Assembly (NCBI GenBank): GCA_902529935.1
Contig: CABZYK010000003.1
Span: 64,787-128,786 of the forward strand
Length of the DNA stretch: 64,000 nt
Direction of reading: 5' to 3'
Source of the DNA: an uncultured SAR86 cluster bacterium
Lineage (GTDB): Bacteria; Pseudomonadota; Gammaproteobacteria; Magnimaribacterales; AG-339-G14
Part shown: positions 1-64,000 of the stretch, one piece after another
How the letters are laid out: each line of letters begins with the position of its first letter
Numbering within the stretch: position 1 is the first letter of the stretch
Notes under the pieces: generated by a model
The model's input: the letters and a program-made list of their open reading frames with translations, nothing else
Told to the model about the DNA's origin: nothing
The model's database searches: none
Made by a program: the position numbers and the translations under genes

Positions 1-1
1 A

Positions 2-736
2 GGAGCAGAAACCATTGCTGCGATGATCGCCGAGCCGCTTATGGGCGCAGGCGGAGTCATTCTACCGCCAGAAGGGTATTTCCCAAGAATTCAAGCCGTA
101 TTAAATGAATACGATATACCTCTAATTGCTGATGAGGTTATAACTGGTTTTGGGAGGACAGGGAATGCTTTTGGTTCTGAAACCTATGACATTAACCCAA
201 CTTCAATGACCTTAGCGAAAGCTCTGTCTTCTGGATACATTCCCATAAGCGCCGTTATCGTGAACGATGATCTATTTGAGCCTATTAAAGAGGCTAGTAA
301 CGATATCGGTGTTTTTGGTCATGGGTATACCTATACCGGTCATCCGGTTTCTTGTGCAGTAGCTCTTAAAACATTAGAAATTTATGAGCGAGATAAAGTT
401 TTTCAACATGCTAAAAAAGTAGGCGAATACTTTCAAAATTCTATAAAAAAAATCCTCAAGGAAGACTACGTTGGTGAAGTGAGAGGAATTGGTTTGATTG
501 CTGGTATTGAATTGTATAAAGATCCTTTAAACAAGATTGCTTTTGAAGAAGCAGGCAAAGCCGGAAAAATTTTAAGCGACACCTGTCAAAAGAATGGTCT
601 TATAGTGAGACCAATACTGGATACCGTTGCTCTCTGTCCACCCTTGATTATTTCTGAAAAGGAAGTTGATGAGCTTACAGATAAACTAAAAAAATCTTTG
701 CAAGAAGCAAAAGATGAGATAATAAAAGTTCATTAA
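2..736 (+). CDS. Class III (omega-type) PLP-dependent aminotransferase, C-terminal ~245 aa; 5' end lies outside the window
   Basis: The frame is open to the window edge (codons 2-22 read GAETIAA before the listed Met). IAEPLMGAGGVILPP and FGHGYTYTGHP are conserved core segments of class III aminotransferases. Confidence 0.8.
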   Translation, partial: GAETIAAMIAEPLMGAGGVILPPEGYFPRIQAVLNEYDIPLIADEVITGFGRTGNAFGSETYDINPTSMTLAKALSSGYIPISAVIVNDDLFEPIKEASNDIGVFGHGYTYTGHPVSCAVALKTLEIYERDKVFQHAKKVGEYFQNSIKKILKEDYVGEVRGIGLIAGIELYKDPLNKIAFEEAGKAGKILSDTCQKNGLIVRPILDTVALCPPLIISEKEVDELTDKLKKSLQEAKDEIIKVH

Positions 737-961
737 TATGATGGTAGGAGTCATAAATGGATTGTGGATGCGGAAGAAGTCCAACCGGTAAATGTATAGG
801 TTGGCATAAGCTATCTGAAGAAGAATATTTAGAAGCAAAAAAAAATTATCAAGAAAAAGAAAAAGCTGAAGACTAGTTAATTAGAAAACCAGTGGCGTCT
901 TTGTTCCTTACGATAGGAGGATATTTCCAGATGACTGAAAGTCTTTACTACTCTTTCGAAC

Positions 962-995
962 TTGAGCCGAGTAAAGGCATAGTTACTCGGCTCAA
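962..995. other. Perfect 13-bp inverted repeat TTGAGCCGAGTAA-N8-TTACTCGGCTCAA (stem-loop) in the intergenic region
   Basis: Read directly from the sequence. No T-run follows on either strand, so it is not a canonical intrinsic terminator. Function is open. Confidence 0.6.
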
Positions 996-1082
996 CTATT
1001 AACTTCAAATATTGCGCAAGTTTGTAAAAACTTGAAAAAAAATATTAAAGTAAAGCTACGTTTGAAAATATTCAGGAGAGAT

Positions 1083-2024
1083 ATGAAAAAATTCTTAATT
1101 CTAATTTCTATGTTATCAATTTCCTTTTTTAACTTTGGAAATGAATGTGTAACTTCTAAATGGGGACCTAACGATCAGATTGGATCGGCAAACCTAATAT
1201 CGAATCAAAATACTTTAGAGGCATTAAAACTCGTCAAACAAGGAAAATCTCACGGACTTGGAGTGGTTATTGAGCCTGGCATGCCGGCTTTTCCTCCAAG
1301 ATACACTCAGCTACAAGTTGTTCAACCTGACCAGCATTTTGGTCGAGTCGCAATTGGGGATTACGGATGGGATATGTCGGCAAATGACGATGTACTGCAG
1401 ATGTGGTTAGGTACTGGTTCACAAATTGATAGTTTGGGACACCTTGGGGAAAGCCAGGAATTTTATAATTGTACTCCCGGTAAGGAATTTGCATTCATTA
1501 ATGGCATGACAAAATTTGGTATTGAAAAAATCCCCCCTTTAGTTGGGAGAGGGGTACTTTTAGATATGACTTCTTTAAAAAATGTGAAATTTATGAAAGG
1601 CGGAGAACCAATAACAGTCGACGACATTAAAAGGGCCGCAAAAAAACAAAATATTAAGTTTAAAGATGGCGACATTATAATTTTCCATACTGGATGGACA
1701 GACGCAAAGCTTAAACAAAATCCTCAAGAATGGGTCTCTACTGAGCCAGGCATAACTAATGACGCAGCCAGATATCTTGCATCCTTAAATCCTATGGCAG
1801 TTGGCTCTGATACTTGGGGCGTAGGAGCTGTTCCACCTATTGAGGGCGATAAAGTTTTTTATGATCACGTAACTCTTATCAAAGAAAATGGGATTTATAT
1901 TCTTGAGACTATGAACACAGGAAGATTGGCAAGCGAAGGCGTTAGTGAATTTTTATTTGTCTTAGGCCAGGCAAAATTAAAAGGAGCAGTTCAAATGATT
2001 ATTAATCCTGTAGCTCTTTGGTGA
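1083..2024 (+). CDS. Secreted cyclase-family protein (arylformamidase / isatin-hydrolase-like fold)
   Basis: The ORF-track start at 1032 is TTG. The ATG at 1083 has AGGAGA 4 nt upstream and opens a signal peptide (MKKFLILISMLSISFF). WGPNDQIGSANLI, GTGSQIDSLGH and IIIFHTGW resemble the conserved blocks of the putative-cyclase family. Confidence 0.6.
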   Translation: MKKFLILISMLSISFFNFGNECVTSKWGPNDQIGSANLISNQNTLEALKLVKQGKSHGLGVVIEPGMPAFPPRYTQLQVVQPDQHFGRVAIGDYGWDMSANDDVLQMWLGTGSQIDSLGHLGESQEFYNCTPGKEFAFINGMTKFGIEKIPPLVGRGVLLDMTSLKNVKFMKGGEPITVDDIKRAAKKQNIKFKDGDIIIFHTGWTDAKLKQNPQEWVSTEPGITNDAARYLASLNPMAVGSDTWGVGAVPPIEGDKVFYDHVTLIKENGIYILETMNTGRLASEGVSEFLFVLGQAKLKGAVQMIINPVALW

Positions 2025-3048
2025 TTGTTTTTATAAAGTCAATTTCACTTTGATTATAAGGAGAGCCATTAATCCTAAAAATATCGTGAAACCAAATATC
2101 TGGTTCTGGAAGAGGTTCTCCCTCTTTAACAAAATCTCCTTTATCTTTTAGTTCTTTGATTTTTAAGATGGTTTCCCAGCCAAAATGCGTCTGACTTTTG
2201 CCTGCAACAAGACCCCAGTTATAGGCTCCAATGTTGTGCTCTTTAAAGATGGGTAAGGTAAATTCAAATGTCGTACCAAATTCCCTTGCCATGTATTCAG
2301 TGCACACAAGAGGCCTACCAATTTCTTTTAGTTCTTCAATGATAGGAATTACCTTTTGGTGTTCATAGACATGGAAACTAATCACATCTGATCTTTCTTT
2401 ATTGGTTTGAATATTTTTATCGCCAATCGTGCCATTTAGGCAGGCTGTTAGCGGCTGGGATGGACGAACGTCAAAGGCCCAATCCCACACTTTGGCTAAA
2501 AGAGCGTTAGATTCGTCACCAATACCAAATTGACCCGGTTCGTTGTAGAGATCCCACATTAAGATTCTTTCATCGTCTCGAAAATCATCGAGAATTTCCT
2601 GAGTAAATAATCTAAGTCTAGCTTCTTCTTCCTTATTACCCTTTGCAATTTCTCTGACAATTTCGTGTCCGGGGCTTTGTTTCCAACCCGAATTATGAAC
2701 ACCTCTGACCGGCAAAGGTTGTTTTCCAAGCTTAGGAAAAGGTCTGTGACAATCATCAAACAGGACCAAAATGGGTTTTATATTCAAATCTATGCATATG
2801 GCTAGAATTTCATTAAGTCGTTTTTTAAAATTTTCTTTATCCTGCCAAAGCAAATCATGAAGATAAATTCGTAAACTGTTGAAGCCAATGTCACTTGCCC
2901 AACTGATTTCTCTTTTATTTGTTTCTAAATCAAAGCTTTCGTTTTGAAACATCTCCAACTGATTGATAGCTGAACTTGGTAAATAGTTACAACCTACCAA
3001 CCACTCATGTATTGAGTACCATTCGTTAATGTCTTTTTTATTCCACAC
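2002..3048 (-). CDS. Glycoside hydrolase, GH5-like (cellulase-family)
   Basis: LMWDLYNEPG (acid/base NEP motif) and VCTEYMAREFG (candidate nucleophile Glu) are spaced as in clan GH-A / GH5 enzymes. No signal peptide. Confidence 0.55.
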   Translation of the reverse strand: MWNKKDINEWYSIHEWLVGCNYLPSSAINQLEMFQNESFDLETNKREISWASDIGFNSLRIYLHDLLWQDKENFKKRLNEILAICIDLNIKPILVLFDDCHRPFPKLGKQPLPVRGVHNSGWKQSPGHEIVREIAKGNKEEEARLRLFTQEILDDFRDDERILMWDLYNEPGQFGIGDESNALLAKVWDWAFDVRPSQPLTACLNGTIGDKNIQTNKERSDVISFHVYEHQKVIPIIEELKEIGRPLVCTEYMAREFGTTFEFTLPIFKEHNIGAYNWGLVAGKSQTHFGWETILKIKELKDKGDFVKEGEPLPEPDIWFHDIFRINGSPYNQSEIDFIKTITKELQD

Positions 3049-3704
3049 TATGAATTATTTAAAAATATTTTCTGTATATTTGAGGAATGTTTCTTATAGT
3101 CTGAAACGATAGAAGAGAGAAATTCATGTTTTTTCTCATACGACATGGAAAAGATGTCGACACCTTCAGTGCTTTCTACAAAAGCTTTGTTTGGATCTTT
3201 CCCAGCAAGCAATGAGTGTAGGGAACCGAGAAAGTTCCATCGATAAGTTTCTCTAATATTCTCAAATCGATCTAAAAGTTCTAAAGGGTCTCCCTCTAGC
3301 TCTCTTTCCTTGATGGCTTGTTTGATCATGTTATCGGTAACACCTTTTGTGTTTTCATTCCAAAGCTTCATTAAAAACGTAGGATTTTCCGCGACCCATT
3401 CAAGGATAGGAGACCCGTAAAAAGCATGAAATTGAAAGTAATTCCTTATAAAAATCTGTTTTAGAGGACTAGTTTCATGACCTGTTAAATCGATTACAAA
3501 ATCTTGAATGCTGATGATCACTTCCTTTGTTATTTCTTCAAAAAGATCTGTGATGTCTGAAAAATGATTATAAAAAGTACCGTAGCCTAACTCGGCTTCT
3601 TTGGTGACTTTAGTTACGTCTATGTTTTTATAACCATCCCTTTCAATGAGGCTTGCTGCAGCTTTAATTAACTTATTTCGGTTGGTTGCCTTTCTAGTTT
3701 GCAT
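3048..3704 (-). CDS. TetR-family transcriptional regulator
   Basis: N-terminal HTH segment VTKVTKEAELGYGTFYNHFSD is typical of TetR_N. Its start lies downstream of the hydrolase gene on the same strand, and the ends share 1 nt. Confidence 0.75.
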   Translation of the reverse strand: MQTRKATNRNKLIKAAASLIERDGYKNIDVTKVTKEAELGYGTFYNHFSDITDLFEEITKEVIISIQDFVIDLTGHETSPLKQIFIRNYFQFHAFYGSPILEWVAENPTFLMKLWNENTKGVTDNMIKQAIKERELEGDPLELLDRFENIRETYRWNFLGSLHSLLAGKDPNKAFVESTEGVDIFSMSYEKKHEFLSSIVSDYKKHSSNIQKIFLNNS

Positions 3705-3740
3705 GTTGCCATCTTACATAAAAATGATAAAAAAATGACT

Positions 3741-4613
3741 TTATGTCGATTTATTTTTTTCTGCTACAGCCTTGATGAATTTAGGACCGATTCCACAACA
3801 GCCACCAATTATGGATGCCCCAAGATTTCGCCATTCCTCTGCAAATTCTAAAAATTTTTCAACTGACAAATCTCTTACTGATACTTGAACATTGTTATCA
3901 AGGGTCCAACCATCAGGAACATTAAAAACATTTGGATAGCCGCCAATTGGTTTTTGAGTTAATTCTTTCAATTCTTTAAGCCCCTCAGTAATCGCATAGG
4001 GATCTGTACAGTTAAACAAATATGCCTCAGGCTTTATAGAAGCAGAAGCTTTGAAAGCTTCCTTGATGGACTCTCCGCTCCGCAGTTTATTTTTTTGATC
4101 TTCTTTAAGAGACCATGCGATCCAGACAGGCTTTTCGTTATCAAGATTCTGTAAAGCTTGCATGACATGTTGCATCTCTTTGATCGATGACATAGTTTCG
4201 CAAATAAAAATATCAACATACGGAGTAAGCTCTTTTATAAGAGTTTCATAAATTGGAACAGCATCTTCTTTATCTATGACAAGATCCGGTCGGTAGCTTT
4301 CTTCCAATGGAGGCAAGGAACCAGCAACGATAACTTCTTTTTTGGAATCTTGAACAGCTTCCCTTGCAAGTTCACCGGCAAGACGAATAAGAGCAGGCAT
4401 TTTATCTACAGCATTTTTTTTAGTCAGATAACTTGGAATGGTTGAGTAGGTATTGGTGATTATTAGGTCAGCACCTGAATTGATGTATTCCAAATGAATT
4501 TCTTTAACCAGCTCTGGCGCATCGATAAGGTACTGAGCAGACCAAAGGCCTGAAATCAGATCGGATCTTCTGACCAGAAGTTCATTTCCCATACTTCCGT
4601 CCATTAAAATCAT
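3741..4613 (-). CDS. mmuM: Homocysteine S-methyltransferase
   Basis: N-terminal MILMDGSMGNEL, ITNTYS and the C-terminal zinc-ligand motif IIGGCCGIGP match the Hcy S-methyltransferase (MmuM/BHMT) domain. Confidence 0.75.
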   Translation of the reverse strand: MILMDGSMGNELLVRRSDLISGLWSAQYLIDAPELVKEIHLEYINSGADLIITNTYSTIPSYLTKKNAVDKMPALIRLAGELAREAVQDSKKEVIVAGSLPPLEESYRPDLVIDKEDAVPIYETLIKELTPYVDIFICETMSSIKEMQHVMQALQNLDNEKPVWIAWSLKEDQKNKLRSGESIKEAFKASASIKPEAYLFNCTDPYAITEGLKELKELTQKPIGGYPNVFNVPDGWTLDNNVQVSVRDLSVEKFLEFAEEWRNLGASIIGGCCGIGPKFIKAVAEKNKST

Positions 4614-4625
4614 AATTCTTTAACC

Positions 4626-6683
4626 TTAATTGTTATCTAAAGCGGTATCGTCCGTAGAGAATAAAGCAGCTTGTTCAGGCCTAATCGAACTTATCCAGAT
4701 GGGTGTGGACCAAGCACGTTCTTGAATGAACATAGGTAAATCTTTTCTGATTGTTGAGCCTGTTTTTATGGCATCCCAGGTTGACCATCGACAGGTAGGA
4801 TTCTCCAATACTCTGACGTAATAAAAGTTTTTTTGAGTCGGATCGTAATTCTCATCGGTCCAAATTGTTTTTAGTTCAGCGGCACCTTTATCCATAGAGA
4901 AGGCACAAGTTTCTATATCAACTTTAGCTCCATTATCGGGGCAACGATTAGTCTTGGGATCAACTTTCAGGTCATTTGAGCAAACCACATCGATGACTTC
5001 TTCGTTTGGCATAGCATCGAACTCATCTATGGTTCCTTTGATGATTTGAATTCTTTGAAGTGGAGCACCATTTTTATCCCTCTGCGCCCAAACAATGAAA
5101 GAAGGCTTTTCAACTGAACTATAAGCAAGATCACCACCCATGCTTACGCCTTTTTCATACGCCATAGAAATGATTTCTTCATCACTTAGATCCAGATCAT
5201 CTAGGCCGAAGCCTCCAAAGAATCTTAATTTAATTCTTGTACCTGAAGTTGCGTAAGTTTCCTTTCTTCTAAAGCCAGCAAAAATAGACTCTCTGGTATT
5301 TTCTTCAGCCCAAACTGCTGCAATCCCAGACGCACCCCAGCGGGAGTAGAAAGTATCCAAGAAATATTCTTCATCTTGTTCAACGAATCGATAGAGACCT
5401 TGGGTGTTAACCGATGAAGTAATCTGATCAATGTCTTCCTTAGCAAGGGTGGTTGATCCTCTGAGGAAAGTTTCACCGTCAAGCAGACCCACTTTGGACC
5501 AATAGTTTGATTCATCGTATGAGGAAGCAGCTGTGTGCGTATCGCTAGCTCCAACCAAACCAAATTTGTACGGATTACCTTTTCCTTCCCATTCTGCAAG
5601 CATTCCGCGGAGATAAGCATCTCTGACGTAACCCCCGTATGGAATTGAATAAATATTTTGTCCAATTCTAGAAGGAAAGATTTCAAAATTAGCCCACTCG
5701 TCATTAGGCGATAGAAGAGGATGAGTTTCTGAAGTTCCTTTAACCTGAGTCACCTCTACAAGAGGTTCATTCCGCATTCTAAATTCTGCGTACTCTTTAT
5801 CAACAACATCTCCGTTCCATTTTTCATCTTCAAACATCTGACCATTAGAGCCGTTACTGTTATGTGGTATTGCTATGCTATCGATGCCTTTTTCATCTCT
5901 CAGCATATCCATCCAAGTCCATAAATCTTCAGGATTTATTGAATCAATTCGAGAAAATGGCCTGGTCGGCACTTTCGAACCTTCAAAAATTACGTTTCTG
6001 TGAAGATTTTCTGAATTCGCCATTGAAGAAGTGAATTCATAAGCAATAAAAGTTGTTAATTTTCCTGGTTCATAATTTTCTTCAGCTGAGCGAGCCACAT
6101 CCGCCCATGCTGCTAAATGCGTCCCATGATCGTACATATCGCTTGCTAGTGACAAATTATTCGTTCGCCAAGCGTTGAAAGCACCAATTAGATCGTAATT
6201 TGTGAGAGTTCTGACCATATTTCTAAAAGCACCAACCCTTTGCGGAATTGAGTCTAGATTCACATTTTCAATAGCATTAAGATCATGAAAGTGATCCGCA
6301 CCGGGAAGCCTAGAAGCTTTGGATCCAACTTCAGCCCAACCTGGGACCATGCCCATGAAAAAACCATGATCGGTAACAGCAAAGAAATCTAAGGGTTCTT
6401 GTAATTGTTGGTCAAACCCTAATGGATGCTTAATGGACTCCCCGCGAGCAAATCGATAAGCATCATCCGGGGTAGCGGTTGTACCAAAAATATAGGCATC
6501 AAAAGAATGCTTGGTGTGAACGTGAAGATCACCAAAAAAAACGTCCCTATCTTCATTGTAAGCAGGCCTGGCATTCTCTCTTTTGCTTGTGTCTGCCTCT
6601 TCTGAAAAGTCTTTTGTCTGTTTGAGTGAGTCTGAACAACCAATGAAAATTATTGTCAGCGATATCAGTAAAATTTTAAACAT
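4626..6683 (-). CDS. DUF3604-like lipoprotein (PHP-like metal-dependent hydrolase fold)
   Basis: The ATG at 6683 gives the lipoprotein signal MFKILLISLTIIFIGC. FFGDLHVHTKHSFDAY is the hallmark N-terminal motif of DUF3604 proteins, from memory. Confidence 0.6.
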   Translation of the reverse strand: MFKILLISLTIIFIGCSDSLKQTKDFSEEADTSKRENARPAYNEDRDVFFGDLHVHTKHSFDAYIFGTTATPDDAYRFARGESIKHPLGFDQQLQEPLDFFAVTDHGFFMGMVPGWAEVGSKASRLPGADHFHDLNAIENVNLDSIPQRVGAFRNMVRTLTNYDLIGAFNAWRTNNLSLASDMYDHGTHLAAWADVARSAEENYEPGKLTTFIAYEFTSSMANSENLHRNVIFEGSKVPTRPFSRIDSINPEDLWTWMDMLRDEKGIDSIAIPHNSNGSNGQMFEDEKWNGDVVDKEYAEFRMRNEPLVEVTQVKGTSETHPLLSPNDEWANFEIFPSRIGQNIYSIPYGGYVRDAYLRGMLAEWEGKGNPYKFGLVGASDTHTAASSYDESNYWSKVGLLDGETFLRGSTTLAKEDIDQITSSVNTQGLYRFVEQDEEYFLDTFYSRWGASGIAAVWAEENTRESIFAGFRRKETYATSGTRIKLRFFGGFGLDDLDLSDEEIISMAYEKGVSMGGDLAYSSVEKPSFIVWAQRDKNGAPLQRIQIIKGTIDEFDAMPNEEVIDVVCSNDLKVDPKTNRCPDNGAKVDIETCAFSMDKGAAELKTIWTDENYDPTQKNFYYVRVLENPTCRWSTWDAIKTGSTIRKDLPMFIQERAWSTPIWISSIRPEQAALFSTDDTALDNN

Positions 6684-6805
6684 TTTTTCCCCATAAAAAA
6701 CTTGCAGATAGCCTCTAATTCTTAAATAAATTATCACAAGAATAAGAGAGAAAATATGACATATTTAATGTCAAAAGTGAACAAGTTATTAGCCTTCGAA
6801 ATATT

Positions 6806-7807
6806 TCAAATCTCTATTGAGATTTTTCCAAAATGTTTATTATCCATTTGAAATTGAAACGCTTCTCCTAACCTCTCCAATTTAAAAGTATCGCTAATTA
6901 TTGGTCTGATATCGGTCTCATTAAGGAAGTCAACCATGTCTCTTTGAGATTTTTGGCTACCCATGGATATTCCTGAAGTACGAAGTTGTTTAGCGAAAAG
7001 TCTTGGCAATAAGATTTCACTAGTGTTGCCGTCTAAGATTCCAATAATGGAAATATGACCGCCTAACTTGGCACATCGGATTGATTCATTGAAAGATTCT
7101 CCTCCTGCAACTTCAACAACATGATCTACTCCTTCATTCGCCGTCAACTTCAAGACTTCTTTTCCCCACTGAGGATGTTCTTTGTAATTAACCACTTCAT
7201 CAGCACCTAAGGATTTTAATTTTTCAGCTTTTTCATCAGAAGAGGTCGTAGCAATCACATTTGCTCCATGAGCCTTAGCTAATTGAAGAGCAAAAATGGA
7301 AACACCTCCGGATCCTTGTACTAAAATTGTTTCATTTGGTTGAAGGTTTCCTTCCTCCATTATTGCTCGCCAAGCAGTGAGTCCTGCGCAAGGTAATGTA
7401 GCTGCTTCTTGCAAAGACCAATCATTTGGAATCGGAGTCAATGCATTAGCTTTAATGGTCATATACTCACTTGCATAACCGTCTTCATTATCTCCAATGA
7501 AGCTAAAGTATTCATATTTTGGTGGACCATCTATCCATCTCGGGAAGCTCACGCTCATCACTTGATCTCCGGTTTTCCATTCATTGACCGACTCTCCAAT
7601 TGCTTCGACGGTACAGCCAGCATCACCAAGTGGTACTCTCTTATCTTCAGTAGGAATAAAACCAATAGCGACAAGAAGGTCGTGATAATTCAGACTACTA
7701 TGCGAAACTTTCAAAAGAACCTCGTCGCTCAGAGGCTCTGGTTTTTCTGTATCTACAAATTTAAGGTTATCTAGCCCGCCAGGTTTTTCTATTTCTATTC
7801 TTTTCAT
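6806..7807 (-). CDS. Zinc-type alcohol dehydrogenase / quinone oxidoreductase (MDR superfamily)
   Basis: Rossmann motif VQGSGGVSIFALQLAK and the overall MDR layout are present. The ATG at 7807 is preferred over the TTG at 7822. Confidence 0.75.
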   Translation of the reverse strand: MKRIEIEKPGGLDNLKFVDTEKPEPLSDEVLLKVSHSSLNYHDLLVAIGFIPTEDKRVPLGDAGCTVEAIGESVNEWKTGDQVMSVSFPRWIDGPPKYEYFSFIGDNEDGYASEYMTIKANALTPIPNDWSLQEAATLPCAGLTAWRAIMEEGNLQPNETILVQGSGGVSIFALQLAKAHGANVIATTSSDEKAEKLKSLGADEVVNYKEHPQWGKEVLKLTANEGVDHVVEVAGGESFNESIRCAKLGGHISIIGILDGNTSEILLPRLFAKQLRTSGISMGSQKSQRDMVDFLNETDIRPIISDTFKLERLGEAFQFQMDNKHFGKISIEI

Positions 7808-7994
7808 ATTTAATTTTCCCAAAAAAGCATAAAAAAAAGCTTTTTTAATAACTTTGAGTTACAACTATATAAATTCAATATTATTTTGCCTGCATTTCAC
7901 AAAAATGCACTCTTTTCGATCATTTTGAGATCATCCATTACATATAATGCATTTGTGTCAACAGACATGTTAACTAATAAAAGGAGTAAAAAAG

Positions 7995-8099
7995 ATGATT
8001 AATTTCCAAGTTTTCACCGGAAGCGTAGGATTAGCTTTCTGCTTGGGATTTTTGATTTATTTAGGCAGCCTAGGATTGGCAAGCTTTAGCCTAGTTTAA
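7995..8099 (+). CDS. Possible 34-aa hydrophobic small protein
   Basis: AAGGAG lies 8 nt upstream of the ATG. The translation MINFQVFTGSVGLAFCLGFLIYLGSLGLASFSLV is one predicted transmembrane (TM) helix. It is followed by an 11-bp inverted repeat (8129-8139 / 8156-8166). Confidence 0.35.
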   Translation: MINFQVFTGSVGLAFCLGFLIYLGSLGLASFSLV

Positions 8100-8405
8100 T
8101 CAACTTACTTAAAAGAACATTTCCCCCTAGACCCTTCAGTTCTCCCAATTTATACCTGAAGGGTCTAATCTAAAACAGTACTTTATGGATTACGAAACCT
8201 TTCAAAAACTCAGAAACCTTCTTATCATGTTATTTTTTACGACAGGTTTCTCTATCGGATACTTTATATCTCAAGTTATCATATAGCGTGACCAATCGCT
8301 GCGCTAACTGCAAAAAAAAACTTCCTTTACATTTTTTTGAAAAGGACCGTCACGGTCTAATGGGATTGAAAAATATTTGCAGGCCTTGTTTCTCTTCTCT
8401 ATCTG

Positions 8406-9833
8406 CTAAGACGAGCAACTAAGTTGCTGGTTTTGTTGTTCTTTCGGAGCAGGCTTACAATACTTTTCCATCGACTTGCCCAAATCATCGTAAGGGTTGC
8501 TTAAAACTTTAGCCAATTGATCTATCTTCTCTGATTTTCCTTCTTCTGCATCTTCAATAGCTGATTGTGCTAGATAGTTTCTGAGAACATATTTTGGATT
8601 ATTTTCATTCATCACTAATATTGATTGCTCAATGTTATTTTGATCTTTGTCTAATCTAGCTTTATAAGAAGTAAGCCAAGTGGAAAAGTTATCAGACAAT
8701 TTAAATTCGTCTGAAGAAGTGATGATCATAGATAGGTCTCTGAAGGTATTGGTATAGTCAAGTTTTTCTGTTTCCATTATCTCAAATAGCCCAAGAAGAA
8801 GATCATAGTCGCTATCCAGAGCGCTTTTAAAACCGAGTTTCTTACGATATTTTTCAATCAAGGAATCATAAAAATAATCATTGAATTTACTCAAAATATC
8901 TCTTAATTCCGATTCGCTGAAGAGGTCAATTAATGCCGAGGCAAGTGCATAGCAGTTCCATTCCGCAATGCTTGGCTGATTTGAAAAGCTATAGCGTCCT
9001 TGTGAATCGGTATGATTACAAATGTAGTTAGGGTTATAGGTTTCCATGAAAGCATACGGACCGTAATCAAAAGTCTCGCCGAGAATAGACATATTATCGG
9101 TATTCATAACTCCATGATTGAATCCAACACTTTGCCAAGCTGAAACCATGCAGGCTGTCTTTTTTATAGTTGCATCAAAGAATAATAAGTATTTATCAGA
9201 ATCTTGTTTTGTATCTGGGTAGTAGAAGTCAATTACATGATCAAGTAACGTTTTTACGCCATCTGCAATTTTATTGTGGTGGAAATATTCAAAGTGTCCA
9301 AATCTGATATGAGTTTTAGCAGTTCTAACAATCATTGCTCCACGTTCAGTTTCTTCACGCATCACCGGTTCGTTGCTGCCGAAAAGCATTAAAGATCTTG
9401 AGCTTGGAATGCCTAATCCAAACATAGCTTCGCCGCACAAATGCTCTCTCACAGATGAGCGGATAACAGCTCTGCCATCACCAAACCTCGAATAAGGAGT
9501 TTTTCCCGCACCCTTAATATGAAGATCAATAAGTCCTTCAGGCGAATCAATTTGGCCAAAGAGGATTCCTCGGCCGTCACCTAACTGGTTCACCCAATTA
9601 CCAAATTGATGACCTCCATAAACCATTGCTAAGGGAGAGGCTTTTTCAAAACTCTTGTTACCATTAAAAATTTGCATCAATTCTTCTGGATCGTCTTGAA
9701 TGCCTAAACTTTTTGCTAAGTCATGATTAAAGTGAAGCAAATAAGGTTGATCAAAAGAAGACCAACTTTGCTTAGTATAAAAATTACCAGGCAATTTGGA
9801 AAAAGGATTTGTAAATTTTATGTTTTCAAACAT
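8406..9833 (-). CDS. selO: Protein adenylyltransferase SelO (YdiU / UPF0061)
   Basis: YGGHQFGNWVNQLGDGRGILFGQ, HIKGAGKTPYSR, FGHFE and GVMNTDNMSILGETFDYGP are the conserved SelO pseudokinase blocks. Confidence 0.85.
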   Translation of the reverse strand: MFENIKFTNPFSKLPGNFYTKQSWSSFDQPYLLHFNHDLAKSLGIQDDPEELMQIFNGNKSFEKASPLAMVYGGHQFGNWVNQLGDGRGILFGQIDSPEGLIDLHIKGAGKTPYSRFGDGRAVIRSSVREHLCGEAMFGLGIPSSRSLMLFGSNEPVMREETERGAMIVRTAKTHIRFGHFEYFHHNKIADGVKTLLDHVIDFYYPDTKQDSDKYLLFFDATIKKTACMVSAWQSVGFNHGVMNTDNMSILGETFDYGPYAFMETYNPNYICNHTDSQGRYSFSNQPSIAEWNCYALASALIDLFSESELRDILSKFNDYFYDSLIEKYRKKLGFKSALDSDYDLLLGLFEIMETEKLDYTNTFRDLSMIITSSDEFKLSDNFSTWLTSYKARLDKDQNNIEQSILVMNENNPKYVLRNYLAQSAIEDAEEGKSEKIDQLAKVLSNPYDDLGKSMEKYCKPAPKEQQNQQLSCSS

Positions 9834-9836
9834 CTT

Positions 9837-10886
9837 TTATTCTAAGAATGATAAAGCATCTAAGTGCAAAGCTTGCCAAGCTGACCTTTCTGCCATGACA
9901 GCAAACATTTCATCGCCTCGCTCTGTTCTCTCAACTATCATGGCAGATAAAACAGCCATCAAAAAGCCTACAAACGAAGCACGCCGATAATCATCCCATG
10001 CTTGTTCAAAACTATAATTATCACTAACCCTAAGTAAATCGTAATAACCCTTGACTAAATCCTCCTCATTTACAGCTCTTTCTTTAGGATCTCGAAAACT
10101 TGTTGATATGCAATAAGCTACATCGTTTAAAGGCAAGCCAACTGCTGCAGTTTGCCAATCTAGAAGGATTGCTCTGTTATTTTTATCTGTGAAGAGCAGA
10201 TTATCTAGCCTCAAATCACCTTGAACCAATGTCATTGGTCCTTCTCTAACATCAGCATACTTTTCGTAATTGTTTAATAAAGTATCTCCCATCTCAAAAA
10301 TATCTTTTGAGATTCTTCCTTGGTACCTATTCTTCCATTCAGGATAGACGGCTGGTAAAAGCTCTGCAGCGAATTTTTTTCTTTCTTCGCTGATGCCGTA
10401 GGTAAGCCAGGGATAAGTTAAAAGAGTTTCATTGTTCCAATAACTTTTGTGAAGTGCTGCAGCTTCTTTTAAGACCATCGCAACTTCATCGGCGGAGCAA
10501 CCTTCCATTTGAGGAATTTGTTTGGCAGGGTACATATCCTCGAGCAGTAAGATGCCATCGCTTGTTTTTGAATCGTAATCTGCAAAGAAAGGTTCCGGTA
10601 CTCGTGCTGAGCATCTTGCAGATAAGTGCTTGTAGAAAGATACTTCTATTTCATATAAATGAAGATTTCTTGCGGTATCTCTGCTTGAAGAATCCTCTGC
10701 GGGACATTTGGCAATTAAAGAAGCAGGAGAATCTTTTTCATTAATCCAGTTTAGATTGATTCGATAACAATCTCCTACCTGGCCTGAACCAACTGGCTCA
10801 AAGTCAAAACTATCTAAATCTAATTCTTCTCGATTAAACAAATTCGAAATAAATTTTTTTGTTAGTTGTTTTGGATGATCCAACAT
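9837..10886 (-). CDS. Phosphotransferase-family protein (APH / CHK kinase-like fold)
   Basis: The catalytic-loop-like LVQGDLRLDNLLF followed by ILLDWQ is the APH/ecdysteroid-kinase signature. It lies 3 nt upstream of selO on the same strand. Confidence 0.6.
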   Translation of the reverse strand: MLDHPKQLTKKFISNLFNREELDLDSFDFEPVGSGQVGDCYRINLNWINEKDSPASLIAKCPAEDSSSRDTARNLHLYEIEVSFYKHLSARCSARVPEPFFADYDSKTSDGILLLEDMYPAKQIPQMEGCSADEVAMVLKEAAALHKSYWNNETLLTYPWLTYGISEERKKFAAELLPAVYPEWKNRYQGRISKDIFEMGDTLLNNYEKYADVREGPMTLVQGDLRLDNLLFTDKNNRAILLDWQTAAVGLPLNDVAYCISTSFRDPKERAVNEEDLVKGYYDLLRVSDNYSFEQAWDDYRRASFVGFLMAVLSAMIVERTERGDEMFAVMAERSAWQALHLDALSFLE

Positions 10887-10887
10887 T

Positions 10888-11703
10888 TTAAATATCTTGA
10901 ATTATTGATTTGATCGGCTCATAAGAATACTCATCAATGTTGCAACTAAAATAAAGTGATAAATTTTCAAAAATAAAACTTTCGTTCAGTCTTTTTTTTG
11001 TTTCATCCCGTTCCTTTTTATTTAACCAAAAGTTACTCCAAATGAAATCAAATCTTTCATTGCCTAAAAATATCAATCTATTGCCATCAGTAATTTCAAC
11101 GTTGTAGCGATGAGAATTAGAAAAAATTGCAGGAGTTGCATCGTCTACGGTTGAGAGAATCTTTAAAGCTAAATTGAGATCGTTATCGTCTTTAAAATTG
11201 CAAGATACGAACATTGAATAATGTGGTGGAAGACCCAACCATTCTACATCTGGCTCTTTGGTAGAAACTATTTCAGTCACTTCTTCAATCTCTTCATTGC
11301 AAGATAAAACTTCGTTAAATCTGAAGCTCCACCTTTCCTTATAAAGCTCTTGCCACATCAACTCAAATTGATCTCTTGTTTCGTAGTCACTCCAAGTCTC
11401 GCTCCAAATAAGAGTTTCCATTTTATTCTTTTGAAACAAAGATGACCTAATCGATGGATTTTCTAACTCCTCCATCACCTCATTCCATCCTCTCAATAAA
11501 ACTTCGAGATTTTTTTTAGAAAAAGCCTCTCCTTTAGTGCAAGTTTTATAGACATTTATGCCGCTTGTTTGAGGAAATACTTCTTCCATCGAATCGATAT
11601 CTATAATTACTCTATCCTCATTTTCAATAACTTCACTCTGACAGCTAAGCAGAAAAAGAATTATCAAAATTGATGAACAAACTAGCCAGTCGTTGTTTTT
11701 CAT
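10888..11703 (-). CDS. Hypothetical lipoprotein
   Basis: Signal/lipobox LVCSSILIILFLLSC. No recognised domain. A 1-nt gap separates it from the kinase-like gene. Confidence 0.6.
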   Translation of the reverse strand: MKNNDWLVCSSILIILFLLSCQSEVIENEDRVIIDIDSMEEVFPQTSGINVYKTCTKGEAFSKKNLEVLLRGWNEVMEELENPSIRSSLFQKNKMETLIWSETWSDYETRDQFELMWQELYKERWSFRFNEVLSCNEEIEEVTEIVSTKEPDVEWLGLPPHYSMFVSCNFKDDNDLNLALKILSTVDDATPAIFSNSHRYNVEITDGNRLIFLGNERFDFIWSNFWLNKKERDETKKRLNESFIFENLSLYFSCNIDEYSYEPIKSIIQDI

Positions 11704-11783
11704 ATATCTTTCATTTTAGCATTCCATAACAATTGATTTTTCACTATAGTTAAAGGCCGTAAAAAATTTTTTAGGAGAGATAT

Positions 11784-12479
11784 ATGAAATTTTTACAACT
11801 TACGGCAATGCTGGTGTTATCCAGTTTTATATTTGCCCAAAGTGCACCTGAAGGTGCTTTCTCAACGCTTCATGTTCAAGCTGAAGATCCTCAGGAATAC
11901 ATAGATTATCTAAAGGAAAATACTGAAGCTTTTGAAGCGATTGGCTCTGATCTTGCTGGAGTTTGTGTAACAAGAACTGGAAATACTTATTCCGGTGAAA
12001 TGTTCGTTTGGAATGGATTTAGTTCTATGGCAGCTGCCATGAAGGGAGCTGATTTATATGATCCTGCCTCTGCTCCAAGAGCTTTACAAAAACTCAGAGA
12101 AGTTAAGTACTCAACGTTTTGGAAACCTTTGAAAGATTTCCCCATACGTCCTTCTTCATTTGAAAGACTAAACAGGATAAAAATTGCTAGAGAAAACTTG
12201 GAAGAGTATATGGCTACCGCTATAGAGTTTGAAAAAGCTGTCAAAGCAGAAGGTAATGACTTTAACTTGGGTATTTTTCAACCTTTTGGCGGCGGATATT
12301 CTGAAATGGATTATCATGTAAGAGGTTCTCATGCTGACTCCGAAGATGCTGGAGATATTATTGACAGAGCTTACTCTGGAGCAGCCTCAACCGCACTTTA
12401 CTTAAAACTACTTTCGCTTGCAGACGAAGTGGTATCTGACACTTATGAGTCTTGTCAGGTTATATATACTGCTAATTAG
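11784..12479 (+). CDS. Secreted protein, tandem paralog 1 (unknown family)
   Basis: Signal peptide present. It shares GAFST.HV.AE.P.EY...LKEN, GEMFVWN.FSSM, WKPLK.F.IRP.SFER.NR and C.(V/I)(I/L)Y(T/S)A(N/E)-end with the next two genes. Confidence 0.75.
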   Translation: MKFLQLTAMLVLSSFIFAQSAPEGAFSTLHVQAEDPQEYIDYLKENTEAFEAIGSDLAGVCVTRTGNTYSGEMFVWNGFSSMAAAMKGADLYDPASAPRALQKLREVKYSTFWKPLKDFPIRPSSFERLNRIKIARENLEEYMATAIEFEKAVKAEGNDFNLGIFQPFGGGYSEMDYHVRGSHADSEDAGDIIDRAYSGAASTALYLKLLSLADEVVSDTYESCQVIYTAN

Positions 12480-12496
12480 TGTACATGGAGGTAAAT

Positions 12497-13204
12497 ATGA
12501 AACACTTATATCTTTTAACTACTCTGGTTATTGCCAGCATATCTTTTGGACAAGTTGCTCCAGGAGATGGAGCTTTTTCAACTTTTCACGTGAAAGCTGA
12601 AAATCCTACAGAATATGCAAACTTTCTTAAAGAAAATTCACAAATCTTGGGGAATCAAAATCCTGTAGCTGCAGGAACATGCATTACAAAAGCCGGAAGC
12701 AGATACACAGGAGAAATGTTCGTATGGCAAGCATTTAGCAGCATGGAAGAAGCAATGGAAAATTCGAATGCTTATGATCCTTATTCTGCTCCTTTTGCCT
12801 TAAAACAAATGAGGACGCCTTTATATTCCTCTTTTTGGAAGCCATTAAAGTCTTTTAACATCAGACCAAAAAGCTTCGAAAGAGTTAACAGAGTTATCAT
12901 TCAACCTGAGAATTTAGTTGAGTATATTCAGCTAGCGACAACATTTGAGAAAGAACTTCAAAAGTCAAATCCAGGTTTTGTCATGGGGATTTTTCAACCT
13001 CTAGGCGGTGGATCTGAGGAAGCGGTAGCAAATCAATATATGGTTAGAGGATTAACTGATACTGCTGGTGAGCATGGTAAGTTTGCAGATGAATTTTTTG
13101 CAGGCAATGCTTCTTGGGCTGGTATGTATCAAAAACTTATTAGTCTAGGAACGATCATTGATGATAGTTATGATGAATGTGAAATTCTTTATAGCGCCGA
13201 ATAA
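12497..13204 (+). CDS. Secreted protein, tandem paralog 2
   Basis: The ATG at 12497 is preceded by GGAGGT. Signal peptide MKHLYLLTTLVIASISFG. It aligns by eye along its full length with paralog 1. Confidence 0.75.
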   Translation: MKHLYLLTTLVIASISFGQVAPGDGAFSTFHVKAENPTEYANFLKENSQILGNQNPVAAGTCITKAGSRYTGEMFVWQAFSSMEEAMENSNAYDPYSAPFALKQMRTPLYSSFWKPLKSFNIRPKSFERVNRVIIQPENLVEYIQLATTFEKELQKSNPGFVMGIFQPLGGGSEEAVANQYMVRGLTDTAGEHGKFADEFFAGNASWAGMYQKLISLGTIIDDSYDECEILYSAE

Positions 13205-13220
13205 TTTACAAGGAGATATT

Positions 13221-13952
13221 ATGAAAATATTTAATTTACTATTAGTAATGATCATTGCAAATTTATCTTTTGCAGATGATCATGGCAATCCAAGTTCTGC
13301 GGCAGGAGCAGGCTTGCCAGAGGGTGGATTTTCAACATTTCATGTTGTTGCAGAAAATCCTTACGAATATATAGAGGTTCTGAAAGCAACTCCAGAGGCT
13401 TTAGCTGCTGGTGGAGGCGATGTAGTTGGTTATTGCATGACGATGACAGGCCATGACTATCCAGGTGAAATGTTCATTTGGAATGCATACTCTAGTTTGA
13501 AAGATGCGCTATCTTCAACCGCAGGACTATCGTATAACCCTTACGATGCACCAAAACAACTTCAAAATATGAGGAAAATTTTGTATACAAGTGCATGGAA
13601 ACCTTTAACACCATTTGAGCTCAAACCTGGATTTGAAAGAGTTACCAGAGTTAAAGTCAAACCTGAGAACACACAAAAATTTCTTCAAGCTACAGAAATG
13701 GTTCAAGCTGCAATTAATGCTTCGGGATCTGAATTCGAAATGGGTGTCTTTCTTCCTTTAGGTGGAGGATCTAAGGAAACTACTATGATGTTGAGAGGTA
13801 TTGCGCCTACCGGAGAATCTTTTGGTTCTCTTTATGAAGAGGGTTATGGTGGAGCACCTTGGGGACAAGCATTTTTAGGAATGATGGCTTTAGTAGATGA
13901 AATTGTCAGAGATTCGCATGAACAATGCGAAATTCTTTACACAGCTGAGTAA
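13221..13952 (+). CDS. Secreted protein, tandem paralog 3
   Basis: The ATG at 13221 is preceded by AGGAGA. It has the same conserved blocks (GGFSTFHVVAENPYEYIEVLK, GEMFIWNAYSS, FERVTRVKVKPEN, CEILYTAE). Confidence 0.75.
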   Translation: MKIFNLLLVMIIANLSFADDHGNPSSAAGAGLPEGGFSTFHVVAENPYEYIEVLKATPEALAAGGGDVVGYCMTMTGHDYPGEMFIWNAYSSLKDALSSTAGLSYNPYDAPKQLQNMRKILYTSAWKPLTPFELKPGFERVTRVKVKPENTQKFLQATEMVQAAINASGSEFEMGVFLPLGGGSKETTMMLRGIAPTGESFGSLYEEGYGGAPWGQAFLGMMALVDEIVRDSHEQCEILYTAE

Positions 13953-13956
13953 AAAT

Positions 13957-14658
13957 ATGAAAAAGTTTTTATTACTAATGATTAGCATCGCTGCAGTCAA
14001 TCTTTTTGCAGATGGTCATGATTCTCCTCCGATGACAGCGCATTACGGATTCTCAACTTCGAATCCTGCTGCGGTGGTGGAATCTTTACAAACTTTTATG
14101 GCCTCTGATTGCGCCAAAGAAATGCCAGCTCGAGTTACATTGTTCGAGCCTCATTTTAATGGTGACAACGGAGCTACGCATATTCTCACTTTTAATTATC
14201 AAAATGGGAAAGGCATGGATGCTGTGCGCCAAACGTTTCAAACTTGTGCAGCAGCTCAAAAATTTCTTGCAGATGGAGTTGGAGTTACAATCCAAGAATA
14301 TCAGGCTTTGTCTACTCCTATCTATGCTGGAGGAACTGCTCCTGAAGCAAATGTTTACATGCTTTGGCAAATGAAGGTGACCGATGAAGCTAAGTATGCT
14401 GCAGCTTATAAGAAGATGATGGAAGCACAAGCAGAAGACGGCTTAGCTTCTGGAAGTTACGGCGTAAATAGAATCATGGCAGGAGGAGTCGATGGAATGA
14501 CTCACTTTGCTTATATTTTTGGATCGTCAATGGCTGAAATGACAGAAGCTTTGAGCGTCAGTCAAGCAAGTGATAACTTTAAGAGATTTGCTAGAGAAGT
14601 AGAATCGATTAGAGAAATTATTACAGTCGATGCTGGGTATACTTTAATTCAATATTAA
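13957..14658 (+). CDS. Secreted protein, divergent fourth member of the array (relationship uncertain)
   Basis: The ATG at 13957 opens a signal peptide (MKKFLLLMISIAAVNLFA). It is similar in size and position, but only weakly similar (YGFSTSNP...) to paralogs 1-3. Confidence 0.65.
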   Translation: MKKFLLLMISIAAVNLFADGHDSPPMTAHYGFSTSNPAAVVESLQTFMASDCAKEMPARVTLFEPHFNGDNGATHILTFNYQNGKGMDAVRQTFQTCAAAQKFLADGVGVTIQEYQALSTPIYAGGTAPEANVYMLWQMKVTDEAKYAAAYKKMMEAQAEDGLASGSYGVNRIMAGGVDGMTHFAYIFGSSMAEMTEALSVSQASDNFKRFAREVESIREIITVDAGYTLIQY

Positions 14659-14664
14659 AGTTGG

Positions 14665-14698
14665 AAAAAAAAGGAAGGCATTAGCCTTCCTTTTTTTT
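14665..14698. terminator. Bidirectional rho-independent terminator between convergent genes
   Basis: AAAAAAAAGGAAGGC-ATTA-GCCTTCCTTTTTTTT: a 9-bp GC-containing stem flanked by an A-run and a T-run. Confidence 0.85.
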
Positions 14699-14710
14699 AT
14701 GCACAGATAG

Positions 14711-15451
14711 CTAACGAACTATCCTTCCAGTAAATAAAGTCGACCCATTACAATCGTAGGTATCTCTTACATTGTTACTTTCCGCCGAGCCTCTAACATT
14801 ATCGTACCAACCGTCTACAGCTTCACCCCAATTTGTAAATGAAGGATTCGTGAACAGTCTTACAAAATCAAACGGAAATTCAGCTGCATTTGCCCCTGAA
14901 GCAGGCCTGATAAGAACAGAGCTAGATTTAGAACCTTTTGAATGAGCTAATTTAAGTTCTGCATTAGATGCTAGGTATGCGTCACTGAGGTTTTTTCCAT
15001 CTCTTAAATTACAAGTGTAATAAGAAGCACTGAAATTTTGACCTTCGAAATCATCACGATCGGTAACCGCTTCCATCCACCATTGATAAGTCAAAATCTG
15101 AGTATCGCAAAACATTGGCCAAGCGTCTCTAGATTTTTCTCCGGCATCTGAAAGCCACCAATCCATTGCTTTACCTGCTTGAGCATTGTCTTGCCAAGTG
15201 TTTACCCATAAAACATCGTATTCAGAAATATTAGTTTTAAAAAACGGCATCAACATTGCTGAACCCATCTCAATTCCTGCTTTATCTAACTCCTCATTAA
15301 AAAGCTCTATATATTCTTCAAGAGATTCCATACCTTTTCCAGGTAAGAATTTACATTGGCTATATCCTGCCGTTAGCGGATCTGGCACTTCCTGTGCAAA
15401 AAGACTAATTGGTAATCCAATTAATGTCGCAAATAGTATTATTTTTTTCAT
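14711..15451 (-). CDS. Secreted hypothetical protein
   Basis: Signal peptide MKKIILFATLIGLPISLFA. Long clean ORF, no recognised domain. Confidence 0.65.
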   Translation of the reverse strand: MKKIILFATLIGLPISLFAQEVPDPLTAGYSQCKFLPGKGMESLEEYIELFNEELDKAGIEMGSAMLMPFFKTNISEYDVLWVNTWQDNAQAGKAMDWWLSDAGEKSRDAWPMFCDTQILTYQWWMEAVTDRDDFEGQNFSASYYTCNLRDGKNLSDAYLASNAELKLAHSKGSKSSSVLIRPASGANAAEFPFDFVRLFTNPSFTNWGEAVDGWYDNVRGSAESNNVRDTYDCNGSTLFTGRIVR

Positions 15452-15546
15452 GTTGTATCTCCTATAACAAAGATAAGATTAGCATGAGAAAATAAACTTT
15501 TTGTTCAAGAATTGAGTATTCAGATTAAACTTTTCAAAACGCAAAT

Positions 15547-15975
15547 ATGTTAAAAACAAAAATTATTTTGGGATATCTAGGGTTTCTTCCTTTCGCCGCA
15601 TTCACTATCCTGCCTTGGATCTTAGGAGAAAATTGGCTGAGGCCATCGCTGATCAGTTTGGTAATTTACGGAGCAATCATTCTTTCTTTTTTGGCTGGGA
15701 TTATTTGGCAGTCATCCAAGAAACAGTCTGATCTAATAATAGCCATAGTTTTTTCTTTGTTAGGATTTACAGGCATATTTTTGTTCACGGTAAACATCAT
15801 GATCCCATTGGTAGTTTTAACGATTTGTTTTCCGCTTTGCTATTTACAAGAAAAAAGAACGAGTGAAAGTTTTACTGACGAAGATTACGCTAGCTTGAGA
15901 TTGAACTTAACCACAGGAGTTACAGCATGTTTTGTTTTGAGTATTTTTTCTACGATAGGCTTATTTACTCAATAA
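15547..15975 (+). CDS. Integral membrane protein (DUF3429-like)
   Basis: Four predicted TM helices. The N-terminus KIILGYLGFLPFAAF resembles DUF3429 from memory. Confidence 0.5.
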   Translation: MLKTKIILGYLGFLPFAAFTILPWILGENWLRPSLISLVIYGAIILSFLAGIIWQSSKKQSDLIIAIVFSLLGFTGIFLFTVNIMIPLVVLTICFPLCYLQEKRTSESFTDEDYASLRLNLTTGVTACFVLSIFSTIGLFTQ

Positions 15976-16162
15976 AATATTGAGCAATCGTTGATGCTCC
16001 AATTGCTACCGCAGCAATAACCACAAAAGATAACATTCCGAGAGCTATACGAACATTATCGTCTGTTACGTTTGTTAAATGACGATCTCGGAGACGATGG
16101 GATAATCTTACTCCGTAAAACATGACAATAAAAAAGATCAGACCACTTATAAAGAGCTTCAC
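15965..16162 (-). CDS. Small membrane protein (65 aa)
   Basis: Two hydrophobic helices. Its GTG start overlaps the stop of an upstream 34-aa ORF (GTGA). Confidence 0.45.
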   Translation of the reverse strand: MKLFISGLIFFIVMFYGVRLSHRLRDRHLTNVTDDNVRIALGMLSFVVIAAVAIGASTIAQYFIE

Positions 16163-16263
16163 AAAAATCTATCGACCATGAGCCAAACAAAGACAGTAAT
16201 TAAAATAGGCGCAACAATAAATTTGTAATACTGCACTACAAAATTGTCATCAGGTTTCTTCAT
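16159..16263 (-). CDS. Possible 34-aa small membrane protein, translationally coupled to the 65-aa ORF
   Basis: The ATG at 16263 gives MKKPDDNFVVQYYKFIVAPILITVFVWLMVDRFL, with a 4-nt GTGA overlap with the next gene. Not in the ORF track because it is under 60 aa. Confidence 0.3.
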   Translation of the reverse strand: MKKPDDNFVVQYYKFIVAPILITVFVWLMVDRFL

Positions 16264-16270
16264 AAAAAAA

Positions 16271-16831
16271 TTATAAAGGTTGGATTAATTCAGGTGAATT
16301 ATTTTTTGGACTATTAACTTTTGTGCTTACGGGATAGTACTCAACCAAATCATCGAGTTCACTATCTAATTGGTCTTCATTGTTTAGCCAATGCTCACCT
16401 TCGTTTTGCGTCAGTAAAACCGGTTGCCGATGGTGAATTTGCTTCATATCTTTATTAGCTTCTTTGGTTACGATAAGACAGCCTTGACTATTAGCTAGCC
16501 CTGCAAAATAAAATAAATCGTGATTAATGTGATGATAATAGGGCTGCTTTTGAGTGCCATTGTCTTGCCATTCGTACCAACCGGTAGCGGGAATTAGACA
16601 ACGCATGGCACCTTTGAAAGAAGGCTTTTGATGCATGGTTTCAGAACGACAATTGATGAGATGGAAGGGCTTTTTTGCCCACAAAGGACTGTAAGACCAA
16701 GTCTTCAAGGAGGGCTCGGGATTGAGAATGATTATTTCATTTGATGGCGCTATATTAAAAGATACTTCTCTTTTATCTCTCGGAATACTTTCAAAGTTAT
16801 GAGTTTTGGTTAACGTGAAGCGGCCGCACAT
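16271..16831 (-). CDS. SOS-response-associated peptidase (SRAP / YedK family), abasic-site processing protein
   Basis: It starts MCGRF (catalytic Cys2) and has later WYEW and HHRQP(V/M) blocks typical of SRAP proteins. Confidence 0.8.
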   Translation of the reverse strand: MCGRFTLTKTHNFESIPRDKREVSFNIAPSNEIIILNPEPSLKTWSYSPLWAKKPFHLINCRSETMHQKPSFKGAMRCLIPATGWYEWQDNGTQKQPYYHHINHDLFYFAGLANSQGCLIVTKEANKDMKQIHHRQPVLLTQNEGEHWLNNEDQLDSELDDLVEYYPVSTKVNSPKNNSPELIQPL

Positions 16832-16833
16832 GA

Positions 16834-17844
16834 TTACTGTTTTCTTCCGAGCTGATCAAAATTATTAAAAAATGCCCAAATAATTTCTGCAGAATTTATG
16901 TCGTACTGACCAGTCCCCCCATTGCCATCGACTTCGTAATTTTCAGGCCAGTCGTGGCCAACTCCTTCTAATAGATACAACTGAACTTCAACATCGTTAG
17001 CACATTCAGAATAAATTCTATGCGTTCCGCTTACGCCATTTCCAGAAATGTCTGATATCGTTGCGATAGAAGGTTCAAGATTACAAACGTTGTTATTTGA
17101 CCAAAACCCCATAACATCCTCGATGCCCTTGAAGCCTACTCCGGAAGCGGTAACCGTACCGTCATAAGGAACAATTGTGTCCACAGTTCCATGGATTTGC
17201 ATTATGGAAGTTGGTTGAGCGTTGCAGTTTTCGTAACTAAAAACACTCATTGATCCGGTAACAGAGGCAATGGCTGCAATTTTAGAATTGATATTACAGG
17301 CGAGGTGATAGCTCATAAAACCGCCATTTGACATTCCGGCGGAGTAAAATTGATTTAAATTAATATTGTAATTCTGACCGACCCAATCCAAAACGGATTC
17401 TAAAAATTCAATACTGTTGACTGAGTTCCCTGGACCGATTTCATCAATATTCCAATGTGTGCCTCCCTTTGTTTCATGAACCAAACCTTGGGGATAAATA
17501 ACCACAAAATCATTGATATCGGCTTGTTTCATAAATCCTGTATAACTCATATTGGTCAGGGCAGTGCTGGTATAACCGTGCAAACTAAACATTGCAGGAT
17601 AGGACGTTCCAACCTCAGAATAGTTCTCAGGAAGGTATATGTAAAATTGCCTATCGGATGCAATGCATCTTCTGAGAGTACCTTCATATGGAGACGGATA
17701 AATAGTAATGGTTGCGCTGTAAGTTGAGCACTTTGGATTAAACCCAGTTTCTAAGGGGATAGAACTGCTGTTATCTGAATTAGACGATTCACCGCATCCT
17801 AAGACTAACGAAAGAAATATAAAGAGAAGAAGCGATTTATTCAT
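16834..17844 (-). CDS. Secreted esterase, PHB-depolymerase / LpqC-like alpha/beta hydrolase
   Basis: Lipoprotein signal (LSLVLGC), FSLHGYTS, nucleophile elbow GMSNGG and a late HG..D pattern. Confidence 0.6.
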   Translation of the reverse strand: MNKSLLLFIFLSLVLGCGESSNSDNSSSIPLETGFNPKCSTYSATITIYPSPYEGTLRRCIASDRQFYIYLPENYSEVGTSYPAMFSLHGYTSTALTNMSYTGFMKQADINDFVVIYPQGLVHETKGGTHWNIDEIGPGNSVNSIEFLESVLDWVGQNYNINLNQFYSAGMSNGGFMSYHLACNINSKIAAIASVTGSMSVFSYENCNAQPTSIMQIHGTVDTIVPYDGTVTASGVGFKGIEDVMGFWSNNNVCNLEPSIATISDISGNGVSGTHRIYSECANDVEVQLYLLEGVGHDWPENYEVDGNGGTGQYDINSAEIIWAFFNNFDQLGRKQ

Positions 17845-18127
17845 AACCCTCTACAATGGCATAAGCTCTCTCAGCTCCGCCATCTAGCACTGCAAGCGCT
17901 TGCTGATAGTCATCGCTTTCGTAGGCTTGCAAAGCAATTTCAAAGGAAGGGAATTCGACAACAACATTGCGCATGAATTCTGCGCCTTCTTTCGTGGCTT
18001 GCTCACCACCTCTGACTAAAAATTTGCCGTTAAATTTTGCTATGACTTCTTCAGCTAATTTTCCGTAGGCTCCTTGCTTATCGCCATCAATTACGTTTGC
18101 TTTTGCAACCCAATATCCTTTTTTCAT
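17837..18127 (-). CDS. DUF1330 domain protein
   Basis: GKFLVRGGE...VVVEFPSFEIALQAYESDDYQ matches the DUF1330 pattern, from memory. Confidence 0.65.
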   Translation of the reverse strand: MKKGYWVAKANVIDGDKQGAYGKLAEEVIAKFNGKFLVRGGEQATKEGAEFMRNVVVEFPSFEIALQAYESDDYQQALAVLDGGAERAYAIVEGYE

Positions 18128-18130
18128 CTG

Positions 18131-18505
18131 TCACTCCTTAAGGTCCAAAACCTTTTTAATGTTTGGTTTGAAATAGCTTTCCGGCTTCATAATTTTACCG
18201 TGTTCATTTTTGATGGCTTTTCCGTCGGGAAACTTACTCATGTTGGATGCTTTAACTTCTTGCCAAACTGAATCAAAATCAATCCCACAACTGTTACACA
18301 TCCCCATAATGACCCAGACCATATCGGCAAGACCATCGGCAACTTCAATCATGTCATTGGTTTTGAAAGCCGATAAAGTTTCTTGATATTCTTCTGAGAT
18401 AAGATTCATGTATAAAGTTGCTTGATCTCCCTCTAAAGATAATTCTGAGCGTATGGGTTGTTCGCCAGCTTTCATAAAATTTGCAACATCGTTTTGATAA
18501 GACAT
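18131..18505 (-). CDS. MazG-like nucleotide pyrophosphohydrolase-fold protein
   Basis: LISEEYQETL and EVADGLADMVWVIMG resemble the EExxE/ExxD helices of the all-alpha NTP-PPase family. Confidence 0.5.
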   Translation of the reverse strand: MSYQNDVANFMKAGEQPIRSELSLEGDQATLYMNLISEEYQETLSAFKTNDMIEVADGLADMVWVIMGMCNSCGIDFDSVWQEVKASNMSKFPDGKAIKNEHGKIMKPESYFKPNIKKVLDLKE

Positions 18506-18516
18506 TTAAAACTCCA

Positions 18517-19668
18517 TTAAATTTTTGAAGACACGGATTGAATACCTGCCAGAGTATTGGCAAACATCATGAGGTCCAATGGTTCAGGTTGAGATGAAAA
18601 TCTAACAATGACAGAGTTTGTAGCTTTATTGATACATATGAACTGACCATGTATACCAATGCACAGCATGATGTTTTCATCGACAACCCACATTTTGTTT
18701 TTGTAGTGACCGTCCGGCATCATCGGCCCGTGTTCGGATGCTGCGAAACGCTGTTTGTACCCAGAGTCTCCAGCAATAGTATCTGATATCCAAGAAGCAG
18801 GAACGATTTGTTCCCCAGCATGCATACCATCATTAAGAAGCATTAACCCAAACCTGCCTAGATCTCTGGCGCTAGCATTCATGCCCGCACCAAAATAAGG
18901 AAAATCATTAGGATCCAATACAACGTGAGCGTCGTTTTCAGGTTTAAGTTTTTGCCAAATATGTTCGTCCATTAATTCAAAAACACTTTTCTTGGCTGCA
19001 TGTTCCAAAGCCATAGCGGCAACATCGGTTAAGACGGTTCTGTAGTGATATTTTTCTCCATCAACTTGTTCAGTATCTTTTAAGGATTGAGCAAACTCTT
19101 TTAAGTTATTTGCTTTAAGATTTTCTTTTAGGTCAGGACGCCAGCCAACCATTGCAGTTTCATGCCAAAAGTCTGCATCGGTTTGAGCATAATCTTCACC
19201 AAATTTGACTGCTCCCGCCATATCCAGAGCATTTTGCAGAGTTGTTTCAGCGAAGGCGCTGTCTTTCAATTCAGGTATTAAGTTTGATATCTTATCTTCT
19301 GGATCAATGATTCCTTTTCCAGCTAAAACTCCAGCTAACATCCCCAAGAAAGACTTTGAAATTGAATTCATCAGATGAGGGCTCTGAGCAGACATCTCGT
19401 TAAAGTATTGTTCGTAGATGATTTCCTCATTTTTAATGACTAAAAAAGCATCTGCATGCGTTTCACTTAATGAATCTTTTATTGATATTGATTTACCTTC
19501 CAACGTATCGAATTCAAAATTTTCAATGTCTTGATTTAATTTCATATCAAACGACGATGGATCGTTAGATTTTGAAAGTGTTTTTGTTGAGAACAGATCT
19601 TTCATGTTCTGAAAGCTCCAAACTTGGTTTGGATGTTGATTCCAATTATTTTGATTTATTTCACTCAT
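18517..19668 (-). CDS. Serine hydrolase, beta-lactamase / transpeptidase-like family
   Basis: S-x-x-K motif (SISKSF) sits at the expected position. Length is ~380 aa. Confidence 0.65.
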   Translation of the reverse strand: MSEINQNNWNQHPNQVWSFQNMKDLFSTKTLSKSNDPSSFDMKLNQDIENFEFDTLEGKSISIKDSLSETHADAFLVIKNEEIIYEQYFNEMSAQSPHLMNSISKSFLGMLAGVLAGKGIIDPEDKISNLIPELKDSAFAETTLQNALDMAGAVKFGEDYAQTDADFWHETAMVGWRPDLKENLKANNLKEFAQSLKDTEQVDGEKYHYRTVLTDVAAMALEHAAKKSVFELMDEHIWQKLKPENDAHVVLDPNDFPYFGAGMNASARDLGRFGLMLLNDGMHAGEQIVPASWISDTIAGDSGYKQRFAASEHGPMMPDGHYKNKMWVVDENIMLCIGIHGQFICINKATNSVIVRFSSQPEPLDLMMFANTLAGIQSVSSKI

Positions 19669-19729
19669 CAGACTTATAAACTTAAAGTTAAAACATTAAC
19701 ATAACTAATAAATTAATAAGGAGATTACC

Positions 19730-20029
19730 ATGAGTAAATTTGCAAATTGTGTTCGCTTTGTCGTTAAAGAAGACTGCGTTGAAGATTTTATTGCAGGCTT
19801 TACAGATTCAAACTTTCAGCCGGCTGGAATGTTAGTGAGCGAAATGTTTCAAAGCGGCGATAGGGAATTTGTTTCGTTTGGAGTGTTTGAGAGTGAAGAT
19901 GCCCTTGCAGCAGCTAGACCCGAAATGATAGCTTTCTTGGACACTATCAGAGACTACCTTGAAGAAATTTCTCCTGAGCTGGGTGTAACCGATCCTCGAT
20001 CAGGCAATGTTCTTTGGAGTATGAACTAA
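19730..20029 (+). CDS. Small hypothetical protein (possibly ABM / ferredoxin-like fold)
   Basis: AGGAGA lies upstream of the ATG. The 99-aa ORF has a coding-like composition. The fold assignment is a guess. Confidence 0.5.
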   Translation: MSKFANCVRFVVKEDCVEDFIAGFTDSNFQPAGMLVSEMFQSGDREFVSFGVFESEDALAAARPEMIAFLDTIRDYLEEISPELGVTDPRSGNVLWSMN

Positions 20030-20032
20030 AAA

Positions 20033-20293
20033 CTATCTTTTAATAACTTTTAAGACTTCTTCAACTTTATCGTCAAAATTGTGTTTGTCGTTGAGTGTTT
20101 CTTTTACGCACTCTTTAAGATGAGTTTTGACGATTTTCCCCTCTACGCTAGTTAGCGAGTTCCTAACCGCTTTAATTTGGTTAAGAATATCAATGCAGTA
20201 TTTTTCGTCTTCAATCATCTTCGCAATACCGCGAATTTGACCTTCGATTCTTCTGATACTGATAAGTTGTTCTTTATGGCACGGATGACTCAT
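20033..20293 (-). CDS. Metal-sensing transcriptional repressor, CsoR/RcnR/FrmR family (C-H-C fingerprint as in Cu(I)-sensing CsoR)
   Basis: RRIEGQIRGI, YCIDILNQI (Cys) and THLKEC (His-x3-Cys) are the family helices and ligand positions. Confidence 0.8.
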   Translation of the reverse strand: MSHPCHKEQLISIRRIEGQIRGIAKMIEDEKYCIDILNQIKAVRNSLTSVEGKIVKTHLKECVKETLNDKHNFDDKVEEVLKVIKR

Positions 20294-20295
20294 GA

Positions 20296-20661
20296 TTATA
20301 AATACCTCGGAATAATATAAGTAAATGAAGTTGCAAAAATAAAAATCGCAACAGAAAAATAATAAATGTATCTAGACCTTCGTCGGGTTTGCAAACAAGC
20401 TCTCCCTAATTCTGGATCAGCAGGGCAGGGTAAATAGTACGTTCGATAATTTACGTATCCTGCTAAAACGATCATGCAAAGGGCGAATAGTGTAATTTGA
20501 AGTTTGTACTGCGATAGAACAATAAGAAAAGGAAACACAGTAATTAAACTGGCAAAGGTTGCGCCAGCACCTAGGGCGACAAATAAGGCTGGAAGAGCAC
20601 AACAAACTAACGTTGATGAAGAAGCAAACAAAGAAAAGAAATTAGCCGATTTATCGAACAT
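20296..20661 (-). CDS. Membrane protein with a Cys-Cys pair in TM1 and a CP motif (MerT/MerC-like metal transport candidate)
   Basis: STLVCCALPALFVALGAG sits in the first helix, and LPCPADP..C in a loop. A 2-nt gap separates it from the CsoR-like gene. Confidence 0.5.
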   Translation of the reverse strand: MFDKSANFFSLFASSSTLVCCALPALFVALGAGATFASLITVFPFLIVLSQYKLQITLFALCMIVLAGYVNYRTYYLPCPADPELGRACLQTRRRSRYIYYFSVAIFIFATSFTYIIPRYL

Positions 20662-20663
20662 GA

Positions 20664-21071
20664 TTAGAGTTTCAGCACTTGAAGTTTAGTTGCGTTTTGT
20701 CCATTCGAAACAATCATCTTTTTGATTTTTTCAAAATCAATTTTTGTGTTCATTTGGTATGCAATAAAAACCTTACCTTTATTCAAATCAACATCAATCT
20801 TGGCCACGGTTTTATCTTTTTTGAAAGTTTTTTCGATTCCTTGCGCGCAAAAGTCACAAACCATTCCTTTGACGCTGACCACTGCAATTTGTTTATCTTT
20901 CAAACCTTCAACAAATTTATCAAAACGTTCGACATCAACCTCTAACTTTTCGCCATCAACCATTTGCTCATGCAGATGACCTTCATGAGAATGATGATCG
21001 TGATGATCGTAATTATCTTGTGCACTAACAAATGTAGATACAAGAAACACGATAATAAAAAATATTTTCAT
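20664..21071 (-). CDS. Exported heavy-metal-associated (HMA) domain protein with a His-rich N-terminus
   Basis: The ATG at 21071 has GGAG upstream and a signal peptide (MKIFFIIVFLVSTFVSA). His-rich DHHDHHSHEGHLH is followed by the HMA motif GMVCDFCAQGIE. Confidence 0.75.
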   Translation of the reverse strand: MKIFFIIVFLVSTFVSAQDNYDHHDHHSHEGHLHEQMVDGEKLEVDVERFDKFVEGLKDKQIAVVSVKGMVCDFCAQGIEKTFKKDKTVAKIDVDLNKGKVFIAYQMNTKIDFEKIKKMIVSNGQNATKLQVLKL

Positions 21072-21081
21072 AAACATCTCC

Positions 21082-21684
21082 TTAAAACCTATACATAATA
21101 TGGGCATCCCATTCTGTTTGATCGTTGTAACCAAACTCGATGAGAAAGTTACCTTTAAAAAATTTTAAAACTGGAAAAGTTGACCAATCTCCAACCAGAG
21201 TATTTTTTTTTGTTTTTATCATAATCCAAGTGTGAAAATCCCCGTAAGCACCCAAATAGGGAGCAACTCCAACTTGCAAAAATTGATCAGTGTAATTTTT
21301 AAGTGAATTTTTTACATCCCGATAATTAAAGCCAATAAACCATCTTCGAGTCTCCCAGTCTCCGTGCAATCCATAAAAATGCCCATCCAAGCCATCCGAG
21401 CTAAGACCAGACTGGAAATAGAGATTCCCTTGAGAATTCTCAGTATTACGTCTATTTAGTAAATAGGTAAATCTGAAGTAACTGTATTGTTGATTAAAAA
21501 ACTTATCTTCAACGCTTTCAATGCCAACCGAATATCGATAAGTAGGCGAGAAATGATAATAGAGAGAGTTATACATGTTTCCGGAAAAAGCCATCAGGGT
21601 GGAACCTCCTGAATACGAAATAGGCCTCGCCTCACTGATCAAAGTGAAAAAAAACATTGTAAATACAAGTAGCTTAATACCCAT
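21082..21684 (-). CDS. Secreted protein, probable small outer-membrane beta-barrel
   Basis: Signal peptide, alternating aromatic/polar strands and a C-terminal ...HIMYRF (terminal Phe) typical of OMPs. First gene of the CsoR operon. Confidence 0.5.
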   Translation of the reverse strand: MGIKLLVFTMFFFTLISEARPISYSGGSTLMAFSGNMYNSLYYHFSPTYRYSVGIESVEDKFFNQQYSYFRFTYLLNRRNTENSQGNLYFQSGLSSDGLDGHFYGLHGDWETRRWFIGFNYRDVKNSLKNYTDQFLQVGVAPYLGAYGDFHTWIMIKTKKNTLVGDWSTFPVLKFFKGNFLIEFGYNDQTEWDAHIMYRF

Positions 21685-21722
21685 GGCGGGTATGGTATAT
21701 GATCCAAAGCTAAAAAAAAAGG

Positions 21723-22064
21723 TTAATTAATCTTTGCTTCGAGAGTTTCTTTGAGTTGAGACAAATTATCGATGTGTTCAAAATCTCTTCTTGAGATCAG
21801 CTCTTTAAAGGAATTTTCTTTTTCCAATAATATTGTAGGATAAGTCAGGTTCAGCTTTTTTATCGACTCGGGTAATTCGTTTATATGCAAAACTTGATAA
21901 GGACGATCTAATTCTCCAAGGAAACCATCCCAAGACTTTTTTTGAAAGATTAAAGTATGACTAAGATCGCACAGTTTACACTTGTCACGGCCGGATATTT
22001 TTTTAAGAAAGTAACTGATCTCCCCAAAAAAAGATCCATCGGCATTGTAGATAAAATAGATCAA
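21723..22064 (-). CDS. Hypothetical protein (113 aa)
   Basis: Clean ORF with a 4-nt overlap with the upstream gene. No motif recognised beyond CKLC. Confidence 0.5.
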   Translation of the reverse strand: MIYFIYNADGSFFGEISYFLKKISGRDKCKLCDLSHTLIFQKKSWDGFLGELDRPYQVLHINELPESIKKLNLTYPTILLEKENSFKELISRRDFEHIDNLSQLKETLEAKIN

Positions 22065-22546
22065 TCGACGGGCTTTAGTTCATTTTTAAACAATCGAGTC
22101 GCTACCAATAAATCGCTATTGTACTCACGAACAGAATGGATCAAGCCATCCTTCATTTTGAATATCCAAACGTATTTATTATCGTATTCTCCGTTGATAC
22201 CTTCTGCATCACCGACTTGAATTAAAGCTACCCCATCATTATCTGAAATAGCATCAATTGTGGTCAGAACGATTCCGTTCGGTAAAAGCTCTCCAACGAC
22301 CGGCCAATAATTATCAAAAAAACTTTCTTTTCCATGAATTTCACTACCTGGGTAAACGATTCCCATCCACATGAAGGTAAAATCCTCATGCATTAGTTCT
22401 GATGCTGCATCAAGATCGCCAGAAATCAACAAATGATCCATCCAGGACTGAGCTAACTCTTCATTTTTCTCACCGTTAATTTGAACATCAACTTCCATAT
22501 TGCATGCCACAAGCAAAAACATTGATAAAACTAAAATTATTCTCAT
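22061..22546 (-). CDS. Lipoprotein, SnoaL / NTF2-like fold (tentative)
   Basis: The ATG at 22546 has GGAG upstream. Lipobox LLVAC. The size and pattern of the remainder suggest an NTF2-like fold. Confidence 0.45.
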   Translation of the reverse strand: MRIILVLSMFLLVACNMEVDVQINGEKNEELAQSWMDHLLISGDLDAASELMHEDFTFMWMGIVYPGSEIHGKESFFDNYWPVVGELLPNGIVLTTIDAISDNDGVALIQVGDAEGINGEYDNKYVWIFKMKDGLIHSVREYNSDLLVATRLFKNELKPVD

Positions 22547-22613
22547 AAATTCTCCATAATTGCTTTTAATATTGTAGATAAAAAAATCCACTTTAAAATC
22601 ATATCATTGGTCT

Positions 22614-23387
22614 ATGAGAAGAATAATTTTAAGTAGAAAAGGCTTTGATTCGTCTTCTGGTGGGGTGGCTTCTCCCATTTTTGCAGATGGAAGCTTATGT
22701 TCTCTGCCGATTCCTTTCTCAGGACCGGCACCGGATAAGTTTAAAAACGTCAGTGTGAACGGTATTCGATGTATCGATGCCCTCAAAGAATCCAAGGCAA
22801 AAAGTAAACCAAGCGACAATTGCCATTACGATCCAAATCTCGAAACAGGACTTTTTGGACAGGCTAGCAGTTCACAATCCGAGTTACGTAACAATCAAGT
22901 TGGACCGGGCGATCTTTTTTTATTTTTTGGATGGTTTAAAAATTATTCGGAAGGTGGAAGAGACTTGCATCACATTTTTGGCTGGCTTCAAATAGATAAA
23001 ATAATCGATGGTAATGAAGCGATTCAACAGTACTTTAAAAATAAAAAAAAGATGCATCCGCATGCTTTTTATAGATTTAGCAATAATTGCCTTTACGTTG
23101 GATCAAAAAATTTAATTTTAGGAAATAAAAAAACTCCTCATAAAGGTTTTGGGCATTTCAAAAAAACACATAATGATTTAGTGCTAACAAAAGATCAGGC
23201 AACCCGTTCTGTTTGGCAATTACCAAAAAAATACTTTGCAAATTCAGATCCTTTTTTAAACAGACTCAAGTGGATAGATAAGAATGAATGCATTACGCAT
23301 TGCAAAGGTCGTGGCCAAGAATACATAATGGATGTGACGAACCACCCAAAATTAATCAGGTGGTTGCATCACATTTTCCAGGGTTAG
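22614..23387 (+). CDS. Hypothetical protein; the N-terminus resembles the 'nucleotide modification associated domain 3' (Nmad3) family, from memory
   Basis: MRRIILSRKGFDSSSGGVASPIF.DGSLCSLPIP is very like the N-terminus I recall for Nmad3-type proteins. Unverified without an HMM search. Confidence 0.4.
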   Translation: MRRIILSRKGFDSSSGGVASPIFADGSLCSLPIPFSGPAPDKFKNVSVNGIRCIDALKESKAKSKPSDNCHYDPNLETGLFGQASSSQSELRNNQVGPGDLFLFFGWFKNYSEGGRDLHHIFGWLQIDKIIDGNEAIQQYFKNKKKMHPHAFYRFSNNCLYVGSKNLILGNKKTPHKGFGHFKKTHNDLVLTKDQATRSVWQLPKKYFANSDPFLNRLKWIDKNECITHCKGRGQEYIMDVTNHPKLIRWLHHIFQG

Positions 23388-23417
23388 TGATTGAAATCTT
23401 ATGATTTGATATTTTTG

Positions 23418-24053
23418 TCAAACATACATTTTGAACTGATCTTCATCAAAAATCGGATCTAGAGACAACATTAATCTGTTTTCATATATGTTTGGAGATC
23501 GGTGAACAACTCCATTGAACTGACTTTGCCAAGTTCCGCCTTTTAACAACGACCATTCCCCCGCTTTAAATTGCTTTACTTTCTTTTTTTCTTTTAATGG
23601 GGCATCAAGATTTGTTCTGTCGTCAAAAAGTTTCCAATCAACATCTTTATTTGCGATCCATTCGGTCCCTCCACCAGAAAGTGTAATTAGCAATCTGCAT
23701 GGAATTTGATCAACATGAAACCTAGGACACATGGGTTTATTGAGGGTTAAGAGCCTAACCCCAACGTATTTGCAATCTAAAGTTTCATGCAGCATGCCAC
23801 AGCTCTCTTTTATTTGGTCAGCAAGCATTTTTTTTGCCTCAGAATCAATTGATGTTGATAGCAGTTCATCTACCACTCTCAAATCATTTAGAGATTGAAT
23901 CCATTGAAGTTCGAGGTCTTCCCTTGTGTTGAGAATTTTTTTTCCCAAAGTATCTAAATAACTTGATTGAGGATGAGCCATGCACACTAGTTCGACATCT
24001 TTTGAATAAATATCTGCAAAACTTTCTAACTTGTTGCTAAAAATTGATCTCAT
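23418..24053 (-). CDS. DUF1826-like protein (commonly adjacent to COG0523 GTPases)
   Basis: Position immediately downstream of the COG0523 gene, and size. The family call is from memory of this conserved pairing. Confidence 0.45.
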   Translation of the reverse strand: MRSIFSNKLESFADIYSKDVELVCMAHPQSSYLDTLGKKILNTREDLELQWIQSLNDLRVVDELLSTSIDSEAKKMLADQIKESCGMLHETLDCKYVGVRLLTLNKPMCPRFHVDQIPCRLLITLSGGGTEWIANKDVDWKLFDDRTNLDAPLKEKKKVKQFKAGEWSLLKGGTWQSQFNGVVHRSPNIYENRLMLSLDPIFDEDQFKMYV

Positions 24054-24071
24054 GATATTTTTATCCCCAAT

Positions 24072-25277
24072 TTACTTCCACGCTGGAAAAGGATCATTGA
24101 AACTAGACCAGTACTCTCTTCCTTTAAGAACATCTTCCTCACTTAATAGACAGGCATCCAAAGCAGCAATCATTTCTTCTTTTTGAAGTCTTTGACCGAT
24201 AAAGACTAACTCTTGACGCATATCTCCAAACGGCTCAACCCATTGTTTCTTAATAGACTCAAGATATTCTTCATCTTGTGGCCAATCTTTTTCTGGCACT
24301 GCTTTCCAAAACATCCCCGCAAAACCGTAACGAGCAATTCCCCCAGCTTGACTCCATTGTCCGGCAAATTCTGGACGAGTGGCCAACCAGAAATATCCTT
24401 TTGAACGAATTAATTTTCCATACCTTTCTGTTCCATGAAGAAAATTATGAAATTTTTCAGGATGGAAAGGCCTGCGTGCTTCATAACAAAAGCTCGAAAT
24501 TCCGTACTCTTCTGTTTCAGGTACATGTTCACCTCTCATTTCTTTAAGCCAACCAGGAGATTGTTGCGCACGCATAAAATCAAAAGAATTCGTATTTAGA
24601 ACCTCATCGATATCGACATTTCCGTTTTCAATTGGAATGATTTTTGCATCTGTATTGAGTGTTTTTATGATTGCCGTTAAACGCTCTACCTCTTTTGTTG
24701 TGACAAGATCAATTTTGCTGATAAGAATAATATCTGCAAACTCAACTTGATCAACCAGCAAATCAGCCACGCTTCGCTCATCATCTTCACCCATTGACTC
24801 GCCTGCTTCCTGAAGGCTTTTGGCTTGATCGTAATCTTTAACAAAATTTACAGCATCTACAACCGTTACCATCGTATCTAATTTGGCAACATCGGATAAT
24901 GAAATCCCATCTTCATCTGCAAAAGTAAAAGTTTCAGCTACAGGTAAGGGCTCTGAAATACCTGTTGACTCAATAACTAAATAGTCGAATCTCTTTTCCT
25001 GGGCTAGTTTTGTTACTTCTTCTAATAAATCTTCTCGGAGAGTGCAACAAATGCATCCATTACTCATTTCAACGAGTTTCTCCTCGCTGCGATTTAGAGA
25101 AACTTCGTTTTGAACAATTGCAGAATCAATATTTATTTCGCTCATATCGTTAACGATAACGGCAACTTTTTTATTTTCTCTATTATTTAAAATATTACTT
25201 AGTACGGTTGTTTTTCCCGCACCAAGAAACCCTGATAAAACCGTTACAGGGAGTTTTGAATTTAAAACATTTTCCAT
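24072..25277 (-). CDS. COG0523 / CobW-family GTPase metallochaperone (ZigA/YeiR-like, zinc-homeostasis type)
   Basis: Walker [10 protein letters not shown], metal-binding CICCTLR, and a CobW C-terminal domain. Confidence 0.85.
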
Positions 25278-25319
25278 CTTTCACACCTACCAAAGTGATT
25301 AGAATTAACTTTTATGACG

Positions 25320-25345
25320 TATCGCCCAAAATTAATTGGGCGATA
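25320..25345 (-). other. 10-bp perfect stem-loop (TATCGCCCAA-N6-TTGGGCGATA) between the receptor and the COG0523 gene
   Basis: Read directly. No clear U-run follows on the transcribed (minus) strand, so it may be an intercistronic attenuator or an RNA-processing/stability element. Confidence 0.5.
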
Positions 25346-25356
25346 GCATCACATTT

Positions 25357-27687
25357 TTAGAAGCGTAAGCTGAAGCGCAAACCTACGTTTCTGCCAGGTA
25401 GGGGGACCTGATCTTTCACAAACGAATTATGATTCCTAGCTGCTTCATCCAGCAGGTTTGAAGCAAAGAACGATAATTTCAAATCAACATTTGGATCTAA
25501 AGGCACCGTACCTGAGATAGTAAAGTCCACCATTTGATATCCCTCTGTTGCTGTTTCATTTAAAGCAAGTTTTGTTTGCTCTTCGACGTCTTTAAGAGAC
25601 AAAGTAGTTTTCAAGTCATCATTACTGTAAGAAACATCAAAGAAATTTCTAGCAGGCGTCATTCTAGGAATGTAACCGCCTGATGCAAATTTACCCTCCA
25701 CTGAATCTCTACCGAAGGAAACTTCAACTTCACCATTGTCCACATAAATAACGGTACCGAACTGAAGTTCATAACCAGTAAATTCAGCGTCCTTCTGTAA
25801 GTAATCAGACTTTATTAATCCGCCGTGATCATCGTGACCTTCTTCTTCATGATCATCCTCCGTCTCATCTTGTAGGTAGATGTAATCAGTGATGTTGTTC
25901 GCATACACCGAGACGTTTCCAAACCAGTTGTCAATGTCAAATTCTAGAGTTAGATCAATGTTATTTGATCTCTCAGCATTAAGGTTGACGTTACCGGTTT
26001 CAAGCCTGCCGGTAGCTAAATGCGGACCGTTCATGAAAAGTTCTAATGCTGAAGGCGCTCTTTCTACAGAAGCTGCACCAATAAGAAACTTAACGTTTTC
26101 ATCAATATCGTACGTGTAAGTTAATGCAAGACTCGCACTAGACATATCAACATTGTAGAAAGTCTGTTCTCCGTGCTCTTCTTCATGTTCATCGTGATGT
26201 TCTTCTTCTTCGTGCTCATCGTGGTCTTCTTCACCTTCGTGCTCATCATGCTCTTCTGTTTCAGTAATGGATCCATTTCTGCTCACAGAGTCGTAACGAA
26301 CACCAAAATCAAGGTGATGATCGGAAAAGTCTTTAGACATAAAGTAACCAACCGTATATTCATCCGATTTAGTAGGATTCATGAAAGCTTCATGACCAAC
26401 AATGGCTTGATCTTCTTTGGCAAGATTAAAAGAAATTTTTTGACCTAAGTTTGATGTTGAAAGATCAAGAATCGTTCCTATTTCGTAAGAGTCATTCGAG
26501 AAAGTGGTTGGTCCCTCTTCACCGTGTCCATGCTCATCCTCATGCTCATCGTGATCTTCTTCCCCTTCGTGCTCATCATGATCCTCTTCACCTTCGTGCT
26601 CATCATGACCTTCTTCTTCTGCATGCCCTTCAGTAAGAGAGTAATCAGTTCCTCTTATGAAGTAATTAATCGACTTAACTGCTCCTGTATCAAAGTTATA
26701 AGCCCCTTGAACGTTTACTTCGTTGGAATCAGTCACAGAAAATATTCTTTCACCTTCGTGCTCATCATGGCCTTCCTCTTCGTGCTCATCATGATCCTCT
26801 TCACCTTCGTGCTCATCATGGCCTTCTTCCTCGCCATGACCACCGTGACCTTCACCATGGTAAGGAATACCGTAATGAGTCTCTAAAATATTTGCAGATG
26901 CACCGATGTATCCCCAATCCTCGACAACCGAAAAACCAAATTTATGAGACTCACGCTCGTAATCAGAATTTTCTAAGTATCCAAGCTCTTCATCGTGATG
27001 TTCTTCTTCTTCGTGCTCGTCATGTTCTTCTTCGCCTTCGTGCTCGTCATGTTCTTCTTCAGAATGCATAACTGCTCCATCGGGCACATCGTAATTTTCA
27101 AAATCGGTGTTTTCATAGGAGTAGCTAAAATTGATTCCATTAACAATGTTGGTAATTCCAAAAGCTTCTGCTGTTCCCCTATTTACGGATTGTTTTTCAA
27201 AATCAACGTTGGCGTTTAACCCATCAAAATCTTGTCTCGCTATGGTGTTATCAACAATATTAATGATTCCACCTACACCACCGTTGGCGTATAAAAGTGA
27301 TGAAGGACCACGAACAACCTCAATTTGTTGCACGTTGTTCATATCGATCTCAACAGGGTGATCAACTCCGATACCAGCAACATCTCGATTAACCATTCCG
27401 TTTTTGAGAATTTTAATTCTGGGACCCGACAATCCTCTGATAACAGGTTGCCCAGTGGCAAAGCCATAGTCTGAATTGGCTACTCCAAGCAGGTCATCGA
27501 TAGATTCACCTAGACTTGCTCTTCCTTGATCGTCTAAATCAACTCCAGATAAAACATGAACTGGATCACCTAAGTCACTTAAATTCTGATCTATTAATGA
27601 AGCGGTAACTGTCACCTCTTCTTCATCTTGAGCAAGCAGAAATGGTGCAGTAAATAAAAATAAAAATAAATAAATAAAATGTTTCAC
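25357..27687 (-). CDS. TonB-dependent outer-membrane receptor with five His/Glu/Asp-rich insertions (ZnuD-like zinc receptor candidate)
   Basis: The GTG at 27687 has GGAGG upstream. Signal peptide, plug-domain blocks (VIRGLSGPRIKILKNG, IEVVRGPSSLLYANG) and a C-terminal GRNVGLRFSLRF with terminal Phe. Confidence 0.85.
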   Translation of the reverse strand: MKHFIYLFLFLFTAPFLLAQDEEEVTVTASLIDQNLSDLGDPVHVLSGVDLDDQGRASLGESIDDLLGVANSDYGFATGQPVIRGLSGPRIKILKNGMVNRDVAGIGVDHPVEIDMNNVQQIEVVRGPSSLLYANGGVGGIINIVDNTIARQDFDGLNANVDFEKQSVNRGTAEAFGITNIVNGINFSYSYENTDFENYDVPDGAVMHSEEEHDEHEGEEEHDEHEEEEHHDEELGYLENSDYERESHKFGFSVVEDWGYIGASANILETHYGIPYHGEGHGGHGEEEGHDEHEGEEDHDEHEEEGHDEHEGERIFSVTDSNEVNVQGAYNFDTGAVKSINYFIRGTDYSLTEGHAEEEGHDEHEGEEDHDEHEGEEDHDEHEDEHGHGEEGPTTFSNDSYEIGTILDLSTSNLGQKISFNLAKEDQAIVGHEAFMNPTKSDEYTVGYFMSKDFSDHHLDFGVRYDSVSRNGSITETEEHDEHEGEEDHDEHEEEEHHDEHEEEHGEQTFYNVDMSSASLALTYTYDIDENVKFLIGAASVERAPSALELFMNGPHLATGRLETGNVNLNAERSNNIDLTLEFDIDNWFGNVSVYANNITDYIYLQDETEDDHEEEGHDDHGGLIKSDYLQKDAEFTGYELQFGTVIYVDNGEVEVSFGRDSVEGKFASGGYIPRMTPARNFFDVSYSNDDLKTTLSLKDVEEQTKLALNETATEGYQMVDFTISGTVPLDPNVDLKLSFFASNLLDEAARNHNSFVKDQVPLPGRNVGLRFSLRF
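25819..27066 (-). repeat. Five in-frame intragenic repeat cassettes encoding (H-D-E-H-E-G-E-E-D)n tracts
   Basis: Near-identical DNA units (gtgctcatcatg[ag][tc]cctcttcaccttcgtgctcatcatg...) lie at ~25819-25866, 26161-26262, 26509-26625, 26749-26859 and 26986-27066. Confidence 0.85.
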
Positions 27688-27728
27688 AAAAACCTCCAAA
27701 AAAATTAAAAATTAAAAAAAATTAAAAT

Positions 27729-28025
27729 TTAATTTCTTGGTGGTGCGCGAATAGAAAGTTGATTATAAGAAAGGGTGATTTCACTTGTCTGATAAGCATC
27801 AAGGAAATCAAAGGAAATGGCTGTTGGATTAACAACGGTATCGTCTTGCACGTACTCAATTTGTTCAGCTAAACAAGTTGAACAATCTTCAGTTAGTTCA
27901 ACTGCATGCTCATTGTGAACGTGCTCACCGTGATCCAATTCAAAATGCGATGTCTCGTGCGAGATAATTCCCGCTGAAAAGACGAGCGCAAAAAGAATTG
28001 CAAACAGCTTAAATTTCATGGGCAT
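27729..28025 (-). CDS. Small exported His-rich protein (98 aa)
   Basis: Signal peptide, then HETSHFELDHGEHVHNEH. It lies directly upstream of the receptor on the same strand. Confidence 0.6.
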   Translation of the reverse strand: MPMKFKLFAILFALVFSAGIISHETSHFELDHGEHVHNEHAVELTEDCSTCLAEQIEYVQDDTVVNPTAISFDFLDAYQTSEITLSYNQLSIRAPPRN

Positions 28026-28059
28026 TATTAAACCTCTAAAAAATAAAAAAAGAAAGAGG

Positions 28060-28479
28060 TTAAAAAATTAAATACAGACCTAAATCAATTATTAAATAAA
28101 AGCTAGCCAAAAAGCCAATGCCGAAAAAGATACTGCGCACGCTCGGATTTTTATCGGTAGCGATCATGTAGTACAAAATCATATGAAAGACTCTAGCAAT
28201 CGCATACGTCCAAACCACAATAGAGAGCTTGGTCGCACTGTAACCGGAGACCAACGCAAGGATTGCCATGCCGAAAAGCGGCACAATGTTTTCCATTGAA
28301 TTCCAAAACGTTCGATACGCTCTGAAGAACAAAGACTCTTGTCCTAGCGAGGGATCGATGACCCCAACCTTATACCCAGGCTGCCTGCGATGAACTCTTA
28401 TTAATACTGTTGCTTGAACTACGATCGTAACCAAGATGAACCATAAACCGATTAGTGAAGATTGATATATACCTAACAT
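28060..28479 (-). CDS. MAPEG-family membrane protein
   Basis: ~140 aa with four TM helices. FRAYRTFWNSMENIVPLF contains the N..E segment typical of MAPEG. Confidence 0.55.
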   Translation of the reverse strand: MLGIYQSSLIGLWFILVTIVVQATVLIRVHRRQPGYKVGVIDPSLGQESLFFRAYRTFWNSMENIVPLFGMAILALVSGYSATKLSIVVWTYAIARVFHMILYYMIATDKNPSVRSIFFGIGFLASFYLIIDLGLYLIF

Positions 28480-28838
28480 TGGGAAATTGAGAAATTGATT
28501 GGTTCATTGAATTCAATGTGATCTGTATCAAAGGTAACGTTAAAAAGCGCTTCCGTTTTTCTGGTTATAGAAGATTTTGAAATATTCAATGAGATAGGAT
28601 TTCCTTTTCTAAAAGAGTTCCAGCATTCATAAAGAGATTTTGATTCCTTATCTGTGAATTTCAAGTAAGCGTTATTGATAATAATTTTGTCAGCTAAAGC
28701 CCTCGCTAATCTATCGGGAAAAGCTGAATTCGTATCTGTATAAAAATTAAAACTAAACTCTTTTCCGTTTAGGTTAGGAAAGAAAAAGGCGCAAAGTATA
28801 AAAGTTTTAAAAATCGTCTTCATCAACACTGGCTTCAC
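28473..28838 (-). CDS. Small secreted hypothetical protein
   Basis: Hydrophobic N-terminus. Its ends overlap both neighbours (operon member). The start may be the internal Met at ~28823. Confidence 0.5.
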   Translation of the reverse strand: MKPVLMKTIFKTFILCAFFFPNLNGKEFSFNFYTDTNSAFPDRLARALADKIIINNAYLKFTDKESKSLYECWNSFRKGNPISLNISKSSITRKTEALFNVTFDTDHIEFNEPINFSISQC

Positions 28839-30156
28839 TCCCTCCGGTCATTTCATTTTCTTCGTACCATGAACCAGACGATGAAGATGACGACTTAGAA
28901 CCAAAACCGGTACTTTCATTTACGTTTTTTACTCTGCCTGCAAAATCTGAAGAAGAAGGTTTCCAAACCATGACCACACCTGCAACAGGCGTTTCGGCAG
29001 TGGGATGATTTTTAATACTCCATCGTTGAACTGTTTGAAGACCTGATAACTGAAGTTTCGAAGATCCAGAAACTCTTTCTTGAAATTCTCTATCACCGTA
29101 ATAATCTTTTATATCGCTTTGATCAAAACCGGTGGCAACTTCAGCGGTATCCATTTTTCTGTATAGATCGACGTTTTCGCCACTCAGTTGAACAATTTGA
29201 GCTTGTGCTTTTTCTGTAGCCACTCCGTAAGCGGCTCTTAAAGCTTGCGGTTCTGCTCTCGAAGCAGCTGCTTGACCATAACTAATGATAGCTAATTCTC
29301 CGTTTTCAAGCCTCTCCATGTGAGCACCAAAGGAAAGTAATAGTTTTTTTAAACCTCCGTCAGCAGATTTATTGGGCACTAATCTCGTAAGAGGCTTACC
29401 AGGTTTAAGGTCTCTTAACAGTTCAAGATTACCCGAGGCAAGAGCATCAGCTTGTTTTGACGTATTCTCCGACCATGCTAAGACTGTGCACACTCCTGAT
29501 TTTCCTAGGATAGTGTTAATGGTTTTCATGCCTCGAATTTGTGCTTGAGCTAAAGTTTCTGTTCCCTGCTCAAAAGAAGCTTGATCTGTTATCTCATCTA
29601 ACTCTTTTTGGAGCGCTTCTTTGGACATTTCTTCTTGAGCTAATTTATCTTTTGTTTCATCGCTCATCATTGAATCAAGTTTTTGATGAATCAGTAACTT
29701 TGTTTTTTCAAAAATGGAAATATCTCCAGTATCATCTGCTATTTTTTGTTCTGCTAGTAAATCTTTAGGCTTAACACCAGAGGACAGACCTTCTATTATT
29801 TGACTTTTCACGTCGTTGGACATTTTTTTTCCAACAAATTCTGCTAAATCTCTCCTCGCTAGAAGAGCAGCCTCAGTATAAGAATTCTGAATACTATCAA
29901 CATACAAAGGAGTTCCTCTCGGTGCCTTTATGCCTGATGAACCAACCGCCATAAAAACATCCGTATTACCGATTACATTATCGCCTTGAAACCAACCTTT
30001 GCTCAGCAACCATGCGTCACATTCACCGGCTGGCTCATCAACAGGCACTAACTCTAACTCCATGCTCATATCCTCAATCGCGGATAGCGAGAGAGATAAA
30101 ACAGTTATGATTAAGACTAGGATTTTATTAGTATAAATCTTCATATTGCTCCTCAA
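28807..30156 (-). CDS. Secreted protein with a Ser-rich acidic C-terminus (unknown family)
   Basis: Signal peptide (KILVLIITVLSLSLSA). Alternative start at 30144. C-terminal GSKSSSSSSGSW...DEDDF. No enzymatic motif recognised. Confidence 0.65.
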   Translation of the reverse strand: MRSNMKIYTNKILVLIITVLSLSLSAIEDMSMELELVPVDEPAGECDAWLLSKGWFQGDNVIGNTDVFMAVGSSGIKAPRGTPLYVDSIQNSYTEAALLARRDLAEFVGKKMSNDVKSQIIEGLSSGVKPKDLLAEQKIADDTGDISIFEKTKLLIHQKLDSMMSDETKDKLAQEEMSKEALQKELDEITDQASFEQGTETLAQAQIRGMKTINTILGKSGVCTVLAWSENTSKQADALASGNLELLRDLKPGKPLTRLVPNKSADGGLKKLLLSFGAHMERLENGELAIISYGQAAASRAEPQALRAAYGVATEKAQAQIVQLSGENVDLYRKMDTAEVATGFDQSDIKDYYGDREFQERVSGSSKLQLSGLQTVQRWSIKNHPTAETPVAGVVMVWKPSSSDFAGRVKNVNESTGFGSKSSSSSSGSWYEENEMTGGSEASVDEDDF

Positions 30157-31393
30157 TTTCCTTTCGTAATTCTTTTTTCTTTTTAGATAAACTTTGTTTC
30201 GTAGAATTTGGGTTTAACCTTAGTATATATTTTCTAGGTTTAAAATCTAAACCAAGATCTAAATTTTTGTTTTGCAAATCAGCGATGGCTCTAGATTGTT
30301 TGGGTGAAACCTGAGTGATCTCAACAACTCCAATCTTTGTTTCTCTCGCACCAAGAGATTCTTTTGTGTAAGCATCTTTCAGCTTTTCTCCAAGCAAGAA
30401 TAAGTCAAACTTCTGTCCTACTGAAACAGTATCTCCTCCGACGTTAAGGTCTAAAACATTTTTATCTGTGACTCCCGTAACTTGAATAGGGTAAATGGCG
30501 TTTAAAACTGTGAACCCAATGGTTTCTCCTACCTTTTTCGTAACCTCAAAAATATCGCTGTTCTTGCTTAAACCGAGATCAGATGGATTAGCCCGAAGAA
30601 CTGAAGAAAATTTAATTTGACCTGTTGCAGTGTCAATTATTCTTATGTTTGAGGCTATGTTTCCAGATAAGTATTCAACAATTCTATCGGAGGTATTTAG
30701 TTTCCTCTTTGCAATCTGCATTCTAATTGCATTTAAATTACCAACTAAAATTAAGTCTGCAAAAAGTTCTTGACCCAGTTTTGCTAGTTCACGAATGGGC
30801 ATATTTTCAGCATTTTTTAAACTATCCCTCTCTGCGTCTACAAATCCCTTAAAGGATCTATCGAGAACAGTGAATTTTCTAGTTTGCACAAGGTAATTGG
30901 ATATCGAGCTAGAAATTTCTTGTGCGGCTACTGCCGGATTAATCGTTCCTTCCGGCGTCAAACAGCATCCGTCTCTGCTAACTAAATCTATGACAGCTAT
31001 TCTTTTTCGATTAGCAGACTTCGATGGTTTGTACCTTATGATTGCCGCTTTAACTTTTACTACCCATGAGCCAATGCTTTCATCTTTAGTTGTAGATAGA
31101 ATTTGATAGGTTTCAACAACTCCTTTCGTTTTAGACTTGATAGATTCCTGAAAATCTCTTGAAGACAAATAATCAGTATTATTATTTTTTGTTGTTGTTG
31201 TTTCCTTAGTATTCAATAGTGTATCTGACTCAATGGACTTACCGTTGACCATGCCAATGGCTTGAGTAAGAGCGGAATTGAGAGCGGATTCTGGATTTTC
31301 ACCATAGCCTTCCGCTTCAACTGATACCGCCTCTAGTTGAGCGCCAACTTGTGCGCTCAAAAAGAGAACTAAAATACCTACAGGAAGTTTCAA
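30128..31393 (-). CDS. Secreted protein with a CsgG / LpoB-like central region (tentative)
   Basis: Signal peptide. The central KRIAVIDLVSRDG...QTRKFTVLDRS resembles the CsgG/HfaB-type lipoprotein core. The N-terminal AEGYGENPESALNSALTQAIGMVNG is LPP20-like. Confidence 0.5.
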   Translation of the reverse strand: MKLPVGILVLFLSAQVGAQLEAVSVEAEGYGENPESALNSALTQAIGMVNGKSIESDTLLNTKETTTTKNNNTDYLSSRDFQESIKSKTKGVVETYQILSTTKDESIGSWVVKVKAAIIRYKPSKSANRKRIAVIDLVSRDGCCLTPEGTINPAVAAQEISSSISNYLVQTRKFTVLDRSFKGFVDAERDSLKNAENMPIRELAKLGQELFADLILVGNLNAIRMQIAKRKLNTSDRIVEYLSGNIASNIRIIDTATGQIKFSSVLRANPSDLGLSKNSDIFEVTKKVGETIGFTVLNAIYPIQVTGVTDKNVLDLNVGGDTVSVGQKFDLFLLGEKLKDAYTKESLGARETKIGVVEITQVSPKQSRAIADLQNKNLDLGLDFKPRKYILRLNPNSTKQSLSKKKKELRKEIEEQYEDLY

Positions 31394-31399
31394 GAGAGA

Positions 31400-32077
31400 C
31401 TAACTGGATGGAATGCTTAACCCACCTTCTTTCAATTGCGCAGAGAAATTTTTAGTTGGAATGTCGTTTGCTTTTGCAAAACCCCAAACCATTTTGGTGG
31501 ATTCATCCATGGCTTTAAAGAAAGCAGGAACTTGTTTACCTGACTTAATGCCAATTTCAAACTGCTTCTTAATTTTCATTATTTGCATTGGATTTTTTAT
31601 ATTGGTTATTTCCTTCGTTGCAGCCTGGACAAATTCAATCGAAGTAGCAACCACAGCTAACATTAAAACTGTTCCCCTTGCATAAGGACCCAACGCTTGT
31701 TCAAATCTTTTTTTCCCTGCTTCATCGAGAGTTTTTCCATCAGCTGAGAACTTTGCAAGTCTTTCTCTTGTATCAGTGATCAACTCGAATTTTCTTTGCA
31801 AATTTTTGTCGGTTTCAGAAGGTTCTTGCGAAGCAAGATTTTTCAATTCTTTTGCATTGTCTGTACTTCCAATTGCTTCATTGATCATCACGCTTGATTC
31901 AAGTAAAAACTTAGTGGATTTACTCATTCCCAAGATGAGAGCAGCTTGCATTGCAAGAGTATCTCCTCCTGAGCTATCGTCTCCACCGCCAAAAGCATTT
32001 TTCAAACCTCCAATACCCTGAACGTGCCCGAAAGCAGAAAAGAATAAAAGAGTTATAAGTGTTATTGTTAATCTCAT
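31400..32077 (-). CDS. Secreted helical hypothetical protein (225 aa)
   Basis: Signal peptide MRLTITLITLLFFSAFG. No recognised domain. Confidence 0.6.
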   Translation of the reverse strand: MRLTITLITLLFFSAFGHVQGIGGLKNAFGGGDDSSGGDTLAMQAALILGMSKSTKFLLESSVMINEAIGSTDNAKELKNLASQEPSETDKNLQRKFELITDTRERLAKFSADGKTLDEAGKKRFEQALGPYARGTVLMLAVVATSIEFVQAATKEITNIKNPMQIMKIKKQFEIGIKSGKQVPAFFKAMDESTKMVWGFAKANDIPTKNFSAQLKEGGLSIPSS

Positions 32078-32106
32078 TTGACCCTCCTATAAATTAACTT
32101 AACTAA

Positions 32107-33225
32107 TTACAAATTATAAAATAAACCTGGAACTGCTTCACTAACAGCTTTTTTTAATGCTTCTGCTTCAGCCTGTTGCTCAGTTTCAGCAGTAGCTATG
32201 AAAGATTCATTTGAACTAGACAACAGAAAGTTTCCATCCATTGTACATTCATAAAGTTCAAAATTAACGATGGCCGTTACTCTCGGTAAGCCGGATTGTT
32301 GGTCTATTCTCGGATTACTCAAATCAACTGAACCGATGATTAAGTATTGATAAATACCGACATCCATTGAAAAAAGTTCAAGCTCAGCTAACGTATCGAA
32401 AGAATAGTTACCATCAGGTCCAAGGAATTCTGCTTCAAGCCTATCGACAAAGGATGCATCGTATCCCATTCTGCCTGCCCTAGCTTTAAGTTGTGCAGGA
32501 AATGCTGCTCGCATTTTCATTCTTCTCAGAGCTCTGCTTGATATACTTTGTGCAGTAGTTCGATCCCCTAAACGATAAACTCTTTTTTCAGATCCTCTAA
32601 CGGTCGAACCGCCGGTCGTCGTTGCAGAAATAGATCTTGAATTTTCGGTTATCGAAGCAGATGAATCTGATACTTCTGAGACTTCATCGGCCACAAAGCT
32701 ATTTTTTTTATCTACAACTGTGGTTTTTCTATCGTCAAATGAAGTCGCTTTATCGACTTTTCTGGGATAGATCATGATTATGGTCGTTTGTCCTGCTAAA
32801 GAACCGCCGGCTGAAACTTGCCCTGATGCTCTAGACATGGCTCCCCTAAAAGCGCCATCGTCAATTGACACTCTTACGATTAATTCGTAACTTCTACTTT
32901 GTTTTGAGCATTCTTGACTTAAAATTCTTAGGTCTAAAAAATATTCGTCTAAATTATTGATAAAAGTAGACTTATTATCTTCATAAGTATCTCTTGCATC
33001 ATCTTCTAAGGTGCTTATAAATTTTTTCCAAGCTTGAAGCTTAGCTTTCTCAAAAGTTTCCTCGTGGACTCCTTTTTCTCGAGGCCTATTCTGATTATTG
33101 CAACCCGATTTTAAGTTACTGAAGCCAACCCCTTTCTGAGTGACTGCTGCTTGAAGGTAAGTTGAGACAAAACTCATTACAAACAGTAGCAACAAGCCTA
33201 ATATTTTATATTTCATGTTATTCAT
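32107..33225 (-). CDS. Secreted hypothetical protein (372 aa)
   Basis: Signal peptide. An 8-nt overlap with the upstream gene. No recognised domain. Confidence 0.6.
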   Translation of the reverse strand: MNNMKYKILGLLLLFVMSFVSTYLQAAVTQKGVGFSNLKSGCNNQNRPREKGVHEETFEKAKLQAWKKFISTLEDDARDTYEDNKSTFINNLDEYFLDLRILSQECSKQSRSYELIVRVSIDDGAFRGAMSRASGQVSAGGSLAGQTTIIMIYPRKVDKATSFDDRKTTVVDKKNSFVADEVSEVSDSSASITENSRSISATTTGGSTVRGSEKRVYRLGDRTTAQSISSRALRRMKMRAAFPAQLKARAGRMGYDASFVDRLEAEFLGPDGNYSFDTLAELELFSMDVGIYQYLIIGSVDLSNPRIDQQSGLPRVTAIVNFELYECTMDGNFLLSSSNESFIATAETEQQAEAEALKKAVSEAVPGLFYNL

Positions 33226-34501
33226 TTACTTTCTCCAATATAACTTTAGCAACTTTTTTAAAATCTCTCACTTTTAACTCAGTAGCCTCTGTTACCCATT
33301 TCTTGTCTGGTTTCATTAAATTTTTACTGTAATTACTGAAGGTAAGCTGAATAGCATCATCAAAAAAGTTCCAATCACTGACAACATCATTCTTATTGAT
33401 TTCTTTGACGTTTCCTTGAGTGAGCGATACATCAGCTAGTACCTTGATGTCATCAACCTGATCTCCTAAAACAACACCAAAGTAGACTCTCGAAAAACCT
33501 CCCCATGCGAATGCTTCACGCTTGCCTGTCTCACCAAGCAACACTTTATTAAACCCCCTAACTGTAAAATCAAACCCATAACTAAGTTCTGGCTTCTGAA
33601 GATTTAAGATGGTTTGAGAGTCACTGAAAGTAGTTGCTACGTTAAGGGTGAGTCCTTGACCTTCGTAAAAGGGGATGATCGGAATATTAAGTTGAGTCGA
33701 AAGCCAACGAGAAAATTCCGAGCCGACCCATTCCTTGTATTTTTTTGAGTCAAACCTTTTATTTTTGCTAAACCGAGTGTGTTCTGCGAAATCTCCGTCC
33801 CCGATCATTTGATTGATGGAGTAATCGGTAACTTTTACGTGTCTTACCCCAATAAAATCAGAACCCGAAGCAAAGGTATTCTTTAGGGTTTGCAGATTAT
33901 TGATTTGTTCCCCTAAAACTCCGGTTTCAGTAATGTCAGCATTGACAAAGTTCTTAAGAAAAAATTCATTATTCAATTCGCTAGCTGCAACTTCTTTGAG
34001 TTCCACGCCCCAAAGCATTTCTGCAAACCTTTTCAGGTGAACGTTCCTACTTATGGAACTATTCGAACATTTACCGTTAATTGTTTCGTCAGCATAAGGC
34101 CTGACCTTTGTTAGAGGAACAACTTTTAGAATGGTTTTATCAATTGCAGAATAAAGGATAACCTGTGTGGATAAGTAGTAATATCTAGAACATATTCCTC
34201 TTCCTCTCTTTGTAGAGGAAACGGTTTCATCTGTTATCGCTAGTATTACGTTATTGTAGCCTTCCGATGCAGTTACGTTGCCCGAGCTTCCAATAATGAA
34301 ATTTTCATCATTTGATAACGCATCTCTAAGCTTCTTAGTGACTCCAAACCTTTGATTTATTAGGTCTGAGTACGGATAGACTTCTTGGGTCTTATTGGCA
34401 TCAACTAAAAAACCAAGCCCGCTCCAAATCATCGGATCGGAATTCGAATAAGTCCATCCTGAGGATAGAAATAAAATAAATCCTATAAAAATCCTTCTCA
34501 C
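33218..34501 (-). CDS. Secreted hypothetical protein (427 aa), first gene of the exported-protein operon
   Basis: Signal peptide MRRIFIGFILFLSSGW. A 218-bp upstream intergenic region (promoter side). Confidence 0.6.
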   Translation of the reverse strand: MRRIFIGFILFLSSGWTYSNSDPMIWSGLGFLVDANKTQEVYPYSDLINQRFGVTKKLRDALSNDENFIIGSSGNVTASEGYNNVILAITDETVSSTKRGRGICSRYYYLSTQVILYSAIDKTILKVVPLTKVRPYADETINGKCSNSSISRNVHLKRFAEMLWGVELKEVAASELNNEFFLKNFVNADITETGVLGEQINNLQTLKNTFASGSDFIGVRHVKVTDYSINQMIGDGDFAEHTRFSKNKRFDSKKYKEWVGSEFSRWLSTQLNIPIIPFYEGQGLTLNVATTFSDSQTILNLQKPELSYGFDFTVRGFNKVLLGETGKREAFAWGGFSRVYFGVVLGDQVDDIKVLADVSLTQGNVKEINKNDVVSDWNFFDDAIQLTFSNYSKNLMKPDKKWVTEATELKVRDFKKVAKVILEKVNE

Positions 34502-34719
34502 AGCAATATCTTTAAATAAGCTGTCCCAAAAAGCAATATAAGTTATTTTATGACAAGAAATCCCTTGTTAATTTTTGCCTTAAAAAACGTTCAATAGTCA
34601 GACATTGGCATACCTAGAGCAGGACTAAATCACCTTAAAGTACTCTCAGTGTTTAAGCCCAAAAAATTGTTACGCTGCGTCACTGGCTAAAAAAAAGATA
34701 TTCGGTAACATTTAAGTTT

Positions 34720-35223
34720 ATGGATACTACAATTTCAATAATCTTTTTCGTAGTTGGGATTTTCGCCTTCAGTTTCTTTTTAGATGTTATTACTAAGGGT
34801 AAGTATCTTCCAACTCAAAAGGAAAACGAAATTTTACTTCTCTGCGTATTCATACCCTTGATGAGTATTCTGATATGGATTCAGTTTGATAATTTCTATC
34901 TTATGAGTTGGAGCTACTTAATAGGATTTACTATTGTTTCTTCGATAGCTCTTGATGTGGTTTCCCACTTCATAACTATTTTTCTAGCAAAATACCTTAT
35001 TAAATCTAAAGAAGAAGAGATGGATGTTAAGGAAATAATGGATGGCATTCTGCAAGAGGGCAGAACCATTAAAGACCAAGGAACAGGAATCTATTTCAAG
35101 GTAGTGGGGAATAAATTACATACCAGCTATCCTATTCATACTGAAGCCGGCGGTGATCCAGATGTGTATTGGGCGTGGGAAAAGGCACAAGAAGGTTCAG
35201 ATACTTACCCTCCAGAAGATTAA
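34720..35223 (+). CDS. Membrane protein (3-4 TM) with a soluble C-terminal domain, unknown function
   Basis: Hydrophobic N-terminal two-thirds, clean ORF. Confidence 0.55.
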   Translation: MDTTISIIFFVVGIFAFSFFLDVITKGKYLPTQKENEILLLCVFIPLMSILIWIQFDNFYLMSWSYLIGFTIVSSIALDVVSHFITIFLAKYLIKSKEEEMDVKEIMDGILQEGRTIKDQGTGIYFKVVGNKLHTSYPIHTEAGGDPDVYWAWEKAQEGSDTYPPED

Positions 35224-35236
35224 TTATAATTAATCA

Positions 35237-35635
35237 ATGGATTTTAGTTTTTTTCTTTTTTTGTGCGTTGTCGCAGTCTGGCTTTATTACCCATCACAAT
35301 GGCTATTGGAATTATTTGGATATAAAAAATTTTTAGAAAGACAACGTATCTATTGGGAATTTATAAGATTAATAAACTGTTTAATCTTGCCAGCTTCTCT
35401 TATAAGTTTGTATCAATATATTTTTGGAGAATGGTCTATCTTTGGAGGATGGAATCTTGTGACAGAAGGCGATTTTACAAGGGGAGAAGTTAATGGGGTT
35501 TCCTTTGTTATAGCGTTAATAATAGTTCTAGTTATACCATTGATGAATTTTATTTTATCTTTGATGGTTTTGTTTCATTCTTACAAAAAAATAAAAAACC
35601 CTAAGAAAAATATATTCACTAGAGATAGCTATTAA
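35237..35635 (+). CDS. Membrane protein (132 aa), unknown function
   Basis: Three hydrophobic helices. It lies 13 nt after the preceding gene. Confidence 0.5.
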   Translation: MDFSFFLFLCVVAVWLYYPSQWLLELFGYKKFLERQRIYWEFIRLINCLILPASLISLYQYIFGEWSIFGGWNLVTEGDFTRGEVNGVSFVIALIIVLVIPLMNFILSLMVLFHSYKKIKNPKKNIFTRDSY

Positions 35636-35725
35636 CTTTTTTCAATTATGATTGTGGACAATTAATTAAACACCCACCTATGATTTTTTCTTTGTAACCT
35701 ATCTTCTACCAACATAAAAGAATTC

Positions 35726-37294
35726 TCAGAGTTTTCGGCATATAGATTTAATCTCTTCTAATTTTTCGTAGAAGCCATCAATTGAAAAAGACTCGTAGGG
35801 CATATCCATGAACGGGTACAAAGGATCGTCGATCGCTAATTTAAACGAAATCACTTCGCCGTAATCTTTGGCAAAATCAGGATTAATCCACGGCACAAAA
35901 AAACGAATGACATCAGGTCCTCCGGTACCTAGCTCTCTGCCAAATAAATTATAAAAAGTTAAGTTATGGGCTGTGAACGGATTTGCTAACTGAGTAAAGG
36001 GCGATGACGAGATAAATTTAGCCTCTCCTTGTGAGAGTTTATCAACTAAATTATTCAGCATGGTTTCGCCGTGAATCTCTCTTATGTCCATGAAATCTAA
36101 AGTTGATAAATGGAAAAAGGAAGCAACTTCTTCACAATCCTCTTTTGCGACAGCGAATTGTAAAATGTGTCCGGCTGCGCCAAATCCTTTAGTTTGCATG
36201 CCAACCGATTTTTTGGCTTTTTTTATCTCCCATTTAAGATCTTCTGGGGAAATAGGTAGTATATTTTCACCTTCAGAATAGTTAAATAAATAACCACCTT
36301 TAAGAAGATAATCGTCCAAATAATAAATCTTGTTACCAAAAACTTGACAGTCCTCAATATCACGCAGAAAAACCTGTAAAAAGTTTTCTTCCTGATTCGG
36401 AATGAAATGCAAACACTCTTCAGGAACTGCATAACGATTATCGTAATGTTGAACTAATTTTTCTTTGCTCAAGGCAAGCTCGCCATCAATAGATTCAAGA
36501 GAAGCTATGGTTTCAATATCAAACTGATCACAAAGGGTTAAACCTTGAGATCTAAGGGGATACATGATTTGTTGGATTTGTCTGGAATTTGGATATCTTT
36601 TGATCATTTCCCAAAACATACAGAAGTCATCCTGGTTTTCTGACATGTAATCTATCAGATAATTACGAGTGGGCTTGCTGACGGTAACACCGTACCAACT
36701 ATCTTCACCAAGTAGAGTGAGGTTAAGTTCATCAGGTGCTTGGCTGAGCCTCTCGACTAATTTATTTGAAACAATTTTTAGATGATAGGTATTGAGATCA
36801 GTCTTATAGGAAGAACAAGACTCCAATGGAATCATGTATTCAAAAATTTTGTTATTGCTTTTGTTAGGATCAAATTGACTCATTAAATCGTAATAGCGAT
36901 CAAACGATACGTACTCATCACTCAAAAATACAATCGGACAGTTTTTTTGCTCTAAGATATCGACTAGGTACTCATGCACAGGTTCTGCTAACTCTTTATC
37001 AGCTGAACTCAACCAAGATTCCAAAGCTAACGTATTCTTATACGGATCAATAAATAAGATATCACTGCGATCCTCATCAATATAAATTTCAACATCACTG
37101 CGCTGAAAAAAACGTTGGCGCATAATTTTTTCAGTTGTTTCTGAAAAGGGCCCTCTAAGGAACTCTCTAACCTCCGCTTCTTCTGCTTCTTCACTGGCAT
37201 TCATGATCGGCACGATATAAAAATGATGCAACACCATAAAGGAACTCATGATGATTAACGGAATGATTGCTAGATATTTCATGGGTTTCTCCAC
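35726..37294 (-). CDS. Hypothetical 522-aa protein with an N-terminal TM/signal anchor
   Basis: Long clean ORF with a 2-nt gap from the upstream 74-aa gene. No motif recognised. Confidence 0.65.
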   Translation of the reverse strand: MEKPMKYLAIIPLIIMSSFMVLHHFYIVPIMNASEEAEEAEVREFLRGPFSETTEKIMRQRFFQRSDVEIYIDEDRSDILFIDPYKNTLALESWLSSADKELAEPVHEYLVDILEQKNCPIVFLSDEYVSFDRYYDLMSQFDPNKSNNKIFEYMIPLESCSSYKTDLNTYHLKIVSNKLVERLSQAPDELNLTLLGEDSWYGVTVSKPTRNYLIDYMSENQDDFCMFWEMIKRYPNSRQIQQIMYPLRSQGLTLCDQFDIETIASLESIDGELALSKEKLVQHYDNRYAVPEECLHFIPNQEENFLQVFLRDIEDCQVFGNKIYYLDDYLLKGGYLFNYSEGENILPISPEDLKWEIKKAKKSVGMQTKGFGAAGHILQFAVAKEDCEEVASFFHLSTLDFMDIREIHGETMLNNLVDKLSQGEAKFISSSPFTQLANPFTAHNLTFYNLFGRELGTGGPDVIRFFVPWINPDFAKDYGEVISFKLAIDDPLYPFMDMPYESFSIDGFYEKLEEIKSICRKL

Positions 37295-37296
37295 AG

Positions 37297-37521
37297 TTAT
37301 TTTTTAATCGATACTCGATAGACAATTTCATCCACTACCGGCACGCCGTTAATCTTTTCCAACGTTGAACCGACTTTACTGCTCCTGTATTTTTTGACCA
37401 ATTCGCCATCTTGAAAACAGAACACCCAGGTCGATAGTGAATCCTCTTTAATGATCAGTTCAAAATAATTTCCTGACTCATAAAGCACTTTTGCATTTTC
37501 ATTGATCTTTATTTTTTTCAT
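37297..37521 (-). CDS. Hypothetical 74-aa protein
   Basis: ATG start embedded in an 8-bp inverted repeat (37519-37538). An operator-like site lies ~60 nt upstream. Confidence 0.5.
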   Translation of the reverse strand: MKKIKINENAKVLYESGNYFELIIKEDSLSTWVFCFQDGELVKKYRSSKVGSTLEKINGVPVVDEIVYRVSIKK

Positions 37522-37572
37522 GTAGTTTTGACTACATGTATACGATTAAGTTCTCGTGATCTTTCTTATGTG

Positions 37573-37587
37573 CGACTGATTATGTCG
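37573..37587. promoter_or_regulatory. Operator-like site 1: CGACT-GATTA-TGTCG (one arm mismatch)
   Basis: It shares the 14-mer GATTATGTCGTTAA with site 2 at 54108-54121. On the minus strand the spacer reads CATAAT (-10-like). Confidence 0.6.
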
Positions 37588-37610
37588 TTAACAGAATTTA
37601 GGATGTACAG

Positions 37611-37736
37611 ATGATTGCTGAGAGAATGAACAAATACAAGCAGCTAGCCTTTAACTGTATTCTAGGTTGGCTGATCAACGACATCTGGTCATTTATTGAA
37701 AGAGAGGATTTCCCTGAGGAATTAAAAAAAATCTGA
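37611..37736 (+). CDS. 41-aa ORF that is probably the 5' part of the downstream gene (separated by a +1 frame change at an A8 tract)
   Basis: AGGA lies 7 nt upstream of the ATG. The ORF ends just after AAAAAAAA (37724-37731). The +1 frame is open from 37726 into the 37795 ORF. Confidence 0.4.
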   Translation: MIAERMNKYKQLAFNCILGWLINDIWSFIEREDFPEELKKI

Positions 37737-37794
37737 ACAGCAATTCAGGAACCGTCTCGAAGAAATTCAGTCTCTAGCAAAGACACTTAAAAAA

Positions 37795-38556
37795 TTGAGA
37801 CAACTTAATTTTGAATCACTTCTCTACTCAAATCTGCTCGATGAAGATACGGCTATTACCATAAAAAAAGCCGATCAATTAGCAAACATAGATATCAAGC
37901 ATTTAGAAATCGCACAAATTAAAGAATGTTATGAAAACGATATCATCCTTGAAGAAGAAAAATGGTTGGATCGAGTTAAGCCCTTCATTTCTGAGCAAAG
38001 TCCGAGATATATCGAAAATATGTTTAATACGAGAATAAACAGTTGGTATAAAAAACACATCAATTTGCTGACCTTTATGGACGAAGCTCCCCAAAGTCAA
38101 TTATGGTCTGCGTTCAGTGAAATAGTCGTTGCTGGCCATCTCATTCAAGATTTAATCGATGACCAACTAAAAGAGCTCAGTTACTTTAAATACCTTGGCG
38201 ATCAACTAGCTAAAGATGGTTTTGATCTCAAGTCTCAGAAAACCAAAAACTACCTAGAGTTTGAATTCAACTCCACAACTGATCACTTGCGCTCCATCAA
38301 AGATTTTTTTTCTTACTTAGAAAAAGATTACACCAAAATATCATTCGAAGAATTTATGGAGCGATTTAACGGTTTAGAGAAATTACTCCGAAGATGGCAG
38401 GCTGTAGGGATTGTGTCTGCACAAAAAGCTCTTGAACTTGTTAATCAAGAACCTTATCCAAAAATAGATTTTTTTGATTTAGATCAATCTTTTATCGATG
38501 AAGTTAAAGAGCCCAAAAAATGGTACGTTGATGTCAATCAAAGCGTTCTTGTCTGA
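37795..38556 (+). CDS. Hypothetical 253-aa protein (listed start is TTG; probably the 3' part of a frameshifted or slippage-dependent gene)
   Basis: There is no ATG or SD near 37795. The frame is open upstream to 37726. See the related finding. Confidence 0.5.
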   Translation: MRQLNFESLLYSNLLDEDTAITIKKADQLANIDIKHLEIAQIKECYENDIILEEEKWLDRVKPFISEQSPRYIENMFNTRINSWYKKHINLLTFMDEAPQSQLWSAFSEIVVAGHLIQDLIDDQLKELSYFKYLGDQLAKDGFDLKSQKTKNYLEFEFNSTTDHLRSIKDFFSYLEKDYTKISFEEFMERFNGLEKLLRRWQAVGIVSAQKALELVNQEPYPKIDFFDLDQSFIDEVKEPKKWYVDVNQSVLV

Positions 38557-38558
38557 TA

Positions 38559-38945
38559 TCAGTTCCAGCGATAGCTAGCTAGATCTTCCTTAATTTCAAG
38601 CAGCTTTGCCAAATCGGAATTTTTACCGCCTTCTTCTAGGTGCATATCAAAATCAAAATAAACCTCGTCGTTTATTTTTACGAAGACGAGGTCGGTTTCA
38701 ATGCCCTCCAAATTCCAAGTTACTTCAAAAAAACCTTCCGGAAGTTCTTTTGAACTCTCCAAGGATGCAGATTCAAAGAGAAGACCGATAATATCGAGCT
38801 CTTCAGTCATCTTTATCATTGACCGAGAATACATTCTTGGAAAGTTGTAACGAAAAAAACTTCGGATATCGTATCTATGCACATAAAAAAGGTACATAAC
38901 GCCGAGGATAATGATTTGAATGCCGTAAAATTCGTGATCTGTCAT
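38559..38945 (-). CDS. Hypothetical 128-aa protein with one N-terminal TM helix
   Basis: IQIIILGVMYLFYV helix. A 4-nt overlap with the upstream gene. Confidence 0.5.
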   Translation of the reverse strand: MTDHEFYGIQIIILGVMYLFYVHRYDIRSFFRYNFPRMYSRSMIKMTEELDIIGLLFESASLESSKELPEGFFEVTWNLEGIETDLVFVKINDEVYFDFDMHLEEGGKNSDLAKLLEIKEDLASYRWN

Positions 38946-39181
38946 AAGCTTTTTAATATTTTTAATTCTTTTCTTTTAGAGAAATGATTACGGATGCAGT
39001 ATTTACGCGTCACTGAAGCGACCGTCAAAATCATGGTTTGAAAGATCGATAAAGTGAAAGCATTTTCAACTCCCATGCTCATCAGCACTAAAAGAGAGAT
39101 ATAAGATAAGCCCCAGGCGATAGGCAGTGCAAGAGCAGTGTCAGCTAGGGATTCTCTTAATGCAGGTTTATTTATTCTCAT
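38942..39181 (-). CDS. Small membrane protein (79 aa, 2 TM)
   Basis: Two hydrophobic helices and a basic C-terminus. Operon member. Confidence 0.5.
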   Translation of the reverse strand: MRINKPALRESLADTALALPIAWGLSYISLLVLMSMGVENAFTLSIFQTMILTVASVTRKYCIRNHFSKRKELKILKSL

Positions 39182-39185
39182 ATTT

Positions 39186-39437
39186 TTAATGTAGTGATTT
39201 GCTCCTAGCCAAATGTTTCTTAGCCGCCTTATCGTTGAGTATTTCCATCTCAGCAGCCCAGCAAGTTAATATATATCTGGCAGCATTTATGGGGTTCTCA
39301 GCTAGATCGTAGTTTAATTCAATACAATGATGCGTTAGTGCTGAGCAGTAGTGACCCTCATCAAAATCTTCTCTTTTAGAAAATTCCATAAAGACTTTCT
39401 CTAAAGCATCGTATAAGTCAATTTCCAATTTATTCAT
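39186..39437 (-). CDS. Hypothetical 83-aa soluble protein, first gene of a 3-gene operon
   Basis: The ATG at 39437 is preferred over the TTG at 39443. Operator-like site 3 is centred ~31 nt upstream. Confidence 0.5.
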   Translation of the reverse strand: MNKLEIDLYDALEKVFMEFSKREDFDEGHYCSALTHHCIELNYDLAENPINAARYILTCWAAEMEILNDKAAKKHLARSKSLH

Positions 39438-39460
39438 GCTCAAATAATAGGACTTATGAA

Positions 39461-39475
39461 CGACAAAATATGTCG
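39461..39475. promoter_or_regulatory. Operator-like site 3: CGACA-AAATA-TGTCG (perfect arms) in a divergent intergenic region
   Basis: It lies between the minus-strand 83-aa gene and the plus-strand nuclease gene. Like sites 1 and 2, it is preceded by TTATG. Confidence 0.6.
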
Positions 39476-39536
39476 CATTTATTTTTTAAATAAATCTTAA
39501 AGGGTTTTTTTGATAATATTAGTTGTGGAGTAATAG

Positions 39537-40346
39537 ATGGCGAGGCATAGAGGAGTATACGATCCAAATAATCCTGAACCTTATGAATTGAGTCGTTCAC
39601 GTATAGAAGCTTTCATTAATTGTCCTGCTTGCTTTTGGATGGATAGGGTTAAAGGCATAAAGTTTCCAGGAATGCCTGGTTTCTTGCTCAATACTGCTAC
39701 CGATACCCTCTTAAAAAAGGATTTTGATAAATATAGAGCCTTAAAAAAACCGCATCCACTGATGGAATCATACGGTTTGGGGCATCTAGTTCCTTTTGCT
39801 CACGAAGATTTTGAAACTTGGACAAAATCACTTCAATTGGGCTTGAGAACATATTTCAAAGAAGAGAATCTATTGATTGGGGGAGGTTTAGACGATGTCT
39901 GGCATGATAGATTCAAAGACGAAATATTTATTGTTGATTATAAGAGTACTGCAGGACGAAGAAATGCAGATAAAACCGCATTGGAACCAATCAGTTTAAA
40001 CGGTGCCTATAAAGAAAGTTATAAAAGACAGATGGATGTTTATCAATGGATCATGCGAAAAAACGGTTTCAAAGTAAGTAATAAAGGCTATTTTCTTTAT
40101 GTCAACGGAGATCAACATTTTGAAGACGGCATGTTAGATGATGATCCTATGAAAGCGACCATGAAATTTGACGTCCAGTTACTAGAATACAACGGAGATG
40201 ATTCTTGGGTAGAAGATACTATAAAAGAAATATCGAAGTGTTTAAAAAGCTCAGAATGTCCTGATCACTCTATGAACGGCTTTGGTCCGAAGGGCGATCA
40301 GCCCTGTGAGTACCTGATCTTTTTAGACGGAGTCAAGAAAATCTAA
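39537..40346 (+). CDS. PD-(D/E)XK nuclease, Cas4 / RecB-family type with a probable 4-Cys Fe-S cluster
   Basis: GGAG lies upstream of the ATG. N-terminal CPACFW, GGLDDVW (Asp), IVDYKS (D/E-x-K), QMDVYQW (Q..Y), and C-terminal C..CPDH...C. Confidence 0.75.
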   Translation: MARHRGVYDPNNPEPYELSRSRIEAFINCPACFWMDRVKGIKFPGMPGFLLNTATDTLLKKDFDKYRALKKPHPLMESYGLGHLVPFAHEDFETWTKSLQLGLRTYFKEENLLIGGGLDDVWHDRFKDEIFIVDYKSTAGRRNADKTALEPISLNGAYKESYKRQMDVYQWIMRKNGFKVSNKGYFLYVNGDQHFEDGMLDDDPMKATMKFDVQLLEYNGDDSWVEDTIKEISKCLKSSECPDHSMNGFGPKGDQPCEYLIFLDGVKKI

Positions 40347-40476
40347 TGAGGTTCAATCTAGGGCCCTCAGAAAATAGAACACTTCATAAAAATATCACAT
40401 AGGAATTAGATACCTATATTTCTCTATAATTTAAATAAATTGGAAATAATGAAAGAATTTGATAAAAAATAATCAT

Positions 40477-43400
40477 ATGAGTTGGTTTTTAGAAAGAGAT
40501 AGAGCCGATTTTCTTGAAAAGGAAGTTAAATCGTCTATAGATAGAAAAAAACAGGAAGTGAATAGGAATATCACTTATAAAGATCATGTAAATATCCTCA
40601 CTGAATTTATGGATCAAGGGTATATTCACGAAAATTTTTTAATAAATGTAATATGGTTTTTTCATAGATGTAGATTAGATCAATCGTATTCAAACATTTT
40701 AGAATCATTCATTGAGAATTTTCAAAAGGCAGTTGAGTTACAAAAGGCAATTGAAACTGAAGCGCCTTCTTCAGGTAGTGGAGATTTTTTAGCATACACC
40801 AATACGCTTATTAACATCTTTACTTTAGAATTCCAGCAAAATCGATTGGACACTCCCTCTATAGCTTCCTGCCTCTCGGCTGAAGAAAAAGATAGGATAA
40901 ATAAAAAAATTACAGATTTTGAAGAAATATCTTTTCTGAACGAAAAAGCAGGATACTTAGATAAGACTAAGCAGATGAAAATTTTAGAAAAATTCTCGAA
41001 AAGTTCACATTTTGAGAAAGTATCGTATCAACTTGACTTTTTAATGGACATTGCGACCGGCTCAGGAGATGAATCAACTATTGCTGAAGCTCCTCTAAAC
41101 TACTTACTAGAAGAAAATGATGTAATTTCAGATGATTATGGAATATTTGGTTTAGTTGATGATGTTTATGCGATATCAGAGAGTTATTACAAATTAAGAA
41201 ATAGGAATGATCTAGGTCGACTCGTACAAAGCTTTAATCATGAACATGAAAATTTTTATATTCCCAATCTTCAGGATGAGAATAAACCTATATCTTTAGT
41301 TAATGTTGAAGATATAGTAAAAGCCGCGCTGGCAAAGGAAAATGAAGATTATTTTAAGCGGCTCCTTGTTCTCTCAGACATCGGACCTCTACCTATCTTC
41401 ATTGCTTTGGGAAAAGCAATAATTGAGAGACAAAAGCACTCTCACTTTGGTCAAGATGACGTGAAATTTGATTCTGGTGAAAATTTGGTCTTCTTTAATG
41501 AAAAGAATGATACAAGAATCGTAGCAACTTATGCGGGTAAGCGTGGCCAGGATTTTGATCAAAATTTATTATCAGATAACAAAGATGATGAGGTTTTAAA
41601 CGATATGTATGCATTATGGGTTGATAAGGAAAAAAGCTCCATACAGTATGTAACAGAAGCCTTCATAAAAACTGCAAAGCCTACTTCTAGACGTATTTCA
41701 ACAAAAAAAAATATATATAAATTCTTTAATTCTCTTGAGGAAAAACCTCTCAATCATTGGGCAAGGTATAACTTTCCTGAAGGCATTACATCAATTAGAC
41801 ATGAGAAAAAATTATTTATCCTTGGCCAAAAAAATAAAATTTTAGATTTCCTTGATTTAAATTTATTCAACAAATCAATCAAATCATGGTTAGGGCTAAG
41901 AGAATTTACTAAAGATGGGAAATGTATAAATCATGAACAACAAGCAAATCAATTATTTCCTGACCCCTATATATATCTTTTTGCTGACTCTGGAGCATTT
42001 ACCGATGCTCTTGAAAATCAATGGCATGAAACTTGCAGTGAAACTGAAAGATCAGAACCAGAATTAATAATTACATGTGAAGACAATTATTTAAGAGACG
42101 AATATCTTTTAGATACTTTAAAAAGATGTGAGGCTGATGTATTGGTTCTATCATCATTTATTAATAACTATGAAATAAATAAGACAGCTGCTAATGGTTT
42201 TGATCAGATACCAGTTAAGCCAAATGATTACCTATCAGACTTGAATATTAGTGGAATTGATCCTGTAAGTAGGTTTTTTAGTAGATCAAAAGATTTTAAA
42301 ATCTCTATTGAGAATACAAAAAATAATTTTATTGAAAACTTTTATTCTATTAGAAATCTTCTAAAAGATTTATTGTTGGAAGAGAGGCACAAATTTATCA
42401 AGCGTTGTCTTTATAGGATTATTGAAAATCTACAAAATAGAATACTGCCACTAAATGAAGAAGAAAAAGTAAATTTCCAAGAGAATTTTGAAATTCTATT
42501 AAATGAACTTCACGAAATAAGTGCTAATAATTCAAAAGTCAAAAGAGCAATAAATCTTTTGGCTGACTTAAAGCAAGATGCAGAAGATTTTCATAAATTT
42601 GAAGAAATTAAAGATTTTTGCATTAAAAACAATGAACTTAAGACAGTAATCCTTTGTCACAAAAGACAAAAAGAAAGGCTAAATTTTTTAATTTCTGAGG
42701 AAGGATTAAATGCCACGGCTGAGACCTTTACGAATCTTGAGAAGATAGAAATTGTAGGAAAAATCTTAGTTGCAATAGCTCAAAAAAGGGAAATTTCACA
42801 AAAACTAAAGATGTATCGTTATGCTCAGGAGATTTGTTTTCTTTTAAATGATGAAGAGCGAAAGAGTCACCTTAATACGCTCAAAAGGCTTGAAAAATAT
42901 TTTAATAATTATTTTCCTTCATCTGAGGTTAAAGAAGAAATAATAGAGGAAGTTGAGGATTTCAGTTCAAGTTTCACTGAAGAATCAATCGACTTTACCT
43001 ATACCGCTGCTAAATCAAAGTTCTCAGGAGAAGCTGATTCAAGTGTGGAAGCAAAAATGCTGCTTTTGGATGACGAACAGATTTATTTTTCCAGAAATAG
43101 AAGAGATGTCCTTTTCATATCCAGAAGAAGGGGGGATTCGATAGAATATGGCAAAACTGAAGATTTACTATCGGGAGATAAAATTGTGATCTCGGAAGAA
43201 TTCAGTGGCAATGAAATTTTACATCTTTTAATGAATAAAGAAGAAAAATTGAAATATCCTGAATTAGAAGGGCAAGCTCAAATTTGGCAGGATAAGTTAA
43301 AAGAGTATAAAAATGAAAATCATATGGACATATATCAATTAACTGCAGCTTTAAAGGACAATGGAGTTGATAGACATTTCGCTACGGTAAGAAATTGGCT

Positions 43401-43716
43401 AAGTGACCCAGAAACAATTTCGCCTAGGTCTTTTTTTGATCTTCAACAAATTTTTAAACTAGTTGGGGAAAAAGATTCTAAAGTTTTTTATGATTGTAAA
43501 AATAAAGGAAAAGAAGTTTATAGACTGAGAAATGAATGTAAAAAAAGGCTTTTAGAAAAGCTTCAAGATGTTCGGTTTGATGTTGATCAAGATGAAATCT
43601 CATTGATTATTAATGAAAAGCAGATTTCCTTTGGTGTTTATGAGATTAATGCTACTAAAGATATAGTTGTGGAATCATCTCATTTACACAAAATACAAAA
43701 TCTAGATCAGTTCTAA
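40477..43716 (+). CDS. Orphan 1080-aa protein (a DrmE-like role is possible by context only)
   Basis: The ATG at 40477 is preferred over the TTG at 40459. No NTPase or nuclease motif recognised. The segment YLLEENDVISDDYGIFGLVDDVYAI resembles the DUF1232 motif. The stop overlaps the next start (TAATG). Confidence 0.7.
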   Translation: MSWFLERDRADFLEKEVKSSIDRKKQEVNRNITYKDHVNILTEFMDQGYIHENFLINVIWFFHRCRLDQSYSNILESFIENFQKAVELQKAIETEAPSSGSGDFLAYTNTLINIFTLEFQQNRLDTPSIASCLSAEEKDRINKKITDFEEISFLNEKAGYLDKTKQMKILEKFSKSSHFEKVSYQLDFLMDIATGSGDESTIAEAPLNYLLEENDVISDDYGIFGLVDDVYAISESYYKLRNRNDLGRLVQSFNHEHENFYIPNLQDENKPISLVNVEDIVKAALAKENEDYFKRLLVLSDIGPLPIFIALGKAIIERQKHSHFGQDDVKFDSGENLVFFNEKNDTRIVATYAGKRGQDFDQNLLSDNKDDEVLNDMYALWVDKEKSSIQYVTEAFIKTAKPTSRRISTKKNIYKFFNSLEEKPLNHWARYNFPEGITSIRHEKKLFILGQKNKILDFLDLNLFNKSIKSWLGLREFTKDGKCINHEQQANQLFPDPYIYLFADSGAFTDALENQWHETCSETERSEPELIITCEDNYLRDEYLLDTLKRCEADVLVLSSFINNYEINKTAANGFDQIPVKPNDYLSDLNISGIDPVSRFFSRSKDFKISIENTKNNFIENFYSIRNLLKDLLLEERHKFIKRCLYRIIENLQNRILPLNEEEKVNFQENFEILLNELHEISANNSKVKRAINLLADLKQDAEDFHKFEEIKDFCIKNNELKTVILCHKRQKERLNFLISEEGLNATAETFTNLEKIEIVGKILVAIAQKREISQKLKMYRYAQEICFLLNDEERKSHLNTLKRLEKYFNNYFPSSEVKEEIIEEVEDFSSSFTEESIDFTYTAAKSKFSGEADSSVEAKMLLLDDEQIYFSRNRRDVLFISRRRGDSIEYGKTEDLLSGDKIVISEEFSGNEILHLLMNKEEKLKYPELEGQAQIWQDKLKEYKNENHMDIYQLTAALKDNGVDRHFATVRNWLSDPETISPRSFFDLQQIFKLVGEKDSKVFYDCKNKGKEVYRLRNECKKRLLEKLQDVRFDVDQDEISLIINEKQISFGVYEINATKDIVVESSHLHKIQNLDQF

Positions 43717-45440
43717 TGTTAACGCTCATTCCTCAATATCAACCTAAAAAAGATAACAAAGGAAAAATGATTCCTAAAGCAGAAGTGAGCTTTTTTGAAA
43801 CAATAAAAAAACAAAAGGATCAATTAAATGAGTGGATGGTTTTTTGGAATATTCATATTGATGAGCATCTTTCAAAGCAAGATGGTCAAGTTGATTTTAT
43901 TTTTCTTGGGAAAAAAGGGCTGTTCGTTGTCGAGGCTAAAGGTGGAGATAGTTACGTTGTAAAAGGAAATAAACATTATTATTTTTACAAATCCCAAGGA
44001 ATGAATTCTGATTATGCGCAAAATGAATCCGCCTTAACTCAGGCAGAAGGAAATATGCGTTCTATCGAGAATTATATAAGAAACAAAATACCCACAACTA
44101 AGGTCAATATTAAGAAACGAGTTATTGGATTTGGAGCTGTTCTTCCATTTATCGATACCACTAATATTGATTCAGGAATTCAATTTAACAGTGGACAAAT
44201 TTATGGGTCTCAATCAACAAGCATCTCAGATTTTCTTGATTTTTTAATAAAGCATAGCAAGGCAAAACTGCAAGGAGAAAGAGAGCAATTTTCGGACTCT
44301 GAGTTAAACGTAATTAGAAACCATCTTCAAATTGAAATGAAATGCGTCAGTAAATTTTATCTTTCTCAATCTGAACATAATGAAATTATGATGCTAGAAA
44401 GCAATCAACAAACTCTGGCAAGCTATTTTTTATCTAAATCTCACTCAAGATTTTTAATTGAAGGCGGGGCAGGAACTGGAAAAACAGTTTTAGCAAAGTA
44501 TTTTGCACACAGCTTAATTAATGATAACAAAAAAGTTTTATGGATTTCCTTCAATAAGTTGTTTACTGAGCATATAAAAGAATATTTTGGCGATATTGGC
44601 AAAATTGAAATTATTTCAGCTACAAAATTTAAAATGAACATAATTAAACAAAATACTGGACAAATAGTCACGACCGGTGTTGAAGACAATGATTTTGATA
44701 AAAAATTTCTTGAAGCTGCAAGTATGGATAAAGACTCTTTAGATTATGACTTCATTATTATGGATGAAGCACAAGATATCCTCAGTGGTGATTTTTTTTG
44801 GGGGATGGACGAATTAATAAAGGGAGGATTTGATGAATCATCATGGGCAATTTTCTTAGACTCTGAATCGCAAGCACATGTATTCAACCGCCTAGATCGC
44901 GATGCTTTGCAGCATTGCAAGCAAAAATCTGATTTTGAAGAATCACTTATTGAGAACTATAGAAATCCTAGAAAAATTGTAAAAAATTTATATGAATATT
45001 TGGGAAAAGAACCACCTGAAGCTAAAAGAGAATTTGAAGGAGAGATTATAGAAAAAAAAGTACAAGAATCTTTGGAAAAAACCCTTTTGAATATAGTAAA
45101 AAAAGAGGACAAACCAGTTGTTCTATCTACAGTAGCGGAAATTAAATTTTTTGGAGATAAGTTTGATAATAAGAAATTTTTTGAGTTAAGCAATGAAAAA
45201 TATTTTCTACAATCTCTCGGAAATGAAAAAATAAGCCAAACAGTTTTAAGAAATTACGATACAAGAAAAGCTAAACCCATAGAAGCAACAAACATTCATA
45301 CCTTTAAGGGACTAGAAAGTGAAGTGATTATTCTCGTGATTGATAAAGAAGAACTCGAAGAGAAAAGAGAAGAGTTCTCTTATCGATACTATACTGGATT
45401 ATCCAGAACATTGGGAAAAGCATATTTAGTATTAACTTAA
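43716..45440 (+). CDS. NERD-domain nuclease-like + SF1 (UvrD-like) helicase fusion
   Basis: N-terminal NERD pattern (QVDFIFLGKKGLFVVEAKGG), Walker A GGAGTGKT, Walker B IIMDEAQD, NYRNP, and C-terminal IHTFKGLESEVIILV. Confidence 0.8.
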   Translation: MLTLIPQYQPKKDNKGKMIPKAEVSFFETIKKQKDQLNEWMVFWNIHIDEHLSKQDGQVDFIFLGKKGLFVVEAKGGDSYVVKGNKHYYFYKSQGMNSDYAQNESALTQAEGNMRSIENYIRNKIPTTKVNIKKRVIGFGAVLPFIDTTNIDSGIQFNSGQIYGSQSTSISDFLDFLIKHSKAKLQGEREQFSDSELNVIRNHLQIEMKCVSKFYLSQSEHNEIMMLESNQQTLASYFLSKSHSRFLIEGGAGTGKTVLAKYFAHSLINDNKKVLWISFNKLFTEHIKEYFGDIGKIEIISATKFKMNIIKQNTGQIVTTGVEDNDFDKKFLEAASMDKDSLDYDFIIMDEAQDILSGDFFWGMDELIKGGFDESSWAIFLDSESQAHVFNRLDRDALQHCKQKSDFEESLIENYRNPRKIVKNLYEYLGKEPPEAKREFEGEIIEKKVQESLEKTLLNIVKKEDKPVVLSTVAEIKFFGDKFDNKKFFELSNEKYFLQSLGNEKISQTVLRNYDTRKAKPIEATNIHTFKGLESEVIILVIDKEELEEKREEFSYRYYTGLSRTLGKAYLVLT

Positions 45441-45456
45441 GCTTAATATTAAATGC

Positions 45457-47400
45457 CTAGATGTTGAGAAAATACCCTTTTGCATTTTCTGAATCTTCTG
45501 TAAGCAAATTTCTATCTAATAGGATATTTTTTGGAAACGAACAGCACGCTAAATCTGGGACCATAAGACAAGCGTGGCAACCCGCCAAATTCATGCCATT
45601 TAAAGCCTGACCTTTTGAATCGCTACAAATTGGGTCATTGGAACAAAACCTAGAATTTTCGATAGCATTATGTAAAAGATTTTCAAATAATTCTGGTTTA
45701 ATCATTCTAACCAACCCCCCTAATGATCCAGACGAGTCTGCAGATGCCGTGTAAATTAATAATCCTGCCATTTTTTTTTCCTTACTGTAATAAATTCTTT
45801 CTAGCAATTCTGTGATTCCGTAACCACATTCTGCTGCTAGTTGATTCATCAAAGAATGAGAAAATGAATGGATCATCACATAACCCGGATCAAATGATTC
45901 TGATCTGCTTAACTTTTCAAATAAAAAAGTATTTTTTGCGTTACTTTTTATTAAATTAGCTCTTTCAAGAAAATATGGATTTTCATCGAGCCAAGAGGAA
46001 ATTTTTTCATATCCAAAGTCTATAAAAATTCCTTCTCCTGTAACCTCGATACAAGGAAGAAAATCTACTAATTCTCTTGCAGCATTGAATTTTTCCTCTG
46101 GGGAGACACTACTAAGCGATTCTGCTTGACGTTCAAATCCCAACAAAGCAGTTGCCGTTTTGACTTTCTTTACCTGATGAAGGCTTGAGAAAAAATTAGA
46201 AATATTCTCATTCTTATAACTGTCTAAAGATATTTTAGATGCAATAAAATCATCGTCATCAACCTTATCTTGAATAAGAGTTTGATACTCTTTATAAAGA
46301 AAATCCTTATCAAGTTCCTCAGAATTAAGACGTTCGATTGGTTGCTCATATATCTTGCTGAAATGAGTAGTTATGATTTGGGTAGCTTGATCAAGATCTA
46401 AACTATATTGTTCATGTATCCCAGTATTATCCAGAGTATCCCTTAACGAATCCATTACATCAGGATTATCTAAAGCCTTATTTATAAACCTTGTTATTAA
46501 GTCATCATCCAGAAGGGGAGATCGTATACTCTCTGGATCTGGAACAAAAATTGCACTTTTATGAATTGGCAGATAAATTTTCGAAGCTCCTCTTGGTTGA
46601 ACATCAACAATCTCATCACATTTTTCACTGTCGCCTAGCCAAGGTCTTTTCCCATCACATGAAAATATTTTTCTGCCGTCTCTATCAAGAATTTCCTTTC
46701 TATTGTCAATTTTATTAATGCCAGTTAAAGGTTTTGACTTTCCACATTCAGCGCAAGTTATTCTTAAGCTAGAAAAACCTGCTCCAGTTCCATTATCATC
46801 TAAATAAAGAGATGGGCTATTGTGACTATGATTTTTTGTGAGCATTTTACATCCATCATCGCAACTTGTTGACATCAGCCTGTCCCAGTTAATATCTTGG
46901 ATGTGACCTTTCTGACAAAAAGATATGAATCTAACAGGCTCAGTTTTAGATCCCCATCGTGAATCGTTACAAGGTGAACCTTTTTTCCATTTAGGCAGTC
47001 TTGGGTTAGAACAACGTCTAGAGGTTGCAATTGGACTATGTTTCATCAAAGCATTACAGCTCATACAAATCGACCACTCAGGAAATATCGATACTGGTAT
47101 TTTTCCAGCTATAGGATGAAAAGAAGGCTGATATTGATCGTATTCAACTGGCGGTTCAACAAGTTTTCGTATATTAATATAGTGCCGAGGAGAGTTTTCA
47201 AAATTTTTAAGAACTATATTTAGGTAGTCAACGAACCTTTGATTGTTAATTTTTAAGTTATTTATCTTATCGGGAGTGAGATCCCATTTATCAACAGACA
47301 TTGTCATTCCAGGAAAGTCAACGTAGTCATAGGTCGCACCAACACCAAAGGTAGTAACTATTTGACTTCTTCTTAAATCATTATTGCTATTGAATGGCAT
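45457..47400 (-). CDS. drmB: DUF1998-domain protein, DISARM DrmB-like
   Basis: C-terminal Zn-type Cys cluster FCSNDPICS...GCHACLMVPDLACCSFPKNILLDRNLL is typical of DUF1998. A 14-nt overlap with the upstream helicase gene. Confidence 0.8.
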   Translation of the reverse strand: MPFNSNNDLRRSQIVTTFGVGATYDYVDFPGMTMSVDKWDLTPDKINNLKINNQRFVDYLNIVLKNFENSPRHYINIRKLVEPPVEYDQYQPSFHPIAGKIPVSIFPEWSICMSCNALMKHSPIATSRRCSNPRLPKWKKGSPCNDSRWGSKTEPVRFISFCQKGHIQDINWDRLMSTSCDDGCKMLTKNHSHNSPSLYLDDNGTGAGFSSLRITCAECGKSKPLTGINKIDNRKEILDRDGRKIFSCDGKRPWLGDSEKCDEIVDVQPRGASKIYLPIHKSAIFVPDPESIRSPLLDDDLITRFINKALDNPDVMDSLRDTLDNTGIHEQYSLDLDQATQIITTHFSKIYEQPIERLNSEELDKDFLYKEYQTLIQDKVDDDDFIASKISLDSYKNENISNFFSSLHQVKKVKTATALLGFERQAESLSSVSPEEKFNAARELVDFLPCIEVTGEGIFIDFGYEKISSWLDENPYFLERANLIKSNAKNTFLFEKLSRSESFDPGYVMIHSFSHSLMNQLAAECGYGITELLERIYYSKEKKMAGLLIYTASADSSGSLGGLVRMIKPELFENLLHNAIENSRFCSNDPICSDSKGQALNGMNLAGCHACLMVPDLACCSFPKNILLDRNLLTEDSENAKGYFLNI

Positions 47401-50400
47401 CTTGAGTTTGTTCGTTTTTAACTATTTCTACTTGTAAATCAGAATTTCGCATACTTGTTGGAGCAGAAAAAACAGCACCCTCACCAACAGGAAATCCAGG
47501 GTCAAAAAGTCTCGTGTCAGATGGTCTTCCTCCCATTTTACCCCATTCATCAATATTGCCAGATTTTTTCCAACGATCCTTAATTCTCTTTAATTCATTT
47601 TTTACCATATCAAGCTCTTCCGGATCTGATTTTTTTACTGAATCTAGAATCCAATCTTCAGCTAATTTAAATCTTTCCTTGTCTTCTTTTTCACTATAAG
47701 TGGGATTATTTATATCTTTCCCAAAACTTAAAACAAGTGAAGCAAAAATTGCAGGCAAACCTCGTTTTCTGGCTCCCGAAGAGAAGGGTGTAACACTCAC
47801 AGTCTCAACATATCTATAGATAGACTGATGATAATTTTTAAACATTTCATAAATAGATCTATCTTTGGATTTTGCATGATTAAAAATAGTTACAACTAAA
47901 CCGGGATTTCTTCGCCCTACTCGTGAAGAAGCTTGAATGTATTCCGCAGTAGTTTTAGGCTGACCATGAACTAACATAAGGCCTAGTCTTGGGATATCTA
48001 CCCCCACTGAAATCATATTTGTTGCTAATAAAATATCTATTCCTTTAACTGTATCTTCGGCGCTTCTAAAAGTTTGAGTCCAAGGAATATTGATTTCTTC
48101 TAAGATGCTTTCTATTTCATCTTGACTTCTTCTGCCGGTCAATTCTCTTATCTTTTTAATTTGTCTCGAGAACCTTGTGAGCTTATCATCAACAGATCCA
48201 AATTTCCCTCTGTTAAAATTTTTTGCATTTCTTCTTAAGGAAGCATTGAGATTTTGTTTCTGATTGCTCATGTAGGCTAGCTCTCTTTTACTGTTGAAAT
48301 ACCATACGGCAGTTCCAAAGGGATCAAAAGACATCTCTTTTGAAGTTGGCAAAGGATATATAGTGTCTCCTTCCGCTAAGTTATGATTAAATTTTTCTTT
48401 TAAACCTAATTTAAATCCTAGTTCATCAGCTTTTTCTATATAGCTTATATCGTATTTAGCGACTTCCTTTCCATCGTAAAAAGTAAAGCTACTATCTTCT
48501 TTCAACGATGATAGTGGAGAGACGTAAAGATGATCAACTCCTTTCTTGACTTTTGATTTAGTCATTGGAAGTATGTCATTTGGGCTCTGAAGTAATGGAA
48601 TTGCTGCTGAAACGGAAGACTCAATCATAGAACCTTTCGAAGAGCCAAAATAACCCATATAAATCCTACCTGGTACATCCTTGGTATCTCTCTCAGTAGC
48701 AAAAAAAGAATCTTCCCAATCAATTACTTGCGGGGGGAAAATATTGGATCTCCTACCGCGGTAAAGAGATTTAGCCTGATCACCCGAAAAAGTAAGAGTA
48801 GCTGAAGCACCAACTATTTTCGGTATCTGATTTTCAGTTGACATTAGTTTCATGACAACATTTTCAAATAAACCAACCATAGTTCCTAGAGGTCCAGAAA
48901 TTAAATGAAGTTCATCCTGAATTATCATCTCTGGAGGATCGTATTGGTCATTTTTAATTAACTCTATGGCCTCTTTTCGCCAACATAATTTAGCAAAGTT
49001 ATCTACAGTCCCCAGAAGCAAAGTTGGCTTTTCTTGAAAAATTGATTCTTCCCATAAGAACACGGGCAATTCTTCATAGAAAATACATTTTTTATCAGAA
49101 CACTTTATTATTGCCTTCCCCTGTCTGCGAACATAGCCTCTGTCATCTGGATGAGAAATTTTTGATTTACACCAAGGGCATTGATGAAGAACGAACTTAT
49201 AATTTCCTTGATCATCTTTACCAGATCGATCTTGACCATTTAATATTCTAATTGCATTTGCATGAGTATTTGGATTACCTTTTGAGCCTATCCAAAGTCC
49301 CAAAGATATCATTTTATCTCCTAGATTTAGATTTAGAATTCCATGTCTTCTGATAAATTCCAGAGCACAAATTAAAGCTGAAGATCTCCTAAATTGATCA
49401 GAAGTAAGTAATCTCAAGGTATATCTCATTAATGAAGTTACCCCAGCATTATTTGGATTTCTGAGTCTTCTTAATAAAATGTTGAAAGCAATCAAACCTA
49501 AATAAGCCTCAGTTTTTCCACCGCCAGTTGGAAACCAAATCAGATCTACTTGTTCTCTTAATTCAGAATATTCTTCTGGCTCTACTATTTCGGGCAATAT
49601 AGTAAGGATGAATGCTATTTGAAATGGTCGCCAACTTCCCTTTAGCCCTGTATGCTTTAAGTTCTTGAGTGATTCAATAAATTCAAGCTCTAATTCAAAA
49701 TTTTGATCCTGGTCTTTTTTAATAATTAGTTCTTCATCCTTATCTTTTTTTTCTAACTTATTTAAACGATTCATCTGAAGCAGCATTGCATGATTCATAA
49801 GTCTGAAGCATTTATCAGCCTCATCGTTTTTCTTAATCATATTTAATCCAACTTTCATTCTGCTTAAACATTCCCGAGCATTTGACAGATTTTTCTCAGC
49901 TATTTGCACGAAAGCATCATCCAAAGTATTTTTTTTGTTTTCTTGATCGTCTAGCCAATTTGAATAATTCTGAATAAGATCTTCTAAAGGTTGATATCTA
50001 CCGCTAGTATCTTCATCATTGAGATCGGCAAATTTACTCATGCTTAAATTATCTGAATCTAGTGCTTGTATGCTTTTTGTTTCAAAGGTTGGCACAAAAG
50101 AAGACGAAATAATTTTACAATCATTAGAATTATGATTTTCCTCCCAATCTGAGGCGCAACCCTTTCCAATTGCATAAGACCTCTTGTTTCTGAAAAGTAA
50201 ATCTAGAGTCTCTGCATTCTCTCCATATCCTGATTGGAATGGATTTTTTATAGGTAAAAAACCTGAATCTAGATTTTCTATTTTCATACCTACTTGATAA
50301 TAAATATCCTCTTCATTTTTGCTTTTATTAAACATGGAGATGGAACAAATAATTTTGTCTCTTTTTCTAAATACTTTTACCGAAATAGATAGGCTTTCAT

Positions 50401-50899
50401 TAATCTCGAGAAGCTGAGATCCCAACGCAATATCAACTTCGATTTCATCAATCGTCTTATTTCTTTTCCAAGTATCATTTTCTTTTTTATATTTTGAAAA
50501 GCCGTATAAAATTTTTAATCTATCATCTGTTGCTAGCAAGAAATTCAATCCGAACGCAGAAGGATTATTTTGGGTGGACAGATCGATTATATTTGAAGAC
50601 TCAGAATTGTCTTCATCGTCATCAGCCTCAGGTTGATAGCCTAAACCGGTGTCATTTTCTATTTCTTCTTCTTCAACTTCAATTTCAATGGATTCATTTT
50701 CATGATCAGATGATGAAGAAATGTCAGTTATTTGAGGGTATAAAATTCCTGATATAAATTGATATTTGGGATTAACAGTAATTTCTTCCTCAAGTTCATC
50801 TTCCCAATTACCTCCATAAATTGTTTTTTTAAAGTCACCTATGACTGCTTTTCTAGCTTGAAGAAATTCTTCAAGATTGGGATTAGGTAAGTTTTTCAT
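47387..50899 (-). CDS. drmA: Large SF2 helicase, DISARM DrmA-like
   Basis: FPTGGGKTEAY (motif I), IIQDELHLISGPLG (motif II), ATNMISVGVDIPRL and YIQASSRVGRR (motifs V/VI), behind a ~430-aa N-terminal region with an acidic tract. Confidence 0.8.
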   Translation of the reverse strand: MKNLPNPNLEEFLQARKAVIGDFKKTIYGGNWEDELEEEITVNPKYQFISGILYPQITDISSSSDHENESIEIEVEEEEIENDTGLGYQPEADDDEDNSESSNIIDLSTQNNPSAFGLNFLLATDDRLKILYGFSKYKKENDTWKRNKTIDEIEVDIALGSQLLEINESLSISVKVFRKRDKIICSISMFNKSKNEEDIYYQVGMKIENLDSGFLPIKNPFQSGYGENAETLDLLFRNKRSYAIGKGCASDWEENHNSNDCKIISSSFVPTFETKSIQALDSDNLSMSKFADLNDEDTSGRYQPLEDLIQNYSNWLDDQENKKNTLDDAFVQIAEKNLSNARECLSRMKVGLNMIKKNDEADKCFRLMNHAMLLQMNRLNKLEKKDKDEELIIKKDQDQNFELELEFIESLKNLKHTGLKGSWRPFQIAFILTILPEIVEPEEYSELREQVDLIWFPTGGGKTEAYLGLIAFNILLRRLRNPNNAGVTSLMRYTLRLLTSDQFRRSSALICALEFIRRHGILNLNLGDKMISLGLWIGSKGNPNTHANAIRILNGQDRSGKDDQGNYKFVLHQCPWCKSKISHPDDRGYVRRQGKAIIKCSDKKCIFYEELPVFLWEESIFQEKPTLLLGTVDNFAKLCWRKEAIELIKNDQYDPPEMIIQDELHLISGPLGTMVGLFENVVMKLMSTENQIPKIVGASATLTFSGDQAKSLYRGRRSNIFPPQVIDWEDSFFATERDTKDVPGRIYMGYFGSSKGSMIESSVSAAIPLLQSPNDILPMTKSKVKKGVDHLYVSPLSSLKEDSSFTFYDGKEVAKYDISYIEKADELGFKLGLKEKFNHNLAEGDTIYPLPTSKEMSFDPFGTAVWYFNSKRELAYMSNQKQNLNASLRRNAKNFNRGKFGSVDDKLTRFSRQIKKIRELTGRRSQDEIESILEEINIPWTQTFRSAEDTVKGIDILLATNMISVGVDIPRLGLMLVHGQPKTTAEYIQASSRVGRRNPGLVVTIFNHAKSKDRSIYEMFKNYHQSIYRYVETVSVTPFSSGARKRGLPAIFASLVLSFGKDINNPTYSEKEDKERFKLAEDWILDSVKKSDPEELDMVKNELKRIKDRWKKSGNIDEWGKMGGRPSDTRLFDPGFPVGEGAVFSAPTSMRNSDLQVEIVKNEQTQDAIQ

Positions 50900-50911
50900 A
50901 CTTAATAATAA

Positions 50912-52204
50912 TTAAAATCTTTTATGGGTGAGCAATATATTTTTGAAGTGCTTTCCAATCTCATAAGCAAGCTTTACTGGAACAGCATTTCCTATCTGAG
51001 TATATTTAGGAACCTCTCTTTCAAAATTTAACTCCTTAGGATTTCCTGCTCTTCTGATACCACCTGTGGTTCTTTTTCCGCAGAACTTATACCAATCTGG
51101 AAAAGTTTGTAATCTTGCCCATTCTCTTACAGTTAGAGACCTAGGTTGAGCATAATGCACAAAATCATCAGGCAATGAGGTTGCAGTAATAGTCGGTCCT
51201 TTATTACCCCATCTTTTTGGTAAAAGTCTTTGGGCAAATTTTTTAGTTTTGAGGTTCTCTGGAATTTGACCATTGTTTTTTAGCATGTAAGCGAATTTTT
51301 CTTCAACCTTTTGAGAGTGATTGCTATATTTATGATCAGTTAAAGTATCTCCTTTCATGGAAATTTTATTTGACCGAAAACCTTTTCTTATATTTCTTTG
51401 CCATTTATTTTTCGGATTACTCGGATAGACATTAGTTTGACCACCATTAATAAACTTTCTATCAATTATGTCAGAAAAAACTTCATCCAGATTTGGATAA
51501 TCGTATTTAGGTGCGGGAAGAAAACCATTTAGTAAAGCGTCATGATCATTAACTAAATTCACAGGAATTTTTTTATTAATTCCAATTATCAGAACCCTAG
51601 GTCTATTTTGTGGAACCCCATAGTCTTTTGAAAAAATTAGCTTAAATTTAACGTTATAGTTTGTAATTTTTTTAAAGGCATTTAAAACTTCATAAAAAAC
51701 TTCACCTTTTCTTCCTTCAGGATTCCATTTTGATCTAAGTAGGCCTTGAACGTTTTCGAATAAAAAAATCTTTGGTTCAACTCTTCTTATGAAAAACGCC
51801 ATATCTTGGAACAAGTGATTGGATGGAAGCTGATCTCTCTTAACAGGATAAGATCTTCTGATGCCTAATCGAGAAAATCCCTGACAAGGAGGCCCACCAA
51901 CCACTAAATCAACAGTATCTTTTGAGAAGTCTCTTTGAAAGGAAAGTTCCAATTCATTGAATAAATTCTTAAAAAAATTTCTTTTATAAATCTCATCCCT
52001 TAAATCATGAGAATGAAATTTCTCTCTTAAGTGGGGATAATTTTTATCTCTATTAGAAAGATATGTTTCAAGAGCATCTACATTCAATTCGTTGACGTAT
52101 AAAGGAAAAAAACCAGCTTGTTCAAGGCCTAAAGATAAACCACCACATCCCGCAAACAAATCAATGAATGTTAGTTTATTCTTCTCTATTTTGAGTTTCT
52201 TCAA
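50912..52204 (-). CDS. drmMII: DNA (cytosine-5) methyltransferase (DrmMII-like position)
   Basis: Motif I FIDLFAGCGG, motif IV GGPPCQGFS, motif VI FENVQGL, motif VIII QNRPRV, motif X GNAVPV. Confidence 0.9.
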   Translation of the reverse strand: MKKLKIEKNKLTFIDLFAGCGGLSLGLEQAGFFPLYVNELNVDALETYLSNRDKNYPHLREKFHSHDLRDEIYKRNFFKNLFNELELSFQRDFSKDTVDLVVGGPPCQGFSRLGIRRSYPVKRDQLPSNHLFQDMAFFIRRVEPKIFLFENVQGLLRSKWNPEGRKGEVFYEVLNAFKKITNYNVKFKLIFSKDYGVPQNRPRVLIIGINKKIPVNLVNDHDALLNGFLPAPKYDYPNLDEVFSDIIDRKFINGGQTNVYPSNPKNKWQRNIRKGFRSNKISMKGDTLTDHKYSNHSQKVEEKFAYMLKNNGQIPENLKTKKFAQRLLPKRWGNKGPTITATSLPDDFVHYAQPRSLTVREWARLQTFPDWYKFCGKRTTGGIRRAGNPKELNFEREVPKYTQIGNAVPVKLAYEIGKHFKNILLTHKRF

Positions 52205-53078
52205 GTTGCTCTGCTCCCTTATTCAACTCTCTTCCCAAGACATTAATTCTAGTTTGCATATTTGAAACTTCTTTTACAGAAGCGTCTAATTTCGTCAACA
52301 CCTTTTCGGTACTGGCATCAAACTGTTTGAATTGATCTTTAATTTTTCTGACAACTTCTGCCACCAAGCCGGCCGTTTCATTCAGCCTTAAATAGTGATG
52401 CCCCATCCTTACTGTATCTAAAAATGCTGCCAAAGTATTTGGACCTTGTATTAATATTCGTTTTTGAGAGAGGCAGTCTTGTCTAAGGTTTTCAATTTGA
52501 CCTATTAAATCATTAAGTTTTTCGGAGGCTAAATAAAGGATTCCATAATCTGTGGTGGTATTTTGCAAAATGTATTTATTAGCAATATCATCTGCGTCGT
52601 TTAGGATCGCTGTTTTAAGTTGTCTTAATACCCTAGATTTCTCTGTTTGAGTTTTTGCTTCGTGATAATTGCCATAAAGTCCAGCATAAAACTTCGAATC
52701 AATCGGAATTAGCAGGCCATCAGCAGTCGAGACTGCACAATCTACTTGATCTTGAGTCCTAGGGTTAATGATATGTTGAAAGTTAAAGCTACCCTCAGGC
52801 ATGATCTCGCTGACAATAGATTCGAGACTCCACTCACCTAATCTGCCGGTAGAAACGTTGCCTCCTAAAAATCTATTTAATTCATTTATTGGGGCTGTAA
52901 CAGACTGCAATTGATTTTCAATTTCATTGATGTCTTTAGTGACTACGTCCAATTTATTTTCAAGATATTCTGAAGATGAAGTTTCTTTTATATCTTTGTC
53001 TCTAATTTTTATAACAAGGAACCCTAAAAGACCTAAAGTAATTGAAGATAAAAGAATGGCAACTACATTTAAGATCAT
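52176..53078 (-). CDS. rmuC: RmuC-family protein (short, 300 aa; N-terminal TM + coiled coil + RmuC nuclease-like domain)
   Basis: AILNDADDIANKYI, YGILYLASE and KRILIQGPNTLAAFL match RmuC-domain blocks, from memory. It overlaps the methyltransferase start by 29 nt. Confidence 0.7.
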   Translation of the reverse strand: MILNVVAILLSSITLGLLGFLVIKIRDKDIKETSSSEYLENKLDVVTKDINEIENQLQSVTAPINELNRFLGGNVSTGRLGEWSLESIVSEIMPEGSFNFQHIINPRTQDQVDCAVSTADGLLIPIDSKFYAGLYGNYHEAKTQTEKSRVLRQLKTAILNDADDIANKYILQNTTTDYGILYLASEKLNDLIGQIENLRQDCLSQKRILIQGPNTLAAFLDTVRMGHHYLRLNETAGLVAEVVRKIKDQFKQFDASTEKVLTKLDASVKEVSNMQTRINVLGRELNKGAEQLEETQNREE

Positions 53079-54077
53079 TTAATAAATATCCTTTAATTTC
53101 AATGCTAATTCTTTAAATTTTGCTCTCAAGGCTTTAGGTGCGAGCACTTCTACATCGGCACCAAAACTCATAAGCCATTGTTCAAATTGTAAAGTATCTG
53201 GAACTCTTGCTGTAACTAATAATCTTCCATCTGATAATTCTTTTTCAGTCTGAGTACCATTGAGTTTTGTTTCCGTTAAGTGCGCCGCCATGGTTTTATT
53301 AAATATTGCTTTAAAAGTATAAAGTTTATCGCTGTTTGTAAATCCGAGGTTATTGGTATGAATAAAATCATCCAAACTAAAATTCTCAGGTTGCTTTATT
53401 TTTTGATCTGTTAATAACTCAACCTCTTTAAACCTATGAATTGGTAGATATCTCGGCGTTATAGGATCTTCATCCATCATGCATATAAGATAAGTCATGC
53501 TCCCTTTCACAACGATTGCCATTGGATGCATATGCCTTAAATCAGCTTCTTTTTCTCCTCTCTTTCGATACAAAGCTTTCAGTTGAATACCTTCGAATAC
53601 TGCTTGATATATTTTTTGTCTGATTTCTGATTTTACTGGCGCTTCCTTAAAGCGGATTGTCTCAGGAATCACACGGACCCTTTTCCGCCATCTCAAAACA
53701 TTTGATTTTTCATTACCGGTAAGAACTTTTTCAGCTCTTTTAAAAAATTTTTCTACTCTTTTAAAGCTTGCTTTAGGCATAAGAGGCTCTAAATATTGGG
53801 CCGCCAGTGAAAAGGTAAGAGCTTGTATTGGGTCCATAGCAGGAAATTCATATCCTGGTGAATCTTTCTTCCAACTCCACCCAAAAGGGGTGCTTCTGTC
53901 ATCGCATTCAATGGGAAAAATTCTGGAAAGTTCATTTAAATCCCTTTGCACAGTTCTAAGGCTTGTTTCATAACCAAAGTTATCGAGACCTTGTTTTATT
54001 TCTGTTGCAGTAACTTTGACCGGGTATCTTTTTATTAACTCAGTCATTTTGATCATTCTTAAGACGCTATCGCTCAT
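53079..54077 (-). CDS. wHTH-WYL-WCX transcriptional regulator (BrxR / CapW / YafY type)
   Basis: N-terminal wHTH (TSLRTVQRDLNELS). WYL-like core (LKALYRKRGE...HPMAIVVKGSMTYLICMM...RYLPIHRF). C-terminal WLMSFGADVEVLAPKALR. Its stop abuts the rmuC start. Confidence 0.85.
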   Translation of the reverse strand: MSDSVLRMIKMTELIKRYPVKVTATEIKQGLDNFGYETSLRTVQRDLNELSRIFPIECDDRSTPFGWSWKKDSPGYEFPAMDPIQALTFSLAAQYLEPLMPKASFKRVEKFFKRAEKVLTGNEKSNVLRWRKRVRVIPETIRFKEAPVKSEIRQKIYQAVFEGIQLKALYRKRGEKEADLRHMHPMAIVVKGSMTYLICMMDEDPITPRYLPIHRFKEVELLTDQKIKQPENFSLDDFIHTNNLGFTNSDKLYTFKAIFNKTMAAHLTETKLNGTQTEKELSDGRLLVTARVPDTLQFEQWLMSFGADVEVLAPKALRAKFKELALKLKDIY

Positions 54078-54099
54078 GTCATAATTTTATAGTTTATGC

Positions 54100-54120
54100 T
54101 AACGACAGATTATGTCGTTA
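54100..54120. promoter_or_regulatory. Operator-like site 2: perfect 8-bp-arm palindrome TAACGACA-GATTA-TGTCGTTA upstream of the WYL regulator gene
   Basis: Centred 33 nt upstream of the ATG at 54077. On the minus strand it reads ...ACGACATAATCTGTCGT..., with a -10-like CATAAT inside the site. Confidence 0.75.
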
Positions 54121-54193
54121 AAATAATTTTTTCACATATTATCAATCAGATAGAAGATTGCCACTAAGATTACGAAAGCAATTAATCCAAGAG

Positions 54194-55171
54194 TCATTTT
54201 CTCAGCCTCTGATACCCGCTCAAATGAATAATGCTACTTTGTTTGGATATAGCTCCTAAGGAAATATCTAGCTGAGGATAATTTAAAACAACCTCGCTGC
54301 CCTCATAAGGCCCTGGTAATACCTTTTCTTTCAGACTTTTGATTAAGGTAACAAATTTATCTTTGATCTCACTTTTACTAAAAGGCGTTCGATATATTAA
54401 ATAAGGATCTTTTGAATTTTCAAGTTCTATAGCATCGATTAGAATGCTTCTTGTTAGTTTTTTTGAATATTTAGAATATAAAGCAGGTGAATTAAAGAAT
54501 TCAATTCCTAGACAAGTATTTTTTAAATAAAAAATGAACCCAACCTGATCTTTTAATTCTTTAACTTTTAAAGATAGCTGTTTAAGTGAAGAGTTTGCAT
54601 TTCTGTAAGTATCATTTATGGAGGATGTAAGGGATCTTACGTTCATATTTCTTTGCTTTTCTTGAATATCTTTCCATACTTCAGACTGATTTGAATGTTT
54701 TCTGCCCGTATTTATTTTCGATTCATTTACATAAAACATCTTGTTTCCTTTTGCTCTAAAATTATGTAAATCGTCTGAATAGTTAAATTTGCCGTAAGTC
54801 GATGACCATCTGTTCTGTTCAACACAACTTACGTCCATCATGAATTCACCATGGCCAGAAAGTAAAGTGGAATCATTGAGAGTTCTATTTTGCTTAGCTC
54901 CTTCAATTATTTCTCCATTGAGCAAAAGAACATCTTGACCAGATTTATTTTTAATTTTTACCTTACTAACGTCTCCTGTTTCCATAACTTCAAAATCATC
55001 AAGATTTATGGCTTCTTCAAGAGATAATAAATTGCTTGAGGAGAATTCATTTAGCTTTTTAGTAATAGGGAAGAGGGTAAGAGTTTCACTAATTTCTTCT
55101 CCTTGAAGTATTAAAAGTTGATTAATTTCTTTTTCTAATTCGCTTGATTGGGCATTTCTGATGTCTGTCAT
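54194..55171 (-). CDS. Hypothetical 325-aa protein (contains LLNGEIIEGAKQNRTLN...VSCVEQNRW block; possibly DUF6569/ARPP-1-like, from memory)
   Basis: Clean ORF with a 4-nt overlap with the upstream DUF4258-like gene. The family call is unverified. Confidence 0.55.
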   Translation of the reverse strand: MTDIRNAQSSELEKEINQLLILQGEEISETLTLFPITKKLNEFSSSNLLSLEEAINLDDFEVMETGDVSKVKIKNKSGQDVLLLNGEIIEGAKQNRTLNDSTLLSGHGEFMMDVSCVEQNRWSSTYGKFNYSDDLHNFRAKGNKMFYVNESKINTGRKHSNQSEVWKDIQEKQRNMNVRSLTSSINDTYRNANSSLKQLSLKVKELKDQVGFIFYLKNTCLGIEFFNSPALYSKYSKKLTRSILIDAIELENSKDPYLIYRTPFSKSEIKDKFVTLIKSLKEKVLPGPYEGSEVVLNYPQLDISLGAISKQSSIIHLSGYQRLRK

Positions 55172-55446
55172 TTTAAGTAGATCCTTTTTGTAATTTTCAT
55201 AGCTGTGATAACTACATCACCATTGCAAACGACAGCAGTATTTTTGATGAATTTGTCATAGGATTTTAAGAAATCTTTATGTTCGTATTTAAGTGAGCGC
55301 AATATCTTTTTTGGGATAAAGTATTTTTTATTTCCATGAGTGTTCAAAGATTTTCCATTATCAATAATGAATTTCACAACCTTAGGAGGAATTCCCCTAT
55401 TTTGGCAGCGATGCTTCGCGTGATTAGTAAATATAGTATCTTTCAT
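55168..55446 (-). CDS. DUF4258-like small protein (toxin-like fold)
   Basis: The ATG at 55446 is preferred over the TTG at 55455. FTNHAKHRCQNRGIPPKVV resembles the H..R...RGI signature of DUF4258. Confidence 0.55.
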   Translation of the reverse strand: MKDTIFTNHAKHRCQNRGIPPKVVKFIIDNGKSLNTHGNKKYFIPKKILRSLKYEHKDFLKSYDKFIKNTAVVCNGDVVITAMKITKRIYLK

Positions 55447-55448
55447 AT

Positions 55449-55481
55449 ATGACAATATATGTCATATGACAATTTATGTCA
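55449..55481. promoter_or_regulatory. Operator-like sites 4a/4b: two abutting palindromes ATGACA-ATATA-TGTCAT and ATGACA-ATTTA-TGTCA
   Basis: Read directly. They have the same half-site core and 5-nt spacer as sites 1-3, and lie in the divergent region between the DUF4258-like gene and the 513-aa gene. Confidence 0.6.
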
Positions 55482-55525
55482 AATATAATATTTGTTATAT
55501 GCTATAATAAAACATATAATAAATT

Positions 55526-57067
55526 ATGGTTGATATTCCAAAAGGCAAATCAGCATTTAATCTTCTATTTGATAAGAATTTTAAGCACGCTGAAGAACAG
55601 TTGGCTAAAGCAAGCTTATTGATTAATGATTCATCAATAGATGAGTTTGCAATTTTATTTAAATTAGCTGAAATCCTTGATTCCAATTTTGTTAAAGCTG
55701 ATCTATCACCTATAAATAAAGAGCTTTTTAAATTATTGCTGAATGAAGATTCAAAGATAGGCAAGGTTTTTTGGCATTCGCTAGCAAAATGCTTTTCTCA
55801 GCAAGATACAACATACAATTCTATTGATGCCGAAGAATTAATTTCTATTCTGATGCTTTTAGAAAAAAATGGTTCAAAAGATCTGTACCAAAACTTTAGG
55901 GACTTTATAGCAACAAATGGTCTTTTAAGATCGTCTTCAAAGAGACATCTTGAATATACTTCAATAGCAGAGGAAGCAGGTCAGTCTTCTCTGCTTGATC
56001 TTGTTTTTGAGCTAGATTTTTTTACAAACTTTATAAGTGAACACAAGAATATTCTTTCAGATATTTTTTTGTTTTCTCTGGGCATTAATCCACATATAGG
56101 ACACTCTTTAAAAGAAGATTTTTTCCCTGCAATTAAGGATAAACAAAAATTGATATTCTTAGAAAAAAAGGGCTTAGCTAAAAAGTCTTCTAAAGAATCC
56201 TCAAAGCAATATCATCTATATATGAATTATGGGGAAAACCATGAGATTTTCCTAAAAAAATTGTCTTCATCAAACGAGGATAATGAAGAAAGATACGTCC
56301 AGTGTGAATTCACTCACCGTGAAGAGTTACTGTTACTTAGCGATAAGTTTAATGCATTTGAAAATCTTTTCATCAGTATGATGAATAGTGTAAAAGTCGG
56401 CGATAACATAATGTATCGAAAGGAGAGTTTTACTGAGATATTCATTCAAGAAATGGTTACAAACTATACTTCTGAGTGGAGTAATTTCGAACAAAATTTG
56501 ATGAGTGTTGGCATATTTGTTGACTATGAAGATCTTGAAATTGATGAAATGGATGAACCTTTTCTAAATATCTCAGACTTAGTAGAAAAAGTGTTTCTGG
56601 TATTTTTTAGTTACGCAAAGAAGTTACTCGCATCTCTTTCTTCCCTAATTGATGGAAATAGTGTCACTCCTGAAAGCGCATGTATCTTACTTGAGCTAAG
56701 AAATCCAAAAACAATTTTAAATGCAATAGCTAATGAAAATACTATTCTCAAATGGGCTGAATTCGGAAACAAAACCTCTTTTACTTATATCGATAAATTA
56801 TCCTTTATAGAATGGGGGTTGGAAAAGAAGAGGAAAAATAGACTTCCGAAAATACTTTCCCTCAAAAATCTAAGCAAAAATATCGAACTACAAGACTTAA
56901 CGGCCATAAAAAATAAGTTAGATGCTGTTTTTACAGAAAATTTACCTCGCTCTGATATTATCAAAGAGGATTTGATGAATAAAATTATATCCAACAAAGA
57001 TTTAGGACAATTGACTTATGATGAAAGTCTTATTTTAGATAAGGTTTTTAGTTCGCTAGATTATTGA
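55526..57067 (+). CDS. Orphan 513-aa protein
   Basis: Long clean ORF. No motif recognised. Confidence 0.65.
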   Translation: MVDIPKGKSAFNLLFDKNFKHAEEQLAKASLLINDSSIDEFAILFKLAEILDSNFVKADLSPINKELFKLLLNEDSKIGKVFWHSLAKCFSQQDTTYNSIDAEELISILMLLEKNGSKDLYQNFRDFIATNGLLRSSSKRHLEYTSIAEEAGQSSLLDLVFELDFFTNFISEHKNILSDIFLFSLGINPHIGHSLKEDFFPAIKDKQKLIFLEKKGLAKKSSKESSKQYHLYMNYGENHEIFLKKLSSSNEDNEERYVQCEFTHREELLLLSDKFNAFENLFISMMNSVKVGDNIMYRKESFTEIFIQEMVTNYTSEWSNFEQNLMSVGIFVDYEDLEIDEMDEPFLNISDLVEKVFLVFFSYAKKLLASLSSLIDGNSVTPESACILLELRNPKTILNAIANENTILKWAEFGNKTSFTYIDKLSFIEWGLEKKRKNRLPKILSLKNLSKNIELQDLTAIKNKLDAVFTENLPRSDIIKEDLMNKIISNKDLGQLTYDESLILDKVFSSLDY

Positions 57068-57173
57068 AGAATACAGAAGGTGATTAAATAAGAAACCCCT
57101 AAAGTTTTGGGATTTCATTACGGAATATATTGACGCTTTAAGAATATTAAACAAAAAGTTGAGAAGAGGAATT

Positions 57174-57680
57174 ATGAATAATAAATCTTTAGCTAGGGCA
57201 AAAGAGATAGCCTTTAAGGTCCATGGAGAACAAGAGGATAAAAAAAACTATCCGTATATGGCTCATATATTAGATGTTGCATCGCGAGTTTCTCATCTTG
57301 GAGAAAGTTACGAAATAGTTGGTTTATTGCATGATGCAATAGAGGATGCTGAACCTGAAAGCCTTAAAAAAGAAATAGTAGCGGAAATAAAGAAAGAGTT
57401 TTCTGAAGAAATACTTGAGGCGATATTTGCAGTGTCTAAGCAAAAGGATGAAGATTATTTTTGTGAATATCTACCGAGGTTAAAGAGAAACAAGATCGCT
57501 CTTAAGGTCAAAATAGCAGATTCATCACACAATCTCTCGAAAGCACATTTAATTGAAAACAAACAGCTCCAGCAGAAGCTTAGGAGTAAGTATATTAAAG
57601 TGCTAAACCAGCTTGGGGTAGATGGTAAAAATCTCGAAATACCTTTAGTTTATAAAGATAAAAAGTGGAAAAAGTTGTAA
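57174..57680 (+). CDS. HD-domain (p)ppGpp-hydrolase-like protein (small alarmone hydrolase type)
   Basis: The ATG at 57174 has AGAGGA upstream. AFKVHGEQEDKKNYPYMAHILDVA and VGLLHDAIEDA are the RelA/SpoT-type HD hydrolase blocks. Confidence 0.7.
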   Translation: MNNKSLARAKEIAFKVHGEQEDKKNYPYMAHILDVASRVSHLGESYEIVGLLHDAIEDAEPESLKKEIVAEIKKEFSEEILEAIFAVSKQKDEDYFCEYLPRLKRNKIALKVKIADSSHNLSKAHLIENKQLQQKLRSKYIKVLNQLGVDGKNLEIPLVYKDKKWKKL

Positions 57681-57736
57681 TTCATCTTTATTCATAGGTA
57701 AAACCACCGAAGCGGATAAATTTTGAGGAAATTATT

Positions 57737-58189
57737 ATGAAAATTGTTTATGTAGACATGGATAAAGTTTTGGTAAATTTTCAAAGCGGAATAAATGCTT
57801 TAACGGAAGAAGAAAGAACGGCATTCAAAGATGATCCAGATGATGTGCCTGGAATATTTTCAAAGATGAAACCTGTCGATGGTGCGATCGAAGCCTATGA
57901 AAGACTTTCAAAGCACTTTGATGTTTATATTTTATCTGCAGCCCCTTGGAACAATCCTTCCGCATGGACAGATAAACTCTTATGGGTAAAGAAGTATTTG
58001 GGTGACTTAGCTCATAAAAGATTAATACTTAGTCACAACAAGAATCTAAATATCGGAGATTATTTAATAGACGATAGAACGGCAAATGGTGCAGGAGAGT
58101 TTAAAGGTGAACATATTCATTTTTTGAGTGATGAATTTAAGAATTGGAATGATGTGCTTAATTACTTAATTCCAAACGAAGAAAAGTGA
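57737..58189 (+). CDS. 5'(3')-deoxyribonucleotidase (HAD superfamily, NT5C type)
   Basis: IVYVDMDKVLVNF (DxDxV/T nucleophile motif), YILSAAPW and YLIDDR match the NT5C family. Confidence 0.7.
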   Translation: MKIVYVDMDKVLVNFQSGINALTEEERTAFKDDPDDVPGIFSKMKPVDGAIEAYERLSKHFDVYILSAAPWNNPSAWTDKLLWVKKYLGDLAHKRLILSHNKNLNIGDYLIDDRTANGAGEFKGEHIHFLSDEFKNWNDVLNYLIPNEEK

Positions 58190-58244
58190 AAGAAGCATCT
58201 CAATTAAATTTTTTTTTAATCTTTAGTTGTAAAGAATCGATTTA

Positions 58245-58967
58245 GTGGCGAGGTCTGAAATAAATAATATCGATATTAACTTCGATGTTTACTCTGATAC
58301 TCCTGAAGGTAAAGATCCAGATTCATTCAGTCCTACGCTAAGACAATATCACCAAATCCTTTGGAGCAAACCGCTCCCCAATAATGAAGAATTTTTATTA
58401 AATTTAGATAAACCAAAACTATTGCATCATAAATCTGCTTTAGGTGAGTTTTTTCTATCAAGTGACTCAATCGGACATACCTATAGCAGAGTAAAAAAGA
58501 TGTCACATATTATTGATGAAGTTAGTCAAACAGAGATCAAAAGTTTTTTTTCGATTTGCAGCACAATTGGTGCTTACATAATTTTTCCAGCAAAAAGAAT
58601 AGAGAATAAAATGACAATTAATGGCGCCAGAGGAGTCAATCATAAGATACAAGATAGATTTGATTTAACTCTTGAGTGCATAAGAAGATTTTATCTAAAT
58701 CAAAAAAGTCCATTAACTGATGCTCTGGAGAGGAATGCTAATTTCTTTGAACTCTTCTCTGATTTTAAAGGCTACGTGGATTTTTTCCTTTTACAAGATT
58801 TGATGGAAAATGATTATGAGACAATTAAATTTTGGAGTAATTTTGATAACTTTGAAACAGCACCTCTGCCAAAAGATAAGGAAGAATATTTATCATATAA
58901 GTTTAATTTGATTTCTTTTGTTGCTGCTAGAAACCAAAGGATACTTGAAAATCACCATAATTTTTAA
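58245..58967 (+). CDS. Hypothetical 240-aa protein (conserved-looking; GKDPDSFSPTLRQYHQILWSKPLP block)
   Basis: GTG start per the ORF track. I recall this N-terminal block from an uncharacterised DUF but cannot name it reliably. Confidence 0.55.
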   Translation: MARSEINNIDINFDVYSDTPEGKDPDSFSPTLRQYHQILWSKPLPNNEEFLLNLDKPKLLHHKSALGEFFLSSDSIGHTYSRVKKMSHIIDEVSQTEIKSFFSICSTIGAYIIFPAKRIENKMTINGARGVNHKIQDRFDLTLECIRRFYLNQKSPLTDALERNANFFELFSDFKGYVDFFLLQDLMENDYETIKFWSNFDNFETAPLPKDKEEYLSYKFNLISFVAARNQRILENHHNF

Positions 58968-59013
58968 TGTTCGAAAACAGACTCTTTTTTAAGGTTTATA
59001 TCAGAAAAGTTAT

Positions 59014-59430
59014 ATGGCAATATCTTATTTTATGAAATATTTTAACTATTTATCTTTATCTTTATTTTTATTTTCTTGTGCATCAGGTACTTCGATGTTT
59101 GCTGTAGATCCAAATTCAGTTGAAGACGAAGATAAGTTAGTAATTGATAGAGAACAATGTTATGAAATTGCTGCAACTATTGAAATGGATGGTGAAGTAG
59201 CAGGGAAAGCAGTCGGGGGAGCCCTATTGGGTGGGGCAGGCGTTGCGGGCGCTGCTGCTTTAGCATTCGGCGCGGTATTTCCTCCTGCCATTCCATTTAT
59301 AATTGCTGGAGGCGCAGCTGGTGGGAGCTTGTGGGGTAAATCGGCAAGCGATAGTGAAAAGAAATTTAGAAATAATATTATGAAACAATGCCTGGAAAAA
59401 AGAGGTTATACGGTATTTACCGCAGAGTAA
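59014..59430 (+). CDS. Glycine-zipper lipoprotein
   Basis: Lipobox LFLFSC. Gly/Ala zipper GGALLGGAGVAGAAALAFGAVF...AGGAAGGSLWG. Confidence 0.65.
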   Translation: MAISYFMKYFNYLSLSLFLFSCASGTSMFAVDPNSVEDEDKLVIDREQCYEIAATIEMDGEVAGKAVGGALLGGAGVAGAAALAFGAVFPPAIPFIIAGGAAGGSLWGKSASDSEKKFRNNIMKQCLEKRGYTVFTAE

Positions 59431-59451
59431 TTAATTTTAATAGCATTGAAA

Positions 59452-59937
59452 TTAATTATTCTGCAGAAGAGCAGTCTTGGGATTCATTTGTGATACCGAT
59501 AAGCAAATATTGATGATGCACCAAATAAGCACCCAACCTGGAATGGATATGCCAAACAAACTCCAGACAACTTCGGCGCAATTACCGTCACCGATAAAAA
59601 GCATGCGCAAAGCATCAGAAAAATAAGCGTTATCAAGTAGGTAGCCTAAATCGGGTCCGCAAAAGGGCACTTGGTCTTCGGGTAAAGACTGCAAGTACAA
59701 ATGACGAATCGCGGATGCTGCTCCGGCAATGCTAAACACAGTCGTTAAGGAAAAATAAAATTTAAACCAGCGATCGTGAAAGTAACCAATTAGGGCTGCT
59801 AAACCGGTCAAAGCAATGGCGATTCTTTGAATGATACACATGGGGCAAGGCTCCAATCCCATTTGGTACTCCATGAAGTAAGCCACTGCGATGAGCACCA
59901 CACAAAAACCAAAAATCAGTAATAGAACTTTTTTCAT
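59452..59937 (-). CDS. dsbB: Disulfide bond formation protein B
   Basis: CPMCIIQR (CxxC in periplasmic loop 1), four TM helices and a second Cys pair (FCGP...GNCAE). The start could instead be at 59973. Confidence 0.8.
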   Translation of the reverse strand: MKKVLLLIFGFCVVLIAVAYFMEYQMGLEPCPMCIIQRIAIALTGLAALIGYFHDRWFKFYFSLTTVFSIAGAASAIRHLYLQSLPEDQVPFCGPDLGYLLDNAYFSDALRMLFIGDGNCAEVVWSLFGISIPGWVLIWCIINICLSVSQMNPKTALLQNN

Positions 59938-59991
59938 TGCTAATCTAAACTTGAGTATCGAAGTATAAACCATCAAAACAATATTGAATGC

Positions 59992-62664
59992 ATGGCCAAA
60001 CCTGAAAATTTAGACGATAACAATTCTGTCATATTGGTCGACGGATCGTCTTATGTGTACCGTGCTTATCATGCGTTACCGCCGTTATCGACATCCACCG
60101 GCCAGCCTACAGGCGCCGTGCGTGGGGTGGTCACGATGGTGATGCGTATCTTGCAAGATCATCCTAACGCTCCGGTTGGCATGGTCTTTGATGCCAAAGG
60201 CGATACGTTTCGTCATGAAATGTATGAGGACTACAAAGCCAACAGAGCTGCGATGCCAGATGATTTGATACCGCAAATTGAACCGATTCACGAAGTGATC
60301 AAAGCGTTAGGCATTAAAATCTTTGTGGTCGAAGGCGTTGAGGCGGATGATGTGATCGGCACGCTAGCTGCTGAAGCAGAACAAAAAGGCATCTCGACAA
60401 TTATCTCTACTGGCGATAAGGATTTAGCTCAATTGGTCACCAAAAATATTAAGTTGGTCAATACGATGAAGAATGAGGTCCTTGATATAAATGGAGTGGA
60501 GAAAAAATTCGGCGTGAAGCCGGAACAAATCGTTGATTATTTGGCTTTGGTTGGCGATACCTCGGATAACATTCCAGGCGTGGAAAAAGTGGGTCCTAAG
60601 ACCGCCGTCAATTGGTTATCCGAACATAATGATATCGATACCATCATTGAAAAAGCAGATGAATTCAAAGGAAAGGTTGGAGAATATCTACGTTCCGGCA
60701 TTGAGCAATTAAAACTCTCTCGTCAGCTCACCGAAATTAAGAAAGATGTGAAATTGGACTTTGGGATTGAGGATTTAGCGGTTGGGGAACGCGATGAAAA
60801 AAGATTGCATGAGCTTTTCACGGAACTTGAATTCAAAACTTTATTAAAAGAGGCGCCTAAAGCCTCTAAGCCAAAAAGCACTAGTAAGTACACTTGTATT
60901 TTGGATGACAAAACCTTTGATGGTTGGCTGAAAAAACTTAACAAAGCAAAACAAATTGTCTTGGATTGCGAAACCGATAGATTGGATTTCACCACAGCGG
61001 ATCTGGTGGGTCTTTCTTTTGCAGTTGATGCGGGGGAAGCAGCATATCTCCCTTTTACCCATGATTACGTTAACGCTCCGTCCCAATTAGATCGAGATGC
61101 TTGTTTAAAAAAACTCAAACCTATCTTGGAGGAGAAACCGATCATTGGGCAACACATAAAATTCGATCGAAACGTTTTGGTCAATTACGACATTCATATA
61201 AATAGTATCGAAAACGACACCATGATGATGTCCTATGTTCTGGATTCGACAGCCACTCGTCATAACCTTGACGATATGGCTAATCATTATCTCAATTTAA
61301 AAACCACAACTTTTGAGGAAGTCGCAGGAAAAGGTGTTAAGCAGCTTACCTTTAATAAAGTGAGCCTAGATGTCGCAAGCGATTACGCTGCCGAGGATGC
61401 AGACATCACGTTGCAAATGTACGACACGATTGGTGAGCACTTAAAGAAACAAAAGACACTCCAAAAAGTGCTTAAAGATATTGAACTGCCTCTCATTCCG
61501 GTTTTATCGGACATGGAGCAAAAAGGTACAGTTATCGATTCTGATATTTTGAATCTTCAGTCTAAAAATTTAGGCCAACGCATCAACGGCCTTGAAGAAC
61601 AAGCCTTCTCAATGGCTGGCAAAGAATTTAATTTATCCTCACCCAAACAGCTTCAAGAGATTCTATTTGATGAGATGAACATTCCGGTGATCGAAAAGAC
61701 TCCAGGCGGTCAGCCTTCGACTGCGGAATCTGTTTTGCAAGAACTCGCTAAACAGTACGAACTCCCGCAGGTTATTCTTGAACACAGAACGCTTTCCAAA
61801 CTTAAATCAACTTACACCGATAGATTGCCTGAACAAATTTCAGAGAAAACCGGCAGGGTGCACTCAACTTTTCACCAAGCGGTGACTACTACAGGAAGAC
61901 TATCCTCATCAGATCCTAATTTACAAAATATTCCCATTAAAACTGAGGAAGGCAGGATGATTCGAGAGGCTTTTGTGGCTCCAAAAGGATTTGATTTAAT
62001 CTCTATTGATTATTCACAAATTGAACTTCGCATCATGGCGCACCTTTCCAAGGACGAAGGTTTAATCACAGCTTTTGAAAACGGGGAAGACATTCACTCC
62101 GCCACTGCCAAGGAAGTGTTTGGTTCAGCCGATGATCAAGCCAGGCGCAGTGCAAAAGCCATAAATTTTGGACTCATTTACGGAATGTCAGCATTTGGGC
62201 TAGGTAAGGCTCTGGGAGTGACTCGCCCGGAGGCAGCTGATTACATTGCTTCTTATTTTGGTAAGTACCCTGGAGTAAAAATATACATGGATGAGATGAA
62301 GGCTAAAGCTAAAGATCAGGGTTATGTGGAAACGGCTTTTGGCAGAAGGCTTTATCTACCTGGCATTCATTCTGGCAGAACGCGCATGGCAGCAGAGCGA
62401 GCAGCTATCAATGCACCGATGCAGGGGACTGCTGCAGACATTATGAAATTAGCAATGATCAACATGCATGACTACATAAAAGGTACAGGTAAAGATATTC
62501 ATTTAATTTTACAGGTACATGATGAAGTTATAGTTGAATGCCCAGAAAAAGATACTAAACCAACCTTAAAAGCTCTAGAGCAAATCATGACCGACGTCAC
62601 CGAATTATCCGTTCCGTTAGTGGTTGAAAGCGGCGTTGCAAACAACTGGGGCAAAGCCCACTAA
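59992..62664 (+). CDS. polA: DNA polymerase I
   Basis: 5'-nuclease N-terminus (LVDGSSYVYRAYHA), 3'-5' exonuclease block, and polymerase motifs DYSQIELRIMAH, RRSAKAINFGLIYG, QVHDE. Confidence 0.97.
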   Translation: MAKPENLDDNNSVILVDGSSYVYRAYHALPPLSTSTGQPTGAVRGVVTMVMRILQDHPNAPVGMVFDAKGDTFRHEMYEDYKANRAAMPDDLIPQIEPIHEVIKALGIKIFVVEGVEADDVIGTLAAEAEQKGISTIISTGDKDLAQLVTKNIKLVNTMKNEVLDINGVEKKFGVKPEQIVDYLALVGDTSDNIPGVEKVGPKTAVNWLSEHNDIDTIIEKADEFKGKVGEYLRSGIEQLKLSRQLTEIKKDVKLDFGIEDLAVGERDEKRLHELFTELEFKTLLKEAPKASKPKSTSKYTCILDDKTFDGWLKKLNKAKQIVLDCETDRLDFTTADLVGLSFAVDAGEAAYLPFTHDYVNAPSQLDRDACLKKLKPILEEKPIIGQHIKFDRNVLVNYDIHINSIENDTMMMSYVLDSTATRHNLDDMANHYLNLKTTTFEEVAGKGVKQLTFNKVSLDVASDYAAEDADITLQMYDTIGEHLKKQKTLQKVLKDIELPLIPVLSDMEQKGTVIDSDILNLQSKNLGQRINGLEEQAFSMAGKEFNLSSPKQLQEILFDEMNIPVIEKTPGGQPSTAESVLQELAKQYELPQVILEHRTLSKLKSTYTDRLPEQISEKTGRVHSTFHQAVTTTGRLSSSDPNLQNIPIKTEEGRMIREAFVAPKGFDLISIDYSQIELRIMAHLSKDEGLITAFENGEDIHSATAKEVFGSADDQARRSAKAINFGLIYGMSAFGLGKALGVTRPEAADYIASYFGKYPGVKIYMDEMKAKAKDQGYVETAFGRRLYLPGIHSGRTRMAAERAAINAPMQGTAADIMKLAMINMHDYIKGTGKDIHLILQVHDEVIVECPEKDTKPTLKALEQIMTDVTELSVPLVVESGVANNWGKAH

Positions 62665-62748
62665 TTTTTTTTTCAGATTCATTGAACTTTTATACCTTTG
62701 ATTGGTCATAGGTATAGGTAGATTTTTTCATGTTTACTCTCCTATTAA

Positions 62749-62780
62749 CCCCGGGCCACCCCAATGTCCGGGGTTTTTTT
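62749..62780 (+). terminator. Rho-independent terminator (CCCCGG-N13-CCGGGG-TTTTTTT) downstream of polA
   Basis: Read directly. The T-run ends at the engB stop codon region. It lies 85 nt after the polA stop, so it may terminate polA or a separate small transcript. Confidence 0.7.
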
Positions 62781-63372
62781 ATGAAGTGATAAAAAAGCCG
62801 AGCGCCTCCAGACCGTTACCCTTTTCGGCAGAGCAAATTTGCAGGTGTTCTATCTCTGGGTATTCTTGCGCTGCGCGCTGCGCTGCTGCCAAAGACTGCC
62901 CAGCTTGATTGTTAGACAATTTATCGGCTTTATTGAGACAGATAAAAATATTTATAGGCAACCCCTTACACCAATCAAGAAAAACAAGATCGGCTTCTTT
63001 AAACGGGTGCCTGATATCCATGATGACCACAACCTTCTTGAGGCACTGTCTGCTGAGCAAATAGCTCTCTACCAGTTTTGCCCAATTATTTTGATCTTGT
63101 TTAGACGCTTTGGCGTAACCGTAACCGGGCAAGTCCACTAATTTAGTTTGTGGATCATCGTTAATAGTGAAGAAATTTACCGTTTGGGTTCGACCAGGCG
63201 TTTTTGAGGTCTTAGCAAGCTTTTTGCTATTACCCAAAGCATTGATGATGCTTGATTTCCCCGAGTTGGAACGACCGCACACAGCTATCTCAATTCCTTC
63301 ATCAAAAGGTAGCTGCGCAAGGTTGCCGACAACGCGATCAAACGCTAGGTTAATAGGTAATATTGATTTCAT
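62779..63372 (-). CDS. engB: Ribosome-biogenesis GTP-binding protein EngB/YihA
   Basis: G1 GRSNSGKSS, G3 DLPGYG, G4 NKADK. Conserved position next to polA. Confidence 0.9.
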   Translation of the reverse strand: MKSILPINLAFDRVVGNLAQLPFDEGIEIAVCGRSNSGKSSIINALGNSKKLAKTSKTPGRTQTVNFFTINDDPQTKLVDLPGYGYAKASKQDQNNWAKLVESYLLSRQCLKKVVVIMDIRHPFKEADLVFLDWCKGLPINIFICLNKADKLSNNQAGQSLAAAQRAAQEYPEIEHLQICSAEKGNGLEALGFFITS

Positions 63373-63450
63373 TGTTTTTCACACTAAACAAAGATTATTA
63401 AAGGAGTATGGTATATAATTTTCGCTCGCTCGACCCTGAAATATTTCTTA

Positions 63451-64000
63451 ATGATTAAAAAAGTTATATTCATCTCAATTCTCTTTTTATCTGGAGCTAT
63501 TTTCGCCGCATCTGAAAAAGCTGGTGAAGTGAAGCCATTACCGAAAGGCGATCCAGTAAGAGGAGAAAAACTAGTCGGTTCTTGTGCTGCTTGTCATGGC
63601 GCTGATGGAAACAGCTTAGTGGGCATGTGGCCAACATTAGCCGGCCAAAGAGAACTTTATCTTTTCGATCAACTTCATCATATCCAAGAAGGTGAAAGGG
63701 TCATTGAATCCATGATGGGACTGCTCGATGGCTATAACGACGATGACTTAAGAGATATGGCTGCATACTATGCTTCACAAAAAATTAAAGTAGGCCAAGC
63801 GAGCGATGAAAACGTATTGCTTGGACAAACAATTTATCGAGCTGGAAATGCTGCATCTGGATTGCCGGCATGCACAGGGTGTCACGGTCCCCAAGGAAAA
63901 GGAGTTAATTCAGCAGGCTATCCTGCTCTTGGTGGTCAAAAAGCAGAATACGTTGTTACCAGTTTAGTGGCTTACAAAAATAAAACTCGTGGAAACGGTG
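63451..64000 (+). CDS. Di-haem cytochrome c4 (3' end outside window)
   Basis: Not in the ORF track because there is no stop in the window. My translation is MIKKVIFISILFLSGAIFA (signal), then two CxxCH sites (CAACHG at ~63583, CTGCHG at ~63871). Confidence 0.8.
   Translation, partial: MIKKVIFISILFLSGAIFAASEKAGEVKPLPKGDPVRGEKLVGSCAACHGADGNSLVGMWPTLAGQRELYLFDQLHHIQEGERVIESMMGLLDGYNDDDLRDMAAYYASQKIKVGQASDENVLLGQTIYRAGNAASGLPACTGCHGPQGKGVNSAGYPALGGQKAEYVVTSLVAYKNKTRGNG

Follow-up and report, generated by a model that had tools for sequence, protein, structure and literature searches.

The product of drmE in the 64,000-nucleotide stretch of DNA analysed here (the window), a protein of 1079 residues, is best read as a scaffold subunit that belongs to the DrmE family and to a class-2-type variant of the anti-phage system DISARM. 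Membership in the family is supported strongly by sequence profiles, and the role as a scaffold is put forward with more modest confidence. The explanation that accounts best for the observations overall is a long-form DrmE scaffold in a NERD-coupled class-2-type DISARM, an explanation that we favour with some reserve.

Assignment to the DrmE family

The gene (40477..43716, + strand) runs uninterrupted from an ATG at 40477 to a TAA ending at 43716 and encodes 1079 aa, i.e. the very long, clean reading frame reported in the first-pass annotation is confirmed. An in-frame TTG at 40459, upstream of this ATG, is not used by the homologues, which start with MSW.... The designation as long-form drmE is based on the reading frame, on the NCBIfam model DrmE_fam, on 504 relatives and on an AF2 model with a pLDDT of 85.8. 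DrmE_fam (NF038316), a curated subfamily model with a whole-protein cut-off of 80 bits, matches the protein with 88.9 bits (E 2.6e-25), a margin of only 9 bits, and aligns residues 391-1000 with positions 107-755 of the 838 in the profile. Word-indexed homology searches, whether started from the single protein, from a 3-sequence or from a 101-sequence profile, returned only two relatives (P0001 and P0002), therefore an exhaustive profile search was needed, and this yielded 504 relatives at E<=1e-3. With these relatives and a DrmE_fam score above the cut-off, the protein can no longer be called an orphan. The description as low-complexity does not hold either: the Lys, Glu and Asn contents (8.9, 10.2 and 7.4%, respectively) match those of the genes next to it in this AT-rich region, and the AF2 model is well folded and multidomain. 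Over stretches of 30 aa the entropy averages 3.56 bits.

The position of the protein within the family can be narrowed down further. DrmE_fam was the best match for all nine relatives tested and the sole match for eight of them, and in a long-form relative, P0034, the entire profile aligns with residues 264-1103. The C-terminal family PF24957 (DrmE_C) is matched by 11 of 45 relatives and by P0001, which is 46% identical to the protein and fully alignable with it (39.4 bits, gathering score 27); the protein itself has no match to PF24957 at E<=10. The equivalog model NF038323 (DISARM_DrmE, cut-off 250 bits) gave no match to the protein at E<=1, and even a short-form relative, P0088, reached just 43 bits. 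Judged by these profile scores, the protein is a member of the DrmE family and not an equivalog of canonical DrmE. Taken together, a divergent, extended (long-form) family member is by far the most probable identity from the sequence. The earlier suggestion of a functional counterpart of DrmE or a sensor/scaffold is supported, but the first half of it was too cautious, as the protein is an actual sequence homologue, more than an analogue, and a long form with an extra N-terminal domain. No homology to a housekeeping family came up in the searches, and linkage to helicase and defence genes was found.

Other resources pass over this protein. The DrmE HMMs of PADLOC-DB v2 do not match it at E<=10 and also miss the long forms P0028 and those of loci L015 and L022 as well as the short form P0117; they do match the short forms P0062 and P0088. 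A Pfam scan of the protein gave no match, and neither did tblastn searches of plasmids with this protein and with P0028. We found neither the long form of DrmE nor the coupling to NERD described in the searchable literature. That the PADLOC v2 DrmE models overlook the long-form protein represents a gap in present annotation.

Gene context and the NERD-SF1 helicase

The gene directly downstream (43716..45440, + strand) encodes a 574-aa protein with a NERD nuclease and an SF1 helicase. It matches NERD (40 bits) and SLFN-g3/AAA_19/UvrD_C_2 in Pfam, and RTasNERD-Hel (70 bits), Nhi, AbiO and NERD+UvrD in PADLOC. The sequence retains D...ExK, GGAGTGKT and MDEAQD, so that nuclease and motor both read as intact; the Asp of VDF falls at about D59, the Glu and Lys of EAK at about E72 and K74, and the Lys of GKT at about K256. 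The drmE stop overlaps the start of the helicase gene (TAATG), i.e. the two genes are translationally coupled, and since their adjacency is also conserved among the relatives, the coupling to the NERD helicase that had been proposed earlier is borne out.

The core DISARM genes follow on the opposite strand, with drmA and drmB lying within 2 kb. These are drmB (45457..47400, - strand), which encodes a 647-aa DUF1998/MZB protein (PADLOC DrmB, 251 bits; Pfam MZB), and drmA (47387..50899, - strand), which encodes a YprA-like SF2 helicase of 1170 aa (PADLOC DrmA, 619 bits) in whose alignment GGGKT and DELH are invariant. Next comes a 430-aa C5 cytosine DNA methylase (50912..52204, - strand; PF00145 DNA_methylase, 212 bits) in the role of drmMII; generic type II methylase models outscore the PADLOC DrmMII model (164 bits), and relatives, too, have a C5 methylase in their DISARM cassettes. 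The linkage to drmA and drmB is found in all related loci that extend past the NERD-helicase gene, except L037. The drmAB pair of the window is inverted with respect to all relatives, and there are no inverted repeats at the inversion junctions. As for the PLD nuclease DrmC, the 64-kb window contains no HKD signature and no phmmer match to two PLD queries, and Pfam scans of the neighbouring genes showed no PLD.

Gene context was compared in 25 distinct DrmE loci, which are not an unbiased sample. In 19 of these, at DrmE identities down to 14-17%, drmE is followed directly by a NERD-SF1 helicase gene. In two others (L030 and L041) DrmA has a NERD domain as an N-terminal fusion (28.2 and 32.8 bits, gathering score 22.1), and in a further two (L015 and L022) the helicase is absent after drmE and a different, though related, Nhi-like P-loop gene is found elsewhere; L039 has no NERD helicase. 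The partner gene resembles the Nhi and other NERD-helicase defence proteins in combining a NERD PD-(D/E)XK nuclease with a P-loop SF1 helicase. Unlike them, it has a fixed place in a multi-gene DISARM-type operon, and some relatives have a NERD-DrmA fusion instead of it.

Can the helicase be an independent, single-gene Nhi-like system that happens to lie inside a DISARM operon, with DrmE working only with DrmAB? The matches to the PADLOC Nhi, AbiO and NERD+UvrD models are consistent with this, as are L015 and L022 with their different Nhi-like gene and L039 with none, and DISARM operons commonly contain embedded genes, mostly co-oriented (bioRxiv 10.1101/2024.01.29.577857). However, the gene retains its place between drmE and drmA at 14-46% DrmE identity in unrelated samples, stop and start codons overlap, and DrmE, NERD helicase and DrmA diverge in parallel among the relatives. 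Moreover, two lineages have NERD fused directly to DrmA, and where NERD is present PLD is absent: DrmC is missing from every locus with a NERD module among the 25. We therefore consider an independent helicase improbable and prefer to see it as a partner of DrmE.

A helicase-like core

The AF2 model of the protein (pTM 0.76) contains an alpha/beta core at residues 294-812 (41356..42912, + strand). In order, it consists of an extra alpha/beta domain, a RecA-like lobe (444-613), a helical insertion (618-717) and a second RecA-like lobe (723-812), the domain limits being taken from the AF2 secondary structure and not from coordinates. A Foldseek search of the model against the PDB gave 28 chains at E<=1e-3, every one of them an SF2 helicase (7zpk 4.9e-7, 1wp9 4.2e-6, 6p4f 1.1e-5, MDA5/RIG-I 1e-5 to 1e-4). 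The likeness to the Hef, XPB, RIG-I-MDA5 and Dicer modules (PDB 1wp9, 6p4f, 7bkp, 7zpk) consists of two RecA-like lobes with an inserted helical domain, as predicted for DrmE, and is found at Foldseek E values of 4.9e-7 to 1e-3 with probability 1.0. On the other hand, the identity to these modules is 9-12%, the global TM-scores are low (TMt <=0.42), conserved Walker A/B or arginine-finger residues are lacking, and DrmE has further N- and C-terminal domains. A sequence profile of full-length DrmE found nothing significant in the PDB.

The absence of a recognisable catalytic motif, remarked on in the first-pass annotation, was upheld: Walker A, Walker B, HxK and PLD signatures are not found by regular expressions, and there is no Pfam or PADLOC match. 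Likewise, motif I (GxGKT), motif II (DExH/D) and the motif VI arginines of SF2 gave no match in the protein. The 101 aligned relatives show no conserved Lys/Thr or DE pair and no conserved Walker residues; residues invariant across the 101 sequences occur only in the N-terminal motif and in the C-terminal unit described below. The body of DrmE is thus SF2-helicase-like by predicted fold and not an SF2 member by motif. As the ATPase motifs are missing, we infer that ATPase activity has been lost, and on the strength of the model DrmE is probably an inactive, helicase-like scaffold. A recent duplication of drmA was considered as its origin and rejected, because an hhalign comparison of the DrmE and DrmA profiles revealed no similarity. 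At first sight, a parallel can be drawn with DrmD, the SNF2-type helicase of class 1 DISARM, since both are large SF2-fold proteins encoded upstream of drmA and both are class-specific partners of DrmAB. But DrmD has the SNF2 ATPase motifs while DrmE lacks them, and no sequence similarity was seen between the two.

The N-terminal domain

Residues 1-256 (40477..41244, + strand) form an all-helical domain in the AF2 model (pLDDT 91, pTM 0.89) that is missing from short DrmE proteins (~780-940 aa). Foldseek found no match for it in the PDB or BFVD (best E 1.9 and 0.93, respectively), and a sequence profile of the domain gave nothing significant against the PDB, the matches being designed helical repeats. 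The domain carries a DUF1232-type motif at residues 203-231 (41083..41169, + strand), A..PL.Y.....D...D..G..GL.DD.Y, identified from the alignment and PF06803; the segment that resembles DUF1232 reads NYLLEENDVISDDYGIFGLVDDVYAI. The resemblance noted earlier is weak in this protein alone (PF06803, 11.4 bits, E 0.27, below the gathering score of 23 bits), but it is real at the level of the family, where 26 of 45 long-form relatives reach PF06803 at E<=0.01 (best E 1.5e-12). Y209, D215, G225, D228 and D229 do not vary among 101 sequences, of which 99 have D219 and 100 have G222, and the motif is found in 99 of 100 long forms. By these sequence matches, Y..D...D..G..G..DD is a true DUF1232 motif at family level. 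YkvA/DUF1232 (PF06803) and DrmE have the motif D.(I/V)PD..G..G..DD in common; the difference is that here it sits in a protein of 1079 aa, within a soluble helical domain of 256 aa. There is no co-variation of the N-domain with the NERD helicase, because the short-form locus L036 has the helicase and the long-form locus L037, in which a PLD gene lies directly upstream of drmE, is without it. No upstream ORF encoding a separate N-domain was found in the short-form locus L039.

The conserved motif raises the question of whether DrmE is an enzyme, i.e. whether D215, D219, D228 and D229 form a metal-dependent active site that makes the protein an effector rather than a scaffold. Four Asp, two Gly and the invariant Tyr of this motif are the best-conserved residues of the family, and the fold of the domain has no solved analogue. 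Polyprenyl and terpene synthases, which bind Mg2+ via helical Asp-rich motifs, recur among the non-significant Foldseek matches; as these matches have E>3 and probabilities <=0.03, they do not constitute evidence. In addition, short DrmE proteins without the N-domain occupy equivalent operons, and we know of no function or activity of DUF1232, so an enzymatic role appears quite improbable to us. Even less probable, to the point of being hardly credible, is a membrane-anchored sensor in which the motif is a YkvA-like membrane segment. DUF1232 is also found in small proteins annotated as membrane proteins, PF06803 matches are present in the family, and IMG names one relative 'uncharacterized membrane protein YkvA (DUF1232 family)'. 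Yet the protein has no transmembrane-like segment: the highest Kyte-Doolittle value for a span of 19 aa, 1.7, belongs to residues 298-316, modelled by AF2 as part of a strand-helix unit in the alpha/beta core, and the helix with the motif (219-241) is charged and amphipathic. A membrane protein was rejected for lack of such a segment.

The C-terminal region

The DrmE_C region, matched by PF24957 in P0001 and other relatives as described above, covers residues 833-1079 (42973..43713, + strand) and comprises, in order, a small beta domain, an HTH-like three-helix unit, a long helix and a beta sheet. The three-helix unit (residues 952-996, 43330-43464, + strand) has AF2 helices at 952-961, 968-976 and 986-996. 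W937 and W974 are the same in all 101 sequences; conservation is at least 90% for G963, T970 and P983 and 85% for R966. Comparisons of the C-terminal unit with known HTH families and solved structures gave no significant match, the weak ones being DUF6471 (0.0095) and Myb_DNA-bind_4, FokI_D3 and GT-1 (E 0.9). The arrangement of helices in the model, together with the conserved Gly, Arg, Thr, Trp and Pro residues, is nevertheless suggestive of an HTH-like unit in DrmE_C.

Relation to class 2 DISARM and a possible mechanism

It is useful to compare this cassette with class 2 DISARM. The PADLOC definition of type II DISARM comprises DrmA, DrmB, DrmC and DrmE as well as DrmMII (PMC9252829). DrmA, DrmB and a C5 methylase are present in the window, which falls outside this definition, where DrmE and DrmC are required, since the DrmE models miss the protein and DrmC is absent. 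According to bioRxiv 10.1101/2021.12.28.474362, which cites Ofir 2018, DrmE is essential and DrmC dispensable in class 2 DISARM; for DrmE this is reported for the Bacillus system only. The protein is similar to class 2 DrmE (NF038316, NF038323, PF24957) in its significant match over residues 391-1000, in the probably common C-terminal region, in the linkage to drmA, drmB and a C5 methylase, and in having no annotated catalytic domain. It differs by ~260 extra N-terminal residues with the DUF1232-type motif, and by its failure to match the equivalog model, PF24957 or the PADLOC DrmE HMMs. The locus differs in the NERD-SF1 helicase gene between drmE and drmAB, in the lack of DrmC and in the inverted drmAB.

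We speculate that DrmE is a catalytically inert, DNA-binding scaffold that would join the DrmAB sensor/translocase, the recogniser of foreign DNA, to a nuclease module; this bridging role is a tentative idea, which we rate below an even chance. The nuclease module of the subtype would be the NERD domain, carried by an SF1 helicase of its own or, in some relatives, joined to DrmA in a fusion, in place of the PLD nuclease DrmC, and self DNA would be marked by the methylase. The N-domain motif would most likely be a metal- or ligand-binding or a partner-docking switch, and not the docking site of the NERD helicase. DNA is sensed by DrmAB. A yet more speculative, and on balance unlikely, generalization is that long DrmE and NERD define a distinct, widespread DISARM subtype in which NERD, whether it comes with an SF1 helicase of its own or as a DrmA fusion, replaces DrmC as the effector, DrmE is a dead SF2 helicase and the DUF1232-type N-domain is a metal- or ligand-controlled switch. 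If true, this would point to an effector of DISARM and place DUF1232 in a functional context for the first time. Three results feed these ideas, i.e. the motor-less helicase fold of DrmE, the DUF1232-type domain in a large branch of the family and the NERD partner; on their basis NERD is a candidate for the effector and DrmE for an adaptor, and D215, D228, D229 and W974 are candidate targets for mutation.

Accessory genes

A 269-aa PD-(D/E)XK gene upstream (39537-40346) was considered as a constant part of the system and discarded, as it is found in only some loci (L002, L027, L028) and is not related to the gene of 237 aa that lies directly upstream of drmE in L001. An ARPP-1 gene is located at 54194-55171. 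A recurrent accessory is the 300-aa RmuC-domain protein with a hydrophobic N-terminal stretch (52176..53078, - strand; Pfam RmuC, 150 bits), which is linked to the cassettes of L001, L010, L015 and L022 in differing arrangements; published work mentions RmuC as an accessory of DISARM (PMC10270631, PMC10952713). The gene beside it (53079..54077, - strand) encodes a 332-aa WYL-WCX protein (Pfam WYL and WCX), likely a regulator, and also adjoins RmuC in L001, L010 and L015.

Assignment to the DrmE family

The open reading frame was rightly described as long and clean in the first-pass annotation: it runs on the forward strand from an ATG at 40477 to a TAA ending at 43716 (1079 codons plus stop). 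An in-frame TTG at 40459 was rejected as the start, as the relatives begin with MSW(F/Y)L. In line with the search by eye for catalytic motifs, regular expressions find neither a Walker A or Walker B (hhhDE) motif nor HxK-D, and the protein has no match in Pfam or PADLOC. On the other hand, it is not of low complexity, as had been claimed. Its Lys/Glu/Asn content equals that of the neighbouring DrmA and NERD helicase and is explained by the low G+C of the region (30-32%), while the entropy averages 3.56 bits per 30-residue window, with just six windows below 3.0.

By sequence, the protein is a divergent member of an already known family, DrmE, and so does not represent a categorically new kind. 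The NCBIfam model NF038316 (DrmE_fam) matches it with 88.9 bits (E 2.6e-25), above the curated cut-off of 80, profile positions 107-755 of 838 corresponding to residues 391-1000. There is no match to the equivalog model NF038323, to PF24957 or to any PADLOC DrmE model. P0001, the nearest relative, occurs in marine metagenomes and in a SAR86 MAG; it is 46% identical over the full length and matches Pfam PF24957 DrmE_C (39.4 bits, cut-off 27). With an exhaustive profile search, 504 proteins were retrieved (E<=1e-3). Among the representatives, about 100 are long forms of 990-1170 aa that can be aligned across the entire query, and about 16 are short forms (780-940 aa), aligning to the C-terminal two thirds only. 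DrmE_fam is the best NCBIfam match in 9 of 9 relatives tested and the sole match in 8. Since virtually the complete profile (4-838) falls on residues 264-1103 of the long-form relative P0034, the long form consists of an N-terminal extension of about 260 residues and a full DrmE body. The short forms are genuine and not mis-called starts; in the short-form locus L039 there is no ORF for the N-domain upstream of drmE.

Predicted structure

The AlphaFold2 model, built with a 45-sequence alignment, has a mean pLDDT of 85.8 and a pTM of 0.76. Domain limits, taken from its secondary structure and not from coordinates, delineate an all-helical N-domain (1-256), an alpha/beta domain (294-440), a RecA-like lobe (444-613), a helical insertion (618-717), a second RecA-like lobe (723-812), a disordered linker (813-832) and DrmE_C (833-1079), the last with a helix, a small beta domain, helices at 911-996, a long helix (1001-1031) and a beta sheet. 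The 28 PDB chains found by Foldseek at E<=1e-3 are SF2 helicases without exception, among them the Dicer helicase (7zpk, E 4.9e-7), Hef (1wp9, E 4.2e-6, TM 0.42 on target), XPB (6p4f, E 1.1e-5), and MDA5, RIG-I and DRH-1 (E 1e-5 to 1e-4); the low global TM-scores are expected because the query is multidomain. What these proteins share with DrmE is two RecA lobes and an inserted helical domain. In an alignment of 101 long forms, Y209, D215, G225, D228, D229, W937 and W974 are invariant, and D219, G222, G334, E794, G963, T970 and P983 are at least 90% conserved. Because the alignment has no conserved P-loop Lys/Thr, DE pair or motif VI arginine, the core resembles a helicase whose ATPase function has been lost.

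The resemblance of one segment to DUF1232, suggested earlier, is real at the family level, as 26 of 45 long forms match PF06803 at E<=0.01 (best 1.5e-12), but the window protein alone reaches only E 0.27. A DUF1232-type motif is present in 99 of 100 long forms. In six (P0034, P0076, P0078, P0085, P0093 and P0118) the motif occurs twice, near aa 80 and near aa 204, the extra copy preceding the other by about 125 residues. This points to an ancient duplication within the N-domain; the window protein retains the second copy only. Modelled separately (pLDDT 91, pTM 0.89), the N-domain places the motif in a helix-loop-helix (H199-211 and H219-241).

The N-domain model has no significant structural neighbour in the PDB or among viral models. 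That the N-domain is catalytic is an unlikely rival reading. A role of DrmE as a membrane sensor, which the small YkvA-type proteins annotated as membrane proteins might suggest, is less likely still. Unlike these, the DrmE N-domain is soluble, since no transmembrane segment was found in the window protein. It is also unlikely to be a docking site for the NERD helicase, because the two do not co-vary: the short-form locus L036 has the helicase and the long-form L037 lacks it.

In DrmE_C, helices 952-961, 968-976 and 986-996 bear G963, R966, T970, W974 and P983. In the model this unit resembles an HTH with T-V-R-N-W-L as putative recognition helix. Comparison with known families and the PDB gave nothing significant (best DUF6471, 0.0095; also Myb_DNA-bind_4, FokI_D3 and, in the PDB, GT-1 at E 0.9), and DNA binding is plausible but unproven.

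Gene neighbourhood and proposed role of the NERD helicase

The 3' end of drmE reads TAATG and overlaps the start of a 574-aa NERD-SF1 helicase (43716-45440, +), which matches NERD, SLFN-g3_helicase, AAA_19 and UvrD_C_2 in Pfam and RTasNERD-Hel, NERD+UvrD, Nhi and AbiO in PADLOC. Its sequence motifs D...ExK, GGAGTGKT and MDEAQD are intact. Converging on it from the minus strand are, in order of transcription, ARPP-1, WYL-WCX, RmuC, C5 methylase, DrmA (619 bits in PADLOC) and DrmB (251 bits). No PLD gene (DrmC) was found in the 64-kb window. Neither this protein nor other long forms are recognised by the DrmE HMMs of PADLOC-DB v2. As DrmC is absent as well, the locus lies outside the PADLOC type II DISARM definition, which needs both.

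We compared 25 distinct loci, the window included and near-identical contigs counted once; the sample is not unbiased, about half having been retrieved by similarity to the window protein. In 19, among them one short form and lineages whose DrmE is just 14-17% identical to that of the window, the NERD-SF1 helicase lies immediately 3' of drmE. In two (L030:3540-7313 and L041:3268-7011) there is no separate helicase and NERD is fused to the DrmA N-terminus (Pfam NERD 28.2 and 32.8 bits, GA 22.1). Two others (L015, L022) have adjacent drmE and drmA and a different Nhi/AbiO-like P-loop gene of about 715 aa elsewhere in the locus, and two have neither arrangement (L039 and L037, the latter carrying instead a PLD gene immediately 5' of drmE). 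DrmE, NERD helicase and DrmA identities drop in parallel over the loci (46/49/64, 27/33/47 and 24/30/42%).

An embedded Nhi-like gene acting independently of DrmE is a less likely rival explanation of this neighbourhood, and the PADLOC matches do include Nhi. The NERD-DrmA fusions and the conserved overlapping drmE-helicase pair support the alternative, that NERD belongs to the DISARM machine. Class 2 DISARM is reported, in a passage of 10.1101/2021.12.28.474362 citing Ofir 2018, to require DrmA, DrmB and DrmE, DrmC being dispensable; DrmAB loads onto single-stranded 5' overhangs and is damped by methylation (PMC9142583). From this literature and the anatomy of DrmE we infer that DrmE may act as an inert, DNA-binding adaptor of helicase fold linking DrmAB to a nuclease module, which in the window-type subtype would be NERD instead of PLD. 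The papers surveyed that mention DrmE, or that combine DISARM with NERD, report neither a DUF1232-type long form, nor a helicase-like, motif-less DrmE fold, nor loci in which a NERD module regularly takes the place of DrmC; the figures of Ofir et al. 2018 might show such loci.

Other features of the locus

The drmA-drmB pair (45457-50899, -) runs opposite to its orientation in all related loci that reach drmA, where drmE, (NERD helicase), drmA and drmB are on one strand. In the window it is co-directional with the WYL-RmuC-methylase genes instead. The gaps measure only 16 and 12 nt, and the junctions carry no inverted repeats. When L015 (MDTB01219066.1) is compared with window 50912-54077, RmuC is 97% and WYL 100% identical, against 63% for the methylase, 47% for DrmA, 42% for DrmB and 27% for DrmE; in L015, drmE and drmA are not separated by a NERD helicase, and there is an additional MvaI/BcnI endonuclease. 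The pattern suggests that a whole DISARM cassette was exchanged beside a constant WYL-RmuC anchor in one lineage. In the relatives, a type II endonuclease (MvaI/BcnI, Eco29kI) or Vsr often accompanies the C5 methylase (L015:11991-13166, L019:13709-14890, L033:20797-21666, L032, L034, L037 and L039), whereas the methylase of the window stands alone.

The RmuC protein (52176-53078, -) opens with a hydrophobic segment, MILNVVAILLSSITLGLLGFLVIKI, a possible membrane helix. The Shield paper describes RmuC-domain proteins (ShdA homologues) within DISARM-like operons, and RmuC has been noted as a DISARM accessory (PMC10270631, PMC10952713); the window RmuC could be either a separate Shield-like module or such an accessory. 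An ARPP-1 domain protein (54194-55171, -; PF20208, 216 bits) adjoins the system and may be a further recurrent neighbour, as another immediately precedes a distant long-form drmE (L040:901-1803). Just upstream of drmE lies a 269-aa PD-(D/E)XK / Cas4-like protein (39537-40346, +), homologues of which (61-77% identity) adjoin drmE in L002, L027 and L028; the 237-aa gene in the same position in L001 is unrelated. The stretch from about 33000 to 59000 has a G+C of 30-36%, compared to 42% at polA (59992-62664). It contains sizeable ORFs without Pfam match (33218-34501, 35726-37294, 37795-38556 and 55526-57067) as well as HD, NT5C and DUF6994 genes (57159-58967), and probably represents a defence island that holds more uncharacterised content.

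Follow-up and report, generated by a model that had tools for sequence, protein, structure and literature searches.

Gene Content of the Locus

The window, i.e., the whole 64-kb stretch of DNA analyzed, contains two convergent groups of genes with the following features:

39461-39475, no strand: second CGACA-N5-TGTCG copy, candidate WYL operator
39537-40346, plus strand: Cas4-like PD-(D/E)xK nuclease, 269 aa, Cys-rich (Pfam PDDEXK_1)
40459-43716, plus strand: DrmE-family protein, 1085 aa (NCBIfam NF038316)
43716-45440, plus strand: NERD+SF1 nuclease-helicase (Pfam NERD and SF1 helicase families)
45457-47400, minus strand: DrmB, 647 aa
47387-50899, minus strand: DrmA, 1170 aa
50912-52204, minus strand: C5 methyltransferase, 430 aa, TTG start
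52176-53078, minus strand: RmuC, 300 aa
53079-54077, minus strand: WYL regulator, 332 aa
54100-54120, no strand: palindrome TAACGACAGATTATGTCGTTA, core CGACA-N5-TGTCG, candidate WYL operator

The first-pass annotation had described the minus-strand genes as a contiguous array of five with the WYL gene in first position, and for this genome all five open reading frames were recovered as described. The junctions were likewise exact: rmuC begins directly after the WYL stop (53079/53078) and overlaps the methyltransferase gene by 29 nt, while drmA follows after a gap of 12 nt and shares 14 nt with drmB. Only the end of the array, previously placed at 54128, has to be moved, since the first in-frame WYL start lies at 54077 (minus strand), the extra 51 nt being promoter DNA with the palindrome. 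Same-strand genes in the window are separated by a median gap of 12 nt (22 of 39 gaps measuring ≤15 nt); tight packing is common across this genome, so that on its own it argues only weakly for functional coupling.

DISARM-like Core and Absence of a PLD Gene

The presence of a DISARM-like core composed of DrmA, DrmB, and a C5 methyltransferase, as claimed earlier, was confirmed by PADLOC, Pfam, NCBIfam, and PDB matches, DISARM models matching both the 1170-aa and the 647-aa protein. DrmA represents an SF2 (YprA-type) helicase (PADLOC DrmA, 619 bits; PDB 7S9V_A, E = 2e-118), and its 776 bits against NCBIfam DrmAS lie under the equivalog cut-off of 950. Its partner DrmB, a DUF1998/MZB Zn-binding protein, was identified by NCBIfam DrmB_fam (395 bits, cut-off 240), Pfam MZB, and PDB 7S9V_B over its full length (E = 2e-46). 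The methyltransferase matched Pfam PF00145 (DNA_methylase, 213 bits), PADLOC MTase_II (272 bits), and DrmMII (164 bits), and is predicted to be a C5 cytosine enzyme of the DrmMII type that is also type-II-like. Its gene shares 83% nucleotide identity with the counterpart on contigs L170/L171 of the same species, and that counterpart is paired with a restriction enzyme of the MvaI/BcnI family. The motifs reported for these proteins (FAGCGG, GGPPCQGFS, ENV, QNRPR, GNAVP, GGGKTEAY, DELH, SSRVGR, and the C-terminal Cys cluster) are all found in the translations.

The earlier observation that a phospholipase-D (PLD) DrmC is lacking also holds: a DrmC-seeded profile search detected no PLD gene anywhere in the 64-kb window, and a motif scan found three loose HxK(x4)D strings, none within a PLD domain. 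Outside these 64 kb, the genome may carry a PLD gene or a second rmuC. A missing drmC is nothing new, the gene being reported as dispensable and often absent (PMC9142583).

DrmE-Family Protein and NERD-Helicase as Conserved Partners

The proposed five-gene system overlooked two genes of the convergent plus-strand operon, namely those for the DrmE-family protein and the NERD+SF1 nuclease-helicase. The former achieved 88.9 bits with NCBIfam NF038316 (DrmE_fam), barely over the cut-off of 80, and its ortholog in L001 bears Pfam DrmE_C. The latter combines Pfam NERD (40 bits) with an SF1/UvrD-like helicase and matches PADLOC RTasNERD-Hel, NERD+UvrD, and Nhi; its nuclease residues E23, D60, E73, and K75 and the Walker A/B motifs of the ATPase show no variation among 73 orthologs.

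To describe their distribution, 158 DrmA loci were taken from a pattern scan with the best 80 kept, a background that is biased to query-like DrmA and whose frequencies are not population estimates. Within it, 58 of the 158 loci, belonging to many phyla, carry a DrmE-like gene and a NERD-helicase gene directly upstream of drmA; a C5 methyltransferase is present in 49 of these 58, and a PLD gene within 10 kb in none. NERD-helicase orthologs as such directly precede drmA in 70/158 loci, never together with PLD, and in a stricter set PLD was found in 0/47 NERD loci versus 9/56 non-NERD loci (Fisher p = 0.0036). Divergence correlated with that of DrmA at r = 0.96 for DrmB, 0.91 for the NERD-helicase, and 0.89 for DrmE, compared with 0.46 for the methyltransferase.

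The NERD-helicase could also be an independent, Nhi-like single-gene defense embedded in a DISARM-like system without a dedicated nuclease, comparable to drmC-less DISARM. Defense genes are often embedded in DISARM operons (bioRxiv 10.1101/2024.01.29.577857); the PADLOC matches to Nhi, AbiO, and NERD+UvrD candidate systems, though weak, point the same way, and the relative L007 retains drmE-drmA-drmB without a typical NERD-helicase, a different 715-aa gene following drmB. However, this reading is unlikely considering the fixed place of the gene between drmE and drmA in 58 loci of many phyla, a correlation with DrmA near that of DrmB and well above that of the methyltransferase, and strict exclusivity with PLD. 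With Nhi and NERD+UvrD-like proteins (PADLOC Nhi, C3a187), the protein has in common a NERD PD-(D/E)xK domain joined to an SF1 helicase and a full set of catalytic residues, but the similarity is weak (PADLOC Nhi, 35 bits), and Nhi stands alone, whereas the window protein belongs to a DISARM-like operon of several genes as a fixed constituent that co-evolves with it. DrmAB has its conserved partners in the DrmE-family protein and the NERD-helicase, the latter being proposed as the nuclease effector in DrmC's stead. DrmE, NERD-helicase, DrmA, DrmB, and C5 methyltransferase without PLD constitute a widespread, unnamed DISARM-like class.

The methyltransferase-first order, previously taken as a subtype trait, is private to this genome in its five-gene form. 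In seven relatives with readable gene order, drmA-drmB lies directly behind drmE and the NERD-helicase gene, and L007 differs as well. The closest relative, L001-L004 (DrmA 64% identical), features drmE-NERD-helicase-drmA-drmB convergent with WYL-rmuC-methyltransferase, and in the marine alphaproteobacterial single-cell genome L009 the order is methyltransferase-DrmE-NERD-helicase-DrmA-DrmB.

Exchangeable Cargo between Conserved Frame Genes

In the same population, the identical WYL protein together with rmuC precedes at least three cargos: the DISARM-like genes with C5 methyltransferase, an MkoA-like (Mokosh-like) helicase, and an N6/N4 methyltransferase. The identical WYL protein occurs on at least 18 contigs with differing downstream cargo. 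The right homology block (~94% nucleotide identity) extends from 54125 to about 52194-52234, the palindrome at 54100-54120 marking the edge of this population-conserved block, and the left block ends at 40331. On the left, the Cas4-like gene (Pfam PDDEXK_1, 30 bits; PADLOC Cas4) precedes another cargo, a NERD+UvrD helicase, in the same-species contigs L179-L181. Clusters at 90% comprise 43 members for RmuC, 25 for WYL, and 125 for the Cas4-like protein, and one each for DrmA and DrmB. The Cas4-like gene is interpreted as a conserved frame gene at the left edge of a cargo slot; its membership in the DISARM-like system is uncertain.

RmuC as a Core Gene beside the DISARM-like System

RmuC, which the first-pass annotation had counted as part of the DISARM-like system, is a short, membrane-anchored PD-(D/E)xK nuclease by prediction (Pfam RmuC, 150 bits), with an N-terminal hydrophobic helix and invariant catalytic residues E82/E86, D113, and D127-x-K129. 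Proteins annotated as 'RmuC [SAR86 cluster bacterium]' number in the hundreds, measure 295 aa, and are 66-70% identical. Eight genomes show polA-dsbB-rmuC synteny without WYL, DISARM, or other defense genes, and identity amounts to 66.7% for RmuC, as against 68.8% for PolA and 67.1% for DsbB. Core synteny picks up again at 4.7-14.5 kb of the window. The window gene is the ortholog of the SAR86 core rmuC at its ancestral polA-dsbB place. Because of this orthology and synteny, its occurrence in WYL- and DISARM-free genomes, and the position of the same WYL and rmuC genes before non-DISARM cargo, RmuC is a flanking, possibly co-transcribed neighbor and not a DISARM component.

Were RmuC instead an integral nuclease effector replacing DrmC, the locus would represent an undescribed DISARM subtype with the unit WYL-RmuC-methyltransferase-DrmA-DrmB. 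The catalytic residues are intact, the gene overlaps the methyltransferase start and abuts WYL, and of the eight architectures in the close clade that are informative, four (window, L001, L170/L171, and L007) place WYL and RmuC next to DISARM-like genes. The association of rmuC with DISARM also recurs beyond SAR86: the more distant myxobacterial locus L042 has a full-length rmuC ahead of drmE, and an RmuC gene is part of about 70 DISARM-like operons already reported from Pseudomonas (PMC10270631). However, overlapping genes are usual in this genome, rmuC is found in 0/58 of the broader NERD-type DISARM-like loci and is absent in the close relatives L008, L191, and L193, and its divergence equals that of its core neighbors, which makes an effector role very improbable. 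In L007, whose RmuC is only 40% identical, two palindromes enclose a single co-directional array, WYL-x-rmuC-drmE-drmA-drmB-x-methyltransferase; a functional link between WYL, RmuC, and DISARM may therefore exist.

WYL and RmuC could further be read as a separate two-gene, Shield-like system, consisting of a BrxR-type repressor and a ShdA-like membrane RmuC nuclease, adjoining the DISARM-like system. As described in PMC10270631, ShdA of Shield is an N-terminally membrane-anchored RmuC-domain nuclease, and Shield II of P. aeruginosa is preceded and repressed by a BrxR homolog. The hydrophobic helix and intact active site of the window RmuC resemble this arrangement, as does the discrete, conserved 1.9-kb WYL-rmuC block, and in Pseudomonas, too, DISARM-associated ShdA homologs lie beside DISARM-like genes. 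In contrast to ShdA, the window RmuC is a vertically inherited core protein with polA/dsbB synteny and divergence, fixed in SAR86 and found without WYL and in sister genomes without defense genes, which is atypical for a defense gene. Moreover, it has no Shield or other specific PADLOC match, the host is not Pseudomonas, and PMC10270631 reports Shield only from this genus. We consider a Shield-like system quite unlikely and retain RmuC as a core neighbor of the slot.

WYL Regulator and Palindromes

The WYL protein has the HTH-WYL-WCX architecture of YafY/BrxR-like proteins (Pfam WYL 33 bits, WCX 62 bits; PADLOC WYL 88.6 bits), and WYL-domain PDB chains match it at about 1e-6. Autoregulatory palindromes are typical of WYL/BrxR-type regulators. 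The palindrome occupies the stretch from 23 to 43 nt ahead of the WYL start codon; the 64 kb contain just two exact CGACA-N5-TGTCG cores, the second being located 62 nt upstream of the plus-strand operon. Upstream of WYL, the core is kept in L169-L178 and L007, with one mismatch in L090, while spacer and flanks vary. The head of the DrmE operon carries an equivalent palindrome in L001/L003 and L090, and in L007 the equivalent copy lies at the far end of the island. In this genome and in three further lineages, palindromes mark the heads of the two convergent operons, and the assumed role of WYL as a regulator of the island is probable on this basis.

The palindromes might alternatively be recombination or attachment sites bounding a mobile island, as homology blocks stop within a few bases of both (at 54125 and 39478) and the two L007 copies enclose the whole island. 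This appears rather doubtful, though, given that no integrase, recombinase, or tRNA gene was found in or beside the island, that every palindrome sits in intergenic DNA close to a promoter, 12-270 nt ahead of an operon start, and solely where a WYL gene exists or would be expected, and that such regulators typically have autoregulatory palindromes.

Proposed Organization and Comparison with Known Systems

Overall, the locus is probably a defense-cargo slot that holds a PLD-less, DISARM class-2-like system beside the core rmuC under WYL regulation. The host is a SAR86-like marine gammaproteobacterium with a streamlined genome. The cargo spans about 40.3-52.2 kb and comprises five genes (DrmE-family, NERD+SF1 nuclease-helicase, DrmA, DrmB, and C5 methyltransferase); conserved genes that face inward frame it, with WYL-rmuC at the right end and the Cas4-like nuclease gene at the left. 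Cargo exchange is attributed to recombination, the breakpoints falling within the final ~10 codons of rmuC and the final ~5 codons of the Cas4-like gene. Following published DISARM work, the methyltransferase would mark host DNA, the DrmA-DrmB helicase complex would load onto unmethylated or single-stranded invader DNA, and the NERD nuclease-helicase would cut it, a role ascribed to the phospholipase-D DrmC in canonical DISARM; the expected outcome is protection against phages. WYL, most likely a BrxR/CapW-type regulator, would control whichever cargo occupies the slot by binding the CGACA-N5-TGTCG palindrome that heads each of the two convergent operons.

DISARM class 2 is drmE-drmA-drmB-drmC-drmMII (Ofir et al. 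2018, via PMC9142583, bioRxiv 10.1101/2021.12.28.474362, and PMC9252829). The window system shares DrmA, DrmB, a DrmE-family protein, and a C5 cytosine methyltransferase with it, and in its relatives drmE likewise lies ahead of drmA-drmB. It differs in the missing PLD DrmC, in the conserved NERD+SF1 nuclease-helicase between drmE and drmA, and in the division of its genes over two convergent operons with drmA-drmB after the methyltransferase; the PADLOC definition of type II DISARM requires DrmC, and the locus would fail it. Recent preprints mention 'many uncharacterized DISARM-like classes' (Bell et al. 2025) and a SAR11 DISARM-like operon (bioRxiv 10.64898/2025.12.11.693642). Unnamed DrmC-less operons of this kind resemble the present one in having DrmAB, a DrmMII-type methyltransferase, extra helicase(s), and a streamlined marine host, but the reports do not single out the NERD domain, its PLD exclusivity, a WYL operator, or an rmuC-linked slot.

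BrxR-type WYL regulators head defense loci, including Shield, and BrxR/CapW-type regulators of defense islands have been described (Picton 2022, Luyten 2022, Blankenchip 2022, all via PMC10270631). The window WYL protein resembles them in domain architecture, in its first position in a defense operon with a palindrome just upstream, and in its association with various cargos, and differs in that this putative regulator would also drive the core gene rmuC.

Gene Content of the DISARM-Like Locus

The first-pass annotation had described a DISARM-like core within a minus-strand array of five genes led by a WYL regulator and an RmuC-family protein, and lacking a phospholipase-D (PLD) nuclease. Five minus-strand ORFs were indeed found at the positions proposed, with the junctions of 0, −29, +12, and −14 nt that had been claimed, and all of the quoted motifs were recovered in the translations. 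Profile searches with PADLOC, Pfam, and NCBIfam models confirmed the assignments of DrmA, DrmB, the methyltransferase, RmuC, and WYL, and the DISARM call itself was correct. The proposed span of 45457–54128 held for the ORFs but not for its upper end, since the first start of WYL lies at 54077 and positions 54078–54128 represent promoter DNA. Furthermore, the extent of the system had been underestimated: its plus-strand half, encoding a DrmE-family protein and a NERD nuclease fused to an SF1/UvrD-like helicase (NERD-helicase), was overlooked.

Features of the DISARM-like locus and neighbouring core genes (window coordinates)
39537–40346 (+), Cas4-like PD-(D/E)xK nuclease, first gene of the plus-strand operon (PADLOC/Pfam profiles)
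40459–43716 (+), DrmE-family protein, 1085 aa (NCBIfam NF038316 DrmE_fam, 88.9 bits, cut-off 80)
43716–45440 (+), NERD + SF1/UvrD-like helicase, 574 aa (Pfam NERD, 40 bits, plus SF1 helicase families)
45457–47400 (−), DrmB (ORF call)
47387–50899 (−), DrmA (ORF call)
50912–52204 (−), C5 methyltransferase (ORF call)
52176–53078 (−), RmuC (ORF call)
53079–54077 (−), WYL (ORF call)
59452–59976, window counterpart of SAR86 dsbB
59992–62664, window counterpart of SAR86 polA

DrmA matched the PADLOC DrmA model with 619 bits and the solved Serratia DrmA (PDB 7S9V_A) with E = 2e-118; its NCBIfam DrmAS score of 776 bits is under the equivalog cut-off of 950, and the protein is therefore a divergent member of the family. 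DrmB, the gene of which overlaps drmA by 14 nt, reached 395 bits against NCBIfam DrmB_fam (cut-off 240) and E = 2e-46 against PDB 7S9V_B. The methyltransferase was detected by Pfam PF00145 (DNA_methylase, 213 bits) and PADLOC DrmMII, although generic type II models outscored the latter (PADLOC, 272 vs. 164 bits). The score of the DrmE-family protein is marginal, PADLOC and Pfam giving no match for it; its orthologue in L001, a marine metagenome contig of the closest relative, carries Pfam DrmE_C. Exact-sequence look-up of the window DrmA and Cas4-like proteins returned no record.

The locus thus has DrmA, an adjacent DrmB (DUF1998), DrmE, and a DrmMII-type C5 methyltransferase in common with DISARM class 2, but differs from it in lacking DrmC, the PLD nuclease. 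The absence of a PLD gene was upheld throughout the 64 kb by a DrmC-seeded profile, Pfam searches of all island ORFs, and a motif scan. Three HxK(x4)D strings, one in the helicase domain of the NERD-helicase and the other two in Nmad3 and SnoaL-like proteins, were rejected as a hidden PLD.

Tight packing of the array is nothing special in this genome, where the window-wide median of same-strand gaps is 12 nt and the coding density is approximately 91%. Overlap of reading frames does not prove a shared system in streamlined genomes, a point that calls for caution with guilt by adjacency.

A Widespread DISARM-Like Class with a NERD-Helicase

In total, 160 DrmA loci were fetched from GTDB species representatives and metagenomes and annotated with profiles seeded from the window proteins. 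Among the matches listed, a scan of genome contigs with the DrmA clade alignment yielded only distant DrmA loci (≤39% identity), which served as a background sample, while the metagenome scan contributed only two close-clade loci. A DrmE-like gene and a NERD-helicase were located directly upstream of drmA in 58 out of 158 background loci; because the sample is skewed to query-like DrmA proteins, such class counts are not population frequencies. A C5 methyltransferase resided within 10 kb in 49 of these 58 NERD-type loci, and a PLD gene was found in none of them. True DrmC (Pfam PLDc_2) followed drmB solely in loci lacking the NERD-helicase, and under a stricter flank requirement a PLD was present in 0 out of 47 NERD loci vs. 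9 out of 56 non-NERD loci (Fisher p = 0.0036). Pfam confirmed the NERD and SF1 helicase domains in representatives of Alphaproteobacteria, Bacteroidota, Bacillota, and Actinomycetota. A DISARM-like class bearing a NERD-helicase and lacking PLD is hence widespread across phyla and unnamed. No paper found in the literature search names a third DISARM class (‘class 3’ or ‘type III’) or assigns the nuclease role in it to the NERD-helicase. The existence of ‘many uncharacterized DISARM-like classes’ was noted by Bell et al. 2025, and a SAR11 preprint describes a DISARM-like operon without DrmC and with extra helicases (bioRxiv 10.64898/2025.12.11.693642). Plasmid searches with the NERD-helicase recovered an unrelated UvrD-like gene only.

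Like Nhi-like NERD nuclease-helicases, the window protein combines an intact (D/E)xK motif with a fused SF1 helicase: residues E23, D60, and E73-x-K75 as well as the Walker A/B motifs are 100% conserved among 73 orthologues. Pairwise distances of the components were correlated with those of DrmA across 39 complete loci.

Co-divergence with DrmA
DrmB, r = 0.96
NERD-helicase, r = 0.91
DrmE, r = 0.89
Methyltransferase, r = 0.46

Based on its distance correlation, the NERD-helicase behaves as an integral, co-evolving component. It can reasonably be inferred that it would supply the nuclease function attributed to DrmC. DrmC has been described as dispensable and often missing, and the identity of the DISARM nuclease was called a mystery (PMC9142583). 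The class bears on the question of how DISARM destroys DNA in such cases: a NERD-helicase that appears catalytically intact, judged by its conserved residues, where PLD is absent represents a concrete and testable candidate effector.

Inversion of the drmA–drmB Segment

In the closest relative (contigs L001–L004, DrmA 64% identical), drmE, the NERD-helicase gene, drmA, and drmB are encoded in this order on one strand, with WYL, rmuC, and the methyltransferase gene convergent to them. Seven relatives with a readable order have drmA–drmB directly behind drmE and the NERD-helicase gene (L001–L004, P0004 contig, L008, L089, L090, L191, L192, and L193), and the corresponding downstream end is visible in the same-species contigs L170/L171. 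A further locus, L007, retained drmE–drmA–drmB, followed by a different gene of 715 aa. The methyltransferase-first order thus reflects an inversion of the drmA–drmB segment that is private to the window. Inverted repeats around the segment, as for an inversion or a programmed switch, were not found above chance, and the inversion junctions have only short AT-rich strings in common. These junctions measure 16 nt (45441–45456) and 12 nt (50900–50911); at the former the convergent operons end, with no terminator-like structure in between.

RmuC as a Host Core Gene

A homologue search with the RmuC protein (300 aa) returned hundreds of proteins of 295–299 aa with 66–70% identity, named ‘DNA recombination protein RmuC [SAR86 cluster bacterium]’ by their source. 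Many of these homologues are very abundant, with one exact sequence listed for 343 blocks in the collection and 1035 members in one cluster. Eight genomes with such an RmuC featured the order dsbA-cytochrome c-GTPase-...-polA-dsbB-rmuC followed by ordinary genes, and neither WYL nor a defence gene was detected at this locus in any of the eight. The genes following rmuC in those genomes recur at 4.7–14.5 kb of the window. Amino acid identities between the window and those genomes amounted to 68.8% for PolA, 67.1% for DsbB, and 66.7% for RmuC; the equal divergence fits the prediction of vertical inheritance. RmuC is a host core gene and not a part of DISARM, and its proposed role as a new DISARM component is thereby mostly explained away: the insertion of exchangeable defence genes (cargo) beside rmuC is the sole reason why it was read as a member of a defence operon. 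Of the eight informative close-clade DrmA architectures, rmuC adjoins in four and WYL in five; neither was found in the wider NERD-type class.

The RmuC domain (Pfam, 150 bits) has invariant PD-(D/E)xK catalytic residues and is preceded by an N-terminal hydrophobic helix (residues 1–25), while the long coiled coil of canonical RmuC is missing. The window protein thus resembles ShdA of the Shield system, a membrane-anchored RmuC nuclease, but differs from this accessory defence-island gene by its core polA-dsbB-rmuC synteny in eight genomes and its PolA/DsbB-like divergence. Approximately 70 homologues of RmuC (ShdA) have been reported from within DISARM-like operons, all of them in Pseudomonas, where a BrxR-type WYL repressor precedes Shield II (PMC10270631). 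A second, unrelated instance of rmuC adjoining a DISARM-like operon was observed in a Myxococcales MAG (L042, 1467–3005), in which a full-length canonical RmuC of 512 aa is encoded directly upstream of drmE-drmA-drmB-methyltransferase.

A Cargo Slot beside rmuC

SAR86 is among the most abundant marine bacterial groups. Clustering at 90% identity resulted in cluster sizes of 43 for RmuC, 25 for WYL, and 125 for the Cas4-like protein, vs. one each for DrmA and DrmB, and an identical WYL protein was encoded on at least 18 contigs. A block of approximately 94% identical DNA extends from 54125, 48 nt upstream of WYL, to ~52194–52234, within the last ~10 codons of rmuC, which is why the RmuC C-termini differ among contigs. 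On the left side, window positions 29086–39478 are 97% identical in the same-species contig L179, whose Cas4-like gene shows 88.7% identity as far as 40331, beyond which a NERD+UvrD helicase takes the place of drmE. From the block ends it follows that the exchanged cargo (~40332–52193) comprises exactly drmE, the NERD-helicase gene, drmB, drmA, and the methyltransferase gene.

Alternative cargos beside WYL-rmuC were (I) a C5 methyltransferase (83% identical to that of the window at the nucleotide level), a convergent MvaI/BcnI-family restriction enzyme, drmB, and drmA, the DrmA being only ~48% identical to the window protein (L170/L171); (II) a 1104-aa protein with RNase_H_2 and SF1 helicase domains matching Mokosh MkoA (L172/L174); and (III) an N6/N4 methyltransferase with an unknown gene (L173). 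A well-delimited cargo slot is therefore present beside rmuC in SAR86-like bacteria. Neither a tRNA nor an integrase was found at the island borders, Pfam gave no matches for the left-flank ORFs (32–39 kb), and the literature search revealed nothing specific on SAR86 defence islands. Defined breakpoints, three or more alternative cargos, and a common WYL/palindrome control element make the slot useful for studies of the pan-immune system of streamlined oceanic bacteria.

It is conceivable, but in our view improbable, that the WYL-rmuC head is more than a neighbour, core RmuC having been recruited as a shared WYL-controlled effector into which sensor cargos (DISARM-like, Mokosh-like helicase, or methyltransferase) would plug via translational coupling at the rmuC 3′ end. 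If true, this would represent a modular defence architecture founded on a housekeeping recombination gene. We regard rmuC as the core gene bordering the slot.

The restriction endonuclease is located between drmB and the methyltransferase gene in same-species haplotypes (L170/L171, 4310–5485, and the P0004 contig); in other strains, the methyltransferase serves both a type II restriction enzyme and the DISARM-like genes. Given that the related methyltransferase adjoins an MvaI/BcnI-family enzyme, the window methyltransferase may recognise CCWGG or CCSGG. A conserved protein of ~238 aa without Pfam or PADLOC match is encoded before drmE in L001–L003 (L001, 369–1082) and after the alternative NERD+UvrD cargo in L179 (12660–13088), and is absent from the window.

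WYL Regulator and Palindromic Sites

The WYL protein, named a YafY-type regulator by one source, has the HTH, WYL, and WCX architecture (Pfam WYL and WCX; PADLOC WYL PDLC01457 over residues 6–316) and shares with BrxR/CapW-type regulators both this architecture and the position at the head of a defence operon. A perfect palindrome, TAACGACAGATTATGTCGTTA, lies 23–43 nt upstream of its start. Its core, CGACA-N5-TGTCG, has only two exact copies in the window, the second of which (39461–39475) precedes the plus-strand operon by 62 nt. A third, CGACTGATTATGTCG at 37573–37587, carries one mismatch and shares its GATTA spacer and TTAA flank with the WYL site. Allowing up to one mismatch, 0.47 copies per window are expected by chance, and three matches were reached in 2 out of 100 shuffles. 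Owing to the third copy, the WYL regulon or the island may extend left to ~35.7 kb; this copy is intergenic, upstream of an unannotated 253-aa ORF (37795–38556).

In the fetched loci (3.1 Mb in total), exact copies of the core were detected upstream of WYL in L169–L178, at the left site of the window in L179–L181, heading the drmE operon in L001/L003, and at both island ends in L007; apart from one copy in L064, they occurred nowhere else. One-mismatch copies precede both WYL and drmE in L090, although its WYL protein is just 29% identical. A palindrome with invariant arms and variable spacer and flanks is thus conserved upstream of WYL and its partner operon in four lineages, and no copy was found in fetched loci without WYL. 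WYL, which had been proposed as a DISARM component, is better understood as a general island regulator, probably controlling both operons through this candidate operator; the distribution of sites fits a putative BrxR/CapW-type autoregulator with a second operator. The palindromes may also play a role in recombination, given that the two homology blocks end at 54125 and 39478, each only a few bases from a site.

Flanking Regions

Directly upstream of WYL, an ARPP-1-domain gene (Pfam PF20208, 216 bits; 54194–55171, −) is only ~66% identical at the nucleotide level between contigs that share ~94% identity in the adjacent WYL-rmuC block. It thus occupies a fixed position with a hypervariable allele. 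A 95-aa ORF with a toxin-like DUF4258 domain (55168–55455, −) overlaps its start by 4 nt, and a 39-nt imperfect palindrome is situated in the divergent promoter region 55431–55500. Five genes at 55526–59430 (+), encoding an unknown 513-aa protein, an HD-domain protein, an NT5C 5′-nucleotidase, a DUF6994 protein, and an unknown 138-aa protein, lie between dsbB and the ARPP-1 gene and are missing in the same-species contig L169, where dsbB lies 62 nt from the ARPP-1 gene. This block resembles a second variable slot, possibly a nucleotide-directed defence cassette.

Small conserved genes (DUF7220, a ~69-aa ORF, and an ORF of ~85–100 aa) were observed at the island borders in two lineages. They flank the L007 island on its two sides, beyond both palindromes (175–737 and 16950–17457), while DUF7220-like and 85-aa genes are adjacent at 38948–39443 in the window, beside the left palindrome. 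L183-type SAR86 genomes lack the 14.7–39 kb stretch of the window between rmuC and the genes downstream of it. Finally, a nucleotide modification associated domain 3 (Nmad3) protein was identified at 22614–23387 (+; Pfam, 179 bits) among ordinary neighbours, namely a TonB receptor, CobW, and an esterase.
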